Position numbers and translations under genes: made by a program. Below are positions 1 through 64,000 of a DNA stretch of 64,000 nucleotides, piece by piece. The stretch is taken from positions 32,001 to 96,000 of the forward strand of contig CAVPOM010000018.1 of the NCBI GenBank assembly GCA_963707025.1, in the 5' to 3' direction. Each line of letters starts with the position of its first letter. Positions within the stretch are counted from its first letter, which is position 1. This stretch comes from an uncultured Verrucomicrobiae bacterium (GTDB lineage: Bacteria; Verrucomicrobiota; Verrucomicrobiia; Limisphaerales; Palsa-1400). Under the pieces are notes generated by a model that saw only the letters and a program-made list of their open reading frames with translations, searched no databases and had not been told where the DNA came from.

Positions 1-2036
1 CCATTGCTGCGGGCCGTGCCATTTTGCCCCGGCATGGTTGGATTGTTGGTGGGAGCGACCCAGGAGCGCAGCACCTGGTTGACTTGCTGGTTGTCGTCGG
101 AAATCCAAAGCTGCGCCGCATCGCTGCCCGCGATCCAGAAATAATAATTGCCCGTGACCGGGGCGGTGAAATAACCGCGAATGCGTTCGCCGTAATTGAC
201 CCCGTAATTGGAGATGCCTTCGAGCGCGCCCAAAACGTTGGTGAGGCTGGCCGGCGTGCCCGTCGGGATATCGGTGACATTGGCGCCGGGAACATTCGTC
301 CAGATTTCCTGAACGACGGAACTGCCGGTGTTCAAAACCGAAATGTCCACGACCGACGCGCCAAGGCCGGTTAAATTGCTGGCGGTGAGGGTGACTTGGA
401 AACTGCCGGCGAGAGCGGGCACGCCGGCGATGAGCGCCGTTGGTGTTGTTGAAAGTCAGGCCCGGCGGCAGGCCATTGGCGGTGAAGCCAAGCGGCGTGT
501 TCGCAGCCGTCACCGTGAAGCTGAAGGGCTGGCCGAGAAAGGCGACCGCGCTCAAGGCGCTCGTCACCACCGCCGGCGCGTTGGAACTGGTGTTGCCGAC
601 GCTGTTGGACGGATACAAACAAGCGGTCGGGATGATTTCTTCCGCCTGGTCCGCGCTGTACCAGGAAAGATGCGCCCGGGCAGAGGCGCCGGACTGGAGA
701 TAATCCAGCCTGAGATCGTAGCGCACGCCGGCCTGCAAAGCGAGGGCGTTGGTCCAGTCGGTGGCGCCTTGCGTCTGCCATTTGTCAATGAGCAACTGGT
801 CGTTCACCCAGAGCCGGCAGCCATCGTCGCTTCTCACATCAAAGAAATAAGTGTCGGAAAACTGGGGCTGCACCTGGCCCGTCCAGCGCACGGTGTAATA
901 CCCGTTGCTCAGGTTGGGCGACAGGCCGTTGCTCCAAATAAAACTAATGACCGGGTCAAGGCGGGTCAGGAAAAGATTGCTGGGATTGAAATTCTTGCTG
1001 TTGGTGTAGGTCGTGCTCGAATTGGTATAATACTGGCCGAGCAGCCCGCTGCCGCCCGGGTGGGAGAAGGATAGATGACGACACTGGCGTTGCTTGCAAC
1101 GCCCAGGGTGTAATTGGAGCCCGGCAACAGTTGCAGTTGAGCCAGCACGGGCGCCGGCAAATTCGTGTTGGCCATCGGCGTCACTGTGACCGTCTGGGAA
1201 CTCACGCCCACCCCTAAAGCGACCGAAGACGGCAGGGCCACATAATCCACGCCCGCCGCCGCAAAACCAATTCCCGGCCCGCCCAGTCCCAGATTGACCG
1301 TGATGGGGTCCAACGGAAAGCCGCCGCGCGTCACGGTGAACTGTCCGGTGAGCGTGGATTTTTGTCCAGGGTCAGGCTGGGTGGCGCCCGCGCCTGTGGC
1401 CGTGATGGAGATCACATTTTGCGAGGCCAGCAGGTTGGTGACGCAGGCGTAATCACTCAGGGCATTGCCGTTGGCATCTTGCTGGCCGTTGCTAAATGGG
1501 TTGAACGGGTCCAGGCCCAGTTGATATTTTTCCCAATCGTTCATCCCGCTGCCGGCCGTATCCACGTCCGAGATGGCCACGCGGTAAAACTTCGCGGCCG
1601 TCGCCGCCGGCGCGGTCAAGGTGACATTGCTTCCCGAGCGGGCCACCAGATTGGTTTCGACAAACCAATTCGTGCCGCCCAGCAGGGTGATGCTTTGCAA
1701 CTGATATTGCTTTCCCAGCGCGCAGGGCATGGTCACCGAGAAATTGGACGGCGAATTGGCGATGATGGGGATAAAAGGATAGGAGTTGGAATCGAACGGG
1801 TTGGTGCCGGCGATGGATTCCTGCAAATTGGAAAAGCTGTCGCCGTCTGGATCGGTCCGCGGATCAATGCCGTAGGCATTGTAAATCCATTCCCAAATAT
1901 CGCTCATGCCGTTGCCGTTCAGGTCTATCATCTGGGCATGGGCAGCGCCCAGCCCGAATGCAAACAGCATCAGGCAAATCGCTCTCGAAAAACCGCCATG
2001 CCTCCTTTTCCCGCGAAACAGGCAACTGCGCGACAT
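1..2036 (-). CDS. Large secreted protein with PA14 domains, a Calx-beta-like segment and an Ig-like (He_PIG-like) segment; runs off the window; frameshifted near 1055, 435 and 202
   Basis: Signal peptide ending AAHAQ and DLNGNGMSDIWE/DPDGD repeats in ORF 966..2036. Manual translation across shifts gives PA14-type motifs YTVRWTGQVQPQFSDTYFFDVRSDDGCRLWVNDQLLID and RIRGYFTAPVTGNYYFWIAGSDAAQLWISDD, plus GLPPGLTFN. Confidence 0.75.
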
Positions 2037-2100
2037 AACTCGTTTAACTTATCTGATGGGATTGATTTGTCAAATTTTTGAATCAACTCCGGCTGGATTT

Positions 2101-3108
2101 TAGAGCGTTTCCATAAATGATATAGCTTGACTGGGGCGAGAGGGCTGGCAGGCTTGAGCCATGCGAGCGATACCCGTGTCTGCGCGCGAGCGCATCCTGC
2201 AACTCTATGAACAAGGCAAAAGCACCCGCGAGATCGCGGACTTTTTCGGCTTTTGCGTGGCGGCGGTGCGCCGGGTCCGGCAGCAGTTCCAAGAGCGCGG
2301 CACGCTCCAGCCGCAAACCCATTTGTGCGGGCGCAAAACGCTGCTGAACGCCGGACGCCAGGCTCGCCTGCAAAAGCTGGTGGCGGCCCAGCCCGACGCG
2401 ACGTTGGCCGAGTTGGGGGCGCGTCTGGACCGCCCTTTCGGGACCTCCACTGTGGATTTGTGGCTGCGCAAACTGGGGTTGAGCTATAAAAAAAACGCTC
2501 TGCGCCGCCGAGCAGAACCGTCCGGACGTGGCCGAAAAGCGGGCCCATTGGCATGAGCGTCTGGCAAGTGACCCACCTGCCCGACTGGTCTTCGTGGATG
2601 AAAGCGGGGCCAACACCAAGATGACCCGTTTTTGCGGGCGGTCACCCGTGGGCCGAAGACTGGCGGCCCACGTCCCGCAGGGACATTATCAGACCACCAC
2701 CCTGGTCTGCGCCATTCGTCTGGCCGGGCCTGCGGCCCCCTGCCTCTTTGAGGGGGCCATGGACGGGGAAATGTTTTTGGCCTGGATCCAGCAGGGGCTG
2801 GTGGTGGAGTTGCGCAAGGGTGACTTGGTCATCATGGACAACTTGGCCACGCATAAGGTGACCGGAGTCCGCCAAGCCATCGAAGAGGCCGGGGCAACGC
2901 TGCTGTATCTGCCGCCCTATTCGCCAGACTTTAATCCCATCGAAAATATGTGGAGCAAGGTCAAACAAATTATGCGAGGTCTCGCGCCGCGAACCGCCAA
3001 GGAACTGCTCCAAGCGGCGAAGATTGCCTTTGAAGCCATCTCCACCGCCGATTGCCGGGGCTTCTTTTTAAACGCCCGCTACGCTACATGATTTATGGAA
3101 ATGCTCTA
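2101..3108 (+). mobile_element. IS630-family insertion sequence
   Basis: Terminal inverted repeats TAGAGCGTTTCCATAAAT (2101-2118) and ATTTATGGAAATGCTCTA (3091-3108), 1 mismatch, with TA at both ends; encloses a split transposase. Confidence 0.95.
2161..3091 (+). CDS. IS630 transposase in two ORFs (HTH 2161..2556; DDE to 3091) joined at an A8 run (2488-2495)
   Basis: HTH N-terminal part; DDE motifs FVDESG, IMDNLATH, LPPYSPDFNPIE; fused reading LSYKK-TLCAAEQNRPDV. Confidence 0.9.
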
Positions 3109-3345
3109 ATCCCGCGATGAGAGGCGGCCGGCCGCCGCCTTGCTCGCGAGGCAGTTTGGCGGCCTGGGCGGGCCAGGCGTCGTCGAGTTGGATCGGGGTC
3201 CGCCTGTTTGAAAGATCACCGCCAAGCCAGCCGGCGGTCGCAGCATCCTCCGCGAGGCATCCCCTGGCGGAGCAAGGACGACAGGTTTCCCTTTTTTGGT
3301 TTTTTTGGATGCGCGCCGCTGTTTTGCGTGTAGATTCCTTGCGCG

Positions 3346-4599
3346 ATGACTGCGCCTTTCCTCATTGTCTGCGCCGGGTTGATCGTGAGCAAATGGATGG
3401 CTCAACTCTGGCTGGAATGGCTCAACCAGCGGCAGGTCCGCCGGCATGCCCGGCAAGTCCCGCCCGCTTTCGCCAACACCGTCACGCCCGAGACTTACGC
3501 CAAATCGGTTGATTATACGCTGGCGAAAAGCCGGTTTGAGATGGTGGAGTTGACCTGGGGCGCGATGGTTCTGGCCGGGGTTCTTTTTAGCGGGGTTCTG
3601 CCGTGGTTCTACCAAGATTTCCGGCGCGCCGCCGGCTCCTCCATCTGGGCCGGGGCGGGTTTTCTGGCGGCGGCGGGGGTGGCGCTGTCGGCCGCGGATT
3701 TGCCCTTCGAGTGGCATGGGCAATTTGGCCTGGAGGAGCGGTTCGGCTTCAACACCACCACAGCGGCCACTTGGTGGATGGACCGGGTGAAGGGATTGTT
3801 GCTGGCGCTGGCCTTGGGCTATCCGCTGCTGGTGTTGATTTTGCATCTGGCGGGGTGGCTGGGGGCGGGCTGGTGGTTTTGGGCGTGGGTTTGCCTGGCG
3901 GTCTTTCAACTGGTTCTGCTGCTGGCGGGGCCGGTTTTGATTCTGCCGCTGTTCAATAAATTCACGCCGCTGCCGCCGGGCGAATTGCGCGAGGGCCTGC
4001 TCGCCCTGGGCCGGCGCGCCGGCTTTGGCGCGCGCGACATCCAGGTGATGGACGGGAGCAAACGGTCCCGCCACTCCAACGCCTTTTTCACCGGACTGGG
4101 CCGGTTCCGCAAAATTGTTTTATTTGACACATTGGCGCAGCAACTGGACCGCGGGGAAATGGAGGCCGTCCTGGCCCACGAGATCGGCCACTACAAGAAA
4201 GGGCATGTTCCCAAAATGATCGCCTTGAGCCTGGGCGCCGGGCTGCCGGGCTTTTACCTGCTGGCCGTGCTGGCGCGGCAGGAATGGTTTATGGGCGCCT
4301 TTGGTTTCCAGCCCGGCGACATGGCGCCGGCCTTGCTGCTCTTCGCCTTGCTTTCGGGGGTGGTGACGTTTTGGCTGTCACCGCTGTTCCACGCCCTGTC
4401 GCGCCGCCATGAATACGAGGCGGACGCCTTTGCCGCCCGGCTGATGCAGCAGCGGCAGCCCTTGATCGCGGCCCTGCGCAAATTGAACGAAAAAAACCTG
4501 AGCAATCTCACGCCGCATCCTTTTTACAGCGGTTTTTACTATTCGCATCCCACCTTGCTGGAACGCGAAGCGGCGCTGGCCGCAACGGCGGGGGATTGA
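3346..4599 (+). CDS. M48 family (Ste24/CAAX-like) membrane zinc metallopeptidase
   Basis: Multiple TM segments, DGSKRSRHSNAFFTG, HEIGH zinc motif, EYEAD, SHP. Confidence 0.92.
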   Translation: MTAPFLIVCAGLIVSKWMAQLWLEWLNQRQVRRHARQVPPAFANTVTPETYAKSVDYTLAKSRFEMVELTWGAMVLAGVLFSGVLPWFYQDFRRAAGSSIWAGAGFLAAAGVALSAADLPFEWHGQFGLEERFGFNTTTAATWWMDRVKGLLLALALGYPLLVLILHLAGWLGAGWWFWAWVCLAVFQLVLLLAGPVLILPLFNKFTPLPPGELREGLLALGRRAGFGARDIQVMDGSKRSRHSNAFFTGLGRFRKIVLFDTLAQQLDRGEMEAVLAHEIGHYKKGHVPKMIALSLGAGLPGFYLLAVLARQEWFMGAFGFQPGDMAPALLLFALLSGVVTFWLSPLFHALSRRHEYEADAFAARLMQQRQPLIAALRKLNEKNLSNLTPHPFYSGFYYSHPTLLEREAALAATAGD

Positions 4600-4632
4600 T
4601 CGGGATTGCCGTTCCCGGCTCCTCTCATTCCT

Positions 4633-4713
4633 CTTAATCTTAATCTTAATCCTAATCTTAATCTCTTTGGAGGATTTGGCGCATTAAGATTAAGATTAAG
4701 ATTAGGATTAGGA
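4633..4713. repeat. Inverted hexamer array: (CTTAAT/CCTAAT)5, ~18-nt spacer, (ATTAAG/ATTAGG)5
   Basis: Read directly; lies just after the M48 stop codon. Confidence 0.95.
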
Positions 4714-4810
4714 GAACAAACCGTTGAAGAAAGTGGCCTGCCCCGATTGCCGGGCCGGCGCAAACCCCGGCCTTGCCAAATGGGCGGCGGGAGTTAATGC
4801 TTTGTCCCCT

Positions 4811-6190
4811 ATGAAAAAATTGCCCTCTGCCTGTTGGCTGGCCTTGCCCGCGCTGGTCCTGGCCGCCTGTCAGACAACCCGCCAGCCGACCGCCATCGCC
4901 CAGCCCGGGCCCGTCGCACCGGCGGCGGCGCCGGCGGCTTACGAGACCAAACCGAGAGATCCTTATTTCGCCAAGTTCAATCCGCGCCTGGCCCCAGCCC
5001 CGGGACCGCTGCTGCTGGAAGCGGGCGACCGCCTGGCCATCGTGGGGGATTCCATCACCGAGCAGAAAATGTATTCCCGCATCCTGGAGACTTACCTGAC
5101 GGTGTGCGTGCCCCAACTGAAAATCACGGTGCGCCAGGTCGGTTGGAGCGGCGAAACGGCGGAAGGATTCCGCCGGCGGATGGAGTCCGATTGCCTGCGC
5201 TTCAAGCCGACCGTCGCCACTTTTGCCTACGGCATGAATGATTCCAAGTACCGGCCGTATGACGACATCAACGGGCAGTGGTATGCCTCCAACTATACGG
5301 CCATCGTGCGGGCCTTCAAGGCGGCCGGGGCCAGGGTTGTTCTCGGCTCGCCCGGTTCGCTCGGCACGCTCAACAAAGCGCGCAACGCCGGCGGCGGCAC
5401 TTTGGACGAGCGCAATTTGAATCTGTGCGCCATGCGCGACCTGGACGTTCGCATCGCGCAAAGCGAGGGGGTGCGCTTCGCGGACGTTTTCTGGCCGATG
5501 TTGCAGGCGGCCTACGAGGGTGAAAACCGCTACGGCACGGCCGACAAGCCCTTCGCGCTGCCCGGACCCGACGGACTTCATCCCAACTGGGCCGGGCATC
5601 TGGTCATGGCGCATTGCTTCCTCCGGGCGCTGGGTCTGGACGGGGACATTGGCACTTTCACCGTGGATTTGAAGGGCGGACACGCCGAGGTCACCGCCGG
5701 GCATAAGATGGAGTCCTTTGCCAACGGCGAACTGGCCATCAGCAGCACGCGCTATCCGTTCTGCGATGGGGGGGCCAGCAACGCGACCAGCGCGATTCGC
5801 GGGGGCATGTCGCTGGTGCCGTTCAACCGGGAACTCAACCGGCTCATGCTGGTGGTCAGGAACATCGGCGCGCCGCGCTGCCAGGTGATCTGGGGCGGCG
5901 TCACCAATGCCTACCTGGCCGATCAACTCTCCGCCGGCATCAATCTGGCGGACGAGTTTGCGGTCAATCCCTTCTCGGAGGCTTTCCAGAAGGTGGACAA
6001 GGCCGTGGCCGCCAAGCAGGCCTACGAGACCCGGCAGATCAAGACCTCCTTTCACAGCGCGGAAGCCCGGACCAACATGGACGCGGTCGTCAGCAGGACG
6101 GAGGCGGAGCGCGCGCCGCTGGTGGAGGCGATGGCGGCGGCCTTCGTGCCGGTGCGGCATGTGCTGCGCCTGGTCCCCATGCAGGAATAG
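4811..6190 (+). CDS. SGNH/GDSL hydrolase family lipoprotein
   Basis: Lipobox LAAC, GDSIT, YGMND and DGLHP motifs. Confidence 0.85.
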   Translation: MKKLPSACWLALPALVLAACQTTRQPTAIAQPGPVAPAAAPAAYETKPRDPYFAKFNPRLAPAPGPLLLEAGDRLAIVGDSITEQKMYSRILETYLTVCVPQLKITVRQVGWSGETAEGFRRRMESDCLRFKPTVATFAYGMNDSKYRPYDDINGQWYASNYTAIVRAFKAAGARVVLGSPGSLGTLNKARNAGGGTLDERNLNLCAMRDLDVRIAQSEGVRFADVFWPMLQAAYEGENRYGTADKPFALPGPDGLHPNWAGHLVMAHCFLRALGLDGDIGTFTVDLKGGHAEVTAGHKMESFANGELAISSTRYPFCDGGASNATSAIRGGMSLVPFNRELNRLMLVVRNIGAPRCQVIWGGVTNAYLADQLSAGINLADEFAVNPFSEAFQKVDKAVAAKQAYETRQIKTSFHSAEARTNMDAVVSRTEAERAPLVEAMAAAFVPVRHVLRLVPMQE

Positions 6191-6213
6191 GACGGGCCGG
6201 GGCCGATGGGGTT

Positions 6214-6310
6214 TCTTAATCTTAATCTTAATCATAATCTTAATCGCACTGGTGGTGATCAGAGATTAGGATTAGGATTAGGATTAGGATTAGGATTAAG
6301 ATTGGGATTG
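6214..6310. repeat. Inverted hexamer array: (CTTAAT)~5, spacer, (ATTAGG)~7
   Basis: Read directly, between the SGNH gene and the aminopeptidase gene. Confidence 0.95.
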
Positions 6311-6345
6311 AAGATTGGAGACGGATCGGACAAGGTGGGCCCACC

Positions 6346-7632
6346 ATGAGATATGCGCCGATAGACAAGGAATTGTTCCGGCTCAACCGGGCCAACCTGA
6401 AGAAATTGCTGCCGCCCAACGCGCTGGCGGCGGTCAACGCCAATGATATTCTCCCGGTCAATGGCGACGCGGTTTTGCTGCTGCAGCAAAATTCGGACTT
6501 GTTTTATCTGACGGGAATTGAACAGGAGGAAAGCCTGCTGCTGCTTTACCCGGAGGCCCACGAACCCAAGCATCGCGAGATTCTGTTCCTGCGCCAGCCC
6601 AATCCGCTGTTGGAAACCTGGGAGGGCCACAAGCTGACCAAGGAGGAGGCGCAAAAGATTTCCGGCGTGGAGCAGGTGCAATGGCTGCCGGATTTTCCGG
6701 CGCTGTTTCACCGGCTGATGTGCGAGTGCTCGCAGGTCTGGCTCAATTCCAACGAGCACAAGCGCGCCCGCGTGGTGGTGGAAAGCCGCGACGCCCGCTT
6801 CATCAAGGAGGTGCAGGCACGCTATCCCCTGCACGATTACCGCCGCCTGGCCCCGCTCCTGCACCGCTTGCGCGCCGTCAAGTCCGACGCCGAAATCGCC
6901 CTGCTGCGCCAGGCCTGCGCGATCACCGAGGCCGGTTTCCGGCGGGTTTGCCGGCTGGTCAAACCGGGGGTCAATGAGATGGAGGTGGAAGCGGAATTTT
7001 CCCGCGAATTTCTGCGGCGGGGCGGGCGCTTCGCCTACAACCCGATCATCGCCTCCGGGCGCAACGCCTGCGCCCTGCATTATGTGCAGAACGACCAGCC
7101 TTGCCGGAAAGGCGAGTTGTTGCTGCTGGACGTGGGGGCCAGCTACGCCAACTACAACGCGGACATGACGCGCACCATTCCGGTCAGCGGGCGGTTCACC
7201 CGCCGGCAAAAACAGGTCTATAACGCCGTCTTGCGGGTGCTGCGCGCCGTCAGCCGGGCGGCGGCGCCGGGGAAATTGCCGCGGGACTGGCAGACGGAGG
7301 CGGACCAATTGGTGGAAAAGGAACTGGTGGATTTGGGTTTGTTGACCCTGGCGGAGATCAAAAAACAGGATCCCGAGGACAAGGCCTTTCGCAAGTATTT
7401 TATGCACGGCGTGGGCCATCCGCTGGGGCTGGACGTGCATGACCTGGCGCTGACGGTGGAACCGATCCAGGCGGGCTGGGTGCTGACGGTCGAGCCGGCC
7501 ATTTACCTGCGCGAAGAGGGATTTGGCGTGCGCCTGGAAAACAACATCCTTGTGCAAGAGGGCGGCAACGTGGACTTGATGGAAAGAATTCCCATCGAGG
7601 CCGGGGAAGTGGAGCGGCTGATGAGCCGGTGA
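6346..7632 (+). CDS. pepP: Xaa-Pro aminopeptidase (M24B)
   Basis: QNSDLFYLTG, LHY, LDVGA..ADMTRT, HGVGHPLGLDVHD, TVEPAIY, GVRLEN. Confidence 0.9.
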   Translation: MRYAPIDKELFRLNRANLKKLLPPNALAAVNANDILPVNGDAVLLLQQNSDLFYLTGIEQEESLLLLYPEAHEPKHREILFLRQPNPLLETWEGHKLTKEEAQKISGVEQVQWLPDFPALFHRLMCECSQVWLNSNEHKRARVVVESRDARFIKEVQARYPLHDYRRLAPLLHRLRAVKSDAEIALLRQACAITEAGFRRVCRLVKPGVNEMEVEAEFSREFLRRGGRFAYNPIIASGRNACALHYVQNDQPCRKGELLLLDVGASYANYNADMTRTIPVSGRFTRRQKQVYNAVLRVLRAVSRAAAPGKLPRDWQTEADQLVEKELVDLGLLTLAEIKKQDPEDKAFRKYFMHGVGHPLGLDVHDLALTVEPIQAGWVLTVEPAIYLREEGFGVRLENNILVQEGGNVDLMERIPIEAGEVERLMSR

Positions 7633-7646
7633 GGGCCGGCTCTTCC

Positions 7647-7680
7647 TCTTAATCTTAATCCTAATTTTAATCTCATAATC
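7647..7680. repeat. Single-arm hexamer array (CTTAAT-type, degenerate)
   Basis: tcttaatcttaatcctaattttaatctcataatc right after the pepP stop. Confidence 0.85.
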
Positions 7681-7698
7681 AACCAACGAGAGGAGCCA

Positions 7699-8127
7699 AT
7701 GAAAAAATCAACAGAAATGATGTCCGGTTTGGCCCTGGTCTTTTTGGCCGCGCTGCTGGGAGCGCCGGGATGCTCGAAAACACCCAAGCCGGACGCGAAA
7801 GTCCTGCAGGGAAACTGGAAAGGCCAGGAAACCAATGCGACTGGTTCCGATTCCCTCGTGCTGACGGGAACAAATCTGGAGTTCCACGGGTCGGACCCCC
7901 GCGAATGGTACAAGGCGACTTTTACGCTGCTGGAAGACAAAAATCCAAAGCAGATGATCGCCATCATCACCGACTGTGCCGATCCGAAGTATGTGGGCAA
8001 AACCGCATACGCCATCTACCAAATCCAGGACGGCATCTTCACCCTCGCCGCCCATGAGCCGGGCGATACGAACGTGCCCGCCAGTTTCGACGATCCGCAG
8101 GTGCGGAAGGTCATGTTCAGACAATAA
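7699..8127 (+). CDS. Predicted lipoprotein, TIGR03067-like (PVC) domain
   Basis: Lipobox-like APGC; LQGNW...KNPKQM...GKTAYAIYQI...LTLA...PASF pattern; SD GAGGAG. Confidence 0.65.
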   Translation: MKKSTEMMSGLALVFLAALLGAPGCSKTPKPDAKVLQGNWKGQETNATGSDSLVLTGTNLEFHGSDPREWYKATFTLLEDKNPKQMIAIITDCADPKYVGKTAYAIYQIQDGIFTLAAHEPGDTNVPASFDDPQVRKVMFRQ

Positions 8128-8192
8128 TGCGCTCCCGAAAAAGTCACCCCGTATCGGGGTTGACCATCGCGCCGCGGAATGCCGTCTTGGTT

Positions 8193-8281
8193 GGTAGGGC
8201 GGGCAGTCTTCTGCCCGCCGCGCCGCGACGTTGATTCCTCTGCCAATGCTGGACGGCGGGCAGAGGACTGCCCGCCCTACC
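8193..8281. repeat. GTAG-type REP doublet (REPIN-like)
   Basis: GGTAGGGCGGGCAGTCTTCTGCCCGCCG ... CGGCGGGCAGAGGACTGCCCGCCCTACC; each arm is itself palindromic. Confidence 0.85.
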
Positions 8282-8366
8282 TTTCCCGGCCCGTCCAAGA
8301 CAACCGCATTCTGGCGCGACGGCGTTTGGGCTTGACTGGGAGCAAAGCGGGCGTTTGACTCAGACC

Positions 8367-9717
8367 ATGAACAAGCCATTCCAGATTTCCCGCAGGTCCT
8401 TTCTAAAACGCGGCGCGGCCACCGCCGCCGCCACGGGGTTGCCCCTTTGGTTCGTCGAAAGGGAATTGGCCGCCGCGCAGGAAGTGGCGCCCCAACCCGC
8501 CAGCCCGAACGACCGCCCCGGCCTGGCCTTGATTGGCTGTGGCGGCCAGGGCCGGGGCGACGCGGGCGCCGCCAGCCGGTGGGGCGACATCGTCGCGGTC
8601 TGCGACGTGGACGACAATCACGCGGCGGCGGCGGCCAAGCAGTTCACGCGCAATGGCAAGACGCCGGACAAATTCAACGATTTCCGCAAGGTGCTGGCGC
8701 GGGAGGACGTCCATGCCATCATCCACGCCACCCCGGATCATTGGCACACCCTAGTCAATCTGGCGGCGGCCAAAGCCAGGAAGGATGTATATGGGGAAAA
8801 ACCGCTGACGCTGACGATTGACGAAGGGCGGCTCATCACTAAAGCGGTGCGCGACAACAAAATTGTGTTTCAGACCGGGACGCAGCAGCGCAGCGACCGC
8901 AATTTTCATCTGGCCTGTCAATTGGTGCGCAACGACCGCATTGGCAAGCTCAAAACGGTGAAGGTGTTTGTCCCGGCGGGGTTGCGCGCCGGGCCGTTCC
9001 AGACCGTGCCGGTGCCCGCGGAATTGAACTGGGACTTCTGGCTGGGCCAGGCGCCCAAGGTGGACTATATGAAGGAGCGGTGCCACGCCAACTTTCGCTG
9101 GTGGTGGGATTACTCGGGCGGCCCGGTCACCGACTGGGGCGCGCATCACAACGACATCGCCCGCTGGGGCATCGGCCAGGACGGCCCGGAAAGCGTCGAA
9201 GCCAAAGTGGTGACGCCGCCGATCCCCGGCGGCTACACCACGCCCAGCGAATATGAAGCCACCCTGACCTGGGCCAACGGGATCACGCAAATTGTCAAGA
9301 CGACGCTCGATGACAGCCCTTATGGAGCGGTGCTGAAGAAAGAGGGACAGCGCAATGGCATCCGATTCGAGGGGACAAACGGCTGGATCTGGGTCAACCG
9401 CGACGGGTTCTCCTCCAGCGATGAGGATCTTGCGACCCAGCCGCTGCCGGAGAATGCGGTGCGGCTGGAAAGCTCCGGCAATCACATGAAGAATTTCTTT
9501 GACTGCATGAAATCAAGGAAGGATCCCGTCTCCGCGGTGGAGTCGGGCCATCGCTCGGCCTCGGTCGGCCATCTCATCGTCATCGCCCTGCGTCTGGGCC
9601 GCAAATTCCAATGGGACCCGGTGAAGGAAGTCTTCATCGGCGACGGGGCCAAGGAAGGCAATGCCTGCGTGGCGCGGGAAATGCGCCAGCCTTACGAACG
9701 TCAGTTTCGCCGGTTGA
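8367..9717 (+). CDS. Tat-exported Gfo/Idh/MocA oxidoreductase; probable 1-nt insertion near 9697, true end ..PYDVSFAG*
   Basis: SRRSFLK Tat motif, IGCGGQG, TPDHWH, GEKP, DWGAHHND. Confidence 0.88.
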
Positions 9718-9775
9718 CCTATCAGATAAACGCCGTTCTTTCGGAAGAAGAACCGCGGATGGTTTTTATTCGTGG

Positions 9776-9804
9776 TTGACAAATCCGGCCAATGAACACA
9801 GATT
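9776..9804 (+). promoter_or_regulatory. Sigma70-like promoter TTGACA-N17-CAGATT
   Basis: Perfect -35 with 17-bp spacing, upstream of the higA-like gene. Confidence 0.55.
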
Positions 9805-9833
9805 GTATGCGTGCGGATCATTTGCGGAGGATT

Positions 9834-10259
9834 ATGAAGACAAAGACGAAACTCCGCTTTCAAGACTTGCCAAAGGACTACGCGGCCCTGTGTCGCGTGT
9901 TCCTGCCGCGCCCCATCCACGACGCGGTGGACTACGCAAACATTGTGGAAGTGGCCGACGCGATGGTCCTGTGGCACGATGAATTCACCCCCGACCAGGC
10001 GGATTATTTTGACCTGCTTTGCTCGCTCATCGAAGAGTACGATGCGAAGAATGTCAAGTGGCCGAAGGCAACGGGAGTGGATGCGCTCAAACACCTGCTT
10101 GGCGAACAGGGCCTTGCGGCGGCGGATCTCTCGCGCCTTTTGGGCGGCAGCCGCAACTTGGGTGCCATGATTTTGCGCGGCGAACGCAAACTCACGCTCA
10201 ATCATGTGCGGACGCTGGCGGGGCGCTTTGGCGTCTCTGCCGACCTCTTCCTGCCGTGA
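9834..10259 (+). CDS. higA: HigA-type antitoxin / HTH regulator (orphan)
   Basis: PRPIHD..DY, YFDLLCSLIEEYD and C-terminal HTH (ILRGERKLTLNHVRTLAGRFGVSADLF); SD GGAGG. Confidence 0.8.
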   Translation: MKTKTKLRFQDLPKDYAALCRVFLPRPIHDAVDYANIVEVADAMVLWHDEFTPDQADYFDLLCSLIEEYDAKNVKWPKATGVDALKHLLGEQGLAAADLSRLLGGSRNLGAMILRGERKLTLNHVRTLAGRFGVSADLFLP

Positions 10260-10444
10260 AGGCGCCGGCCTCCCCAACTATGTATAATCCTTCACCAGAG
10301 GCATGATCTCCAACCACAGGACTTCGGCCATGCGCTTGTGACCGCCCTGGAGGATGTTGACGGGTTCGGTTGTCTTCTCTTGCTGGTTCGAAACCTGGAG
10401 AACGGTTTCACTAAAACTAATGATGGAGATTACCCTTTCCTAAT

Positions 10445-10462
10445 TCGTGAAAAATTTCACAA
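10445..10462. promoter_or_regulatory. Palindromic operator TCGTGAA-AAAT-TTCACAA (Rex-like; also fits CRP-type TGTGA-N6-TCACA)
   Basis: One mismatch to the Rex consensus TTGTGAA-N4-TTCACAA, 75 bp upstream of actA. Confidence 0.6.
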
Positions 10463-10536
10463 ACTCTCTTGCCGGGGGCATGGTTTTTGCGTAAAAAAGC
10501 ACCCGTTGTTTGTAGAGACGATTTAATGACGCAGCG

Positions 10537-11190
10537 ATGTCCGATATCTTTCCAAAGTGGACCAACCGGTTGCCGCGCAACATTATTATTGGGGCGGTGC
10601 TGGTGGGTTCCGGGGTGCTGGCCGGGGTGACCTATTATTTCACGCCGAAGTACACGCGGGTGGGTTATGAACCGATCCAGCCGGTGGCCTTTGCCCACAG
10701 CGTGCATGTGGAGCAATTGGGGCTGGATTGCCGCTATTGCCATAATACGGTGGAGAAATCCTGGTATTCCAACATCCCGGCCACGTCCACCTGCATGAAC
10801 TGCCATGTCCAGGTGTTGAAGGACGATGCCCGGCTGGCGCTGGTGCGGGAAAGCGCGGCCTCGGGCCAGCCGATTCCCTGGGTGCAAATCCACAAGATGC
10901 CCGATTTTGTCTATTTCAACCATTCCGTCCATGTCAACCGGGGTGTCAGTTGCGTGGAATGCCACGGGCAGATCAACCAGATGGACGAAGTGTATCATGC
11001 CAAACCTTTGAGCATGTCCTATTGCCTGGACTGCCATCGCGACCCGACGATGCGGGTTCGTCCGCTGGCCGAGATCACGCATTTGGATTGGAAACCCGAG
11101 TCCGCGGCCAGGCAAAGGGAGGATGGCGAAAAGATGATGCATGATTGGCGGATTCAATCCTTGCAAACCTGCTCGACTTGTCACCGATGA
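10537..11190 (+). CDS. actA: Alternative complex III pentaheme cytochrome c
   Basis: N-terminal TM; five CxxCH (CRYCH, CMNCH, CVECH, CLDCH, CSTCH); QPVAFAH, PDFVYFNHSVH. Confidence 0.95.
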   Translation: MSDIFPKWTNRLPRNIIIGAVLVGSGVLAGVTYYFTPKYTRVGYEPIQPVAFAHSVHVEQLGLDCRYCHNTVEKSWYSNIPATSTCMNCHVQVLKDDARLALVRESAASGQPIPWVQIHKMPDFVYFNHSVHVNRGVSCVECHGQINQMDEVYHAKPLSMSYCLDCHRDPTMRVRPLAEITHLDWKPESAARQREDGEKMMHDWRIQSLQTCSTCHR

Positions 11191-14100
11191 AAAACCCACC
11201 CACACCCGCACCGGCAGGCCCGGCCTATTGGCGCAGTTTGGACGAACTGGCGGACACGCCGCAGTTCCGCCAATGGGTGGAAAAGGAGTTTCCGGCCGGG
11301 GCGAGCGAATTGTTTGATCCGGTGACGCGGCGCAATTTCGTCAAGATCATGTCGGCGTCCTTCCTCCTGGCGGGCCTCGGGGCGACGGGCTGCCGCCGGC
11401 CGGTGGAGAACATTTATCCGTTCGCCAAGATGCCGGAGAATTATGCGCATGGCCTGCCGCAGTTTTTTGCCACGGCCATGCCGTCCCGCCGCGGGGCGGT
11501 GCCGCTGGTGGTGAAATCCAGCGACGGGCGCCCGACCAAAGTGGAGGGCAATCCCGACCACCCGGACAGCAACGGCGGCACGGACCCGTTTGCGCAGGCG
11601 TCGGTGTTGAGTCTTTATGATCCCGACCGGGCCCAACGCTACGCCAGGAACGGGAGCCTGAGCACCAAGGCGGCGGCGTTGGATGCCTTGGCCGCGCTGG
11701 CCGGGAAGTTTGGGAACGGGGACGGGGTGGCGTTTCTCATGGAGCAAAGCAGCTCGCCTTCCCGCGCGCGGCTGCAACGGATGGTCAGCGAAAAATATCC
11801 GAAGGCGCGCTGGTTTGTTTATGAGGCGGTGGATCTGGATGCGGCGCGCATTGCGGCCTCGCTGGCTTACGGCATCCCGGTGGCGCCTTATTACAACCTG
11901 GAAAAGGCGGAAAAAATTCTGGCGCTGGATTGTGATTTTATCGGCACCGAGGAAAATGCGACGGTCAACATCCGGCGCTTCGCCCAGGGCCGGCATGTCG
12001 CGGGCAAGGACGACCCAATGAGCCGGCTCTATGCGGTGGAGAGCTTGTTCACCTTGACAGGGATGAACGCGGACCATCGTTTGCGCGTCGCGCCCAGCCT
12101 GATGGTCGCGGTGGTGGCGCGGATGGCGCTCAATATCCTGCCTTCCGGCGATTGGGACGCCAAGCTGAAGGAATTGTCCGCCCCGGCGCAGGGCTTTGAT
12201 GATTGGATCGTGCCTTGCGCGAAGGATTTGAAGGCAAGCGGCGGGAAAGGTTTGGTGATGGGCGGTTATCGTTTGCCGCCAGCGGCCCATTTGCTGGTGC
12301 TGGCGATGAACGAGGCTCTTGGTGCGGTGGCGGATCACACGATTGAATTTCATGAAGTTCCCGAGGCAACCGAAGAGGACATTAGCATCCTCGTGAAGGC
12401 GCTGGGCGCTGTCCAATTCCAGACTTTGATCATGTTGGGCGGCAATCTGGCTTACAATGCTCCGGCGGACTTGAACTGGTCGCAGGCGTATCCAGGGGGG
12501 AAACTCCAAAGGACAATCGTGCGGCTCGGTTATTATGAAGATGAAACGTCGTGCCCCCCTCCTCCAACGATGACGAGTCAATGGGATTTGCCGATGGCGC
12601 ATTTTCTGGAGTCGTGGGGCGACGCGCGCACGGCCAACGGAACTTTGGTCCCGATTCAGCCGCTGATCGAGCCGCTGTTTGACGGGCTGACGGAATTGGA
12701 AGTGCTGGCGATTCTGGCGGGCGCGGAAAAGACCAAGCCTTACGAAATCGTGCGCGAAACATTTCGCCTCCTTGGCGGCCCCGGCGAGAATGATTGGCGG
12801 AAGTTTTTGCACGACGGTTTCCTCGCAGGCAGCGCGGCGGTGCCGGCCACTGTACAGTTCAACGCCAAGCTGCTCGCGCCGGTGTTGGATTTGTTGAAGC
12901 CCGCGGCCGCGCCCGGACCGGGCAACTTGGACGTCGTTTTCCATCGCGATTCCAAGATGGACGACGGACGGCATAATAATAACGGCTGGTTGCAGGAATT
13001 GCCGGACCCGATCACCAAGCTGACCTGGGACAACGCGATTTTGGTAAGCCCCAAGACGGCCCATGAGCTGAAGCTCGCGCCCGATGAGCAGAAGCGCGAC
13101 CAGACGCAGCGATTTTACGACCAGGTGGTGGAAATTCAATTGGGCGAGCGGAGAGTGCGCGGCACGATCTGGGTCCAGCCCGGCATGGCGGATTATACCG
13201 TGGGGCTGGCGCTGGGATATGGTCGCGTGAAGACGGGGCGGATCGGGCGCGGTTGCGGCTACAACGCGTATAAAGTGCGGACGACCGACGCCATGCATTA
13301 CGGGTCGAACGCCAAGTTGACGAAAGTGGGCACGGCGTATCAATTGTCCACCACGCAGAGCCATTGGAGCATGGAAGGGCGCGCGCCGGTGCGGGAAGCC
13401 AATCTGGAGGATTTTCGCAAGCAGCCGGATTTCGCGGCGAAAATGGACTTGGAAAAGCCGCCCACCATAGCGCCGATGTATCCCAACCCATTCGACACCA
13501 CCAAGGCCAAAGGATTGCATCAGTGGGGCATGGCCATAGATTTGAGCAAATGCGTGGGATGCTCGGCCTGCATGGTGGCGTGCCAGAGCGAGAACAACGT
13601 CCCCATTGTGGGCAAGGAAATGGTGGGCAAGAGCCGCGAGATGCACTGGATACGGATTGACCGTTATTATTCCGGTGTGGGCAAGAATCCCGAGGATGAT
13701 CCGCAGGCGGTGGTCCAGCCGATGCTCTGCCAGCATTGCGAAGCCGCCCCGTGCGAGAATGTTTGCCCGGTCAATGCCACCTCGCATGATGACGAAGGGC
13801 TGAACGTGATGGTGTATAACCGCTGCGTCGGCACGCGTTATTGCTCCAACAACTGCCCCTACAAAGTGCGCCGCTTCAATTTCTTTGATTACAACCGCCG
13901 CCCGCTGGACAAACTTTACGACAGCCCGCTCGATCCGCTCAACCGGAAGGACGGCAAATGGGAGTTCCTGCGATGGTGGGACAATCCGGACCGGGGCAAC
14001 CTGCCGGAAGACCAGTGGCAACTGGTGCGCATGGTCAAGAACCCCGACGTGTCGGTGCGGATGCGCGGGGTGATGGAGAAATGCACCTTCTGCGTGCAAC

Positions 14101-14474
14101 GGCTGGAGCAGGCCAAGATCGCCGCGAAGGTCAAGGCGCGCGCTTCGGACCACATCCGCTTGTCGGAGAAGGAAGGGACCATTCCCAGGACGGCGTGCCA
14201 GCAGGCCTGTCCGGCGGAGGCGATTGCCTTTGGCGACATTTTGGACAAGGAAAGCACCGTGAGCAAATGGAAGGACAATCCGCGCAATTACACGGTGCTG
14301 GACGTTCTCCACACCAAACCGCGCCTGACTTACCTGGCCAAGGTGCGCAATCCCAATCCCGAGATGCCCGATTACAAGCAGCACCCCGCGCCTTACAGCT
14401 ACGACGACTATTCCAAAACCATGGGCCGGCCCGCCTTGGAGGAGGGTGAGGCGACTGAGAAAGGAGCCCGGTAA
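11187..14474 (+). CDS. actB: ACIII molybdopterin-oxidoreductase-like / Fe-S subunit
   Basis: YWRSLDEL, Tat TRRNFVK followed by [18 protein letters not shown], four Fe-S cysteine clusters ([47 protein letters not shown]); ATGA overlap with actA. Confidence 0.95.
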
Positions 14475-15964
14475 TGGCGGACGCCACTCCAGCCCCGATG
14501 TTGACGCAGGACGCGCCGCTGGTGGTGCAGGCGCCGCCCGTGGAGTTGGAACGCGAGCCGCTCGTGGCCAACGGCCACGGCATCGGCTGGCTGTCCGACA
14601 CCATAGCGGGAGTGGCCGAAGGCAAGCCCAAGTTCTGGTGGTGGATTTGTTTCACCATCAGCGCGACCATGATGACGGTGTGCTTTCTGTGCATACTATA
14701 TCTGATGTCCACCGGGGTGGGGGTCTGGGGTGTGGCGCACCCGGCCATGTGGGGCTATGCCATCGTCAATTTCGTGTGGTGGATCGGCATCGGCCATGCC
14801 GGAACCCTGATCTCGGCGATTTTGTTTCTGCTGCGGCAGAAATGGAGGACTTCCATCAACCGCGCGGCCGAAGCGATGACCATCTTCGCCGTGATGTGCG
14901 CCGGCATCTTTCCTCTCATCCATATTGGGCGAATCTGGCTGGGCTACTGGCTGTTCCCCATCCCCAATGCCAACGGCATCTGGCCGCAATTCCGCTCGCC
15001 CCTGATGTGGGACGTTTTCGCCGTCTCCACCTACTTCACCGTCTCGGTGCTGTTCTGGTACATGGGATTGATACCCGATCTGGCCGTGATGCGGGACCGG
15101 GCCACGACGAAAAGCCGGAAGTTCGGCTACGGCCTCTTCGCCCTGGGCTGGACCGGCTCCAACCGGCACTGGAGCAATTATGAGAAGGCCTACCTCATTC
15201 TGGCGGGCCTGTCCACGCCGCTGGTGCTCTCGGTCCATTCCATCGTCTCGCTGGATTTTTCGGTCTCGCAAATCCCCGGCTGGCACACCACCATTTTCCC
15301 CCCCTACTTTGTGGCGGGGGCCGTTTACTCCGGTTTTGGGATGGTGCTGACGCTGCTGGTGCCGCTGCGGCGGATGCTGAAACTGGAAGACATCATCACG
15401 GTGCGGCATGTGGAGTTGATGTGCAAAGTGACCCTGCTCACCGGCTCCATCGTGGGCTATGCCTATGTGATGGAGTTTTTCATCGCCTGGTACGGGGGCA
15501 ATCCTTATGAGAAATACCTCTTTCTCCATGAGCGCGCGGCGGACCCGTTCATCATTGCCCCGCTCTACGGAATCGAGCCGGCGCCCTACTGGTGGGCCTG
15601 GTGGATGATGATTATCTGCAACGTGCTGGTGCCGCAGCTATTCTGGTTCAAGAAGGTGCGGACCACCATGATCCTGGTTTTCATCCTGTCCATTTTAGTC
15701 AACGTCGGCATGTGGTTCGAACGATTTGTCATCATCATCGTTTCGTTGACCCGTGAATTCATTCCGGCCAACTGGGGATATTACCGTCCGTCGTGGGTGG
15801 ATATTTTGCAATTTTTGGGAACGTTTGGCTTGTTCTTTACGTTCTTCCTGTTGTTCCTGCGCTACGTCCCGTTGATCGCCATTGCGGAGGTCAAGGGCGT
15901 GACGCCGCAAGCCGACCCGCACCATCCGCTGGGCGGGGCGAAAAGCGGAGGGCACCACCCATGA
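14474..15964 (+). CDS. actC: ACIII NrfD-family membrane subunit
   Basis: [47 protein letters not shown]. Confidence 0.95.
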
Positions 15965-16494
15965 GCGGACGGCCTTACGCGATCCTGGCGGAATTTGAAA
16001 GCCCGGCGGCCATCCTGCAGGCGGCGGACAAGGTGCGCGGGGAGGGATACCGCAATTGGGACGTTTTCACCCCGTTCCCGATCCACGGCATGGACCGGGC
16101 GATGGGGATCAAGAACTCCAAAGTGGGCTGGTTTTCTTTCATTGGCGGCGTGACGGGGTACGCCACGGGGATGTTGATGATCTGGTTTATGAACACGGTG
16201 GATTATCCGATCGTCATCGGCGGCAAGCCGATGTTCAGCCCGTTTTCCGCTTTTCCGCCGTCCTACGAATTGACGATTTTGTTCGGGGCCTTCGGGGCGC
16301 TGCTGGGGATGCTGTTCCTCAACCGGCTGCCCCGGCTGCATCATCCCCTGCTCAAGCACGGGCGGTTCAAGCTGGCCAGCCACGACCGTTTTTACGTGGT
16401 GATCGAAACCAACGATCCCAAATACGCCGAGCCGGCGACCCGGCAAATGCTGGAGTCGCTGGGGAGCAAGCACGTTGAATTCGTCGAGGAATAA
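15961..16494 (+). CDS. actD: ACIII subunit D (DUF3341)
   Basis: [32 protein letters not shown] overlap. Confidence 0.92.
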
Positions 16495-17162
16495 TGCGCT
16501 ACTTTTACCTCATTTTTTTTCTGACCTGCGTGACGGTGATCGGCCTGGCCGGTTTTCGCGGCAGCAAGTCGCGCCAGCCGCCCATTGAGCTGTTTAACGA
16601 CATGGTGCGCCAAAACAAGGTGCGCCCGCAGACGCCGAGCGATTTCTTCGCCGACGGCCGCAGTTCGCGGGCGCGGCCCGAAGGCACGGTGGAGCGCAGC
16701 CTGCCTTATGAACTCAACGGCCAATTGGTGCTGGTCAACGGCAAACCGGTTTATCCCTACGAAGAGGCCCCCATGAACACCGGGCGGATGACGGGCACGA
16801 CCAATTTCATCGAAACCGGCCCGCTGGCCATCACGCGGGAATTGCTGGACCGGGGCCAGGAGCGTTATCAGATTTATTGCCTGCCGTGCCACGGCCCGGC
16901 GGGAGACGGCAAGGGGATCACGGGCAAATACGGCATGGTGAGCATGGCCGATTTTCACGCCCAGCGCCTGGTGGAGATGAAGGACGGTGAGATTTTTAAT
17001 ACCATGACGGTCGGGAAATTGCCGCTCATGCCGGCCTACGGGGCGCTGCTTGGGGTGGAAGACCGCTGGGCGATCATCTCCTACATCCGCGCCTTGCAAC
17101 GCAGCCAGTTGGCGACGGTGGAAGACGTGCCCGAGGCGAAACGGGGAGAATTTAAGAAATGA
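16494..17162 (+). CDS. actE: ACIII monoheme cytochrome c
   Basis: DMVRQNK, FFADG, CLPCHG, MPAY, DRWAIISYIRALQ. Confidence 0.92.
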   Translation: MRYFYLIFFLTCVTVIGLAGFRGSKSRQPPIELFNDMVRQNKVRPQTPSDFFADGRSSRARPEGTVERSLPYELNGQLVLVNGKPVYPYEEAPMNTGRMTGTTNFIETGPLAITRELLDRGQERYQIYCLPCHGPAGDGKGITGKYGMVSMADFHAQRLVEMKDGEIFNTMTVGKLPLMPAYGALLGVEDRWAIISYIRALQRSQLATVEDVPEAKRGEFKK

Positions 17163-17207
17163 GATTAAGATTAAGAAAAGAGATTAAGATTAAGATCAAG
17201 ATTAAGA
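17161..17207. repeat. Single-arm hexamer array (GATTAA-type) between actE and actF
   Basis: gagattaagattaagaaaagagattaagattaagatcaagattaaga. Confidence 0.9.
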
Positions 17208-17222
17208 AATAAGGCCAGGATT

Positions 17223-18494
17223 ATGAACAAGGACACTCCATCCTCATCGGTTGCGCCGCTGGATTTGGCCAAATGGCGGCATGTGCCCGTGATCTTGATG
17301 GCGGCGGGCGGGATCGGGGCGGGGCTGGGCGCGGCGGCCTGCGGGAGCCGGCAGTTCGCCTTTTCCTGGCTGGTGGCCTTCATGTTTTACTTGAGCTTGT
17401 GCCTGGGCGCCTGGTTTCTGGTGATGGTGCATCATTTGTTTGACGCAAACTGGTCGGTGCCGACGCGGCGGTTTTGCGAACACCTGGCCTGTCTGGCGGG
17501 CTGGCCGATGCTGCTGCTGTTTGTCCCCATTGCCGTCCTGGCGCCGCGCCTCTATGAATGGATGAACGAGCTGCGGCATCCGGATCATGCCTTGGCGGCC
17601 AAATATCCGTTGTTCACCATGAAGGGTTTTTATATCGTGGCGGCGGTTTGCTTCGGCGTCTGGTGGCTCTTTACCAACCGTTTGCGGCACTGGTCGCTGC
17701 AGCAGGACAAGACGGGCGCGGCCCATTGCATGCGCCGCATGCGGTTTTATTCCGCCCTGGGCATCATCCTTTTTGCGGGGACGCTCACCCTGGCCGCGAT
17801 CGTGTGGATGAAGGGGCTGATGTATGAATGGGCCTCGACCATGTACGGGGTCTGGTATTTCGCGGCGAGCGTCTGGGTGGCGCTGGCCACAGTGTATGTC
17901 ATTACGCTGATCTTGCAGCGCACGACGGCGTTGCGGGATGTGGTGACGGAAAAGACGTATTACATGATTGGCTCGCTCTTGTTCGCCTTTACCGTGTTCT
18001 GGGCCTACATCAGCTTTGGGCAGTACTTTATCGTCTGGAACGCGAACATGCCGGAAGAGACCTTCTGGTACGTGCTGCGCGAAAAGGGGACGTGGTGGTT
18101 CACGGGGGCCATCATCATCATCTTCGGCCATTTCTTCCTGCCCTTTCTGGCGCTGCTGCGGATAGATGTGAAACTGAAGCTGGCGGCCATGCTGCCGTTG
18201 TGCGCCTGGGCCTGGCTCATGCACCTGGTGGACGTGGAGTTCCAAGTCATGCCCAGCCTGCATGAGAACGGGGTATTCACTTTCACCTTTCCCTTCCTGA
18301 CGGCCAGCCTGCTGGTGGACTTGGCCTGCCTGATGTTCATCGGCGGATTCCTCGCCAAACTTTTTCTGTGGTCGCTCAACCGGCATCCCGTCTATCCCTT
18401 GCAGGACCCGCGCATGGCGGAAGCTCTGGACGTTTATGTGCCGCCGGCCAGCGCCGCCGCCATTATTCCCGGTCCCGGGGTAAAAGAACTATAA
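17223..18494 (+). CDS. actF: ACIII membrane subunit F
   Basis: Polytopic; ANWSVPTRR, WASTMYG, WAYISFGQYFIVWNANMPEETFWY, DPRMAE. Confidence 0.9.
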   Translation: MNKDTPSSSVAPLDLAKWRHVPVILMAAGGIGAGLGAAACGSRQFAFSWLVAFMFYLSLCLGAWFLVMVHHLFDANWSVPTRRFCEHLACLAGWPMLLLFVPIAVLAPRLYEWMNELRHPDHALAAKYPLFTMKGFYIVAAVCFGVWWLFTNRLRHWSLQQDKTGAAHCMRRMRFYSALGIILFAGTLTLAAIVWMKGLMYEWASTMYGVWYFAASVWVALATVYVITLILQRTTALRDVVTEKTYYMIGSLLFAFTVFWAYISFGQYFIVWNANMPEETFWYVLREKGTWWFTGAIIIIFGHFFLPFLALLRIDVKLKLAAMLPLCAWAWLMHLVDVEFQVMPSLHENGVFTFTFPFLTASLLVDLACLMFIGGFLAKLFLWSLNRHPVYPLQDPRMAEALDVYVPPASAAAIIPGPGVKEL

Positions 18495-18508
18495 ATGATA
18501 AATGAACC

Positions 18509-18877
18509 ATGAGCACTGAATCCATCCGCGGAAAATGCGGCCAGGGCCTGACCGTGCTGGGGGTGGCGGGAGCGTTTTTAGTGATGGCCTGGCTGGTCTG
18601 GCTGATGCGCGCCTACACGCACCCGCCCGCCCTGGCTGAGGCCCGCGCCGTGGAGCGGCTGAAGATCAAGGCCGAGTTCGACGCGGCCAACGCCCCGCTG
18701 CTCAACGGGTATGACTGGGCCGACAAGGAGAAGGGATTTGTGCGCATCCCGGTGGAGCGGGCCAAGGAATTGATCTTGCAGGAATGGCAGAATCCGGCGG
18801 CGGGCCGCTCCAATCTGACCAACCGGGCGGCCAGGGAATTCGCCCCCGCCGCCGTGGCGAAAAACCCGTACGAGTAG
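18509..18877 (+). CDS. ActG-like small single-TM subunit
   Basis: One TM then YDWADKEKGFVRIPVERAKEL, resembling the ActG motif; located after actF. Confidence 0.65.
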   Translation: MSTESIRGKCGQGLTVLGVAGAFLVMAWLVWLMRAYTHPPALAEARAVERLKIKAEFDAANAPLLNGYDWADKEKGFVRIPVERAKELILQEWQNPAAGRSNLTNRAAREFAPAAVAKNPYE

Positions 18878-18938
18878 CGGCACAGAATTATAAATGATAA
18901 ATGAAGAGGGCGAATGTTGCTTTGGGTGGTGCTTCCCT

Positions 18939-19115
18939 CTCTTAATCTTAATCCTAATCTTAATCTTAATCTCATTCGTGCAATCGGTAATCAGAATTGG
19001 CTTTGATCAAGCCCACGAGCAGCGAAACGATGATATACTTGCAGCTTTTCGTGGTCGAAGACTCGATTCACTCGGATTAGGACGATTAAGATTAAGATTA
19101 TGATTAAGATTAAGA
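18939..19115. repeat. Inverted hexamer array with ~100-bp spacer (arms 18939-18972 and 19075-19115)
   Basis: Read directly, between the actG-like and ccoN-like genes. Confidence 0.9.
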
Positions 19116-19131
19116 CCAGGAGCAGATACCC

Positions 19132-20604
19132 ATGAGCGTGACTGAGGCACCAGCGGCAACGGCGGCAACGGCGGCTGGCCCGCAGGTTTCGAGGACCCAA
19201 CTCGAAACTTCCGGGGCGGTGCCGCTCCTGGGCCTGTTCGCCGGCGCGGCGGTCTGGCTCCTGCTGGGTTTGCTGCTGGCGCTGCTCTGTTCGCTCAAAC
19301 TGCATGCCGCCGGCTTGCTGGCCTCCGGGCCGATGTTCACTTATGGGCGCGTCCACGCCGCGGCGGACACGGCGCTGCTCTATGGCTTTGGCGTTCCGGC
19401 CGCGCTGGGAACCGGGCTGTGGCTGCTCTGCCGCCTGGGGCGGACGCGATTGGCGGCGCCGGCGGTGGCCGCCGTGGGAGCGCTGGCCTGGAATGCGGCG
19501 GTGGCCGCGGGTCTCTGGGCCATCCTGCGCGGCGGCGGGACCGGCTACCAAGGGTTTGAGATGCCGGGGGCCATCGCGCCGGTTCTGCTGTTGTCGTACC
19601 TGCTGATCGGAATCTGCGGGGTCGTCACCTTTGGGCAGCGGGAGGCGGGGCCGCTTTATCCGTCGCAATGGTTCGTGCTCGGGGCGCTTTTTTGGTTTGG
19701 GTGGATTTTTTCCACGGCGGGGCTGCTGCTGCTGGGCGCGCCGGTGCGCGGCGTTCTCCAGGCCTTGGTCAACTGGTGGTATGAGCATAATCTGGGCACG
19801 GTGTTTTTTGGGTTTGCCGGGCTGGCTTCGATTTTTTATTTCATCCCCAAACTGACCGGGCGGCCGCTGCACAGTTATTATCAGGCGGCGCTGGCGTTCT
19901 GGATGCTGGCGCTGGCGGGCAGTTGGGGCGGAATTCCCGGCGGCGCGCCGCTGCCGGGCTGGCTGGTCAGCGTGTCCGTGGCGGGGACGGTGCTGACGGT
20001 CATCCCCATCGCGGCGGTGGCGATGAATTTGTATTTGACGGTGAGAGGGGAGGCGCTGGCGCGGGAGGCCTGCCCCAGCCTTCGTTTCACCTGCGCGGGC
20101 CTGATTTTTTGGGTGATCGCCAGCGCGCAGGAGGTGGCGGGGGCGCTGCCGTCGGTCGGGGCGCTGACCGATTTCACCTGGTTCACCACGGCGCAACGGG
20201 ACCTGTTCCGCTACGGTTTCGTGGGGATGACGATGTTCGGGGCGATTTATTACATCGTGCCGCGGCTGGCCGATGCCAAGTCCGCCGCGCCGGACGGACT
20301 GTGGAAAGGGTGGTTAAGCCAATGGCATTTCCGGCTGATGCTGGCGGGGGTGGTGATTGGATACATGGCCTTGCTGGTGGCGGGCGTCTGGGAGGGAGTG
20401 GAGTTCCAAAGCCCCGCCCATTCGTTCGCGGCGGTGATGAGGGGCACGATGATGGCGCTGCGCCTGAGCACGCTGGGTCCCCTGTTGCTCACGCTGGGGA
20501 TGATCGCCTTTCTGCTGAATTTTGCGCTGCTGCTGAAAGGTTGCTGCGCCCGCTGCCGCCGGGAAAGATGGGGCGGCCGGGAGATGCGAAAGGGGGACGC
20601 ATGA
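19132..20604 (+). CDS. CcoN (cbb3 subunit I)-fold polytopic membrane protein lacking most metal ligands
   Basis: CcoN landmarks TYGR, LYPSQW, NWWYEHN, YFIPKLTGRPLHSY, FGAIYYIVPRL, WHF are retained; see findings for the missing His residues. Confidence 0.85.
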   Translation: MSVTEAPAATAATAAGPQVSRTQLETSGAVPLLGLFAGAAVWLLLGLLLALLCSLKLHAAGLLASGPMFTYGRVHAAADTALLYGFGVPAALGTGLWLLCRLGRTRLAAPAVAAVGALAWNAAVAAGLWAILRGGGTGYQGFEMPGAIAPVLLLSYLLIGICGVVTFGQREAGPLYPSQWFVLGALFWFGWIFSTAGLLLLGAPVRGVLQALVNWWYEHNLGTVFFGFAGLASIFYFIPKLTGRPLHSYYQAALAFWMLALAGSWGGIPGGAPLPGWLVSVSVAGTVLTVIPIAAVAMNLYLTVRGEALAREACPSLRFTCAGLIFWVIASAQEVAGALPSVGALTDFTWFTTAQRDLFRYGFVGMTMFGAIYYIVPRLADAKSAAPDGLWKGWLSQWHFRLMLAGVVIGYMALLVAGVWEGVEFQSPAHSFAAVMRGTMMALRLSTLGPLLLTLGMIAFLLNFALLLKGCCARCRRERWGGREMRKGDA

Positions 20605-21374
20605 ACAACGGGCCGATGCTTTATTTGGGATTGTTTGCCGCGATGGCGATTTCGTGGGTAACCTTTGTACTCGGCCCGCAGGTGCAAATGGCCGGCCTGC
20701 TGCCCGCCCGGACGGTGGGGTCGCTGCCGGTCAGTTATCCGAACACCCCGCCCGGCCTGGCGCGGCAGGGGGCCGAGGTGTACCGGGCCTGCGGGTGCGT
20801 CTATTGCCATACCCAGCAGGTCCGCCCCGAGGAGCTGGGCTCGGACTTGGCCCACGGCTGGGGCATCCGGCGGAGCGTGGCGCATGACTACATTTATGAT
20901 CGTCCGGTCCTGCTGGGCACGCAGCGGGTCGGGCCGGACCTGGCCAATGCGGGGTTGCGCATGGATGCCATGGCCGTGCTGGTGCGGCTGTGGGATGCCC
21001 GCACCATCAATCATCTGGACGCCGCCCATTCCATTATGCCGTCCTACAAGTATTTGTTTGAAGTGCGCAAAATCGGGCGGATGCCATCGCCCGACGCCCT
21101 GGTGGTTGCGCCGCAATTTGCGGCGGCGCCAGGTTATGAGATTGTGCCGCGGCCGGCGGCGCGCGCCCTGGCGGCGTATGTGGCGAATATGCGCCAGGAG
21201 CCGTATCTTTTTGAAGCACCGCCGCCGCCGGGTGCGATCAACACCAACACGCCGGCGGGAGGAACCAACGCGCCGGCCGGCGGGACCAATGCGCCGGCGG
21301 GAGGCACCAATGCACCCGCGGCGGGCAGCGGAGCGCCCGGCCTGCCTGGCGGCACGAATGCGGCCAAACCGTAA
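20601..21374 (+). CDS. CcoO (cbb3 subunit II)-like monoheme cytochrome c with a low-complexity tail
   Basis: CVYCHTQQVRP, LGTQRVGPDLAN, SIMPSY; ATGA overlap; C-terminal (NAPAGGT) repeats. Confidence 0.85.
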   Translation: MNNGPMLYLGLFAAMAISWVTFVLGPQVQMAGLLPARTVGSLPVSYPNTPPGLARQGAEVYRACGCVYCHTQQVRPEELGSDLAHGWGIRRSVAHDYIYDRPVLLGTQRVGPDLANAGLRMDAMAVLVRLWDARTINHLDAAHSIMPSYKYLFEVRKIGRMPSPDALVVAPQFAAAPGYEIVPRPAARALAAYVANMRQEPYLFEAPPPPGAINTNTPAGGTNAPAGGTNAPAGGTNAPAAGSGAPGLPGGTNAAKP

Positions 21375-21390
21375 TCCGCCATCCGCAACC

Positions 21391-21438
21391 ATTAAGATTG
21401 AGAATGGAGATTAAGATTAGGATTAAGATTAAGATTAG
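21391..21438. repeat. Single-arm hexamer array (GATTAA/GATTAG)
   Basis: attaagattgagaatggagattaagattaggattaagattaagattag. Confidence 0.9.
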
Positions 21439-21456
21439 AATGCAATCCGTCACGCC

Positions 21457-22083
21457 ATGAACCAGAATCCTCCAGAGCCAGCCGCCGCTGTGGAACGGGA
21501 TGAGCCTGCCGTCGGGCCGTCGGCTGTTCCCATCTGGCTGATTCTTCTGCTGGGCTTGCTGGTTTACTGGGGATTGAATTATGTCAATGAGCACGGCGGC
21601 TGGTTCAATGCGCAAGTTTATGAGCCGTTCACCACCTATGCGGAAGTGGCGCAATGCCAGCCGCACAATCCGGAAGGTGACTATCTGGCGTTGGGCGAGT
21701 CGGTGTTTAAAGAATCCTGCATTCTGTGCCATCAAGCCAATGGCGCGGGCAAGGAAGGCCAGTTCCCGCCGCTGGCCGGGTCGGACTGGCTGAATGCACC
21801 GGGGCCAAACCGGATCGTCCGCATTGTTTTGAACGGCCTGACCGGGCCCATCCGGGTTGAAGGAGGTCCCAACGGCCCGGTCGGCCTCAATGCCACCATG
21901 GCGCCGCTGGGAGGCACTTACACCGATGAGAAAGTGGGGGCGGCCTTGACCTACGTGCGCCAGCAGTGGGGCAACAAAGCATCGAAGATCACGCCCGATC
22001 AGGTCAGAACCATCCGGGAAGCGATCAAAGCGCATCCCGCGCCGTTCACGCCGGATGATTTGTTGAAGATTCCGGTGCAATAA
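21457..22083 (+). CDS. Membrane-anchored monoheme cytochrome c
   Basis: TM, CILCHQANGAG, FPPLAGSDW, MAPL, LTYVRQQWGN. Confidence 0.9.
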   Translation: MNQNPPEPAAAVERDEPAVGPSAVPIWLILLLGLLVYWGLNYVNEHGGWFNAQVYEPFTTYAEVAQCQPHNPEGDYLALGESVFKESCILCHQANGAGKEGQFPPLAGSDWLNAPGPNRIVRIVLNGLTGPIRVEGGPNGPVGLNATMAPLGGTYTDEKVGAALTYVRQQWGNKASKITPDQVRTIREAIKAHPAPFTPDDLLKIPVQ

Positions 22084-22147
22084 GAATAGTGAATTGAGAA
22101 TTGAGAATAGTGAAGTTTCTGAATTCTCAATTCTACATTCTCAATTC
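22084..22147. terminator. Inverted heptamer array (GAATTGA/GAATAGT vs TCAATTC); probable bidirectional terminator
   Basis: Fills the gap between the convergent cytochrome c and M20 stop codons. Confidence 0.6.
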
Positions 22148-23514
22148 ATCTTTCCCAGCCGGCGCCAAAGGAGGGCGCTCATGCGCGAGCCTTTTTCGTA
22201 GCAATCCAGGTTGAATTTTTCGTTGGGAGAATGGGCGTTGTCATCGGGCAGGGCCAAACCCAGGAGCAAGGAATCGGCGCGCAGAACTTTTCTGAACTGG
22301 GTGACGATGGGAATGGAACCGCCTTCGCGGATGAGAATGGGTTCGCAGCCAAAGGCTTCCCTGAGGGTGGCCAAGCCGGCCTGGGCCAGCGCGCCGGAGG
22401 GGGAAACCAGATACGGCTCGGCGCCGTGTCCCGCCTCGGCTTGCAAACGCACGGTGGGCGGACAGATTTTTTTGAGCTGCTTGAGAATCGCCTTGCGGAT
22501 GCGCTCCGGGTTTTGCTCGGGCACCAGGCGAAAGGTCAGCTTGGCCCTGGCCCAGGCCGGAATGATCGTCTTGCTCCCCTCCCCCTGATAACCGCTGGTC
22601 AGGCCGTTGATCTCGATGGTCGGACGGGAACTGCGTTGCTCGATGAAATTATAGCCGCGCTCGCCAAACAGCCGCGGCACGCCCAGGGACTTCCGATAGG
22701 CCGCTTCCGTCATGGGAAAGCGGGCCATTTGTTTTCTCTCGTAGGCGGAGAGCGGGGCAACGTCGTCGTAAAAACCGGGAATGGCGACGCGCCCGTTTTT
22801 GTCGCGCAACCGGGCGAGCAACTGGCTCAGGGCCAGGGCGGGATTGTCCACCGTGCCGCCGTAGATGCCGGAATGCAAATCGCGGGCCGGCCCGTGGAGG
22901 GTGATTTCCACGGCGCAGATGCCGCGCAAGGCATAAGTCAGGGCGGGATGATCCAGGCCGGGCATGCCGGTGTCGGAAATGACGACGGCCCGGCAGTGCA
23001 GTTCGTCGTGGTTGGCCAGCAGGAAGCTGTCCAGGCTTTTGCTGCCCACTTCCTCCTCCCCTTCGATGATGAAGGTGAGGTCGCAGGGGAGCGAAGTTTT
23101 TGTGGCCAGATAAGCCTCCACCGCGTTGAGGTGGGCGAGGTTTTGCCCCTTGTTATCGCTGGCGCCCCGGGCGAAGAGGGAACGGCCTTCGAGGCGCGGC
23201 TCGAAGGGAGGGCTTTTCCAAAGGTCAAACGGCTCGGCCGGTTGCACATCGTAATGGCCGTAAATGAGAAACGACGGCTTGGTGGAATGAGGCGAGCGCG
23301 GCGTTTTGGCGACGACGACGGGATGGCCGGCGGTGGGACAAAGGCGGCTTTCCAGGCCGATGTCTTTGCAGTGCGCCACCAGCCACGCGGCGCAGGCGGC
23401 CAGATCGCCGCGATGGGCCGGTTGGGCGGAGACGCTGGCAAAGCGGACGTACTGACAAAGCTGGTCCAGGAAATGCGCCTTCTTTTGCTCCAGATAATTC
23501 AAAACGGCTTGCAT
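22141..23514 (-). CDS. M20 family dipeptidase/deacylase
   Basis: YGHYDVQP, RGASDNKG, EGEEEVGS, DLHSG, GGSIP, HSPNE. Confidence 0.92.
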   Translation of the reverse strand: MQAVLNYLEQKKAHFLDQLCQYVRFASVSAQPAHRGDLAACAAWLVAHCKDIGLESRLCPTAGHPVVVAKTPRSPHSTKPSFLIYGHYDVQPAEPFDLWKSPPFEPRLEGRSLFARGASDNKGQNLAHLNAVEAYLATKTSLPCDLTFIIEGEEEVGSKSLDSFLLANHDELHCRAVVISDTGMPGLDHPALTYALRGICAVEITLHGPARDLHSGIYGGTVDNPALALSQLLARLRDKNGRVAIPGFYDDVAPLSAYERKQMARFPMTEAAYRKSLGVPRLFGERGYNFIEQRSSRPTIEINGLTSGYQGEGSKTIIPAWARAKLTFRLVPEQNPERIRKAILKQLKKICPPTVRLQAEAGHGAEPYLVSPSGALAQAGLATLREAFGCEPILIREGGSIPIVTQFRKVLRADSLLLGLALPDDNAHSPNEKFNLDCYEKGSRMSALLWRRLGKMN

Positions 23515-23610
23515 AAGTGGTTGCCAACATAAGGGAGGAGGACGGCGTTGTCGAAACGAAATTGCGCCTGGGCGCCTTTCAACTTTTTGGGTCGCTGCTC
23601 CTGCTCTGCT

Positions 23611-23687
23611 TCCTAATCTTAATCTTAATCTTAATCTTAATCTTAATCCTAATCCTAATCCGCTGGCACGAAGCAGATTAAGATTGG
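23611..23687. repeat. Hexamer array (CTTAAT/CCTAAT)8 with a short inverted arm at 23675-23687
   Basis: Read directly, between the HDOD gene and the M20 gene. Confidence 0.92.
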
Positions 23688-23746
23688 GCGCAGAAACCGC
23701 CGCCCTGAAAATTAAATTGCCCCCTGCGCCCGACGCGCGGCCGGGC

Positions 23747-25544
23747 TTACTTCAGGGCCAGAACTTTGCGCTCGTTGTCAAATTCGAGCGTGACGGAGGA
23801 AGGGCCGATGGCCACGACGGTCGCGCCCGCGGGAAGCCGGTCTTGCGGCCGCACCCGCCTGCCGCTGATGACGGCGGTGGGGTTGCTTTGGGAATAGAAG
23901 ATGGATTGCAATCGCAAATTGGCAAAGGCCAGGTCCTTGGCCGTGGGAGGCGGCGGCGCGGCGGGAGGGGTTTCCACGGGCGCGGTCACCGCAGGGGGAG
24001 CCTCCGCGACTTTGACCGGAGGAGCCACGGGCGCCGGGGCGGGGGCAGGAGGCGTGACGTCGGCGACGGTGACGGGCGGCTTTGCAGCCATGTTCTTGTC
24101 CGGTGGCACTGCCGGCGGCAGCGCCAGGCGCAAGAAAGCTTGTGTGCCCAGGAGGAAAGTGAGAACAAACAGCACGACCAGGATGCCCGGCGTAAACCCA
24201 ACGCTGCCGCGGAATGGAAAAAACAGCCGGGAGGGCGGGCGCTGGCTTGACCGGCTTGGGCGCCGGCTTGGGCGCCGGCTTGGGGCTGGCCGCGGCGGGC
24301 TTTTTGGCGGCGCCGCTTTCGCCGGGCCGGGTGCGGGCTTCGGGGCCTTCCAATTCCGGTGTCAGGACCATTTCGCGCCAGTATTGCAACCGGCCGTCCA
24401 GTCCCAAATCGGCCAGGTAGGCCTCATCAACTTGGGCGGGGACATAGCCTTCCTTGTCCGGCTTGGCTTCATAAAGCAGGGCATTGGCCACATGGACGGC
24501 GGTCAGCGGGGTGAAGCGTTTGGACAGGCAGCGGGACGGGTTGTGATGGAGGGCGGCCGCTTCCACCAAGTCCAGCGGCATCCCCCACAGCCCCAGCAAA
24601 TAGGCCCCGATCTCGCCGTGACTGGCCCCAAAAATCTGCTTCTCCACTTCCCAGAGCGGGATTTGCTGCCGGCGCGCCAGCGCCTGGGCGCCGCTGTACT
24701 GCTCGTCAAAGTTGGAGGCCAGCACCAGCTTGCCCAAATCATGCATCAAGCCCGCCGTGAAAGCCGACTCGGCCAGCACCGGGTCATCCTGCTGGGTGAA
24801 AGCCAGCCGGCGGCTGATCCGCGCCACCTCCGTGCTGTGGCGCCACAGCCGGTCAATGGAAAAATACACCGGCTTGACTTTATCGTACTGACTGAGAAGT
24901 TTGAGCGTGATGACCATGGACTTGACCGTCTCAAAACCGAGGATGCCGACCGCCTCCACCGGGTCGCTGATCTTGCGCGGCAATCCGAAACAGGCCGAAT
25001 TGGTCACCTGCAGCAGCTTGGTCATCATGGCCATGTCCTTGGCGATGATCGCCCCCACTTCGGCCGTGGTGGTGTGCGGGGATTTCAGGGCGTTGATCAC
25101 TTCCAGGTAAAGGGAGGGGACAATGGGGAAGGTGCGCAGACGGGAGATCAGTTCGCGCAGGCTGTCGTTGGTCAGCCAGAGGTCAATGGACAGGGCCCGT
25201 TCGATGGCGTTTTTCAGGGTCTCGCTGTCGCACGGCTTGGTCAAAATCAGGTGCGATCCTTCCACGTCGGCCATCCGGTTTTCCTTGTCCAGCTCTCCGG
25301 CCAGCAGAATGCGGATGGTTTTGGGATATTCGGCATGGACTCGATCCAATAATTCGACTCCCTCGTTGGCTCCCGGCAAGGCGCAATCGGCCACCAGCAC
25401 ATCGCTGGGGTGGGCGGCCATTTCAGCCAGGGCTTCGTTCGGGCTGGCCACTAATTTGACTGTCCACTCCTTCCCCAGGGCGCGGCCGTATTCCTCCAGC
25501 GTGGGCGGATCAGCGTTCGCGATTAAAATGTGTTTATTGCCCAT
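23747..25544 (-). CDS. Receiver-HDOD protein with Pro-rich linker, TM helix and C-terminal extracytoplasmic domain; 1-nt frameshift near 24188
   Basis: REC-like N-terminus; HDOD motifs (KLLQVTNSACFG, LWRHS, GLMHDLGK, HGEIGAYLLGLW). Removing one G gives WVYAGILVVLFVLTFLLG, in frame with ORF 23747..24175. Confidence 0.75.
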
Positions 25545-25598
25545 ATATCATCATTGGACAGGAACGATCTTGGCAGGATGTTCGCTATCTTACAAGTT

Positions 25599-25626
25599 TT
25601 ATCGGCGGAACCGGAGGCGGACTTGA
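25599..25626 (-). promoter_or_regulatory. Sigma28 (FliA)-like promoter TCAAG..GCCGATAA
   Basis: Minus strand reads TCAAGTCC-N12-GCCGATAA, 55 bp upstream of the HDOD start. Confidence 0.5.
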
Positions 25627-25930
25627 GGGGAAATAAAGCGCCCAGGAACGAGGAAGAATGGAGGAGGAACTGGCAACCAAAAAGAGCCTCCGCCGGCCCG
25701 GCGTGCCCATTCGCCTTCTTGCAGCCCGGCCTTTTCTCAAACCGTTGAGCGGCAAGGGCGCATCCCGCCGGCGCCCTCGCTCCAATCCGTCTCCCTCTGC
25801 CCCACGGGTCTGTGGAGCGGAGGGAGAGCCGGCGGGAGGTTTCCCTGCAGGAGCCAGCCGTGCCAGCCACGGGACTTGGCTTGAATTTCACTGGCCTTCC
25901 CGCGCCGGGGCCGGTAGAGTCCACCCTTTC

Positions 25931-26746
25931 ATGGCACTGCCCATAAAACTGATCTCAACGGATTTTGACGGGACTTTGTTTGCCGAATTCGAGAACCCTC
26001 CGGTTCCACCCGCCCTGCAAACCATCCTCGGCCAGTTGCAGGGGCGCGGCGCCCGCTGGGTCATCAATACCGGACGCGATCTTTCCAGCCTCCTGGAATC
26101 GCTGGGGCGCGCCCATCTGCCTGTCAAACCTGATTTTCTGGTGGTGGTGGAACGGGAGATTTACGTTCGCCGCGATTCCCAGTACCTGGAGTGCGAGGCA
26201 TGGAATCGCGCCTGCTCGGAGGCCCACCGCCAGTTGTTCGAGCGGGTGCGCCCGGATTTGACGCGTTTGACCGCCTGGGTGCGCCAGCGCTTCAGCGCCA
26301 CCCTCTACGAGGATTCCTATTCCCCACTCTGCCTCATCGCGGAGAAAAACCAGGACGCCGAGGCCATTCACCAGTACCTGGATGGTTATTGCCGGGAAGT
26401 GCCGGGCCTGACGGTGGTGCGCAACGATGTCTATGCCCGCTTCAGCCACCGCGACTTCAACAAGGGAAGCGCCCTGGGCGAAATCGCGCGTCTGCTCAGC
26501 GTGGGCCGCGAGGAAACCTTCGCCGCCGGCGACCACTTCAACGATCTGCCGATGCTGTTGCGCGAGCATGCCCGCTGGCTGGTCGCGCCCGCCAACGCCA
26601 TTGACCCGGTCAAAGACGCCGTGCGCCGCCAGAATGGATATGTCAGCCAGCTCCTGCATGGCCATGGCGTGGCCGACGGCCTGGAATTCTGTCTCAAGCG
26701 GGCCACCGTCCTGGGTCTCGTGGACCTGATGGGCAGCCGAAGTTAG
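25931..26746 (+). CDS. HAD-IIB family hydrolase
   Basis: STDFDGT, NTGR, NKG, GDHFNDLPM, PANA. Confidence 0.88.
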   Translation: MALPIKLISTDFDGTLFAEFENPPVPPALQTILGQLQGRGARWVINTGRDLSSLLESLGRAHLPVKPDFLVVVEREIYVRRDSQYLECEAWNRACSEAHRQLFERVRPDLTRLTAWVRQRFSATLYEDSYSPLCLIAEKNQDAEAIHQYLDGYCREVPGLTVVRNDVYARFSHRDFNKGSALGEIARLLSVGREETFAAGDHFNDLPMLLREHARWLVAPANAIDPVKDAVRRQNGYVSQLLHGHGVADGLEFCLKRATVLGLVDLMGSRS

Positions 26747-26947
26747 AGCAGGCTGGCTTTGCGAATACGGAACCCGCTCGGCAACCGGCGCAGCCATTCC
26801 CGCTCCGGGCGGGTCTTGCTTCAGCGCCATCGGTGAAGCGGGTCCTGCGCTCGATGTGCTGGCCGGGTGGACGGAGTCGCGGGCATGAAAAAACCAAATC
26901 GCGCGGTCGGGCTTGACGCCGGCTGGCAGGTGATTCAAATAGAAAAG

Positions 26948-27169
26948 GTGAACGTTCGAGAGTTGAAAAAGAAGGTGAGCGGTGGCGGCTTTCGTCCGTT
27001 TTCGATCTGCACGGCCGATGGGCGGCAGTTTGAGGTCCCGCATCCCGAATTCATTCTCTTCGGGAAATACAGCATTGCGGTTCTCGACAGGCAAGGTTTC
27101 ATAAACAATATAGATCCTTTGCAGATCGTCTCCGCCAGGGAGCTTTCCCGCCGCAATGGCGGCTCTTGA
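26948..27169 (+). CDS. Small hypothetical protein (FRPF..ADGR..VPHPE type)
   Basis: GTG start after a TTGACG promoter-like element; compact motif-bearing ORF. Confidence 0.55.
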   Translation: MNVRELKKKVSGGGFRPFSICTADGRQFEVPHPEFILFGKYSIAVLDRQGFINNIDPLQIVSARELSRRNGGS

Positions 27170-27289
27170 ATCCTTCATCCGGGAAACGCCGCCATCCATC
27201 CGCGCGCGACGCCCCTGGCATGGGGCTGATGCCTCAATTTCGCAGGACCCCGCCTTTTCGCGCGCTGCCCGGCGAAGGAACAAAGTCCG

Positions 27290-27907
27290 CTAACAAGCTT
27301 TCATCGCTTCGGCCGCCAGCGCCGTGATTTTTTCCCAGGCACGCCGCGCCAGCAGCTCCCTTTCCGCCATCCACGATCCGCCCACCGCCGCCACTTGCGG
27401 CAAGGCCAGGTAGGCTGGCAGCGTCGCCGCGGTGATGCCGCCGGTGGGCACGAATTGCACGCCGGTGTGGGCGAACGGCCCGGCCAGCGCCTTGAGCATC
27501 GCCACCCCGCCCGAGGCTTCGGCGGGAAAAAACTTAAGCAGCTTGCATTTCAAGTTCAGCGCCCGCCCCACTTCCGTCGGCGTCACCACCCCGGGAATAT
27601 ACGGCAGGTTGCGCGCCAGGGCCGCCGCCAGCACCGACTCATCCAGGCCCAGCGCCACCAGGAATTGCGCGCCCGCCTCCGCCGCCTGCGCCGCCTGATA
27701 GGGCGTGAGCACCGTCCCCGCGCCGACGGTCATCGCCGGCAGGTCCCGGCGAATGCGCCGGATGGCCTCCGCCGCGCCCTCGGTGCGGAACGTCACCTCG
27801 ATGGTGTGCAATCCCCCCGCCAGGAGCGCCCGGGCCAGCGCCACCGCATCTTCGGGATGGTCAATCACCGCCACGCAAACCAGCCTTTGCTGGAGAACAT
27901 TTTCCAT
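27290..27907 (-). CDS. eda: KHG/KDPG aldolase
   Basis: IEVTFRT, VGAGTV, PGVVTPTE, LKFFPA, PTGGI, GGSW. Confidence 0.92.
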   Translation of the reverse strand: MENVLQQRLVCVAVIDHPEDAVALARALLAGGLHTIEVTFRTEGAAEAIRRIRRDLPAMTVGAGTVLTPYQAAQAAEAGAQFLVALGLDESVLAAALARNLPYIPGVVTPTEVGRALNLKCKLLKFFPAEASGGVAMLKALAGPFAHTGVQFVPTGGITAATLPAYLALPQVAAVGGSWMAERELLARRAWEKITALAAEAMKAC

Positions 27908-28212
27908 GGTTTGAATTATTTGAATTCCTGAAACGTGCCGCCAAACTACACCAGGGCTGTGGCAATGAAACTGCAAAATGGGGGGCGGGAGCGGCAAAGC
28001 GGCGCGGTCGCCCGCGCACTCCTTGACCTGCCGCCACATCGGCCGCGCGCCCGGAACGCCAAGCACCGTGGAGCGCTTAAGGCCGGTTCCGCTGTGGCCC
28101 GGACGCAGGCGTGGTCGCCCCATCTGGAGAAGTCTGTCCCAGACCCGGCCCATTTGTTTTCGCGTGGAATAATTTGCCAACCCCTGACCCAAAGGCTTAC
28201 TATTCCGCCCCT

Positions 28213-29721
28213 ATGAGAAGGATTGCAACCCTGGCGTTTTTGCTGGCCCTGGCCGGCGTGGCTCTGGCTGCCGGGCCGGACGATGATTTTTTGGTTATCT
28301 ACACTCAAATCCAGCGGGCGGACGCCCTCCAAAAAGGCGGCCAATTGCCGGCCGCGGCCACTGAATATCTCCACGCCCGCGAGGCCTTGCAAAAATTGCA
28401 CGCCGATTTCCCGGCCGCCAACGCGGCGGCGGTTACCTACCGGCTGGATTACCTGGCGGACAAGCTCAAGGAACTCGCCCCCTACCTCCCTTCGGCCAAC
28501 GCTGGCGCCGCCGCCCCCAAACCGGCCGTCCCTCTGACCCCCCAACAGCAGGCGGCCATGTGGCAGGAAGAAATCAGTGCTTTGACCAAAGACAAGGCCG
28601 AGTTGGAAATGAAACTCAAGGACACCCTTTCCGCCCAACAGCAGGCCGCGATGTTGCAGGAAAGAATCGGCCAGTTGACCAACGCCAATGCCCGGTTGGA
28701 GATGAAACTCAAGGAAGCCCTTTCTGTCCAGCCGGCCGCGGTCGCCCCCGATGAATTGGCCAAGGCCCGGGCGAGAATCACTGATCTCGAAAAAGAGCGC
28801 GACCTCCTCAAGGTTACCCTGGAGCAACAAAAGGCGGCCAAACCCGGCGCCAAACCATCGGCCTCCAACGCCGACGCCGACAAGCTCAAGGCGGTGGAAA
28901 AGGAGAGGGACGACTTGAAGAAACAGATCGCCGCCATGAAACCAGGTCCCCCGCCTCAGCGCGCCACGGCGTCGGCCGCCGGCTCCAGCGCGGAACTCGA
29001 ATCGTTGCGCGCGCGCCTGGCCGTGCTGGAAGCCGCGGCGGTGCCCTATACCGCCGAAGAACTGGCCGTGCTGAAAAGTTCGCCTTCCGCCGGTCTGCCC
29101 GCTGCTCCCTTGGCCGCGAAGGAACTCCCGTCCAAGGCGCATTCGGTCAAGGATTTGTCTTTCGGCCTCGTCGCCATTATGCGGCAGGCGCGGGGGGACG
29201 CCGAGGCGCGGCGTTACGCCGACGCGGAAAAAGAATATCTCCAAGTGCTCCGGCAGGATGAGAACAACGTGGATGTGCTCTACTACCTCGGCCATGTCCA
29301 GTTTGCCGCCGGCCGTCTGGACGATTGCGAAAAAACGGTGCATCGCGCCCTCGCCCTCGCCCCCAACGACCCCGGCAACCTTTATTTGCTCGGCATTTTG
29401 CGCTATGGCCAGGAGAAACTGGACGACGCCCTCGATGCCTTGAGCCGGTCCGCCGCCCTCAACTCGACCAACGCCGCCACCCAATTCTCCCTCGGCAGCG
29501 TTTTGGCCGCCAAAGGATTGCGCGCCGAGGCGCAGACGGCCTTCCGCAAAGCCCTGGAGATAGACCCGGCCTTCGCCGATGCCCACTTCAACCTCGCCTT
29601 GGTCTATGCGGCGGAGAAGCCGCCCTCCCTGGCGCTGGCCCGCTGGCATTATCAGAAGGCGGTTGATGATGGCCATGAAAAGAGCGACAAGCTGGAAAAA
29701 ATGCTGGCCGAAGGAAAATAA
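28213..29721 (+). CDS. Secreted coiled-coil + TPR protein
   Basis: Signal peptide, coiled coil with a 31-aa tandem duplication, C-terminal TPRs (AHFNLALVY). Confidence 0.85.
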   Translation: MRRIATLAFLLALAGVALAAGPDDDFLVIYTQIQRADALQKGGQLPAAATEYLHAREALQKLHADFPAANAAAVTYRLDYLADKLKELAPYLPSANAGAAAPKPAVPLTPQQQAAMWQEEISALTKDKAELEMKLKDTLSAQQQAAMLQERIGQLTNANARLEMKLKEALSVQPAAVAPDELAKARARITDLEKERDLLKVTLEQQKAAKPGAKPSASNADADKLKAVEKERDDLKKQIAAMKPGPPPQRATASAAGSSAELESLRARLAVLEAAAVPYTAEELAVLKSSPSAGLPAAPLAAKELPSKAHSVKDLSFGLVAIMRQARGDAEARRYADAEKEYLQVLRQDENNVDVLYYLGHVQFAAGRLDDCEKTVHRALALAPNDPGNLYLLGILRYGQEKLDDALDALSRSAALNSTNAATQFSLGSVLAAKGLRAEAQTAFRKALEIDPAFADAHFNLALVYAAEKPPSLALARWHYQKAVDDGHEKSDKLEKMLAEGK

Positions 29722-29784
29722 CCGCCCCGGCGCGGCGGGTCCTGCCACGGAGGCCCATCCGCCCGCCACCCGCCGCTTCCAACT

Positions 29785-30150
29785 TTGAAACCTCTGGCGC
29801 TATTGTGTTGTTCCAATTCGTTGCTCGGCGGTCAATTGGCCGGCCGTTTGCAGGACTTGGGCTATCGCGTCCAGACCGTCCGCGATGCGGCCACGCTCCA
29901 GGAGCAATGCGCGCGCGAAAAACCGCTCGTCCTTCTGACCGAAGTGTCCAACCGCCCCGGGGCCTGCGACGGCATCGCCCTGGTCAAAAAATCTCCCGCC
30001 ACCAGCCACATTCCCGTCCTGGCCTTCTCCGCCTCGCGCGGCAAGGCCTTGCAAGCCGCCGCCGGGCAGGCGGGCGTCTCCCTCCTGGCGGGCACCGCGG
30101 CGATGCTGGAACATTTGCCGCAGTTGCTCGAGCAAGTCCTTCAGCTCTAA
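29785..30150 (+). CDS. Degenerate single-domain receiver-like protein
   Basis: GYRV..EKPLVLL..TSHIPVLAF pattern without canonical acidic residues. Confidence 0.55.
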   Translation: MKPLALLCCSNSLLGGQLAGRLQDLGYRVQTVRDAATLQEQCAREKPLVLLTEVSNRPGACDGIALVKKSPATSHIPVLAFSASRGKALQAAAGQAGVSLLAGTAAMLEHLPQLLEQVLQL

Positions 30151-30173
30151 GCCGTGCAAAATCCCACCGCGAA

Positions 30174-30996
<823 letters not shown>

Positions 30997-31001
30997 ACCG
31001 G

Positions 31002-31940
31002 TCATTCCCCGGCTTCCACCTCGTCGAACAGGCTTTCCAGACTGTTGAGGGCGGCCTTTTGCGGGGCGGGATTGAGATGGGCGCGCATATAATCCAGGGC
31101 GTCGGCAATGCTCTTGACCGAGCGCGGCAAGGTGGCTCCGCTGGCGTTGGCATGACCGCCCCCGTGCAGTTGTTCGGCGATCTTGAGCGCCTCGCCGTTG
31201 CGGCTGCGCAAGCTGACCACGACCGTGCTGTTGGCTTTGCGGAACAACGTCAACAATACCGGATAAGGGGTCGCGCCCTGCTCCAGCATTCGATGGACGA
31301 TGGCATTGGTGTTGCCCACCACCGTGTCCACAAAACCCACCGTCGGGCTGATTTCCGCCACGTTGCGCTTGCTCCATTCCAGGCCGATGGGGTCTTCGAT
31401 GCGCCGCTTGACCGCCATGACTTCGAGCAAGGGATGCTCCAGCAGCCGTTCCAACTGGCCGCCGATGAGGGCGTGCAGATTCCAGAAGCCGTAGGTCTTG
31501 ACCAGGTTGGCGCAATCGTTGGCCGGGACAAAATCGGCATCGTCCTCCAGGAACAAGTCGGCCACATCGTTCAAGCGCACCAGCCGGTCCAATTCCGGCG
31601 AGCCCAGGCCGTGTTGCCGGCACAAATCATAGCACAGCAGCCCGGCCGACTTGGTCAAATCGTGGATCAACACCGCATTTTTCGGGCGCGCCTCCGTGGC
31701 GTGATGGTCAATGATCAGCCAGTCCGGTTTATCCAGCCGCGGTTCAAAACTGAAATCGCACACCCAGGCGGATTTTTCCCGCAGCTCGCGCAATTTCCAG
31801 CCGTTATAATTGTAAGCCTCCAGCCGCGTCTCCGACTTGAAAAGATGCCGGGCCAGCCGCTGCAGGAGCAACCCCGCGACGAAGCCGTCGAGGTCGCTTT
31901 CATGCGTCAGGATGACATCAGGCTTGGGCAATGCGTCCAT
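31002..31940 (-). CDS. DHH/DHHA1 family phosphoesterase
   Basis: THESDLDG, CDF, IDHH, SLRS, GGGHANASG. Confidence 0.88.
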   Translation of the reverse strand: MDALPKPDVILTHESDLDGFVAGLLLQRLARHLFKSETRLEAYNYNGWKLRELREKSAWVCDFSFEPRLDKPDWLIIDHHATEARPKNAVLIHDLTKSAGLLCYDLCRQHGLGSPELDRLVRLNDVADLFLEDDADFVPANDCANLVKTYGFWNLHALIGGQLERLLEHPLLEVMAVKRRIEDPIGLEWSKRNVAEISPTVGFVDTVVGNTNAIVHRMLEQGATPYPVLLTLFRKANSTVVVSLRSRNGEALKIAEQLHGGGHANASGATLPRSVKSIADALDYMRAHLNPAPQKAALNSLESLFDEVEAGE

Positions 31941-31982
31941 GGCCGCAAACTATTCCACTCGAGCCGCACACGCCAGAACAAA

Positions 31983-32684
31983 TCAAGGTTTCTCCCGGAG
32001 CTGAACGCTTTGCCCAAGGTTTTCCAAACGCGTCAGCCATTGGCCGAAGTGAGGGCATTTCTCACGAAGAACAGGAAGGCCGATCTCTCCGGCGGCCCGA
32101 GCGCCCACAAGCACTTTGGCGCGATGGTAGCCGGGCAGATGTTTTTCCAGCCGTGCGGATGGATGCGTGCTCGATCCATCGTCCACCTCTTCGGGTGGAG
32201 TGGAACCAATTTCAGCCTTCAAGTTGGCGATGCCTCGGTCGCGACCGGGGAGGCGGCGGGCCACCGTGATCAGGTCGCAAAAGAGAAGAGCTTCAAACTC
32301 ATGCAGGGTGAAGAACGGCAGGAGGCGGGGGGAGTTGAAATGCGTTTGGACGGTGGCGGCGACGGTGGCGGCGCGGTCTGCCGCTTGGGCAAGTTTGCGA
32401 GCTTCGCCGACTCCTGGAAAATGCGGGTCAAGTTTGTACCAATCAATCATCGTAGAGAAACGGTCTGATATGCCGGCGAACTGCTTGAGCAGGCGGCCTA
32501 CATTGTAACGGAAGCGATCCCACGACAACGCGCCGCCTGCTGCGCCCAGGCTTCGGTTCGTGGGCAGCATGAATGGGTTAACGGAGACGTGGTACTGGGC
32601 GAGGTGAGGTTTCAGGGTGTCGCGGGCGAAGGCCAGTTCCGTTTCCCCCTCCACGATCAGGTGCAGTTTCACCCAGGCCGTCAC
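31983..32684 (-). CDS. DUF4276-like (TOPRIM-type) protein
   Basis: IVEGETE, TMIDWY, LHEFEALLF, PEEVDD..HPSARL, CPHFGQWL; GTGA overlap with the ATPase stop. Confidence 0.8.
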   Translation of the reverse strand: MTAWVKLHLIVEGETELAFARDTLKPHLAQYHVSVNPFMLPTNRSLGAAGGALSWDRFRYNVGRLLKQFAGISDRFSTMIDWYKLDPHFPGVGEARKLAQAADRAATVAATVQTHFNSPRLLPFFTLHEFEALLFCDLITVARRLPGRDRGIANLKAEIGSTPPEEVDDGSSTHPSARLEKHLPGYHRAKVLVGARAAGEIGLPVLREKCPHFGQWLTRLENLGQSVQLREKP

Positions 32685-33859
32685 GGCCGCCCTCCGAAAA
32701 GGTTGCTCTCCCACATTTGGCTTAGGGAATAATCTTGCAACCAGTCCGCCAGGCTTTCCCGATCGAGCCGTTTAAGATTCGTTGCGCCTTCTTCCAAGTC
32801 GGCGACAATCACATCTGCCGGCTCCATTTGATCCACCAAACCGGCGGATTGGGTGGCCACAATGATCTGTGTAAAATTGGCAGCATCCTGAAGAAGGGAC
32901 GCCAGAATCTTGATGGCGTATGGATGCAACCCCAGTTCCGGCTCATCAATGGCAATCAACGGCGGCAACCAGTCGTGAGGCTGGAGGAGCAGCGTCGCAA
33001 GCGCAATGAACCGGAGTGTGCCGTCCGAGATTTGGTGGGGTCCGAATTCGTATTCCGCTGAACCAGCCGCTCTCCATCGGAGCATCACATAAGTCCCGCC
33101 ATTATCAGGCTCCAAAACGAAGTCTTTGAAGAGAGGAAAAACTAAATGGACAGTCTCAACCACACGCTTATAGCACTCCGGTTGCTTTTCACGCAAAAGA
33201 TGGAGGTGAGCGGCCAAATTGCTGCCATCGTCGTAGAGATATGGCGGACCACTAAGATCACTGCGGCTGCGCATGCGAGACTGATCCGATGTGTCGTGAA
33301 AATGATAGAGTCGAACGCGACTGAGCGTGCTTCTCCAGAATTTGGCCTCCTCATTCTCCGCCAATTTGGGGGAGAGGAGGGCAGATTCGAGGTGGCCGAG
33401 ATCCAAGATTCCAACGCCCTGGGACGAGTATGGGGTGGTCACCATTGAAATGCACTTCAGTGGCTGGAAACTGCTCCGCTGTGAAAACTAGGGTTTTGGG
33501 GGGCGACTCGGTTTCTGGAATTCGACTCCTTTAAAGCCAAAGTGTCGGGTGCAGCATCCACAAGTGCCATCCGGTAGTTGTAACTTAACACCCGAATCAG
33601 AGGTCATATCCAGTTCCGCGGCAAGGAATTCAGTCACCTTGGCTCCTAGATACAGCAAAGAATCTCTGCCGCCAATGCGGCCAATAAACTCTTGAAGCGC
33701 TCCGATCATCTCGAAATGCAACAGTTTGAACAGCGAAAGGAAATTGGACTTCCCAGACCCGTTGGCCCCGATGAGGACATTCAGGTTTTCCAGCCTCAGT
33801 TCTCGGCATTGCCTGATGGATTTGTAGCCCTCTAGCGAGACTTTGGTCAGCTTTAACAT
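32681..33859 (-). pseudogene. AAA_21/ABC-type ATPase, disrupted around 33450-33590
   Basis: Walker A GANGSGKSN, ISDGTLRF, Walker B IDEPELGLHP, ATQS. The middle has frameshifts and a TAG that a single indel does not repair. Confidence 0.75.
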
Positions 33860-33979
33860 GGTTGCATTCTGTCAGAAGCATCCCCGCGCCGCAAGACGGG
33901 TTTGGAGGCACAAATCACCCCACCGCGTCCAGCCGGAACCAGGGCGAAACCGATCAAAAATCGGCCCGTTTATTGACAG

Positions 33980-34004
33980 CGGCGGTCATAGACCCGCCGC
34001 TACA
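33980..34004 (-). repeat. GTAG REP copy (TGTAGCGGCGGtCTrTGACCGCCG family)
   Basis: Reverse complement of the copies at 47873 and 52033. Confidence 0.7.
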
Positions 34005-34036
34005 GGCGCGCGCAAACCTGCTCCCCAACCGGCCCG

Positions 34037-34378
34037 TTACGTCTTGAACCGGATGTGGGCGGGCGCGGCGGGCGTCTCGTGGGCGCAGGCCTGGTTGGTG
34101 GGCGCTTCGGGCACGCGCTCGTTGGGGCTGATCAGCGCGCTGGCCAGCAGATAAGCCTCCACTTCCTCCCCGCTCACGTCCGGCAGCATCTTGCCGTTGA
34201 CTTCCACGCAGGGGCTTAACATTTGGCCGGTCTTCTCAATCATTTCCTGGCGTTGCGCCGGGTCGTTGATGATGTCGCGGTCCTCGAAAGGCAGGTCGTA
34301 TTTGCGCAGCACGGCGCGCACGCCCTGGCTCCAGCCGCAACTGGGTTTCAAATAAGCGATGATCTTGGGCTTTTCCAT
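34037..34378 (-). CDS. Glutaredoxin-like protein (monothiol CGWS)
   Basis: KPSCGWS, TGQMLSPCVEVNG. Confidence 0.8.
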   Translation of the reverse strand: MEKPKIIAYLKPSCGWSQGVRAVLRKYDLPFEDRDIINDPAQRQEMIEKTGQMLSPCVEVNGKMLPDVSGEEVEAYLLASALISPNERVPEAPTNQACAHETPAAPAHIRFKT

Positions 34379-34458
34379 ATTCCAATCAATTCAGATTTAC
34401 CAACACGTCCATTCTGCCACAGATCACGCGATTGGCAACCTCCTATCTTCAGGGGGGT

Positions 34459-34557
34459 TCTTAATCCTAATCCTAATCCTAATCCTAATCCTAATCTTAA
34501 TCTCAATCCTCAGGATCCCAGAAGGAGATTACGATTAAGATTAAGATTATGATTAAG
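34459..34557. repeat. Inverted hexamer array: (CCTAAT-rich)~8, spacer, (ATTAAG-rich)~5
   Basis: Read directly, between aroG and the glutaredoxin-like gene. Confidence 0.95.
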
Positions 34558-34598
34558 AATCAGAAACAACTGCCGGAGCAAAGGCCCTCCGCCGTCCT

Positions 34599-35661
34599 CT
34601 ATCCTTGGCTTCCGCCGGCCAGCGCCCCGGCGGCCCAGCGCAGCAATCGCTCCGTGGCCTCCCAGCCCAGGCAGGCGTCGGTGATGGAGACGCCGTAGCG
34701 CAGGGCGGCCGGGTTTGGCACGGGGAAGGGCTGGTTGCCTTCGTGCAAAAAGCTTTCCAGCATCAGGCCGATGAGCGAACGGGTGCCTGCCAGGCGCTGC
34801 TGGAGGACGCTGCGCCAGGCTTCTTCTTGACGCGCATGGAGTTTGCCGGAGTTGGCATGGCTGCAATCCACCATCAGCACGCGCGGCAGCCCGGCCTGGA
34901 CCAGTTTGGCTTCGGTGTCGCGGATGCTTTCGGCGTCGTAATTGCTGCGCACCCGGCCGCCGCGCAGGACAATGTGGCCCGCCGGATTGCCCGTCGTGCG
35001 CACGATGCTGGTCACCCCGTCCTGATCAATGCCGATGAAACTGTGCGGCCGCATGGCCGCGCCCATGGCGTCAATGGCGGTCTGGCAACTGCCGTCCGTG
35101 CCGTTTTTGAAGCCGACCGGCATGGAAAGTCCGCTGGCCATTTCGCGGTGGGTCTGGGATTCGGTGGTGCGGGCGCCGATGGCGGCCCAGGTGACCAGGT
35201 CGTCAATGTACTGCGGCACAATCGGGTCCAGAAACTCGGTGGCGGCGGGCAGGCCCATGACGGCGAGCTGGAGGAGAAGGCGGCGGGCCAGTTTGAGGCC
35301 GCCCTCGATGTCGTGGCTGTTGTCCAGATGCGGATCGTTGATCAGCCCCTTCCAGCCGATGGTGGTGCGCGGTTTCTCGAAATAAACGCGCATGATGATT
35401 TCCAGCCGCCCCCGCAGTTCCTGGCGCAGGGCGTGGAGCTTGCCGGCGTATTCCAGCGCGGCGGGAACATGGTGAATGGAGCAAGGCCCCGCCACCACGA
35501 GCAGACGCGGATCTTCCAGGCCGAGGATGCGGCGGATGGTTTCCCGGCCCTGCGTGACGGTCAGGCCTGGCCGCATCGCTCATGGGCAGTTCCGCCTTCA
35601 AGGCGCGCGGGGGCAGCAGGCGGACGATTTCCGCGACATGTAGATCCTGGGTGGCGATCAT
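34599..35661 (-). CDS. aroG: Class I-alpha DAHP synthase; 1-nt frameshift near 35565
   Basis: [55 protein letters not shown]-terminus MIATQDLHV is in the adjacent frame. Confidence 0.9.
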
Positions 35662-35728
35662 GGGCGGAAAGGAAGGCGGGCCGGGGTTTGCATTTTCAGG
35701 ACGGCGCTTCAATTATAATTGACACAGC

Positions 35729-37810
35729 CTACCAGATGACCGCGCGCAGGGCGGGGGCGCGCCAGACGGGCGCGCCCTCCTTGATGCCGAAGGCGTCGTA
35801 AAACGGCTGGAAATTCTCCTCCGGACCGATGGCGCGGAACTGGCCCGGGGAATGAACATCGGTGACGAGCCGCTGGCGCAAAGCAGCCTGACGCCAGTTG
35901 GTGCGCCAGATTTGCGCGAAGGATATGAAAAAGCGCTGCTCCGGGGTGAAGCCGTCCACGCTTTTGCGCCGGGAGGGGTCTTTGGCCAGGGCCCGTTCCA
36001 GGGCGTCGTATGCGATGGTAATGCCGCCCAGGTCGGCCAGATTCTCGCCCAGGGTCAGGCGTCCGTTGACATGGACGCCGGGCAGGGCCTCGAAGCCGTT
36101 GTATTCGTCCACCACCAATTGGGCGCGGGCTTCGAAGGCCGCGGCGTCGGCGGGCGTCCACCAATCGTTGAGGTTGCCGTTGGCGTCATATTTGCGGCCC
36201 TGGTCGTCGTAGCCGTGGGTCATTTCATGGCCGATGACCACACCGATGGCGCCGTAATTGACGCCGTCGTCCATGGCGGGGTCAAAAAACGGCGGCTGGA
36301 GAATTCCGGCGGGGAAAACAATTTCGTTCTGTTCGGGATTGAAGTAGGCGTTGACGGTTTGCGGGGTCATGTGCCATTCGGCTTTGTCCACCCGTTTGCC
36401 GACGCGGGCCCGCTGGCGTTTGGACTCGAAGCTGACGGAGCGGCGGACGTTGCCGATCAAGTCATCGGGGAGCAGCTTGACGGAGGAATAATCGCGGAAC
36501 TTGGCGGGACAGCCGATTTTCTGGGTGAAGCGGTCGAATTTCTCCTGCGCCTTGGCGCGGGTGGCGGGGGACATCCAGGGGACTTTTTGCAAATGGTCGC
36601 GGAAAACAGCCTTGAGGTTCTCCACCAGCTCATTCATGCGGGCGCGGGCTTCGGGTGGAAAATTCTTCTCGACATAAAGCCGGCCCAGGGCCTCGCCGAT
36701 GTGGGAATCAATGGTGCGGGCGGAGCGTTGCCAGCGGGGTTCCTGCTGGAGCTGGCCGCTGAGGACGGTGCCGTAAAAGGCGAACGATGCGGTTTCGGCG
36801 GCGGCGTTCAGATAGGGGGCGGAGGCGTGCAGGACGTGCCAGCGCAGGTAGGTTTTCCAATCGTCCAGCGGGCGCTGGTTGACCAGGGTGTCGAGGGCGG
36901 CGAAAAAGTCGGGCTGGCGGATAATGACCTCGCGCAACGAAGGCATGCCGGAAGCGTCCAGGAATTCGCGCAAGGCCAGGTGGGGATAATTTTGCACGGC
37001 ATCGGCGACGGTGAATTTGTGGTAATTGGCGATGGGATCGCGCAGATCGGCGCGGGCTTTGCAGGCTTTGGCCAGGGCCGTTTCCAGGTCAAGAATGGTC
37101 GCGGCGTGGGTCTTGGCGTCGGATTCCGTTTCGCCGGCCAGGACAAGCATTTTGGTGATGTGAGCCTGATAGGCTTCGCGTTTGCCGGCAAAATCGGCGG
37201 ACAAATAGTAATCGCGGTCGGGCAGGCCCAGGCCGCCCTGGCTGAATTGCAAGGCGTAGAAGCCGCTGTTTTTCGCGTCGGGGGAAACGGCGGCGCCGAA
37301 GAGAGCCGGAATGCCGCTGTCCTGGAAGTAAGCGACGAGGCGGAGAATTTCAGCGGAGGACTTGAGCGCGGCGATGCGCGCGAAATCATCCCGCAGCGGG
37401 GTCAACCCCAGTTCCTCCAGGCGGTTGGTGTTCATGGCCGAGGCGTAGAAGGCGGCCACCTCGCCGATGGGCGAGCGCGGCGGCGGCGGCTTGGCGTCGC
37501 AGTCCGCGAGGGTGGAGAGGAGAATGTCGTGGATCAGGGCCAGGTTGCGTTCGTTCAGCTCCTCGAAGGCGCCCCAGCGCGATTTGTCGGCGGGCACGGG
37601 ATTGTTGGTCAGCCAGCCGCCGCAGGCGAAGCGGAAAAAGTCCGCGCCGGGATCAACGGAGGCATCCATGTAGTTGACGGAAAAGCGCGGGACAGGCGGC
37701 GGCGTGGCGGGCTGGGCCTCGGGCGGGCAAGCCACCGGTTGGTGGGCGCATCCTTGAGCAAAGGCGAGGCCCGCAGCGGCCAGAAAAAGAGGCAAGTTGA
37801 GTTTGTTCAT
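35729..37810 (-). CDS. M13 family (neprilysin/PepO) metallopeptidase lipoprotein
   Basis: AQGC lipobox, VNAYF, FPAGILQPPFF, HEMTH, GENLADLGG, HSP. Confidence 0.93.
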   Translation of the reverse strand: MNKLNLPLFLAAAGLAFAQGCAHQPVACPPEAQPATPPPVPRFSVNYMDASVDPGADFFRFACGGWLTNNPVPADKSRWGAFEELNERNLALIHDILLSTLADCDAKPPPPRSPIGEVAAFYASAMNTNRLEELGLTPLRDDFARIAALKSSAEILRLVAYFQDSGIPALFGAAVSPDAKNSGFYALQFSQGGLGLPDRDYYLSADFAGKREAYQAHITKMLVLAGETESDAKTHAATILDLETALAKACKARADLRDPIANYHKFTVADAVQNYPHLALREFLDASGMPSLREVIIRQPDFFAALDTLVNQRPLDDWKTYLRWHVLHASAPYLNAAAETASFAFYGTVLSGQLQQEPRWQRSARTIDSHIGEALGRLYVEKNFPPEARARMNELVENLKAVFRDHLQKVPWMSPATRAKAQEKFDRFTQKIGCPAKFRDYSSVKLLPDDLIGNVRRSVSFESKRQRARVGKRVDKAEWHMTPQTVNAYFNPEQNEIVFPAGILQPPFFDPAMDDGVNYGAIGVVIGHEMTHGYDDQGRKYDANGNLNDWWTPADAAAFEARAQLVVDEYNGFEALPGVHVNGRLTLGENLADLGGITIAYDALERALAKDPSRRKSVDGFTPEQRFFISFAQIWRTNWRQAALRQRLVTDVHSPGQFRAIGPEENFQPFYDAFGIKEGAPVWRAPALRAVIW

Positions 37811-37916
37811 GCAATTAGGTCACGTTCCATGACGAATGGGAATTGTGGCGTGGTTCCAAGGCAAAAGCAAAATGAAAACCGGGCGGTGTTGGGCCGCGAA
37901 ATACGGATACCTCAGC

Positions 37917-37956
37917 GGAGTGGCGGAGTGATGGAGTGGTGCAGTGATGGAGTGGT
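37917..37956. repeat. Octamer tandem array (GGAGTGRY)5
   Basis: ggagtggc ggagtgat ggagtggt gcagtgat ggagtggt; the complementary form occurs at 44655-44676. Confidence 0.85.
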
Positions 37957-38161
37957 GTGAGGCGGGGGTGAACAGAAGCAATTGAAACGAAGGGGGATGG
38001 AAACTGCAAGATAGCGAAGGCGGCGCGGAGGAACCCCTTCCTGGTTCCGTCGCCGTCCGATGCCACTGTTTGCCTTTCCCCATCTCACTATGCTAGTTTT
38101 AGCATGTAAAGTATGGCTGTCAACGGAAAAACGCGGGAAAATGCGATGCGCCGGTCATGGG

Positions 38162-38235
38162 GGTGGGGCGAGACTCCGTCGAGCCGAAACTCGATTTCCT
38201 GGGAAGAAGTCACGGCTCGACGGAGTTGCCCTGCC
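38162..38235. repeat. Degenerate REP doublet
   Basis: GGTGGGGCGAGACTCCGTCGAGCCG ... CGGCTCGACGGAGTTGCCCTGCC. Confidence 0.7.
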
Positions 38236-38274
38236 TTCACTGTGGTGTTACGCGAGAACAACGATTTCGTTTTT

Positions 38275-38326
38275 ATTTTTCTGACCCCATCTTTCTGACT
38301 GTCAAAAAAAATGGGGTCAGAAAAAT
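38275..38326. repeat. Perfect 16-bp inverted repeat with a partly paired interior
   Basis: ATTTTTCTGACCCCAT ... ATGGGGTCAGAAAAAT. Confidence 0.85.
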
Positions 38327-38429
38327 GGCTCGAAATTGACCATGATATTTTTTAGGAGTCCACAAACCTCATCCTGGCCAATGTTGACAGGGTGAAGGGA
38401 ACCCATCCGCTGCAAGGCCCAACAGCAGA

Positions 38430-38618
38430 TCAGTATCGAGCCCCAGTTGTTTTCCAGGCCTGCGTGCCTCCATAAATAATGGACATCGCCTTTTTCAGGG
38501 ACTCCTCCCGTTGCGCGGAGGTCATCTTATTGGCCCGTTGTCGAATTCGAGCCGCCAGGCGGCTGCCTTCGGTTTCGTCCGGATAATCCAGTTTTTTCTT
38601 TTTGATCGGCGGCGGCAT
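38430..38618 (-). CDS. Small basic hypothetical protein, possibly antitoxin-like
   Basis: 62-aa helical ORF PDETEGSRLAARIRQRANKMT..AMSIIYGG. Confidence 0.5.
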   Translation of the reverse strand: MPPPIKKKKLDYPDETEGSRLAARIRQRANKMTSAQREESLKKAMSIIYGGTQAWKTTGARY

Positions 38619-38820
38619 TTTGTTTTGAGGCTGCAATAATGTCCAACAAAGCGGCGCTTTGTCAATCTTCGCGCCTGCCCATCCCCGTCAGGCGCCTTTT
38701 CCGGCAGCGCGCCTGCGTCCACAGGAACCGGAAGCCTCATCCCCGATCCTGCGCCCGGCGGTTCTGCCAAGTGATTCGTTTTCGCTTTGCACCCGGACAT
38801 TTTTTCCACATAGTTGCCGC

Positions 38821-39837
38821 ATGAAATCATCCCGCTGCCAACCGGCGCTTCTTCTCCTCGGTTTGTTTTGCCTGCTCCATTATTCACGGGGCGCCGAAGC
38901 CCAAAATCCTTTTGTTGGCGGCTGGGCTTTGACACTGCCGGGCGGCTACCCCGGCTGGCTCGGCGTCGAATCGGATGGGAATCAAATCAACGCTGAAATG
39001 CTTTGGCGCTCGGGCAGCGTCTTCAAATTGGATGGAGCGCGTCTCGACGGGGAAAGGCTGGTGCTCACACGGCTGCACCAGGTGGACAGCAAAAAGCCGG
39101 ACGGCACGACTGCCAAAATCAAGCTGGCTGAAACCATCACCGTGACGCGGGACGGCGCATCGCTCCAACTCGTCAGCGTCACGCCCAAGGCCGATGGCAA
39201 CGGCCAGGACCGCTCCGAATTCACCGGCAAACGTCTCCCGCCCATGCCGCCCGCGCCCGACTTGAGCAAAGTAAAATTCGGCGAAAGCGTGCCGTTGTTC
39301 AACGGCCACAACCTCGACGGCTGGCGGCTGGTCGAAACCGGCGCGGTCAACGGCTGGAGCGTTCACGATGGACTTCTCTGCAACAACGCGACCCAGCAAG
39401 AAGGCCAGCCGCACAAGAATTACGGAAACCTCCGCACCGTCGCGGAATTTGAGGATTTTATGCTGCACGCTGAAACGCGCGTGCCGAAGAACGGCAACAG
39501 CGGCATCTATTTGCGGGGCCTCTATGAGGTGCAGGTGTTTGACAGTTTCGGCAAGCCGCTGGACTCGCACAACATGGGGGCCATTTACAGCCGCATCAGG
39601 CCGGCGGTCAACGCCGAGAAGCCTGCCGGCGAATGGCAGACGCTGGACATTACCTACGTAAATCGCCACGTCACCGTGGCGCTCAACGGCGCCAGGATCA
39701 TAGACAACCAGCCCATTGCCGGCCCAACCGGTGGCGCCCTCTGGCCGGAAGTGGACCGGCCCGGCCCGATTTATCTGCAAGGCGACCACACTGGCATCGA
39801 ATATCGAAACCTCGTGTTGCGGCCGGTGGTGAATTGA
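38821..39837 (+). CDS. DUF1080 (3-keto-disaccharide hydrolase-like) secreted protein
   Basis: Signal peptide, LFNGHNLDGW, GNSGIYLRG.YEVQV, GPIYLQGDH. Confidence 0.88.
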   Translation: MKSSRCQPALLLLGLFCLLHYSRGAEAQNPFVGGWALTLPGGYPGWLGVESDGNQINAEMLWRSGSVFKLDGARLDGERLVLTRLHQVDSKKPDGTTAKIKLAETITVTRDGASLQLVSVTPKADGNGQDRSEFTGKRLPPMPPAPDLSKVKFGESVPLFNGHNLDGWRLVETGAVNGWSVHDGLLCNNATQQEGQPHKNYGNLRTVAEFEDFMLHAETRVPKNGNSGIYLRGLYEVQVFDSFGKPLDSHNMGAIYSRIRPAVNAEKPAGEWQTLDITYVNRHVTVALNGARIIDNQPIAGPTGGALWPEVDRPGPIYLQGDHTGIEYRNLVLRPVVN

Positions 39838-39848
39838 CACCCCGGCCG

Positions 39849-41381
39849 CTATTTTTGAAGGCGGAAAAGACTGTTGCTGGCCGGAGCGATGATGGTTGAG
39901 GCCAGGCCGGTGCCATTGGTGACCGTTGTCAGTGGCGCGGTGAGCCAGGTGATTGGCCCGCTCAGACCGGAAGCTTCGAGTTGATAATCCTGCGCGAATA
40001 ACGGCCAGGAAAGCACCGCGTTTCGGCCGGAGGGGGCAATGTTGAGGAGGGGTTGCGGCGCGGCATCATAGGGACCAACCGGGCTGCCCGTGGTCGTGCT
40101 CTCCAACGCGCCAACGTCCAGGGCCGACGGGCGCGGGCGCCACATTCGATTGGTCGTTTCGTTCAAATAGTATTCCTTGCCAGGCAGGCCATAGACCGAC
40201 GTGTTGGCGGCGCCGAGGCACGCGCTGCCGGCGCCCGGATGAAAGTCTTCCTGGGCGGGATTGCCAAAGCCGGGGGAGGCGGACTTCACCGGATTGGTCA
40301 GGGGTGAGGCGGCGGCATTGGACGGTTGCCAATTACTCACGCCCGTGACACTGGCGGCGGCGGCATCTTCGATCAGGGTCGCGACGGTGGTGCCGGAAAG
40401 GATATTGTCGGAAATCTCCGCGCTCATCGCCGTGCCGTCGGCGTTCGAGACGTGGACGAAGGCGGATGATCCACCGTTGCCGGCGAAGGTGTTGTAGAGG
40501 GAGACCAACGACAGGGTCAGGCCGCTCAGACCGGTGTCATTGTAAAGGGCGATGACCTGGGAATGATTTCCGGGAACGGCATTCTGCACGATGACATTGC
40601 CGCGCAAGGTCAACGTTTGTTGGAAAGGACCCGCCCCGCTGAAATCGTCGTCGCTCATCAAATCGCCCTCGTAATTTGCGGCGCGGGCGAACCAATTATA
40701 TTCCAGCGTGGCCGCGCGGCAACGCAGATGGAAATTCTGGCCTTGCACACTGTCATGCACGAAACAATAGCGCATGGCGAAATAGCCGCCGTAAATGTAG
40801 AGGTTGTGGGTCGGCGCCGAGGAGGAGGCGTTGGTATTGCCATTGGCGTTGAATTCGCAGTACTCGACCGTCGCCTGGCTGTCCTGGGTGCCGCCAGTCA
40901 TCCCGTTGTCGTTCAAGGTGAAGACGCAATCCTTGATGTAGAGATTGCTCGTCGCCTCATAATAGCGGATGGCGCCGCAGTTCGCCGCCGCGTTGCGGCA
41001 ATGGCGGAACACGATCCCCGAGATGTTGTAATTCCGCGCCCCGCTGAACTGCCAGGCGCCCCGCGCCCGGTCCCCGGCCGTGTAGTCGCCCGGCGCGTCA
41101 TCCACCAGGGTCGTCCCAAAATCCCATACCGGCGGGTTGGCCGGGTCCTGCGCTTGAATCACGATCGGTTTGGCGGCGGTCGCCTGCTTCGTCAAATAGA
41201 CGCGAAACGCATAGGTCCCGGGCGCAATGAGGACCTGGTCGCCGGGCTGGGCGCCTTCGATCTTCGAATAATTGTCACCCGGCCCGACCATGATGACCGA
41301 CGCCTGGACCGCGCTCCAGCCTCCGACCAGCGCGACGCAGCAGAGCCGCCTCGAAAAACTTCCTGTCCACGATTGAATCAC
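39849..41381 (-). CDS. Secreted right-handed beta-helix (pectin lyase-like) protein
   Basis: Signal peptide, AQPGDQVLIAPGTY, Asn-rich repeats, THNLYI, DVGALE, and a C-terminal LSWP..YQLE..FRL tail. Confidence 0.7.
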   Translation of the reverse strand: MIQSWTGSFSRRLCCVALVGGWSAVQASVIMVGPGDNYSKIEGAQPGDQVLIAPGTYAFRVYLTKQATAAKPIVIQAQDPANPPVWDFGTTLVDDAPGDYTAGDRARGAWQFSGARNYNISGIVFRHCRNAAANCGAIRYYEATSNLYIKDCVFTLNDNGMTGGTQDSQATVEYCEFNANGNTNASSSAPTHNLYIYGGYFAMRYCFVHDSVQGQNFHLRCRAATLEYNWFARAANYEGDLMSDDDFSGAGPFQQTLTLRGNVIVQNAVPGNHSQVIALYNDTGLSGLTLSLVSLYNTFAGNGGSSAFVHVSNADGTAMSAEISDNILSGTTVATLIEDAAAASVTGVSNWQPSNAAASPLTNPVKSASPGFGNPAQEDFHPGAGSACLGAANTSVYGLPGKEYYLNETTNRMWRPRPSALDVGALESTTTGSPVGPYDAAPQPLLNIAPSGRNAVLSWPLFAQDYQLEASGLSGPITWLTAPLTTVTNGTGLASTIIAPASNSLFRLQK

Positions 41382-41671
41382 GCCGGAAGTTTAATCGCCT
41401 CGCGCCCCGCCGTCAGGGATTATTTGGCCGCCGCGTTCGCCTCCGGGCGGCCGCGGAGGGGCGGATGCGCTTTTCCCAGGGCGGCGCTCGCCTGGCAAAC
41501 CGGAGAAACTAGCCGCTTGAAATCACGGCTCGCCTTTGGCAGCATCGGATTATGATGAGTGGGAACAAAGGTTATTCTTCCTCCCCGCGCAGCGCGCAGC
41601 ACCTGCGGAGCCGCAACAGCACTTGCTTGGAAGATCAAAAACCGAATTCCCATCCCTTCGCTTAAACCGAT

Positions 41672-43090
41672 ATGAAGACCACGACCCCCAAGACCCGCAT
41701 CACCCGCCGGCGATTTCTGCGCGGCGCGGCGCTTTCCACGGCCGCCTTCACCTTTGTGCCCGGCGCTTTCCCCGGCCTGGGCGGGGCTGCGGCCCCTGGG
41801 GAGAAGCTCAACCTGGCCGGCATCGGCATCGGCGGCCAGGGGGCCGTGGATCTCGACCTGCTGAAGAGCGAGAACATCGTGGCGTTGTGCGATGTTGACC
41901 GGGACTACGCGGCCAAGACGTTCAAACAATACCCGGACGCGCGTCAATTCACCGACTATCGGCAAATGCTCGATCAAGTCAAAGAGATTGACGGGGTGGT
42001 CATCGCCACGCCCGACCATCACCACGCTTTCGCCGCGATGGAAGCCATCCGGCGCGGCAAGCATGTCTATTGTGAGAAGCCGCTGACCCACTCGGTGTTT
42101 GAAGCGCGCCATCTGGCCGAGGCGGCCCGGGCGGCCAAAGTAGCCACGCAGATGGGCAATGGCGGCCAGGCTTCCAAGGAGACGCGTCGTCTTTGCGAGT
42201 ACGTGTGGGCGAGCGCCATCGGCGACGTGCGGGAAGTTCACATCTGGACCGATCGCCCTTCCAATGGGCTGTTCGCCGAGTACCGGCCCCAAGGGGTGGC
42301 TCGCCCCCAGGACGCGCCGCCGGTGCCCGCCACGCTGGACTGGGATCTGTGGCTCGGGCCGGCGCTGGCGCGCCCCTTCCATCCAGCCTATCTGCCGTTC
42401 AAATGGCGCGGCTGGTGGGATTTTGGCACCGGGGCCTTGGGGGATATTGGCTGCCATACGATGGACTCGGTGTTCCGCGCGCTCAAACTCGGCGCGCCGC
42501 TCACCGTGCAAGCTTCCTCCACGCGCGTCAACGAAGAGACTTTCCCGCTCAGCTCGATTGTCACCTACCAATTCCCGGCCCGCTCCGCCGAGCCTCAAGC
42601 CATCAACTGCCACGTCGCCGGACTGAGCGGCGCGGCCGCCGGCGCGGTCGCCATGCCGGCCTGCAAGCTGGTTTGGTATGATGGCGGCCTGCGCCCGGCG
42701 CGGCCGGAGGGCCTGCCCGACGGCAAACAGATGGGCGCCAACGGACGCCTGCTCGTCGGCGACAAGGGGTTTATCTTGAACAACTCGGTTTATCCCGAGG
42801 CCTGCGCCAAGGCCGTCGCCAATTTGCCGGAGTCCATTCCCCCTTCGCCAGGGCACCATCGCGAATGGGTCGAGGCCTGCAAAGGCGGCAAACCGGCCGG
42901 CTCCAACTTCGATTGGGCGGGGCCGCTGGCCGAGTCTGTGCTGGCCGGCAACGTCGCCTTGCGCGTGCAACTTCGCGAAGAGCTGACCTTGCGCAGGTTG
43001 AATTGGGATTCCGCCGCGCTGCGCTTCACCAACCTCGATGACGCCAACAAGTTCGTCCGCCGGGAGTACCGCCCCGGCTGGACCTTGTAA
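41672..43090 (+). CDS. Tat-exported Gfo/Idh/MocA oxidoreductase
   Basis: TRRRFL, IGIGGQG, TPDHHH, CEKP, GDIGCHTMD. Confidence 0.92.
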   Translation: MKTTTPKTRITRRRFLRGAALSTAAFTFVPGAFPGLGGAAAPGEKLNLAGIGIGGQGAVDLDLLKSENIVALCDVDRDYAAKTFKQYPDARQFTDYRQMLDQVKEIDGVVIATPDHHHAFAAMEAIRRGKHVYCEKPLTHSVFEARHLAEAARAAKVATQMGNGGQASKETRRLCEYVWASAIGDVREVHIWTDRPSNGLFAEYRPQGVARPQDAPPVPATLDWDLWLGPALARPFHPAYLPFKWRGWWDFGTGALGDIGCHTMDSVFRALKLGAPLTVQASSTRVNEETFPLSSIVTYQFPARSAEPQAINCHVAGLSGAAAGAVAMPACKLVWYDGGLRPARPEGLPDGKQMGANGRLLVGDKGFILNNSVYPEACAKAVANLPESIPPSPGHHREWVEACKGGKPAGSNFDWAGPLAESVLAGNVALRVQLREELTLRRLNWDSAALRFTNLDDANKFVRREYRPGWTL

Positions 43091-43226
43091 AACGCCCGGT
43101 TGCTGGTCACCGGAGCAGACAGCAGGTTGATCGGTAACACAGCCGCTTTTGGAGAGCGGAGGCACCCTAAGTCTGACTTCCCATCTCACAGGCGGCTGGC
43201 TCTCCCCAGCCGCCTTTTTGTCCCAT

Positions 43227-44063
43227 TCAACGCGCACTGCTCATGGCACGGTTTTCGATTGTTCCCGCAACCGGCGAATTTTTACGCAGTCCCCGCCGGG
43301 CCAGCAAAACCATGGTCACAACCAAAACGACATTGACCCATCCCGTAAAGAACATCCATCTTCCCAAATCCAACATTGTAAAATATTGGTCTGCAAGGAA
43401 CGCCCCAAGAGCGGGTAGAATTGTTAGAATGAAGACCAACACGACCAAACTCAGTGTGGTGCGGATTGGCTTGGTGCGTACAAGGATCTCAAAGCCCGCA
43501 ACAACAAATGCAGCGAAACCGCGCCAACGACCCGTGGTCAAACGCCAAATTACGAGCAAAGCCAATACCATGACCAATAAAAACACCATCGCATAACCAC
43601 CCATCCAATCAAAAAGCGAATAGTGCAGTGGCAGCAATTGCGATGACAGCATGGGCCTTGGAGTGGATGGAACCGCATAACCACACAGGCAATCAAAAAG
43701 CGTATAGCGGCGCGGCGCGGACACTGGGAAAATCCACCCGAAAAAGTCAGCCCATGAACGGATTCCCCGCATGAGGAACAGGCCTGCGACGGCACAAAAT
43801 AAAAATCCCGGCAACGACAAATTCAGGGCCGGGTTCACCTTGGCAAATTCCTGTTCCAGCGCACGGCGCTCTCCAAGCCGCCGCGTGGCGATTTGAAACG
43901 CCGCCTCCTCCGAAAGCCCAGTGGCCTTCAGTCTCTGGACAGAGGCGCGCAAGTGCGAAGCCAGTTCCTCCAGATTATCTGCGCCAAAAGAGGGTGAGGC
44001 GCTGAACTTTTGCTGCCAGCGACGAATCGCTTCGTTTAAGTCAAACGGGGTTTGGTTTTCCAT
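43227..44063 (-). CDS. Membrane protein with N-terminal permease-prefix domain
   Basis: FDLNEAIRRW..ELASHLR..GLSEEAAFQIATRRLG..EFAK followed by TMs; overlaps the PadR gene end. Confidence 0.8.
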   Translation of the reverse strand: MENQTPFDLNEAIRRWQQKFSASPSFGADNLEELASHLRASVQRLKATGLSEEAAFQIATRRLGERRALEQEFAKVNPALNLSLPGFLFCAVAGLFLMRGIRSWADFFGWIFPVSAPRRYTLFDCLCGYAVPSTPRPMLSSQLLPLHYSLFDWMGGYAMVFLLVMVLALLVIWRLTTGRWRGFAAFVVAGFEILVRTKPIRTTLSLVVLVFILTILPALGAFLADQYFTMLDLGRWMFFTGWVNVVLVVTMVLLARRGLRKNSPVAGTIENRAMSSAR

Positions 44064-44374
44064 AATTTTGTGAGCAGATTGTGGACGGTCATCCATTGTT
44101 CTTTTTCCGTGTGCAGTGCCTTTTGGCCCTTCTGCCGCAGGCGGTAATACTTGCGCCGATGCCCGCTTTCCGCCTCGCGCCATTCCGATTCGATCAAATC
44201 CTCCTTCTCCATCCAATGCAACACCGGGTAAAGCATGCCCTCACTCCATTGCACCTCGCCCCCGGATAATTCGGTCACACGCTGGATGAGCGCGTAACCG
44301 TAATTCTCCCCCTCGCCCAAGATCGAAAGCACCAGGGTGGTGGTGGAGGCGGCGACCAGTTCTTTTGAAAGCAT
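44036..44374 (-). CDS. PadR family transcriptional regulator
   Basis: YGYALIQRV, EGMLYPVLH, RRKYYRL..G. Confidence 0.93.
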   Translation of the reverse strand: MLSKELVAASTTTLVLSILGEGENYGYALIQRVTELSGGEVQWSEGMLYPVLHWMEKEDLIESEWREAESGHRRKYYRLRQKGQKALHTEKEQWMTVHNLLTKLWKTKPRLT

Positions 44375-44380
44375 GATGGC

Positions 44381-44409
44381 AAGTTACATAACATTGTTAG
44401 GCATGTCAA
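44381..44409 (-). promoter_or_regulatory. padR promoter TTGACA-N17-TAACTT with a palindromic operator (TAAC-N3-GTTA) in the spacer; probably leaderless
   Basis: The -10 ends 6 nt before the ATG. Confidence 0.65.
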
Positions 44410-44960
44410 GGGTCAATCGTAAAAAATCGGTAGTCGCCAACCCGCTCCGTCCACACTCGTTATTTGTGAACAAAAAGGCCCGGTCCATGGTCAACCGCCT
44501 GATTTGCATTCCGTTCTCGCCGCCGCTCACAATTTGCAGCAACTTACCAACTCCCACCCCCTCCAGTTGCGAAAGTCCGGTGGGGTTGGCCAATCACAAC
44601 AGGATTGAATCTTGCAGGCCAGGGTTGCGAGGAAGGATCTGCACTGGGTCTGACCTCCACCACTCCATCACTCCACCCGTCCCCGCCTTCACTTTTCTTC
44701 CCAAACGGGGCTTGACAAAAATTAGAACCTATGGTTGAATTGCCAGCGTGAGACACGTAGGCACCAGTCCAAGGCCGCATCCGGCAGGATGTCCCCACCG
44801 CAGGCGCGGCGGGCGCGGAGATTTACCCGGCCGGTTAATCGTCCCCTTTTTTTTGCGCACCGCGCCAAAACGGAGGACGATTCCGCGGCATCCGGGAACT
44901 TATGCGGAAAAGCAATGGAAATGCCTTTCCCTGAATCACTTGCGCGCAAGAAGGAGCTTT

Positions 44961-45243
44961 TCCAGCCAAGGTCAGTCAAGGCCAATCAAGCCTAATCAAG
45001 GTGTTTTTGATGCTCTCCGCGCCAACTGCGCGCCAGGGCCATTTCTTCGATTTGCAGCAGTGCCGCAACGCCGGCAGACGCCAAAAAGCGAGGCGGCCAA
45101 TTTCAGTTATTTTCATTTAATTTCACTTCTTTTCACTTGTTTTCACTTCGCGGCCCCCCCCGGGAGGGCCGGAACTCTCCCTGTTCGTCCGCCCGGTCAA
45201 ACCCGGTCAAACCCAGTCAAACCACAAAAACCAGGTTTGACCA
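44961..45243. repeat. Three distinct 10-bp-period tandem arrays
   Basis: (..ARYCAAG)4 at 44961-45000, (TTTCANTTNN)5 at 45101-45150, (RCCCRGTCAA)3 at 45191-45223, plus an inverted copy at ~45234-45242. Confidence 0.85.
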
Positions 45244-45310
45244 CGTTTGCCCCTGACTCCGAAAGTGAGCCGGCTGGAAGAAGTCTGCTCCCGCAGAAAG
45301 GCCCGGCCCG

Positions 45311-46171
45311 GTGACCATCCTCGCCGTCATTCAGCGCAGCACGGATTTTCTGGCCAAAAAGGGGGTCTCCTCGCCGCGGCTGCAGGTGGAACATCTCCTG
45401 GCGCACGCGCTGCAAATGCCGCGCATGAAGCTTTACTTGAATTTTGAACGCGAACTGACGCCGGCACAATTGGAGGCCGTGCGCGCGCTGGTGCAGCGCC
45501 GCGGCCGGCGCGAACCGCTCCAGTATATAACCGGCTCGGCGGCGTTTTGCACTCTGGAGCTGGGCGTCAATCGCCATGTGCTGGCGCCTCGCCCGGAAAC
45601 GGAACTGCTGGCGGAACGGGCCTGGAAATTTCTCCAGGAATCCTCCGCCCGCCATGCCGCGCCGGCCGGGCTGGACCTGGGCACGGGCAGCGGTTGCCTG
45701 GCCATTGCCATCGCTGTCAATGTCCCGGCGGCGGCCATGCATGCCACCGATGCCTGCGCCCAAGCCCTGGCCGTGGCCCGCGAAAACGCCGCGCGGCATC
45801 AGGCCCGCATCCAGTTTCATCAAGGCGATCTTTTCGCCGCGCTCCCGCCCTCGTCCCGTTTCCTTCTGATCGTCTCCAATCCGCCCTACATCCCGACGGA
45901 GCGGCTGGCCACTCTGGAGCCGGAAGTGCGCGACCACGAGCCGCGCCAGGCGCTGGACGGGGGAGCGGACGGGTTGGATTTTTACCGGCGCATCGCGGCG
46001 CAAGCGGGCGCTTTCCTGGAGGCGGACGGACGCCTCATGCTGGAGTTGGACGAGGACGGCCCCGCGGCGGCGTCGGAAATTTTCCGGCAACAGAACTGGG
46101 TTGTCGAAGCCATTGAATCGGATTACAATCAGCGACCGAGAATTTTGATCGCGCGCCACCCAACTGTTTGA
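45311..46171 (+). CDS. prmC: Release factor glutamine methyltransferase
   Basis: EPLQYI, PRPETE, LDLGTGSG, SNPPY, ALDGGADGLDFY. Confidence 0.95.
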   Translation: MTILAVIQRSTDFLAKKGVSSPRLQVEHLLAHALQMPRMKLYLNFERELTPAQLEAVRALVQRRGRREPLQYITGSAAFCTLELGVNRHVLAPRPETELLAERAWKFLQESSARHAAPAGLDLGTGSGCLAIAIAVNVPAAAMHATDACAQALAVARENAARHQARIQFHQGDLFAALPPSSRFLLIVSNPPYIPTERLATLEPEVRDHEPRQALDGGADGLDFYRRIAAQAGAFLEADGRLMLELDEDGPAAASEIFRQQNWVVEAIESDYNQRPRILIARHPTV

Positions 46172-46201
46172 GGGCGCGCCCGGCCCAGGCCGGTTTTTAT
46201 T

Positions 46202-47464
46202 ATGGACAGCTTTGTCATCAAAGGCGGCCAGCCCTTGCGCGGTGAAGTCGCCATCAGCGGGGCGAAAAACGCGGTGCTGCCCATCATGGCGGCGACCTTG
46301 CTCACCGGCGAGCGGTGCGTCATCCGGCGCGTCCCGCAATTGAGCGACGTGGAGTTCATGGGGGAAATCCTCACCTCGCTGGGGGCGGAAGTGAAATGGC
46401 AAGGCAGCACCCTGAGCGTGCGGGCGGCCCGGGTCAAGGGCCTGGGCGATTATGATTTGATCCGCAAGATGCGCGGCTCGGTTTGCATCCTCGGTCCGCT
46501 GCTGGGGCGGCGCGGCCAGGCGGTCGTCTCCCTGCCGGGCGGATGCGTCATCGGAGCGCGCCCCATTGATCTGCATCTCAAGGGCCTGGAGGCGCTGGGG
46601 GCGAAAATCAGGATTGACGGCGGCTATATCCACGCCCGCGCCCAGCGCTTGAAGGGCGCCGATTTGTTCCTGGGCGGCCGCTGCGGCCCGACCGTCCTGG
46701 GCACGGCCAACGTCCTGATGGCGGCGGTCCTGGCCGACGGGGTGACCCTGATCGAAAGCGCCGCCTGCGAACCGGAGGTGGTGGACCTGGCCAATTTCCT
46801 CAACGCCATGGGCGCCAAAGTGGCGGGCGCGGGCAGCCCCACCCTCACCATCACCGGCGTGAAAAGTTTGCACGGCGCCGATCACGAAGTCATTCCCGAC
46901 CGCATCGAAGCGGCCACCTTTGCCGTGGCCGCCGCCGCCAGCCGCGGGGAAGTCACCCTCCAGGGCGCGCGCGCCGATCACATGCATGCCGTGCTGGACA
47001 AGTTGCGCCAGGCCGGCGTCAAGGTGGAGCGCAGCGGGCCGGCCTTGCGCATTTCGCGCCGGGGGCGGCTCAAGCCGGTGGACATCACGACCCTGCCCTA
47101 CGCCGGTTTCCCGACGGACGTGCAGGCGCAAATGATGGTGCTGATGACCTTGACTCCCGGCATCAGCATCATTACCGAGCGCATCTTTGAGTCCCGCTTC
47201 ATGCATGTCAGCGAACTGGCGCGCCTGGGGGCGGACATCGCCATCGAAGGCCCCAGCGCCATCGTCAAAGGGGGCAAGCCCCTGAGCGGGGCCCCGGTCA
47301 TGGCCAGCGATTTGCGCGCCTCGGCGGCCCTGATCATCGCGGGCCTGGCCGCGCGCGGCACGACCCAGGTCAACCGGGTCTATCATATTGACCGGGGTTA
47401 CGAAAAAATAGACGACAAACTGCGCCGGCTCGGAGCGCGCATTGAAAGATTGGAAGGAGCATGA
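46202..47464 (+). CDS. murA: UDP-N-acetylglucosamine 1-carboxyvinyltransferase
   Basis: GAKNA, LPGGCVIGARPIDLH, PDRIEA, GFPTDVQAQ, DLRA, HIDRGYE. Confidence 0.97.
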   Translation: MDSFVIKGGQPLRGEVAISGAKNAVLPIMAATLLTGERCVIRRVPQLSDVEFMGEILTSLGAEVKWQGSTLSVRAARVKGLGDYDLIRKMRGSVCILGPLLGRRGQAVVSLPGGCVIGARPIDLHLKGLEALGAKIRIDGGYIHARAQRLKGADLFLGGRCGPTVLGTANVLMAAVLADGVTLIESAACEPEVVDLANFLNAMGAKVAGAGSPTLTITGVKSLHGADHEVIPDRIEAATFAVAAAASRGEVTLQGARADHMHAVLDKLRQAGVKVERSGPALRISRRGRLKPVDITTLPYAGFPTDVQAQMMVLMTLTPGISIITERIFESRFMHVSELARLGADIAIEGPSAIVKGGKPLSGAPVMASDLRASAALIIAGLAARGTTQVNRVYHIDRGYEKIDDKLRRLGARIERLEGA

Positions 47465-47865
47465 AATTCCTCATCGGTTTAGTCATCGTGGTCGGCCTGA
47501 GTCTGGGCGCCTGGCAAATCCTCCAGTTCTGGAACAAAGCCCAGGAGCCGCCCCGGGCCGCCGTCGCGCCCGGCCCTGAGACGGTGTCCAACGGCGAGCA
47601 ATTGCCCGGCCTGCCGCCCAAGTTGCAGCCGGTCCTGGAAGCGGCCCAGCAGCGCGGCGCGGCGGGCTTGCGCGATTTCCTGGCGGGCCATGGCAAGAAC
47701 GTGGCCGACCCCCGCCTGGCTTGGATTGAGCTGGATTATGTGCTGGTGGTGGCGCAGAGCGACCCGGCCGAAGCGCGCAAAGTTTTCGCCCAAGTCAAAG
47801 CGCGCCTCCAGCCCGACTCCCCCGTCTATGGCCGGATGAAACAACTGGAAAAAACCTACGAATGA
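47461..47865 (+). CDS. Single-TM hypothetical protein coupled to murA
   Basis: ATGA overlap; N-terminal TM. Confidence 0.7.
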   Translation: MKFLIGLVIVVGLSLGAWQILQFWNKAQEPPRAAVAPGPETVSNGEQLPGLPPKLQPVLEAAQQRGAAGLRDFLAGHGKNVADPRLAWIELDYVLVVAQSDPAEARKVFAQVKARLQPDSPVYGRMKQLEKTYE

Positions 47866-47872
47866 CTTTCCC

Positions 47873-47926
47873 TGTAGCGGCGGTCTGTGACCGCCGGATA
47901 ATCAACTGCCTTTCGCGGGCTGTCAT
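47873..47926 (+). repeat. GTAG REP with a degenerate inverted partner, between convergent genes
   Basis: TGTAGCGGCGGTCTGTGACCGCCG ... CGGGCTGTCATGGACCGCCGC. Confidence 0.7.
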
Positions 47927-47960
47927 GGACCGCCGCGGCCAGGACCAGCCTCGCGCGATT

Positions 47961-49094
47961 TCAGTCCCCCAGGCTCGTGCCGACCAGCCGGGCGCTGGTA
48001 ATCCAAGGATGATCCAGCGGCACCGTTTTTCGTTTGCCGGCCACTTTTTCCAGCGGCACCGGCTCGGTTTTGTCGCCGCGCGCCGCCACCATCACTCCAT
48101 AGACTCCTTCGCTGATCAAGTCGGCGCAGGCGGTGCCCAGGCGGGTGGCGAGCAAACGATCCACCGCGGAAGGGGAGCCGCCGCGCTGGACGTAACCGAG
48201 GATGGTGACGCGCGATTCCAAGCCGGTCAATTCCTCCAGTTGTTTGGCCAGGCGCAAGGTGTTGCCGGCGTGGCGGGTCTGAAATTCCTGGAGGGTGCTT
48301 TTGGCTTTTCTCCGTTCCAGTTTGGTGCGGGCCTCCTGTTTGCTCTCGTCGGCCGCCCGGAAATGGGCGGCATCGCGCAGGGACATGGCCCCTTCGGCCA
48401 CCGCCACCACGCTGAAATGTTTGCCCGCCCGGCTGCGCTGGCGGATGGCTTCGGCCACTTTCTCCACGTCGTAAGGAATTTCCGGCAGCAAAATCACATC
48501 CGCCCCGCCCGCAATCCCCGCCCCCAGCGCCAGCCATCCGGCCCGGTGCCCCATGATCTCGACCACCACGATGCGGTAATGGCTGTGGGCGGTGCTGTGC
48601 AAACGGTCAATCGCCTCGGTGGCGATGCCCAGCGCGGTGTGATAGCCGAAACTGAAGTCCGTCATGGCCACGTCGTTGTCAATCGTTTTGGGCAGGGTGA
48701 TGACGTTGAGGCCCTTTTCCTTGAGATAAAGCGCGTTCTTTTGCGTGCCGCCGCCGCCGATGCAAACCAGGGCGTCCAGATGATGCTTCTGGTAGTTGGC
48801 GATGATGGATTCGGAGACGTTTATTTCCTTTCCCCCGACCAGCATGCGGCGCGGTTTGTCCCGGCTGGTGCCCAGAATGGTGCCGCCCACGGTGAGAATG
48901 CCGGAAAGATTTTCCAGGCCCAGCGGGGCGGTGCGGTTCTCCATCAGCCCGCGAAAGCCGTCGCGAAAGCCGATGACCTGCATGCCGAAAATACCCTGCG
49001 CCGCCTTGCCCACGCCACGGATGGCGGCGTTGAGCCCGGGGCAATCGCCCCCCGAGGTCAGGATGCCGATGTATTTGGTCGCGCCGCGGGTCAT
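47961..49094 (-). CDS. pfkA: PfkA-family 6-phosphofructokinase (group III-like)
   Basis: [39 protein letters not shown]. Confidence 0.92.
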
Positions 49095-49966
49095 TTGTTG
49101 GAGGGGCGGCGGCACAGCCAGCCTTCGAGACGGCGCGCGAAAGCCCCGGGTTTTTCGTCGAAGATTTTTTTCCCCAACCGGAAGGCGAATTTTTGCAGGC
49201 GGGCGCGTTTGGCTAAAATTCGACTTGACAGTCGGCGGTAATCCCGGGCCGGATGGGCGGTGTGCTCCTGGCGCAGGGCTTGCAGAACCAGGAACAAATC
49301 GTGGTCATCGCCCAGCGCCTGGCATAATTGCTCGGTGTGTTGGATCATGGCTCCGGCCTTCCTGGGGCTGAGGCGTTCAATCAAGGCGAAGCCGTGGCCC
49401 AGAGTCTTGGCTTGCTTGCGCCATTCGTGCAAGTGTTCCGGCGTCGGCTTTTGCCGGGCCGCCTTCTGCGCCGCGCGGCCCCGCTTGTAGATGCCCTTGA
49501 GCCCCGCGGCCAGGCGCGCCGGCGTGGCCTTGTCCATCGGCCAGGAAGCGATGGTCTGCCGCGAAGCCGACAGCATCTGGCGCACGGCGCGGCGCAAGGC
49601 CGGAATTTTCCGCATGTAATCGTCCTGCCGCCGCCGCAGGCTCTGCCGGGTTTTTTTGGCGATGGGACCGGTGGCGGCGCGCAGGCGGCGCAGGGTGTGC
49701 AACTGGACGTGGACATCGCGCAAGGGAGCGATCTTGCGGCCCGCCGCGGCCAGCCGCCGGTTTTCCTGGCGGAATAATCTCTTGGGCAGGGCGACGCGCA
49801 AGGAGCGGAGCAGGGAGCGCAGTCTTTTGAGGGATTTGCGCGTATTATGCATGGCCTGGGCGCGGTTGGGGCGGCGCAATTCCGCCAGGGCCAGCGCGAT
49901 TTCCTCCGCGGCAATTCGACCGAGGGCGTCGGAGAGCGCCTCGTTTTTCTCGATGCGGTAGCTCAT
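49091..49966 (-). CDS. CHAD domain protein
   Basis: [33 protein letters not shown]; very basic; ATGA overlap with pfkA. Confidence 0.88.
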
Positions 49967-50059
49967 GGAAATGGGAGTCTCGAAAGCGGTATCATATCCC
50001 ATTGTTTAAACCAAGTCACGTTTGGGTTACGTTCGTGTGACAGCGCGGGCGGACTTTTT

Positions 50060-50088
50060 TGTCCGGTTCCGGCGCCGGGCGGCGTATA
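50060..50088 (+). promoter_or_regulatory. ECF-type promoter TGTCCGG-N16-CGTATA (probably autoregulatory)
   Basis: CGT-containing -10 directly upstream of the ECF gene. Confidence 0.5.
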
Positions 50089-50100
50089 ATGGATGAAAGC

Positions 50101-51526
50101 ATGACGGATGACCGGCAATTGCTCGCGCGCTATGTGGCGGAAGTTTCGGAGGAGGCCTTCGCGGAACTGACGCGTCGCTACATCGGGCTGGTTTATGCCG
50201 CGGCCTTGCGCCAGGTGCGCAATGAACATTTGGCGCAGGACGTGACGCAGGTGGTCTTTGCCAACCTGGCGCGCAAGGCCCGCTCCATCCCCGCAGGAAC
50301 GGTGCTGGCGGGATGGCTGCATCGGGACACCCGCTATACCGCGCTGGACTTCCTCCGCGCCGAGGCGCGGCGGCTCCGGCGCGAACAACAATCCCTTGAA
50401 ATGAACGCACCCAACCCCGATCCCCGGCCCGGCTGGGAGGAGATTCGCCCGCTGCTCGATGAAGCCCTGACCAAACTTGCCCCGGCGGACCGCGACGCGC
50501 TCTTGCTGCGCTATTTCGAGCAGCGGGATTTCGCCGCGGTCGGCGCGGCGCTGGGGGCGAGCGCGGAGGCGGCGCGCAAAAGAGTGGATCGCGCCCTGGC
50601 ACGCCTGCGCGAACAGCTTGTCAAGCGTGGCATCAGCACCACGGCGGCGGCCTTGGGCGGCGCGCTGACGGCCCATGCCGTCGAAACGGTGCCGGCGGGA
50701 TTGCTGGTTTCGCTGGCCGCAGGCTCGGCGGGGGTGGCGGCTTCCGGCGCAGGCAGTTGGATTTCCAACCTTCTGATTATGACCAAAACAAAAATCGCCA
50801 TTGGCGCGGCGCTGCTGGCCGGCATTCTGGCCGCGCCGCTTCTGATTCAACAACAAGCGCTGGCCACCGTCCGCGCGGAACAAACAGAGTTGCAGGCGCG
50901 GCTGCGTGATTTGCCTGCCCAAACCCTTCAGCCGACACGGCCCGTTCCTGGCTCGATTGACATCGCGGCGCGGGACCGCGCCGATCTGGAACGGCTGCGG
51001 CTGGAAGCGCCGGCGTTGCGGGCCAAAATTGCGGAGTTCTCCGCTCAGGCGCAGCAGTTGGCCGCCGCGAAGCCGTGGCATAAGCCAGGTGGCAAGGTGT
51101 TGGGAGGAGTCCTGCGTCCGAGTGACGCACGGGATGCCTGGCGAGGCCACACCTGAAGCGACAATGCAGACCTTCTTGTGGGCCCTCAGGAATAATGAGA
51201 CCAACCGATTCCTCCAGCTCATAGCCATTGGTTCCGGGGTGGATGCTCAGCATGACTCGGCGACATTGGAAAAGATTACGAAACTATTCACCGACGAGAA
51301 CAACAGGAGTGCCAAGCCGGCAGAAGGGGAAAACCAAATTGAGATCCACCTCCTGGAAGAGCAGCCGGGGCCAAACAATGACCAATGGGTTGTCGCGGAC
51401 ACCATGCAAACCAATGGCGTCGTCAACACCGACAGAATTCTCCTTCGCCTGACCGACACGGGCTGGAAATGTGTCTTCGACACCAACGCCGCGGCGGTGG
51501 AGGAACAAATCATGGACCAGCCTTGA
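50101..51526 (+). CDS. ECF sigma factor with TM and C-terminal extracytoplasmic extension; 1-nt frameshift near 51139
   Basis: DDRQLL..AFAEL, AQDVTQVVF, LAGWL, LLRYFE, AARKRVDRAL; hydrophobic segment, coiled coil, then ATPEATMQTFLWA in the next frame. Confidence 0.85.
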
Positions 51527-51542
51527 ACCTCGCGCCCTCCTT

Positions 51543-51878
51543 ATGAGCAAGAAGTCCGCCTATTTCGTTTTGACTGTGATCGTTGCGCTGGCGGCTTTGT
51601 TCGTGGCGCGCCAGCGGACGCTGAATACTTTGCGTGCGGACAACGATTCATTGCGAAAGCAGGTTGATTTGGAGAAGTCCGCGCGTCTGTCGGCCCTCCC
51701 CGAACCCCCGGCAAATTCCGCGCCGGGATTAAGCGGCGCAGACGAGAAGGAATTGCTGCAATTGCGCTCCAAGATTCTGCCGCTGCGGGAGCAACTGCGC
51801 GACGCCTCCAACCGGCTGGCCATTCTCCAGCGTCCGCGAACGGGCGCTGGTTCCTCCGGCTTGCCGGCTTCCCAGTAG
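51543..51878 (+). CDS. Small single-TM coiled-coil protein
   Basis: TM then LRADNDSLR..ELLQLRSKILPLREQL. Confidence 0.65.
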   Translation: MSKKSAYFVLTVIVALAALFVARQRTLNTLRADNDSLRKQVDLEKSARLSALPEPPANSAPGLSGADEKELLQLRSKILPLREQLRDASNRLAILQRPRTGAGSSGLPASQ

Positions 51879-52032
51879 GCTCGGCTGGTTCACGAGCAAC
51901 GCGTCAGTCATTGCTGGCAGGGCGAGACTGTGCCACACTTTCTAATAATCTCGAAATCAATCCGGCTCAACCCGGCCGCGCGCTCCAATTAGGCTCGCAC
52001 AAACTTATACCGTTTCTAGTTTGCTTTTGCAC

Positions 52033-52056
52033 TGTAGCGGCGGTCTGCGACCGCCG
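52033..52056 (+). repeat. GTAG REP copy
   Basis: TGTAGCGGCGGTCTGCGACCGCCG. Confidence 0.75.
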
Positions 52057-52157
52057 CCAATCGCCTTGGCAATAGTGCAGTTACGAACTGGAAACGGTAT
52101 TAGCCGGCGGCGCGGGTTGTTCAAGCGGAAGGGAGAACGGAAAAATTGAAATGGGGC

Positions 52158-52186
52158 TTGCGCAACCAGGGCGGAGGCGCTAAAGT
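52158..52186 (+). promoter_or_regulatory. Sigma70-like tRNA promoter TTGCGC-N17-TAAAGT
   Basis: Correct spacing, A-rich upstream element, 18 bp before the tRNA. Confidence 0.55.
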
Positions 52187-52204
52187 GGCACGGTCTTGCT
52201 GGAA

Positions 52205-52281
<77 letters not shown>

Positions 52282-52286
52282 ATTTC

Positions 52287-52320
52287 AGGGCCTGAAACAC
52301 CCGTTTCAGGCCCTATTTTG
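52287..52320 (+). terminator. Intrinsic terminator after the tRNA
   Basis: AGGGCCTGAAAC-accc-GTTTCAGGCCCT followed by ATTTTG. Confidence 0.8.
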
Positions 52321-52576
52321 TTGGGTCTTTTCACTATCCCGCTTTTCGGCGAGCCTCCTCGTGGAACCGCGAACCTGGTGAAGAATGGCGCATCGAAACC
52401 AACAAAGGCGCCGCCGAAAACCAACTAGAATGACGCCCGCACCTGCTTCAAAGCCGCTTGGCCAGGACTGTCAACGACACATCGGCAGGTTTGGGGCCTG
52501 ACTGCGCCAAGTAAAGCCGGTTCCACTCCGCCTTCGCGGTTGACATCACCCGCCCGGCGTGGCTCCGTTCAAAGAC

Positions 52577-53089
52577 ATGAAAGACCAGGAGCCGCCGTTC
52601 GAGAAGCCGGGGCAACCGTGGTCCCGGAAGATTACGCTGGCCATCTGGTGCGCCGTCTTCAGTGCGATCCTGGCGATGTGGGCAAGCCATTCCTGCGCGG
52701 GGGGAGGCCCGGTTTCAACCCGCCTTGGGAACGCCATGCAGGCGCTGGCCACGAATCCCACGCAGTTTGTCCAGAGCCGCTTCACGGGCGGTGTCGGCGT
52801 GGTGCTGGCCATGGATCCGGCGGTGGGGCTGCCGACGGTGATGGAGGTCCTGGCAGGCTCGCCGGCGGACAGGGCCGGACTGCGCCGGGGGGACGTGATT
52901 ACGCAGGTCAGTGGCGCGACGATGACCGGCCAAAAACTGGCGCAAGTGGTGGAAGCCATGAGCGGTTTCAGCGCGGGCAGCGTGGCGATCACGGTGTTGC
53001 GCGGCCAGACCAACCGGACTCGTCTGGACTTTGTCATTCACCGCAATTCCCTGAACACCTTGCTCCAACTCACCAACTCAAGCCACTAA
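52577..53089 (+). CDS. Membrane-anchored PDZ domain protein
   Basis: TM then GGVGVVL..VLAGSPADRAGLRRGDVITQV. Confidence 0.8.
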   Translation: MKDQEPPFEKPGQPWSRKITLAIWCAVFSAILAMWASHSCAGGGPVSTRLGNAMQALATNPTQFVQSRFTGGVGVVLAMDPAVGLPTVMEVLAGSPADRAGLRRGDVITQVSGATMTGQKLAQVVEAMSGFSAGSVAITVLRGQTNRTRLDFVIHRNSLNTLLQLTNSSH

Positions 53090-53213
53090 CACCCGCGCTT
53101 TCAATCCCTTTGCCGGGCAGCCGTTGCCCAGCTTCGGATATGTGCCCATGGCAAAGCCATGACAGTTCCTTCCTCGCGCCGCGGCAACCGCACTGCGCGG
53201 CAAAAAGACTGGC

Positions 53214-53645
53214 TCAGAACCTGGACTTGGAATGTTCGTGCAGCAGCGTGTCCGCGATGTCAATGACGCTAAAAATGGATTGCTGAATGGCGAACCCCGC
53301 CGCGATGGCCAGCCCTTCCAGCATCATGGTGACTATCGGCACTTTCCAGGTGGCCAGATCAAGCCCTTTTGCCATGACCCAGACCGTGGGGGTGAGGAAA
53401 AGTATGGATATAATTGACAACAAAAGACAGACATTGATGATGAAGCGAATGGCCGGATATGCGGAATTTGAACGGATGAGACCAAGGTGGGCTTTGACGC
53501 GCTGCTTGGCCGTCAGCGTGTTTGGGATGAAGAGCGGGGTTTCCATTTTGCAATGCGGACACTCGGAACGCGTGCCGGGCTGAAAGCCTTGCGTTTCAAA
53601 TTCAATGTGTCCGTTGCAATGCTGGCAGGAACATTTGACGATCAT
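53214..53645 (-). CDS. Zinc-ribbon membrane protein
   Basis: CQHC..CPHC followed by two TMs and DIADTLL. Confidence 0.75.
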   Translation of the reverse strand: MIVKCSCQHCNGHIEFETQGFQPGTRSECPHCKMETPLFIPNTLTAKQRVKAHLGLIRSNSAYPAIRFIINVCLLLSIISILFLTPTVWVMAKGLDLATWKVPIVTMMLEGLAIAAGFAIQQSIFSVIDIADTLLHEHSKSRF

Positions 53646-54023
53646 ATTTTTCCTTTGGTTGGCTTCGTGTTCAACTATCCACCGGCAGGGCGGTGATGTC
53701 CAGCAGCTTGTCCGTCGCCTGCCATCGCCGCCCCGGAGGCGCATTGGAGAAACGGTTTTGCCAATCAAAGCGGCCGGCCTGATGCGAGCCAAGTCTCGGA
53801 CGGTTTCGTTGAATGAGCAGGATTTGGGTTTGAGCTGAACGGCGCTTAGATAAGGAATTCGGCTTTTAACGTGTTTAATTTAAGCACCTTACATAGGGTG
53901 CTTGTCTATCGCGCTACAAAGACCTGGAAATCGCTTTATGTGATGCAATTAACACCTGATTCTTAGCGGGAGGCTCCGGCTTTTGGTGGGTGGGACAAAG
54001 CATCAAACCGCCGGCCGGCAGCC

Positions 54024-56420
54024 TCACCGTTCTTTGACTTCGATCCAAGTTTGCCGCGTGGCCCCGGTGCCGGGATCGCGCACGGTCAATTCGTGCCGGC
54101 CCAAGGCCAGGAGGGCCAGGCTCCGTCCGCCTTGCTGGCGGCATTCCAGCGAATCGCTGGACCATTCGGCTGCCTCCGCCCCCTCCGCGCTCAGATAGAG
54201 CAGGCGACCGTGATCCGGAAGGTCGGGGTCGAGAAAAAGGATGGTGCCGGGCAAGGGGAACGTGACCCGCAGGCTGCGGGCCGTGTCGCGCAGAACGGCC
54301 CGGCCCCCCAGCCAGTTGTCGCTGCCGGCCAGCCACTCCCGGTATTCCGGGCCGAGGATGACGCGTCCGGCGTCGTCGTAATCGCCGGGCCCGTTGGCCG
54401 GCGGCAGGACCTGGGCCATGAATCTATCGCTGACAGCATCGGGTTGCGACGAGAGCTTGCCGGTGAGAGGATTGATCCCGCGTTCCACGATGTCCGCCGG
54501 GCGGGCATACCAGCTCGTGCCGCATTGGTGGTGCAGATAATCGAAGAGTTCGTGCAGAATGGGCGCGGCGCCGGCGACACCGGAAATGTTCCGCATGGGC
54601 GAGCCGTCAAAATTCCCCACCCAAACTCCCACGGTGAATTCCGGCGTGTAACCAAAAGCCCAATTGTCCCGGAAATCCGAGCTGGTCCCCGTTTTGCACG
54701 CCACTGGATATTCAAATCGCAACGAGGATTCCGGCCCGAAAGCCCCCGCGCGCGCGTCATTGTCGCTCAGAATGTCGGCGATCAGCCAGGCCGCGTCCCC
54801 GTCGCCCACGCGCTCGCCGGCGTTTTGGCCGGGGGCGGCCGGCAGGAGGCGGTAGGGCCGGCAGACGCCCAAACGGGCCAGGCAGGCATAGGCGTTGGCC
54901 AGTTCGAGCAGCCGCGCTTCTGCGTTGCCGATCGCCAGGCCCAGTCCGTAGTAATCCTCCGCATGGGTCAGGGTGGAGAGCCGGCAGCGCCGCAGCAGAT
55001 CGAGCAGCGGCCCTGCTCCGCCCAACGAATCGAGGACCTTCACCGCTGAAATGTTGAGCGAATTGGCCAGCGCCTCGCGATAGCGCACGGGGCCGTAACA
55101 ATGACGATCATAGTTGACAGGCGAGAACAGGCCGGTGCGGGTGGCAAATTCCGTCGGCACATCCGCCACGACGGAGGCGGGCGTCGCGCCCCGTTGCAAC
55201 GCCAGCCAGTAAAGGAACGGTTTTAAAGCCGACCCGGTCGAACGCGGGGCCCAGGCGCCATCCACCTGCCCGGACTGCGCCGAAAAATAATCGCGCGATC
55301 CGACCAGGGCGAGCACGTTGCCGGTTTGATTCTCGATGACCACCAGCGCGCCCTCGCCGGCGCGTTCGGCCTGCAAGGCGTCGAGTTGCCGGCGCAAGGT
55401 TTGCCCGGCGAAACGGTTGAGGCGCAAGTCCAGCGTGGTGCGGACACTGCGATTTCCCGCCGCCACTCCTCCCTGTTCCAGCAGCAGATCGACAAAATGC
55501 GGGGCTTCGAAGACGCGGCCACCCTGGGCCAGCCGCAGCGGCTCGCGCCACGCGCGCTGGAATTCATCCCCGGTCAACCAACCCGCCTTGCGCATGCGCG
55601 TGAGAATCCAGACCTGGCGGCGGCGGGCGGCGGCGAAATGCGCGCGCGGATTCAATCGCGCCGGGGACTGCGGCAACCCGGCCAGCAGCGCGCATTCGGC
55701 CGTGCTCAGATCGCGCGGCGGTTTGGCGAAATAGAATTGGGCCGCCGCCACGCAACCGCGGTTGTAGTTGCCGTAATCAACCCGATTCAGGTACTCGGTC
55801 AGAATCCGCTGCTTGTCCCAGATTTGCTCCAGGCGCAGCGCCTGCGCCGTCTCCATGATTTTGGCCTGGAACGTCCGCGGCCGGGGCGCGCTCAACTTGA
55901 TCAATTGCTGCGTGATGGTGGAAGCGCCGGAGATGATGCGCCGGTTCCAAATCAATTGCCAGGCGGCGCGCAAGTCCGCCCCCCAATCCACCCCGTGATG
56001 ACGCCAGAACCGGCCGTCCTCCGCCGCCAGCGTGGCGCTGACCAGCGCCTGGGGCATTTCCGCCAGGGACGCGCCCTGTTGGAAAGGACGGTCGCCGTCG
56101 CGGGTCAGGCGCAAAGGCTCGCCGTTCCGGTCCAACAACTCGACGACCGGCGATGGAGGCGTGAACAAGGCTGCCGGCAACGGCACGAAGGAAACCAGGA
56201 TCGGCGCAAGCAGGACCAACCCTATCGCCGCGCCCAGCCCCGTGATAATGCGGAGCCTGAATCGGAGTGCGCCCGTCCTCGGGCGCAGCAAGTTTGGAGT
56301 GTCCCGACGCGACCAAGTATTCCACGGCTTGTTTGCACTTTCGCGGTGCTGCGCCCGAGGACGGGCGCACTCCGGGCTTGTCGCGCACCCCGCCGTCTCC
56401 TCGATCAAGCGTTTCTTCAT
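54024..56420 (-). CDS. pbpC: Penicillin-binding protein 1C
   Basis: EDGRFWRHHGVD, GASTITQQ, SALK, SLN, KTGT; ATG at 56420 overlaps the A2M stop (ATGA). Confidence 0.92.
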   Translation of the reverse strand: MKKRLIEETAGCATSPECARPRAQHRESANKPWNTWSRRDTPNLLRPRTGALRFRLRIITGLGAAIGLVLLAPILVSFVPLPAALFTPPSPVVELLDRNGEPLRLTRDGDRPFQQGASLAEMPQALVSATLAAEDGRFWRHHGVDWGADLRAAWQLIWNRRIISGASTITQQLIKLSAPRPRTFQAKIMETAQALRLEQIWDKQRILTEYLNRVDYGNYNRGCVAAAQFYFAKPPRDLSTAECALLAGLPQSPARLNPRAHFAAARRRQVWILTRMRKAGWLTGDEFQRAWREPLRLAQGGRVFEAPHFVDLLLEQGGVAAGNRSVRTTLDLRLNRFAGQTLRRQLDALQAERAGEGALVVIENQTGNVLALVGSRDYFSAQSGQVDGAWAPRSTGSALKPFLYWLALQRGATPASVVADVPTEFATRTGLFSPVNYDRHCYGPVRYREALANSLNISAVKVLDSLGGAGPLLDLLRRCRLSTLTHAEDYYGLGLAIGNAEARLLELANAYACLARLGVCRPYRLLPAAPGQNAGERVGDGDAAWLIADILSDNDARAGAFGPESSLRFEYPVACKTGTSSDFRDNWAFGYTPEFTVGVWVGNFDGSPMRNISGVAGAAPILHELFDYLHHQCGTSWYARPADIVERGINPLTGKLSSQPDAVSDRFMAQVLPPANGPGDYDDAGRVILGPEYREWLAGSDNWLGGRAVLRDTARSLRVTFPLPGTILFLDPDLPDHGRLLYLSAEGAEAAEWSSDSLECRQQGGRSLALLALGRHELTVRDPGTGATRQTWIEVKER
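56263..56374. repeat. Perfect 28-bp inverted REP-like doublet inside the 5' end of pbpC
   Basis: CGGAGTGCGCCCGTCCTCGGGCGCAGCA, 56-nt spacer, then the exact reverse complement. Confidence 0.92.
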
Positions 56421-59400
56421 TTTCCCAGGAGGGTTTGCGTCCCGGTCAGCCCGAAACGCTGCGGATGATACATTTCCTCCACCGTGCCCGAAGGCGCGTG
56501 AACCTCGCCGGCCGCGCGGACGCGCGCGCCATAACTCAGCTTGTAGTTTCCGGCGGGCAACGCGTCGGCGAAGAACAAGGCGCGATCCTTGCGGAATTCG
56601 TGAAAGTCCCACATCCAGTCCGGCTCCCCGCCGGCCGCAAAGGCCGAGGGCACCGACTCCAGTATGGCCGGCAACGGATCATCCACGACCACGTAGCGGG
56701 CCGCCTCCCGCGCCGACAATTCCAGCGTGACCAGGACGCGGTCGCCCACGGTCAATTCGCCGCCGCACGGCTGGTTTTCCCCGTCCAAACGCTGATAACG
56801 CCGTTGCAATCCGAATCCCTCGTCTTCCCGGGGTTGCGCGGCGCCGGGCGGGCGGATTTCGAAGGCGGCGGAGGCGTAGAGGCGGCGCGCCGGGGAATTT
56901 AGAATGACGGGAAACGATTCCGCATCTCCCGTCAAGTCGAATGTCCTGTCAAACAACGGCTGCGCCGCGTCCAGCCGGAAGGGAATGGTTTGGCCGCGCC
57001 AGCGCAACTCTCCGGCGGCGGGCTGGAGAGCGCCTTCGACGCGGCGCGCATATTCCGTCAAGGCCAGCAGCGCCCAGGCGTCGCCCTGGGTCGTGCCCCA
57101 ATGGGCCTCGCGCTGTTCGCGCAGGAGCGCGTCAAACAGCGGCGGCACTTCCCGGCTTCCGGGCTGAAACCGCATCCAGGCCAGGAGACGGATGGCCAGA
57201 GCGCGCGGCGCGCCAGCCAAGCCGTCCGGCGCCGCGCGGCGGGAAGCCCGGTTTGTCATCAATAATTCCCCGGCCATTTCCGGCGGGCCGTGGGCTTGCA
57301 GAACGGCCAGCGCCAGGAGGGCCTTGTCCTCGGCCGAAAGCTGGCCGCGCCGGGAGAAAAATTTCTCGTGGTAACCCGGTTCGGCCCGCCCGGCCAGGGC
57401 CAGGGCGTAAAGGGCCAGGCAGGTGTCGGAGAGCGACCCCTCGTCGGCGCCCGGTTCCCGCAATTGCGCGCTGAGGCCGGCAAGCAGTTTGTCGAATTCC
57501 GGTTCGGGCAGCGTCCAGCCGCGCTGTCGGGCCAGGGTCAACACCATGGCCCCGTAGGCGCTGGCCCAGAGCGTCGGTTGGCGCGCCTGCGGCCAGTAGC
57601 CCAGGCCGCCGCCGGGAGTTTGCATCGTAAAGAGCCGCTCCACGCCGGCCTGGATCGCGCGCGCGACATCATTGGAACGGCCGCCCATGACGGAACGCAA
57701 CGCCGGCGCGTCGCTCAACACAATCCACGGCAGCATACTGGAGCCGGTTTGTTCGGCGCAGCCGTAGGGATAATGCAGCAACTGCGAGACCGCCTCGCTC
57801 AATTCGCTCAGGCGCGTGTTGGAAACGCGGATGGTCACGGTGCCTGTTCCAGCCAGAAACTGCGGGTTCGCCCTGGCAAACAAGTTGGTCGCAAGACCAT
57901 CCACGGTTGCCAGGAGCGTCTGATGCAACAGCGGCGAAACGTAGCCGACCTCGAGGCGGCATTCGGTGGCGTCGGTGAATTCACGCGGGGCCTCGGCGAA
58001 CCAGGCCCGCCATATCCACTTCGCCGGTCCGGCGGCGGCAAAGGTGACGGGGAATTCGGCCGCTTCCGATCCGCCGGCGGCAATTTGAATTTGTTGGTTG
58101 GTGCTGTTGGCCCGCGCCTTGTCATCCAGCTCCAATTTTACGACGACAACACCCGCATGGCTGCTTTGATTGTGAATCACAGCGCGCGCCAGGATGTGAT
58201 CGCCGATATGGGCGAACTGCGGCAGCGCCGGCTCGATCAGCAACGGCTTGCTCACCGCAAACGCCGATTGGCCGGAGCCGAATCGGTCGTCCAGGTGCGC
58301 CACCGCCATGATGCGGTAGCGCGTCAAACTGTCGGGCGCAGGGAACGTGGCGGTGACGGACCCTTGCGGGCCGGTGACCAAAGTCGCGTTCCAAAACGCG
58401 CAGGCGAGGAAGTTCTGGCGCACCCGGCTCCGCCCGCCTCCTCCTCCCATGTAGCCTTTATTGGCATACCGCCGCGGTGCGGGGTCCTCCGGCAGCAGGT
58501 TCGGCAGGGAAATGCCGGAACGGACCGCCAACGGGCGCGGCGCATAGAAGACCGCGCCCGGCTCGGGCAAGGCCGGGCTGCCGAGGCTAAGGATGCCTTC
58601 GTCCACCGCGTAGAGCGTCACTTCCGCGCCGGCCACGGCAGCGTTGGAAATATCGTTGACATTAACCGTGACCTCCACCGCTTGGGCGGGCAGATAATTC
58701 GTGGCCGGGCAGACGACCGACACGGCAAGCCGGCTGGCCGGGTCGCGCACAGGCAGTTGGCAAAAGCCGATGCGGTACTCCGGCTCCTTGATATGACGCG
58801 GGCAGTCATCGGAACCGCGCGCCAAAAGGACCGAGACAAAAACATTGGGCGAGTCGCCGCGCTCGATGGGAATTTCAATCACGGGCGCGTTGCCTTGCAG
58901 CCGCGCGGAAAAGGAACGGAGCACTTTGTCGCGTTCGATAGTTACCCACGCCACGCCGCTGAAAGGCGCCTTGACCAGCAGTCGCGCCGTCTCTCCGGGC
59001 GCGTATTCGGGACGGTCGGGCTTGAGGTCCATGCGGACTTCGTTGCGATAATTCCAGGCCAGCCTGCCGGGCGCGGCGACAGAGAATTCCAGGGAACTGG
59101 CCGCCTTGCGCCCGTGCGCGTCCTCGGCGGAAAGCTCCAGCACGTATTGTCCCGCCGGGGCGGCGGCCAGGAATTGGTTTGTCACCCCGCGGAAGTCAAT
59201 GTCGCGTTCGAGCACGTTGGAATAAACCGCCTGAGTGCGATAGCGGATGGTCCTGCCGGCGCCTTGCACCCGCACCGGCTGCCAATCCACACGCTGGAGT
59301 TGCAGATGCGCGGCCACCGGGTGCGGCCAGGATTTTCCGTCCGCCCCGACGGCCACAATTTGCAGGGGCGCTTCCTGGCCGGCGGTCCAAACCGAGTTCG

Positions 59401-61846
59401 TTTGGCACAAACCCAGATAAAAATCCGAGCTGTGACAGGTGAACCGGGCGCTGCTGGAAATAGTTTGCTGGTCAATATCGGTGGTTTCGACCAAAAGCGA
59501 TACCTGGCGCGGGCCGGGCGCCAGGTTATTCGACGGTATTTCCGGGCCGATGACACAGCCTGTGGAGTTGGACATCCGCGTCTGGCCGGAGAGGGCCAGA
59601 TGCGAGCCGGGCGAAACACCGAGGAAACTGAACGAATCGAATCCCGCCGGGTTGAAACCGCCCGCATCCACCTCCATTGTCCAGTTGACACGCGCCCGGG
59701 ACACCGGCTGGCCGAAGTAATAACGGGCGGAAACGGGGATCTCCACTTTGTCCCCGGCCGCGCATTCGGTTTTGGCTTGCACGCTCACTTCAAACGGGTT
59801 CGGCTGAAACTCGCGGACTTGGATGGCATGCACGGCATCCGAACCGGCCAAATGGAAGCGCGCGACATACTCGCCGCACGGCCCCGCCGGCAGGGGCACA
59901 TCCACCGAGCAGGCGCCGCGCGCGCTGAACTGGACGTTGTTCGAATAGAACGATTTTCCCCGCGCGTCAAAACATTCCAACCTGCCGGCCAATTCGGATG
60001 GAATCGCCAGACCGACCCGCGTCCAGTCCCGCGCCAGCGCCTTGAGATGGAGCGTTTCATTCGGGCGGTAAAATTCGCGGTCGCTGAAGACCATCAGAGG
60101 AGGGGCGGGCACGGCTTCGCCGCGCCCGAGGCAGGGAAGATCAAAGCCGTAAAGCGGGATGCCGTGCTCCTCGATTTTCAAGGCGTGGAAGTCCTGTCCC
60201 AGCACGGCCGCCAGCCATTGCGCGTTGGTCGGGCACTTCAGATGCGCCAGGCCGCCGGCGTCGGTCATGGCCTCTTGCAGAACTTGGTTTTCGTCGTCCA
60301 ACAAGCGCACGCCCGCGCCCGCGGCGGGCTGTCCCGTGCTTTGCGAAAAGACAAAGGCATGCAGGTCCCCGCCGGCGGTTTTCCAGGCCAGGCCGAGATC
60401 GGTCAATTGCATCAGGGCCTGCGTGCCCAGGCGCGGGCCGGATTCATAACGCCCGCCCGCCCGCTCCGCCTCGACAAAAATGACCCCGGTCTTGCGCCCC
60501 CCCAGCATTTGATCCCAGTCCAGCATCACGTTGGTGGCCGTGTCCGATTGTAAAGCGCCGCCCAGCTCTTTATCGAAGACCGTTCGACCGGCGATCAAAT
60601 TATAATTCACCCGCCGGTAGCGCTCGCCGGCGACGCCATAGTCAGGCCAGGGGCGGAAGTAGCTGTCGTAGCCGCGCAAGGCGTAAATGGCCGCGTCCGG
60701 TTCCAGCAGTTTGGCGCGGAGCCGGACGGTCGGCACGTTGACAGCCAGCAGTGGAAGCTGGCGCCGTCCCACCGCCTGCTGGTCCCCGGAAAAAGCCGGA
60801 AAATAAAGCCGCGGCGGAATGGCAGGCATGATGAGGTTGGTCCGCGCGGCCTGGTCCAGAGTGAAGGATTCCTCGGCGGGCAAGCCGGCGCGCGCGGCAA
60901 GCTGGTAGCAGGTGCCGCTGTGAAAATCGCCCCGCAAAATCAGGCATCGGCCGCCGGTCTCCGCCACGATGTTGGAGGCGAATGGCTTCAGTCTGATCCA
61001 ACGGTTCCATTGGTTGGTCAACGACGGCGCCACCGGCTTTGAAAACCGGAGAACAATCGAAGCGCCGCCTTCAATAAAGTGATGCGCGACAGCCCCCTCA
61101 AAAACAAACGGACGCACGTCGCCGAGTTGGATTTCTGTGCCCGTGCGCAGGCGCAATCCCTTTTCGAGCGCAGGAAGACCAGGCCGCAGGACCAACCGCC
61201 AGTCGTTGCCGACCGGCAACGGCCGTTGCGGCGCCGCCAGGACCAGGTTGGAAGCGGGATTAGCCCGCACCTCCCAGCGCGGAAAATCCCAAGGCACGTC
61301 TTCGTTTGTGCCCTGCCAGATTTCAGCCGCCCGGCGCTCGCCCTGGGCGTCGCGGAATTCCGCGTACGCCCCCAATTCGGCGGCGCGCACGGGCGCGTTG
61401 AAAACGAGCGTGACGACCGGTTCCGAATTCATCTCCGCATGGTTCGGCCGGGGAGCCGGATAGACGAGGGACAGCGGCGGCGTTTGCACGCGCCGGCGCA
61501 AAACGGCCAGAGACGGGCGTCCATCCGCGCCCGGCAAACCGGACCGCAAAGAAAGTGCGTAGCGGCGGTCCAGCGCCAGGGGTTCGGACGGCACAAACGC
61601 GCCGCTGCGCGGACTGAGCCAGGTGAAGACGCCAGGCAAGGCCGGCTGGATGACCAGCGGCGACGGTTCGGCCGGACGGCCGATTTTTTCCGGCCCGGCC
61701 ATCGGCTGGTCAAACCGCACTTCAAAGGTCGTGGCCGGACCGGGCGGGGAAGGATTGAGAATCAGCTCGACGTGTTCGGAGCGGTTATGATGGAGATCGC
61801 AGCCCAGCAGCAAAAGGGCGGCGCCGGCGGCAAAGAGATTTTTCAT
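56417..61846 (-). CDS. Bacterial alpha-2-macroglobulin lipoprotein
   Basis: Lipobox LLGC, DREFYRP MG motif, AVDEGIL, PDSLTRYR, intact thioester motif YPYGCAEQ, EEMYHP; adjacent to pbpC. Confidence 0.93.
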   Translation of the reverse strand: MKNLFAAGAALLLLGCDLHHNRSEHVELILNPSPPGPATTFEVRFDQPMAGPEKIGRPAEPSPLVIQPALPGVFTWLSPRSGAFVPSEPLALDRRYALSLRSGLPGADGRPSLAVLRRRVQTPPLSLVYPAPRPNHAEMNSEPVVTLVFNAPVRAAELGAYAEFRDAQGERRAAEIWQGTNEDVPWDFPRWEVRANPASNLVLAAPQRPLPVGNDWRLVLRPGLPALEKGLRLRTGTEIQLGDVRPFVFEGAVAHHFIEGGASIVLRFSKPVAPSLTNQWNRWIRLKPFASNIVAETGGRCLILRGDFHSGTCYQLAARAGLPAEESFTLDQAARTNLIMPAIPPRLYFPAFSGDQQAVGRRQLPLLAVNVPTVRLRAKLLEPDAAIYALRGYDSYFRPWPDYGVAGERYRRVNYNLIAGRTVFDKELGGALQSDTATNVMLDWDQMLGGRKTGVIFVEAERAGGRYESGPRLGTQALMQLTDLGLAWKTAGGDLHAFVFSQSTGQPAAGAGVRLLDDENQVLQEAMTDAGGLAHLKCPTNAQWLAAVLGQDFHALKIEEHGIPLYGFDLPCLGRGEAVPAPPLMVFSDREFYRPNETLHLKALARDWTRVGLAIPSELAGRLECFDARGKSFYSNNVQFSARGACSVDVPLPAGPCGEYVARFHLAGSDAVHAIQVREFQPNPFEVSVQAKTECAAGDKVEIPVSARYYFGQPVSRARVNWTMEVDAGGFNPAGFDSFSFLGVSPGSHLALSGQTRMSNSTGCVIGPEIPSNNLAPGPRQVSLLVETTDIDQQTISSSARFTCHSSDFYLGLCQTNSVWTAGQEAPLQIVAVGADGKSWPHPVAAHLQLQRVDWQPVRVQGAGRTIRYRTQAVYSNVLERDIDFRGVTNQFLAAAPAGQYVLELSAEDAHGRKAASSLEFSVAAPGRLAWNYRNEVRMDLKPDRPEYAPGETARLLVKAPFSGVAWVTIERDKVLRSFSARLQGNAPVIEIPIERGDSPNVFVSVLLARGSDDCPRHIKEPEYRIGFCQLPVRDPASRLAVSVVCPATNYLPAQAVEVTVNVNDISNAAVAGAEVTLYAVDEGILSLGSPALPEPGAVFYAPRPLAVRSGISLPNLLPEDPAPRRYANKGYMGGGGGRSRVRQNFLACAFWNATLVTGPQGSVTATFPAPDSLTRYRIMAVAHLDDRFGSGQSAFAVSKPLLIEPALPQFAHIGDHILARAVIHNQSSHAGVVVVKLELDDKARANSTNQQIQIAAGGSEAAEFPVTFAAAGPAKWIWRAWFAEAPREFTDATECRLEVGYVSPLLHQTLLATVDGLATNLFARANPQFLAGTGTVTIRVSNTRLSELSEAVSQLLHYPYGCAEQTGSSMLPWIVLSDAPALRSVMGGRSNDVARAIQAGVERLFTMQTPGGGLGYWPQARQPTLWASAYGAMVLTLARQRGWTLPEPEFDKLLAGLSAQLREPGADEGSLSDTCLALYALALAGRAEPGYHEKFFSRRGQLSAEDKALLALAVLQAHGPPEMAGELLMTNRASRRAAPDGLAGAPRALAIRLLAWMRFQPGSREVPPLFDALLREQREAHWGTTQGDAWALLALTEYARRVEGALQPAAGELRWRGQTIPFRLDAAQPLFDRTFDLTGDAESFPVILNSPARRLYASAAFEIRPPGAAQPREDEGFGLQRRYQRLDGENQPCGGELTVGDRVLVTLELSAREAARYVVVDDPLPAILESVPSAFAAGGEPDWMWDFHEFRKDRALFFADALPAGNYKLSYGARVRAAGEVHAPSGTVEEMYHPQRFGLTGTQTLLGK

Positions 61847-62225
61847 AGGACAACCAGGCGTTCATCGTTTAAAGTTTAGTGTTGACGGCACGCCGCCAAC
61901 AGGGCGCGCGCAGCCCGAGTCGGGCGATGGAGGAAAAGGCCTAACCCATTTACGAATGGAGCGGGTGGAGGAAGAATGGAACCCAGACCATCAGCCTGAT
62001 TTCACTCACGAACCTCATGAACGAAATCAGCTTTGCAGATGACTGCCATAAAGGCCGCGCTTTGTCACGAAAAAAATGAAAGAAAATGAAAAATGAAGCC
62101 GCCCGAATCTTGAGCGAACGCCCGGGACGACGAGAAAACCCGGCCAGACCATGCCGTGGAATTGCGTCCTGAAGCAGGTCGAAGCCACAGGGGGGGTGGG
62201 CGTGCCTTCCTCCGGACCGCACGGC

Positions 62226-63375
62226 TCAGGAACGCTTCAAGACGTTTACCAGGCAGTGGAGACAACCGAAATGGCGGTAGGTGGCGGTGCAATCAACCAG
62301 CCGGACCTCGAAGCCCAGTTTCTCCCAGACCGTCCGGGCGGCGGCGTTCAGCGCCTCCGCACCCCGGTAATACGGCAGGTAAACGATCCGCCGATCGCCG
62401 GCGCAATCCAGCAGGACGTTGACATAGGTCAGGTAGGTTCTTCCATCCTGGGCGGGCACGACGGGGATGCGCACGACACGGTAGCCTGTCGCCTCACACT
62501 GTTGGGCGACCGCATCGAACAGATGTTGTGTCGCGACGGTGAAATCCGGGCCGCCGGGCAGATTCATGAATTCATTGCCCACGGCGCGGTCTTCTGCCTG
62601 GAATTGGGCCGGCACCAGATTTCTTCCGAGCCTGGGGTCGCCCACCAGCATGAGGCGCCCCCCTGGCGAGGCCATGAACATCCCGGCGTGGTGGTCAGGC
62701 GCCTCCTCGAGCAGGATGACCCGGCGTTTGACTTGTCTGGCCAGCGTGCTCAGGAACTCCACTCGGCTGCCCACGGTGTGCTGAAGGTTGCGCTGCAGGA
62801 CGCGCGGCGCCACAAACACGTTGTCGTTGTCAGACAGAAAATCGCCGCCGTCAAAATAAAGCCCGCTGCGGACCGCCCTGACCGGCGGCCCCAGCGCCGT
62901 GGCAATGTCCTGTGCCACCCGTTCGTCGCCCGCGCGCGCGGGCCAGATCTCCCCGGCGGTTTCGCCGCGGGGACTCCAGATGGTCACCGCGCCCGCCGCC
63001 GAAGCCGGCGTCAGGACCACCCAGCGGTCGCGCGACCAGGTTGTGATGGGATGATGGGTGACAATGGGGTCAAGCCGGGCATCGGATCTGGCCCAGCAGC
63101 GGGACAAAATCCTCGAAGGCGGGACGGTCGGGACAGACGACATGCACGGTGACATCAGGCTCCAGCGCTCCGAGGAAATCGCGGTAAACCGCTGCCACAA
63201 TCTCCTTGGCCGATGGCTCATAATGAACCACCAACTCGCGCATCCGCCCATCGCACTCGGAAAGAATCGGCCCGGAGGCCGCCGTCTTATCCGAACCGCT
63301 GCCGGACAAGGCCAGCACCGCCAATCCAACCACCAGCCCAATGGCGGCGCCCAGCGCGGTTTGCCAGCGGAACAT
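62226..63375 (-). CDS. Exported pentein-fold (agmatine/peptidylarginine deiminase-like) enzyme; 1-nt frameshift near 63078
   Basis: N-terminal signal/TM, WSRD, FDGGDF, TYVNVL and C-terminal GCLHC. Confidence 0.7.
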
Positions 63376-63387
63376 AACAACTGGCGT

Positions 63388-64000
63388 TTACCGTGTGGCC
63401 GGAATCGCCGCAGCCCTGGGGGCGGCGGCGGCGTAAGCCGGTGCCGCCACCGGTGGAACGGTGGAAAATCTCAGCGCGACAATGCCCGGTTGCCCGCCCG
63501 GCCAGAGCGGCGCAAGGAACGCAGTCCCCGGATTGCCGACAGCCGCGGCCTTCCCGCCCAGGCCAACTTGCGCCAAGGAAACGGACATGACGCTGTTCGC
63601 AGGCAGATTCGTTCGGGCGGCAAGGGTGAGCACTTTGGTTTCGTTGGGACCGAGGGCAAGCGCCAGTTCTTCGTGCCACAGAATTGACGGTATCGGCATC
63701 GCCCGCGAGAACAGACTAACCGGCGCCGCAGCGGACAGGGTCGCGCAAACAGAAACGACCGAAGGCTGTTGGAGCGTGTTGACCGCCCGAAGTTCAAATT
63801 CAGGCTGATCGCCCGCCTTGAACTCGCGGCCATTGGCGCAGGAGAGTGTCATCTCAATGCCGTTGGCGGCCAGCTTGGGTTTGGCGATGGTCGCCGCCAG
63901 GGGATTTGCGTCGTTTCCCGACATGAGCGGGCTGGCCAGAAACGCCACGGTGAGTGTGGCGGTCCCCAGGGCCGCGGTCGCGATTTTCAAAAGGTCGTTT
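63388..64000 (-). CDS. Secreted hypothetical protein; 5' end probably just outside the window
   Basis: Frame open to the window edge, signal-peptide-like start, 12 bp from the next gene. Confidence 0.6.
   Translation of the reverse strand, partial: NDLLKIATAALGTATLTVAFLASPLMSGNDANPLAATIAKPKLAANGIEMTLSCANGREFKAGDQPEFELRAVNTLQQPSVVSVCATLSAAAPVSLFSRAMPIPSILWHEELALALGPNETKVLTLAARTNLPANSVMSVSLAQVGLGGKAAAVGNPGTAFLAPLWPGGQPGIVALRFSTVPPVAAPAYAAAAPRAAAIPATR

Follow-up and report, generated by a model that had tools for sequence, protein, structure and literature searches.

A CcoN homologue without heme or copper ligands in alternative complex III operons of Verrucomicrobiae and its probable role as a cytochrome scaffold

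Known CcoN subunits and ACIII-linked oxidases

CcoN, subunit I of the cbb3 (C-family) heme-copper oxidases, carries heme and CuB ligands, a cross-linking Tyr in helix VII and the residues of a K-channel analogue; solved chains come from P. stutzeri (3MK7, 9G6B) and R. capsulatus (6XKW), and its gene is coupled to ccoO through an ATGA overlap. We take the low-spin heme b ligands to be H60 and H347, placed by alignment; the high-spin heme b3 ligand is presumably H345 and the cross-linking Tyr Y251, and the K-channel analogue is assumed to comprise T215, Y223, S240 and Y317. The CuB ligands are H207, H257 and H258 (PMC3578206).

Alternative complex III (ACIII) has been described in ACIII-aa3 of Flavobacterium johnsoniae and ACIII-caa3 of Rhodothermus marinus; in the accessible text of these sources a pentaheme wire and ActE lead to an A-type oxidase by way of one more heme c, carried on a domain of either ActA or oxidase subunit II (PMC8552683, PMC5928083). 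A C-type oxidase linked to ACIII is reported from Verrucomicrobia (Refojo 2010 via PMC8498564; PMC6688271), and the accessible text of PMC8498564 and PMC6688271 describes the Methylacidiphilum gene, that of strain SolV included, as a working cbb3 oxidase.

The locus and its genes

The window, which is the whole 64,000-nt stretch of DNA that was analysed, contains an actA-F set upstream of, and in the same direction as, the gene for a CcoN homologue named CcoN' (N'); actF is recognised by position only.

10537..11190, + strand: actA, pentaheme cytochrome c without the sixth mobile heme domain (PF14522, QrcA-like match)
11187..14474, + strand: actB, Fe-S/molybdopterin-fold subunit (QrcB/QrcC-like and Fer4 matches)
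14474..15964, + strand: actC, NrfD-type membrane subunit (PF03916)
15961..16494, + strand: actD (PF11821, E 2e-64)
16494..17162, + strand: actE, monoheme cytochrome c (PF13442/PF00034)
17223..18494, + strand: actF-like membrane subunit (no Pfam match; labelled from position and conserved synteny)
18509..18877, + strand: small single-helix protein, ActG-like (position conserved)
19132..20604, + strand: CcoN', cofactor-less homologue of cbb3 oxidase subunit I (PF00115, TIGR00780, alignment, fold model)
20601..21374, + strand: CcoO-like membrane-anchored monoheme cytochrome c (PF02433; C66, C69, H70, M146)
21457..22083, + strand: membrane-anchored monoheme cytochrome c, likely the exit carrier (PF00034)
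22076..22148, no strand: inverted repeat between convergent genes (32-nt arms, 78% complementary)

The small protein is a putative ActG; an Atlas search with it returned only unnamed Verrucomicrobiota clusters and yielded no name. The N' ORF encodes 490 aa without internal stops, and its TGA overlaps the ATG of the CcoO-like gene (ATGA, 20601-20604). The CcoO-like protein has an intact heme motif (CVYCH) and an intact axial Met146, placed by alignment, and its tail is an Ala/Pro/Gly repeat; where cbb3 operons encode the diheme CcoP, one monoheme cytochrome c is found here instead. Beyond the inverted repeat lies a convergent M20 peptidase gene, and the repeat probably marks the operon end as a terminator. 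The original prediction, made from the letters alone, had described a full-length uninterrupted ORF coupled to a CcoO-like gene with CxxCH and a Met ligand, then a monoheme cytochrome c and the operon end; all of this was borne out.

Fold and ligand state of CcoN'

N' is a CcoN fold without the ligands of heme b, heme b3 or CuB. It scores 128 bits against PF00115 and 115 bits against TIGR00780, the latter far below the cut-off of 583, and aligns with solved CcoN chains across ~430 residues (E 7e-22). The fold model (pLDDT 90.7) superimposes on solved CcoN with TM 0.85-0.86 and rmsd 2.1-2.4 Å (TM 0.86 to 3mk7_A); N' shares with C-family subunit I the 12-helix heme-copper fold, sequence homology and the partner CcoO gene with its heme c motif.

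YGRVHAAADT (from 19342) aligns on FGRLRPLHTN, so that A78 replaces a low-spin heme His, and FTTAQRD (from 20182) aligns on WTIGHVH with Q355 and D357 in place of both heme His; the low-spin pair therefore reads A78 and D357, and the high-spin position Q355. WWYEHN (19774) aligns on WWYGHN and retains H219, equivalent to H207, as the only CuB His; GSWGGIP--GG (from 19918), with a two-residue deletion, replaces YIWAGPHH, by which the other two CuB His and the cross-link Tyr (G263 in N') are lost. The K-channel positions T215, Y223, S240 and Y317 are occupied by G227, F235, A252 and W327, and in sum N' lacks five of the six His ligands, together with the cross-link Tyr and the residues of the proton channel. 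The ligand-stripped fold first read from motifs was confirmed by this alignment, its motif positions being right within a few codons. Nitric oxide reductases (cNOR NorB and variants) have the same fold (TM 0.74 to 3o0r_B), together with a CcoO/NorC-like partner. In these reductases the heme ligands are retained, as is a metal site with three ligands; N', however, has neither set, and all three heme His are absent.

Orthologues across Verrucomicrobiae

The 142 orthologous loci split in two, with 44 carrying six His and the Tyr, 98 carrying zero to three His and none between; the intact count becomes 41 when three separate N-O copies are excluded. Intact orthologues occupy the same operon position as N', and the C-type oxidase reported from Verrucomicrobia is this same gene in the same place behind actA-F; it is complete by sequence in the first group and has lost its ligands in the second, contrary to its description as a working oxidase in the accessible text of those sources. 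Relatives keeping all six His, which would have spoken for decay of this copy, do exist as distant orthologues, but none is found in the window's order, where 35/35 counted loci are His-less; the full-length loci of a second order are likewise His-less (21/21). As judged from these sequences, the intact distant orthologues show the ancestral state, not decay of the window copy.

The cross-link Tyr is found in 0/98 His-less and 44/44 intact loci, while the His-less loci retain the low-spin heme His pair in three cases, the high-spin heme His in four, and the CuB His H207, H257 and H258 in 26, 5 and 13. The CuB His that was thought to be kept in the window is indeed present as H219, but its retention in so few His-less orthologues means that it carries no weight as a kept ligand. 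The K-channel residues T215, S240, Y223 and Y317 are retained in 12, 7, 44 and 24 of 78 His-less copies versus 27/27 intact ones. Replacements at the ligand sites vary by lineage with no new shared residue, and nearly all columns conserved in His-less copies are Trp/Gly/Pro/Arg scaffold columns that are conserved in intact copies too. Family f25 retains exactly the low-spin heme His pair (3/3 loci), and a single heme b may thus still be bound in some lineages.

All 98 His-less copies are full length, in a locus sample that favoured full-length matches; a truncated form (L075, 346 aa) was also seen, and L173 is a very diverged copy. Alignment A2 offered no conserved stretch to use as a locus search query. 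Genomes G374 and G399 each have two copies, a His-less one in the ACIII operon and an intact, separate N-O copy.

The CcoO CxxCH is present in 142/142 loci, all His-less ones among them, and the axial Met of the downstream cytochrome c in 94/94 full-length His-less loci. CcoO has another residue in place of its axial Met in 16/98 His-less loci (8 with Cys, 3 with His, 5 with others; 1 unresolved) versus 0/44 intact, and in some lineages its heme may therefore be unable to pass electrons on. Natural fusions of His-less N' to CcoO occur in P0253/P0270 (two records), P0140, P0175 and P0260. In genus g31 all three, N', CcoO and cytochrome c, are joined in one polypeptide behind ActF (hhalign probability 95, E 3e-8; ActF and ActC controls 0.3); this triple fusion is highly diverged, yet both CxxCH motifs are retained.

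Selection and number of losses

Compared with its genus mates, N' has dN/dS of 0.25-0.37 (bootstrap upper bounds <=0.50); in the wider comparison His-less copies range from 0.07 to 0.37 and intact copies from 0.02 to 0.08, every pair being far under 1. The median amino-acid rate relative to ActF is 1.13 for 16 His-less pairs versus 0.76 for 10 intact pairs. By these comparisons N' is maintained by selection rather than decaying; the idea of a maintained non-catalytic protein is upheld by the dN/dS values and the full length of the His-less copies, and His loss extends to 98/142 loci.

The trees imply 5 to 12 separate ligand losses. FastTree on N' alone gives just two to three state changes and clusters the intact copies together; a mixture-model tree of 22/142 rows gives five changes and returns His-less rows beside their intact family mates, and the FastTree grouping is for this reason read as long-branch attraction. 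A tandem pair at L004, considered as an intact and a dead CcoN, proved to be an unrelated B-type-like oxidase cluster.

Proposed role and alternatives

N' is probably a cofactor-less membrane scaffold that would hold CcoO and the downstream cytochrome c on ACIII as an electron exit arm. A scaffold for two cytochromes, among the roles first proposed, is supported as the most likely reading by the loss of ligands and K-channel residues, purifying selection on a fold that models as intact, the constant gene order, partner fusions and the transcript level in Methylacidiphilum fumariolicum SolV. In SolV, N' (TPM 36/47) is transcribed at the level of actC (46/56) and actF (40/53) and not at that of the cox genes (coxA 264/317); coxA transcription is ~6x the module level, and most A-type oxidase of this strain is therefore not in a 1:1 complex with the module. 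By its synteny, its fusions with partners and its transcript level, N' is a candidate physical subunit of ACIII.

The ancestral operon would have encoded ACIII and a working cbb3 oxidase (N, O, cytochrome c), often with an A-type oxidase, in one row; the catalytic centre may have been lost repeatedly where another acceptor existed, the protein body being retained. A search of this genome for a separate oxidase gave no intact ccoN (88% complete) and an A-type oxidase on contig C12; an A-type oxidase is present in 96/98 His-less genomes, within the examined stretch around the locus for 36. ActA has five CxxCH in 106/106 full-length family members and CoxB has CxxCH in 0/40, which leaves a gap for the module to fill. 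Electrons may pass from menaquinol through ActB/ActA and ActE to the anchored cytochrome c and on to CuA of the A-type oxidase, with CcoO as a dock or relay on the way to the anchored cytochrome. The module would thus supply what the sixth ActA heme provides in Flavobacterium and the caa3 heme c in Rhodothermus; unlike in those supercomplexes, as far as the accessible text describes them, the extra hemes here belong to a module that descends from a defunct cbb3 oxidase, and neither extra heme domain is present.

The A-type oxidase cannot be the sole acceptor, since g31 retains the fused module while a heme-copper oxidase was found in 0/6 of its genomes checked. Cytochrome c peroxidase was considered as the g31 acceptor and occurs in 5/5 genomes with the module; it is not specific to the module, however, because 3/5 genomes without a module match carry it, and NrfA gave only weak partial matches. 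In G024 (90% complete) N' is present with no other heme-copper oxidase match. Being anchored in the membrane by itself, the cytochrome c might do without a scaffold; nor is the arm indispensable, as G079 (99% complete) has ACIII genes, with an A-type oxidase encoded elsewhere, but no N', CcoO, cytochrome c or coxA at the locus.

A wider account, quite possible although we would not yet favour it, is that about ten separate conversions turned a cbb3 oxidase into a pseudo-oxidase serving as a dedicated ACIII cytochrome c output arm, a third ACIII wiring in Verrucomicrobiae; these would pass through a one-heme intermediate as in f25 and end as the single g31 polypeptide feeding another acceptor, and the Methylacidiphilum 'cbb3 oxidase' would be this arm.

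N' and CcoO may instead be an entrenched structural subunit off the electron path. They would descend from an obligate ACIII-cbb3 complex and serve solely to assemble or stabilise ACIII, or a supercomplex of ACIII with an oxidase. The N' rate, close to that of cofactor-free ActF, fits such a role, as do the lost CcoO axial Met, the act-level transcripts and the persistence of the diverged g31 fusion without a heme-copper oxidase; this is nevertheless unlikely, given that the CcoO CxxCH and the cytochrome c Met are retained in His-less loci, that both CxxCH motifs survive even in g31 and that G079 keeps its act genes without the module. It is improbable in turn that the emptied fold gained a new activity, whether as a transporter or channel, as a site for quinone or heme, as a metal chaperone or in redox/O2 sensing. 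The retained 12-helix fold, its cofactor pockets empty, the f25 His pair and R73 (75/78 His-less copies) would suit such an activity, but no new residue is shared, nearly all conserved columns are those of the intact scaffold, and repeated independent origin favours loss of function over gain. The repurposed channel first suggested is not supported, because the K-channel residues decay together with the ligands.

If anything slightly less probable is that N' works with a catalytic subunit from another locus, another of the earlier suggestions, with CcoO and cytochrome c donated to, or N' pairing with, a separate cbb3 oxidase. An intact CcoNO fusion of ~730 aa does exist elsewhere in many relatives, 3/5 genus mates included; however, this fusion already contains a CcoO, a catalytic subunit is altogether absent from g31, each of four g47 genomes gave a single match and no second, intact CcoN, and the partnership is unlikely here because no intact CcoN was found in this genome (88% complete). 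A decaying relic, to which the weaker selection than on intact copies, L075, L173 and the sampling of full-length matches might point, is already largely refuted and very improbable, as neutral decay would not leave full-length His-less copies across the window's order and in a second one, with dN/dS far under 1.

Annotation and Methylacidiphilum

The literature searched held no description of this His-less CcoN family, which appears to be a heme-copper superfamily pseudoenzyme, spread across the class and as yet undescribed, with many origins from an enzyme alive in sister lineages; the step from catalyst to scaffold is thus directly comparable. The proposed scaffold also offers a testable answer to how a five-heme ACIII reaches an oxidase without a heme c of its own. 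In databases these proteins carry the name 'cytochrome c oxidase cbb3-type subunit 1', and the gene is listed in reviews as a high-affinity oxidase of verrucomicrobial methanotrophs; with its ligands lost and a scaffold role likely, ccoN' should not be so counted, and a ligand check is needed wherever the gene underlies inferences of microaerobic capacity in Verrucomicrobiota from soil, freshwater or geothermal sites. If the wider account is true, the high O2 affinity of Methylacidiphilum must be due to enzymes of the ba3 or aa3 type. The SolV 'CcoN' (MFUM_v2_0384) is His-less, and both named Methylacidiphilum loci (L124, L125) are without ligands. M. fumariolicum SolV is in culture and expresses ccoN'.

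The ACIII Operon and the Ligand Sites of N'

On the + strand, the window carries actA-F of alternative complex III (ACIII) and a small ActG-like gene, followed by three further ORFs:

19132-20604, + strand: N', the His-less CcoN homologue; matches PF00115 and TIGR00780, the latter far under its cut-off
20601-21374, + strand: CcoO-like ORF, after N' in the operon
21457-22083, + strand: cytochrome c ORF, the last of the three after the ActG-like gene

Alignment of N' to solved CcoN chains confirms the ligand loss that had been read from its motifs, with one CuB His kept and a shortened loop. The low-spin heme His site is Ala, the first CuB site retains His, the cross-link Tyr site is Gly, the two remaining CuB sites lack His in a loop shorter by two residues, and the two helix X heme sites are Gln and Asp. 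The CcoN numbers H60, Y251, H345, and H347 and those of the K-channel residues were assigned to N' columns via the alignment; the numbering H207/H257/H258 follows the available text of PMC3578206. The AlphaFold model of N' (pLDDT 90.7, pTM 0.90) superposes on 3mk7_A with a TM of 0.86. Five features defining a cbb3 oxidase were tested, and N' displays none of them; the protein resembles the membrane core of that enzyme in working, yet falls outside its membership, and is almost certainly no oxidase.

The sole other heme-copper subunit I found in the genome is an intact A-type enzyme encoded with cox genes on contig C12, so the search for a separate ccoN or coxA suggested in the original prediction yielded the coxA type; no intact CcoN was found in this genome, which is 88% complete. 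A bd oxidase is also present.

Ligand State Across Relatives

Named homologues of N' belong to the Verrucomicrobiota, and the cross-link Tyr and both loop His are absent in 120/120 of the closest homologues listed; judged from these alignments, the ligand loss is old and common to relatives. The sampled loci surround full-length matches in the order to which the window belongs and in four further groups of its class, and are a part of all matches picked for spread over families. The recurring gene order is act genes, ActG-like gene, N, O, and cytochrome c, with 10 loci on stretches too short, or truncated, for act genes to show; L135, L151, and L153 are N-O pairs apart from the operon. In the count of 142 loci, six His and the Tyr occur in 44, 0-3 His (the His-less state) in 98, and 4 or 5 His in none. 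Outside the 142 stand two duplicates, one partial, two named loci, a 346-aa truncated copy, one canonical copy with a frameshift, and 11 outgroup enzymes. Four His occur in 1/150 cluster representatives. The six His sites are retained in 21, 26, 5, 13, 4, and 12 of the His-less loci and the Tyr in 0/98; K-channel residues are lost alongside the ligands (78 His-less and 27 intact loci compared). Family f25 (L047, L131, L132) keeps the low-spin heme His pair alone in 3/3 loci and is a possible one-heme intermediate; L137, with H60 and H345 kept and Tyr at the H347 site, is another possible intermediate.

In family f56 (L064-L067) a heptaheme cytochrome c lies upstream of intact CcoN-CcoO. An extra cytochrome c domain seems to form part of the gene between actF and N' at some loci, among them L059, L062, and several from the order to which G163 belongs. 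In L004 (G029:C352) a B-type-like oxidase subunit I adjoins a second, diverged subunit-I-like ORF with a partial His set; this cluster also has SCO and a CuA subunit.

Number of Losses

Both ligand states are found within each of seven families. The ActCDEF tree (110 rows) requires at least 12 state changes and the CcoO plus cytochrome c tree (132 rows) at least 10, compared to at least 23 and 28, respectively, with shuffled labels. FastTree on N alone gives only 2-3 changes, which counts against repeated origin; a mixture-model tree of 22 N rows puts the number at 5 and again places family members as sisters. The ligand set is read as lost 5 to 12 times; these are taken as losses, not gains, because regain of seven residues is implausible. 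G374 and G399 each have two copies, the operon-context copy being His-less and the separate N-O copy intact.

Selection on N'

Compared with four genus mates, the window's N' has Nei-Gojobori dN/dS values of 0.30, 0.37, 0.26, and 0.25, none with a bootstrap upper bound over 0.50; His-less pairs (n=14) range from 0.07 to 0.37, and intact pairs, where computable, from 0.02 to 0.08. All pairs lie far below 1, the mark of purifying selection, and core coverage is at least 94% in 98/98 His-less copies, from a sampling that favoured full-length matches; both agree with the original view of a maintained rather than decaying gene. N' is real and maintained. Constraint on His-less N' is relaxed, not neutral: its rate relative to ActF is about 1.5 times that of intact copies (median 1.13 vs 0.76). 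Conserved columns of His-less N' are mostly Trp, Gly, Pro, and Arg, common to intact copies; no new common residue was found in the cofactor pockets among the His-less alignment columns.

Partners and Fusions

The CcoO CxxCH motif is present in 142/142 loci. By regular expression and inspection, the CcoO axial Met is found in 44/44 intact loci; of the 98 His-less loci, 81 keep it, 16 have another residue in its place, and 1 is unresolved. The cytochrome c Met is kept in 94/94 full-length His-less loci.

Clean His-less N'-CcoO fusions occur in four representative proteins, one with a second record, single records being possible assembly slips. In genus g31, possibly the gut genus Akkermansia, the ACIII operon is diverged and ends in a triple fusion: ActF is followed by a single ORF of ~770 aa in which a membrane part is joined to a CcoO domain and a cytochrome c domain (L177 in G103, L178 in G175, L179 in G442; shorter in L181/L186 of G440). 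The membrane part matches N' with probability 95 over 246 columns (ActF and ActC controls, 0.3). The triple-fusion query matched 9/31 g31 genomes, five of these in the cytochrome part only; PF00115 had no match in 6/6 genomes checked among those with a query match. In other g31 genomes (L180, L182-L185) the match covers the cytochrome c part alone and falls in a short ORF that has CxxCH twice.

Electron Acceptor and Proposed Role

From sequence, N' lacks metal sites; its fold, its gene, and the hemes of its partners are kept, and fusions occur. N' would tether CcoO and the anchored cytochrome c to ACIII, and this cytochrome would take electrons from ActE and hand them on to the cell's own cytochrome c-dependent acceptor, in this genome putatively the A-type oxidase; this relay is considered the probable role, with fair confidence. 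The main rival, in which N' is a purely structural, entrenched subunit, is held to be rather unlikely.

The available text of PMC8552683 and PMC5928083 describes a sixth ActA heme bridging ACIII and oxidase in F. johnsoniae and a caa3 heme c in R. marinus; in contrast, ActA of the sampled loci has five hemes (106/106 full-length copies) and CoxB lacks a heme motif in 40/40. By a hand tally in which kin are not independent, an A-type oxidase is present in 96/98 His-less genomes (the two misses being 67% and 90% complete) and in 38/44 intact genomes; cox genes lie within the fetched stretch of 36 His-less and 10 intact loci. Between the ActG-like gene and coxC of L174 (G079:C1:238300-245000), the whole set of N', CcoO, cytochrome c, and coxA is absent, which may be a deletion or an assembly artefact; act genes are present in G079, as is an A-type oxidase. 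Two cases speak against an obligate bridge from ACIII to the A-type oxidase: g31, in which the six genomes checked have no such oxidase, and G079, which lacks the module at this locus.

Methylacidiphilum and Published Labels

In Methylacidiphilum sp. Yel (L124) and M. fumariolicum SolV (L125), His-less N' is followed by cox genes. The SolV protein reads identical to MFUM_v2_0384, annotated CcoN as the sole such name among 11 'cytochrome c oxidase' matches in supplement file 4 of PMC10205796. Its mean TPM in two reactors is 36 and 47, similar to actC (46, 56) and actF (40, 53) and well under coxA (264, 317). The ACIII-adjacent gene is presented as a cbb3 oxidase in the available text of PMC8498564 and PMC6688271. 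Full-text literature searches yielded no description of the ligand loss; subscription work (Refojo 2010, 2013; Ducluzeau 2008; Sun 2018) and Table S10 of PMC6688271 may bear on it. Table 3 of PMC13274419 gives three genes directly after Verruconatronum actABCDEF as a caa3 oxidase; these may be an N-O-cytochrome c module.

Other Features of the Window

A 21-bp tandem repeat at the 3' end of CcoO (21243-21326) encodes an Ala/Pro/Gly/Thr/Asn tail. AT-rich hexamer runs, (GATTAA)n, often in inverted pairs, separate operon genes at 18939-19122 and 21391-21439 and recur near 4635, 6217, 7650, 17163, 23614, and 34492, and the genome has roughly 119 sites of this kind; in relatives the corresponding operon genes overlap or lie only a few bases apart, and the runs resemble an intergenic element of REP or MITE type belonging to this lineage. 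The window also encodes a DDE transposase fragment (2528-3091, +), an AAA_21 ATPase with a DUF4276 partner (31983-33445, -), and a bacterial alpha-2-macroglobulin (56417-61846, -).
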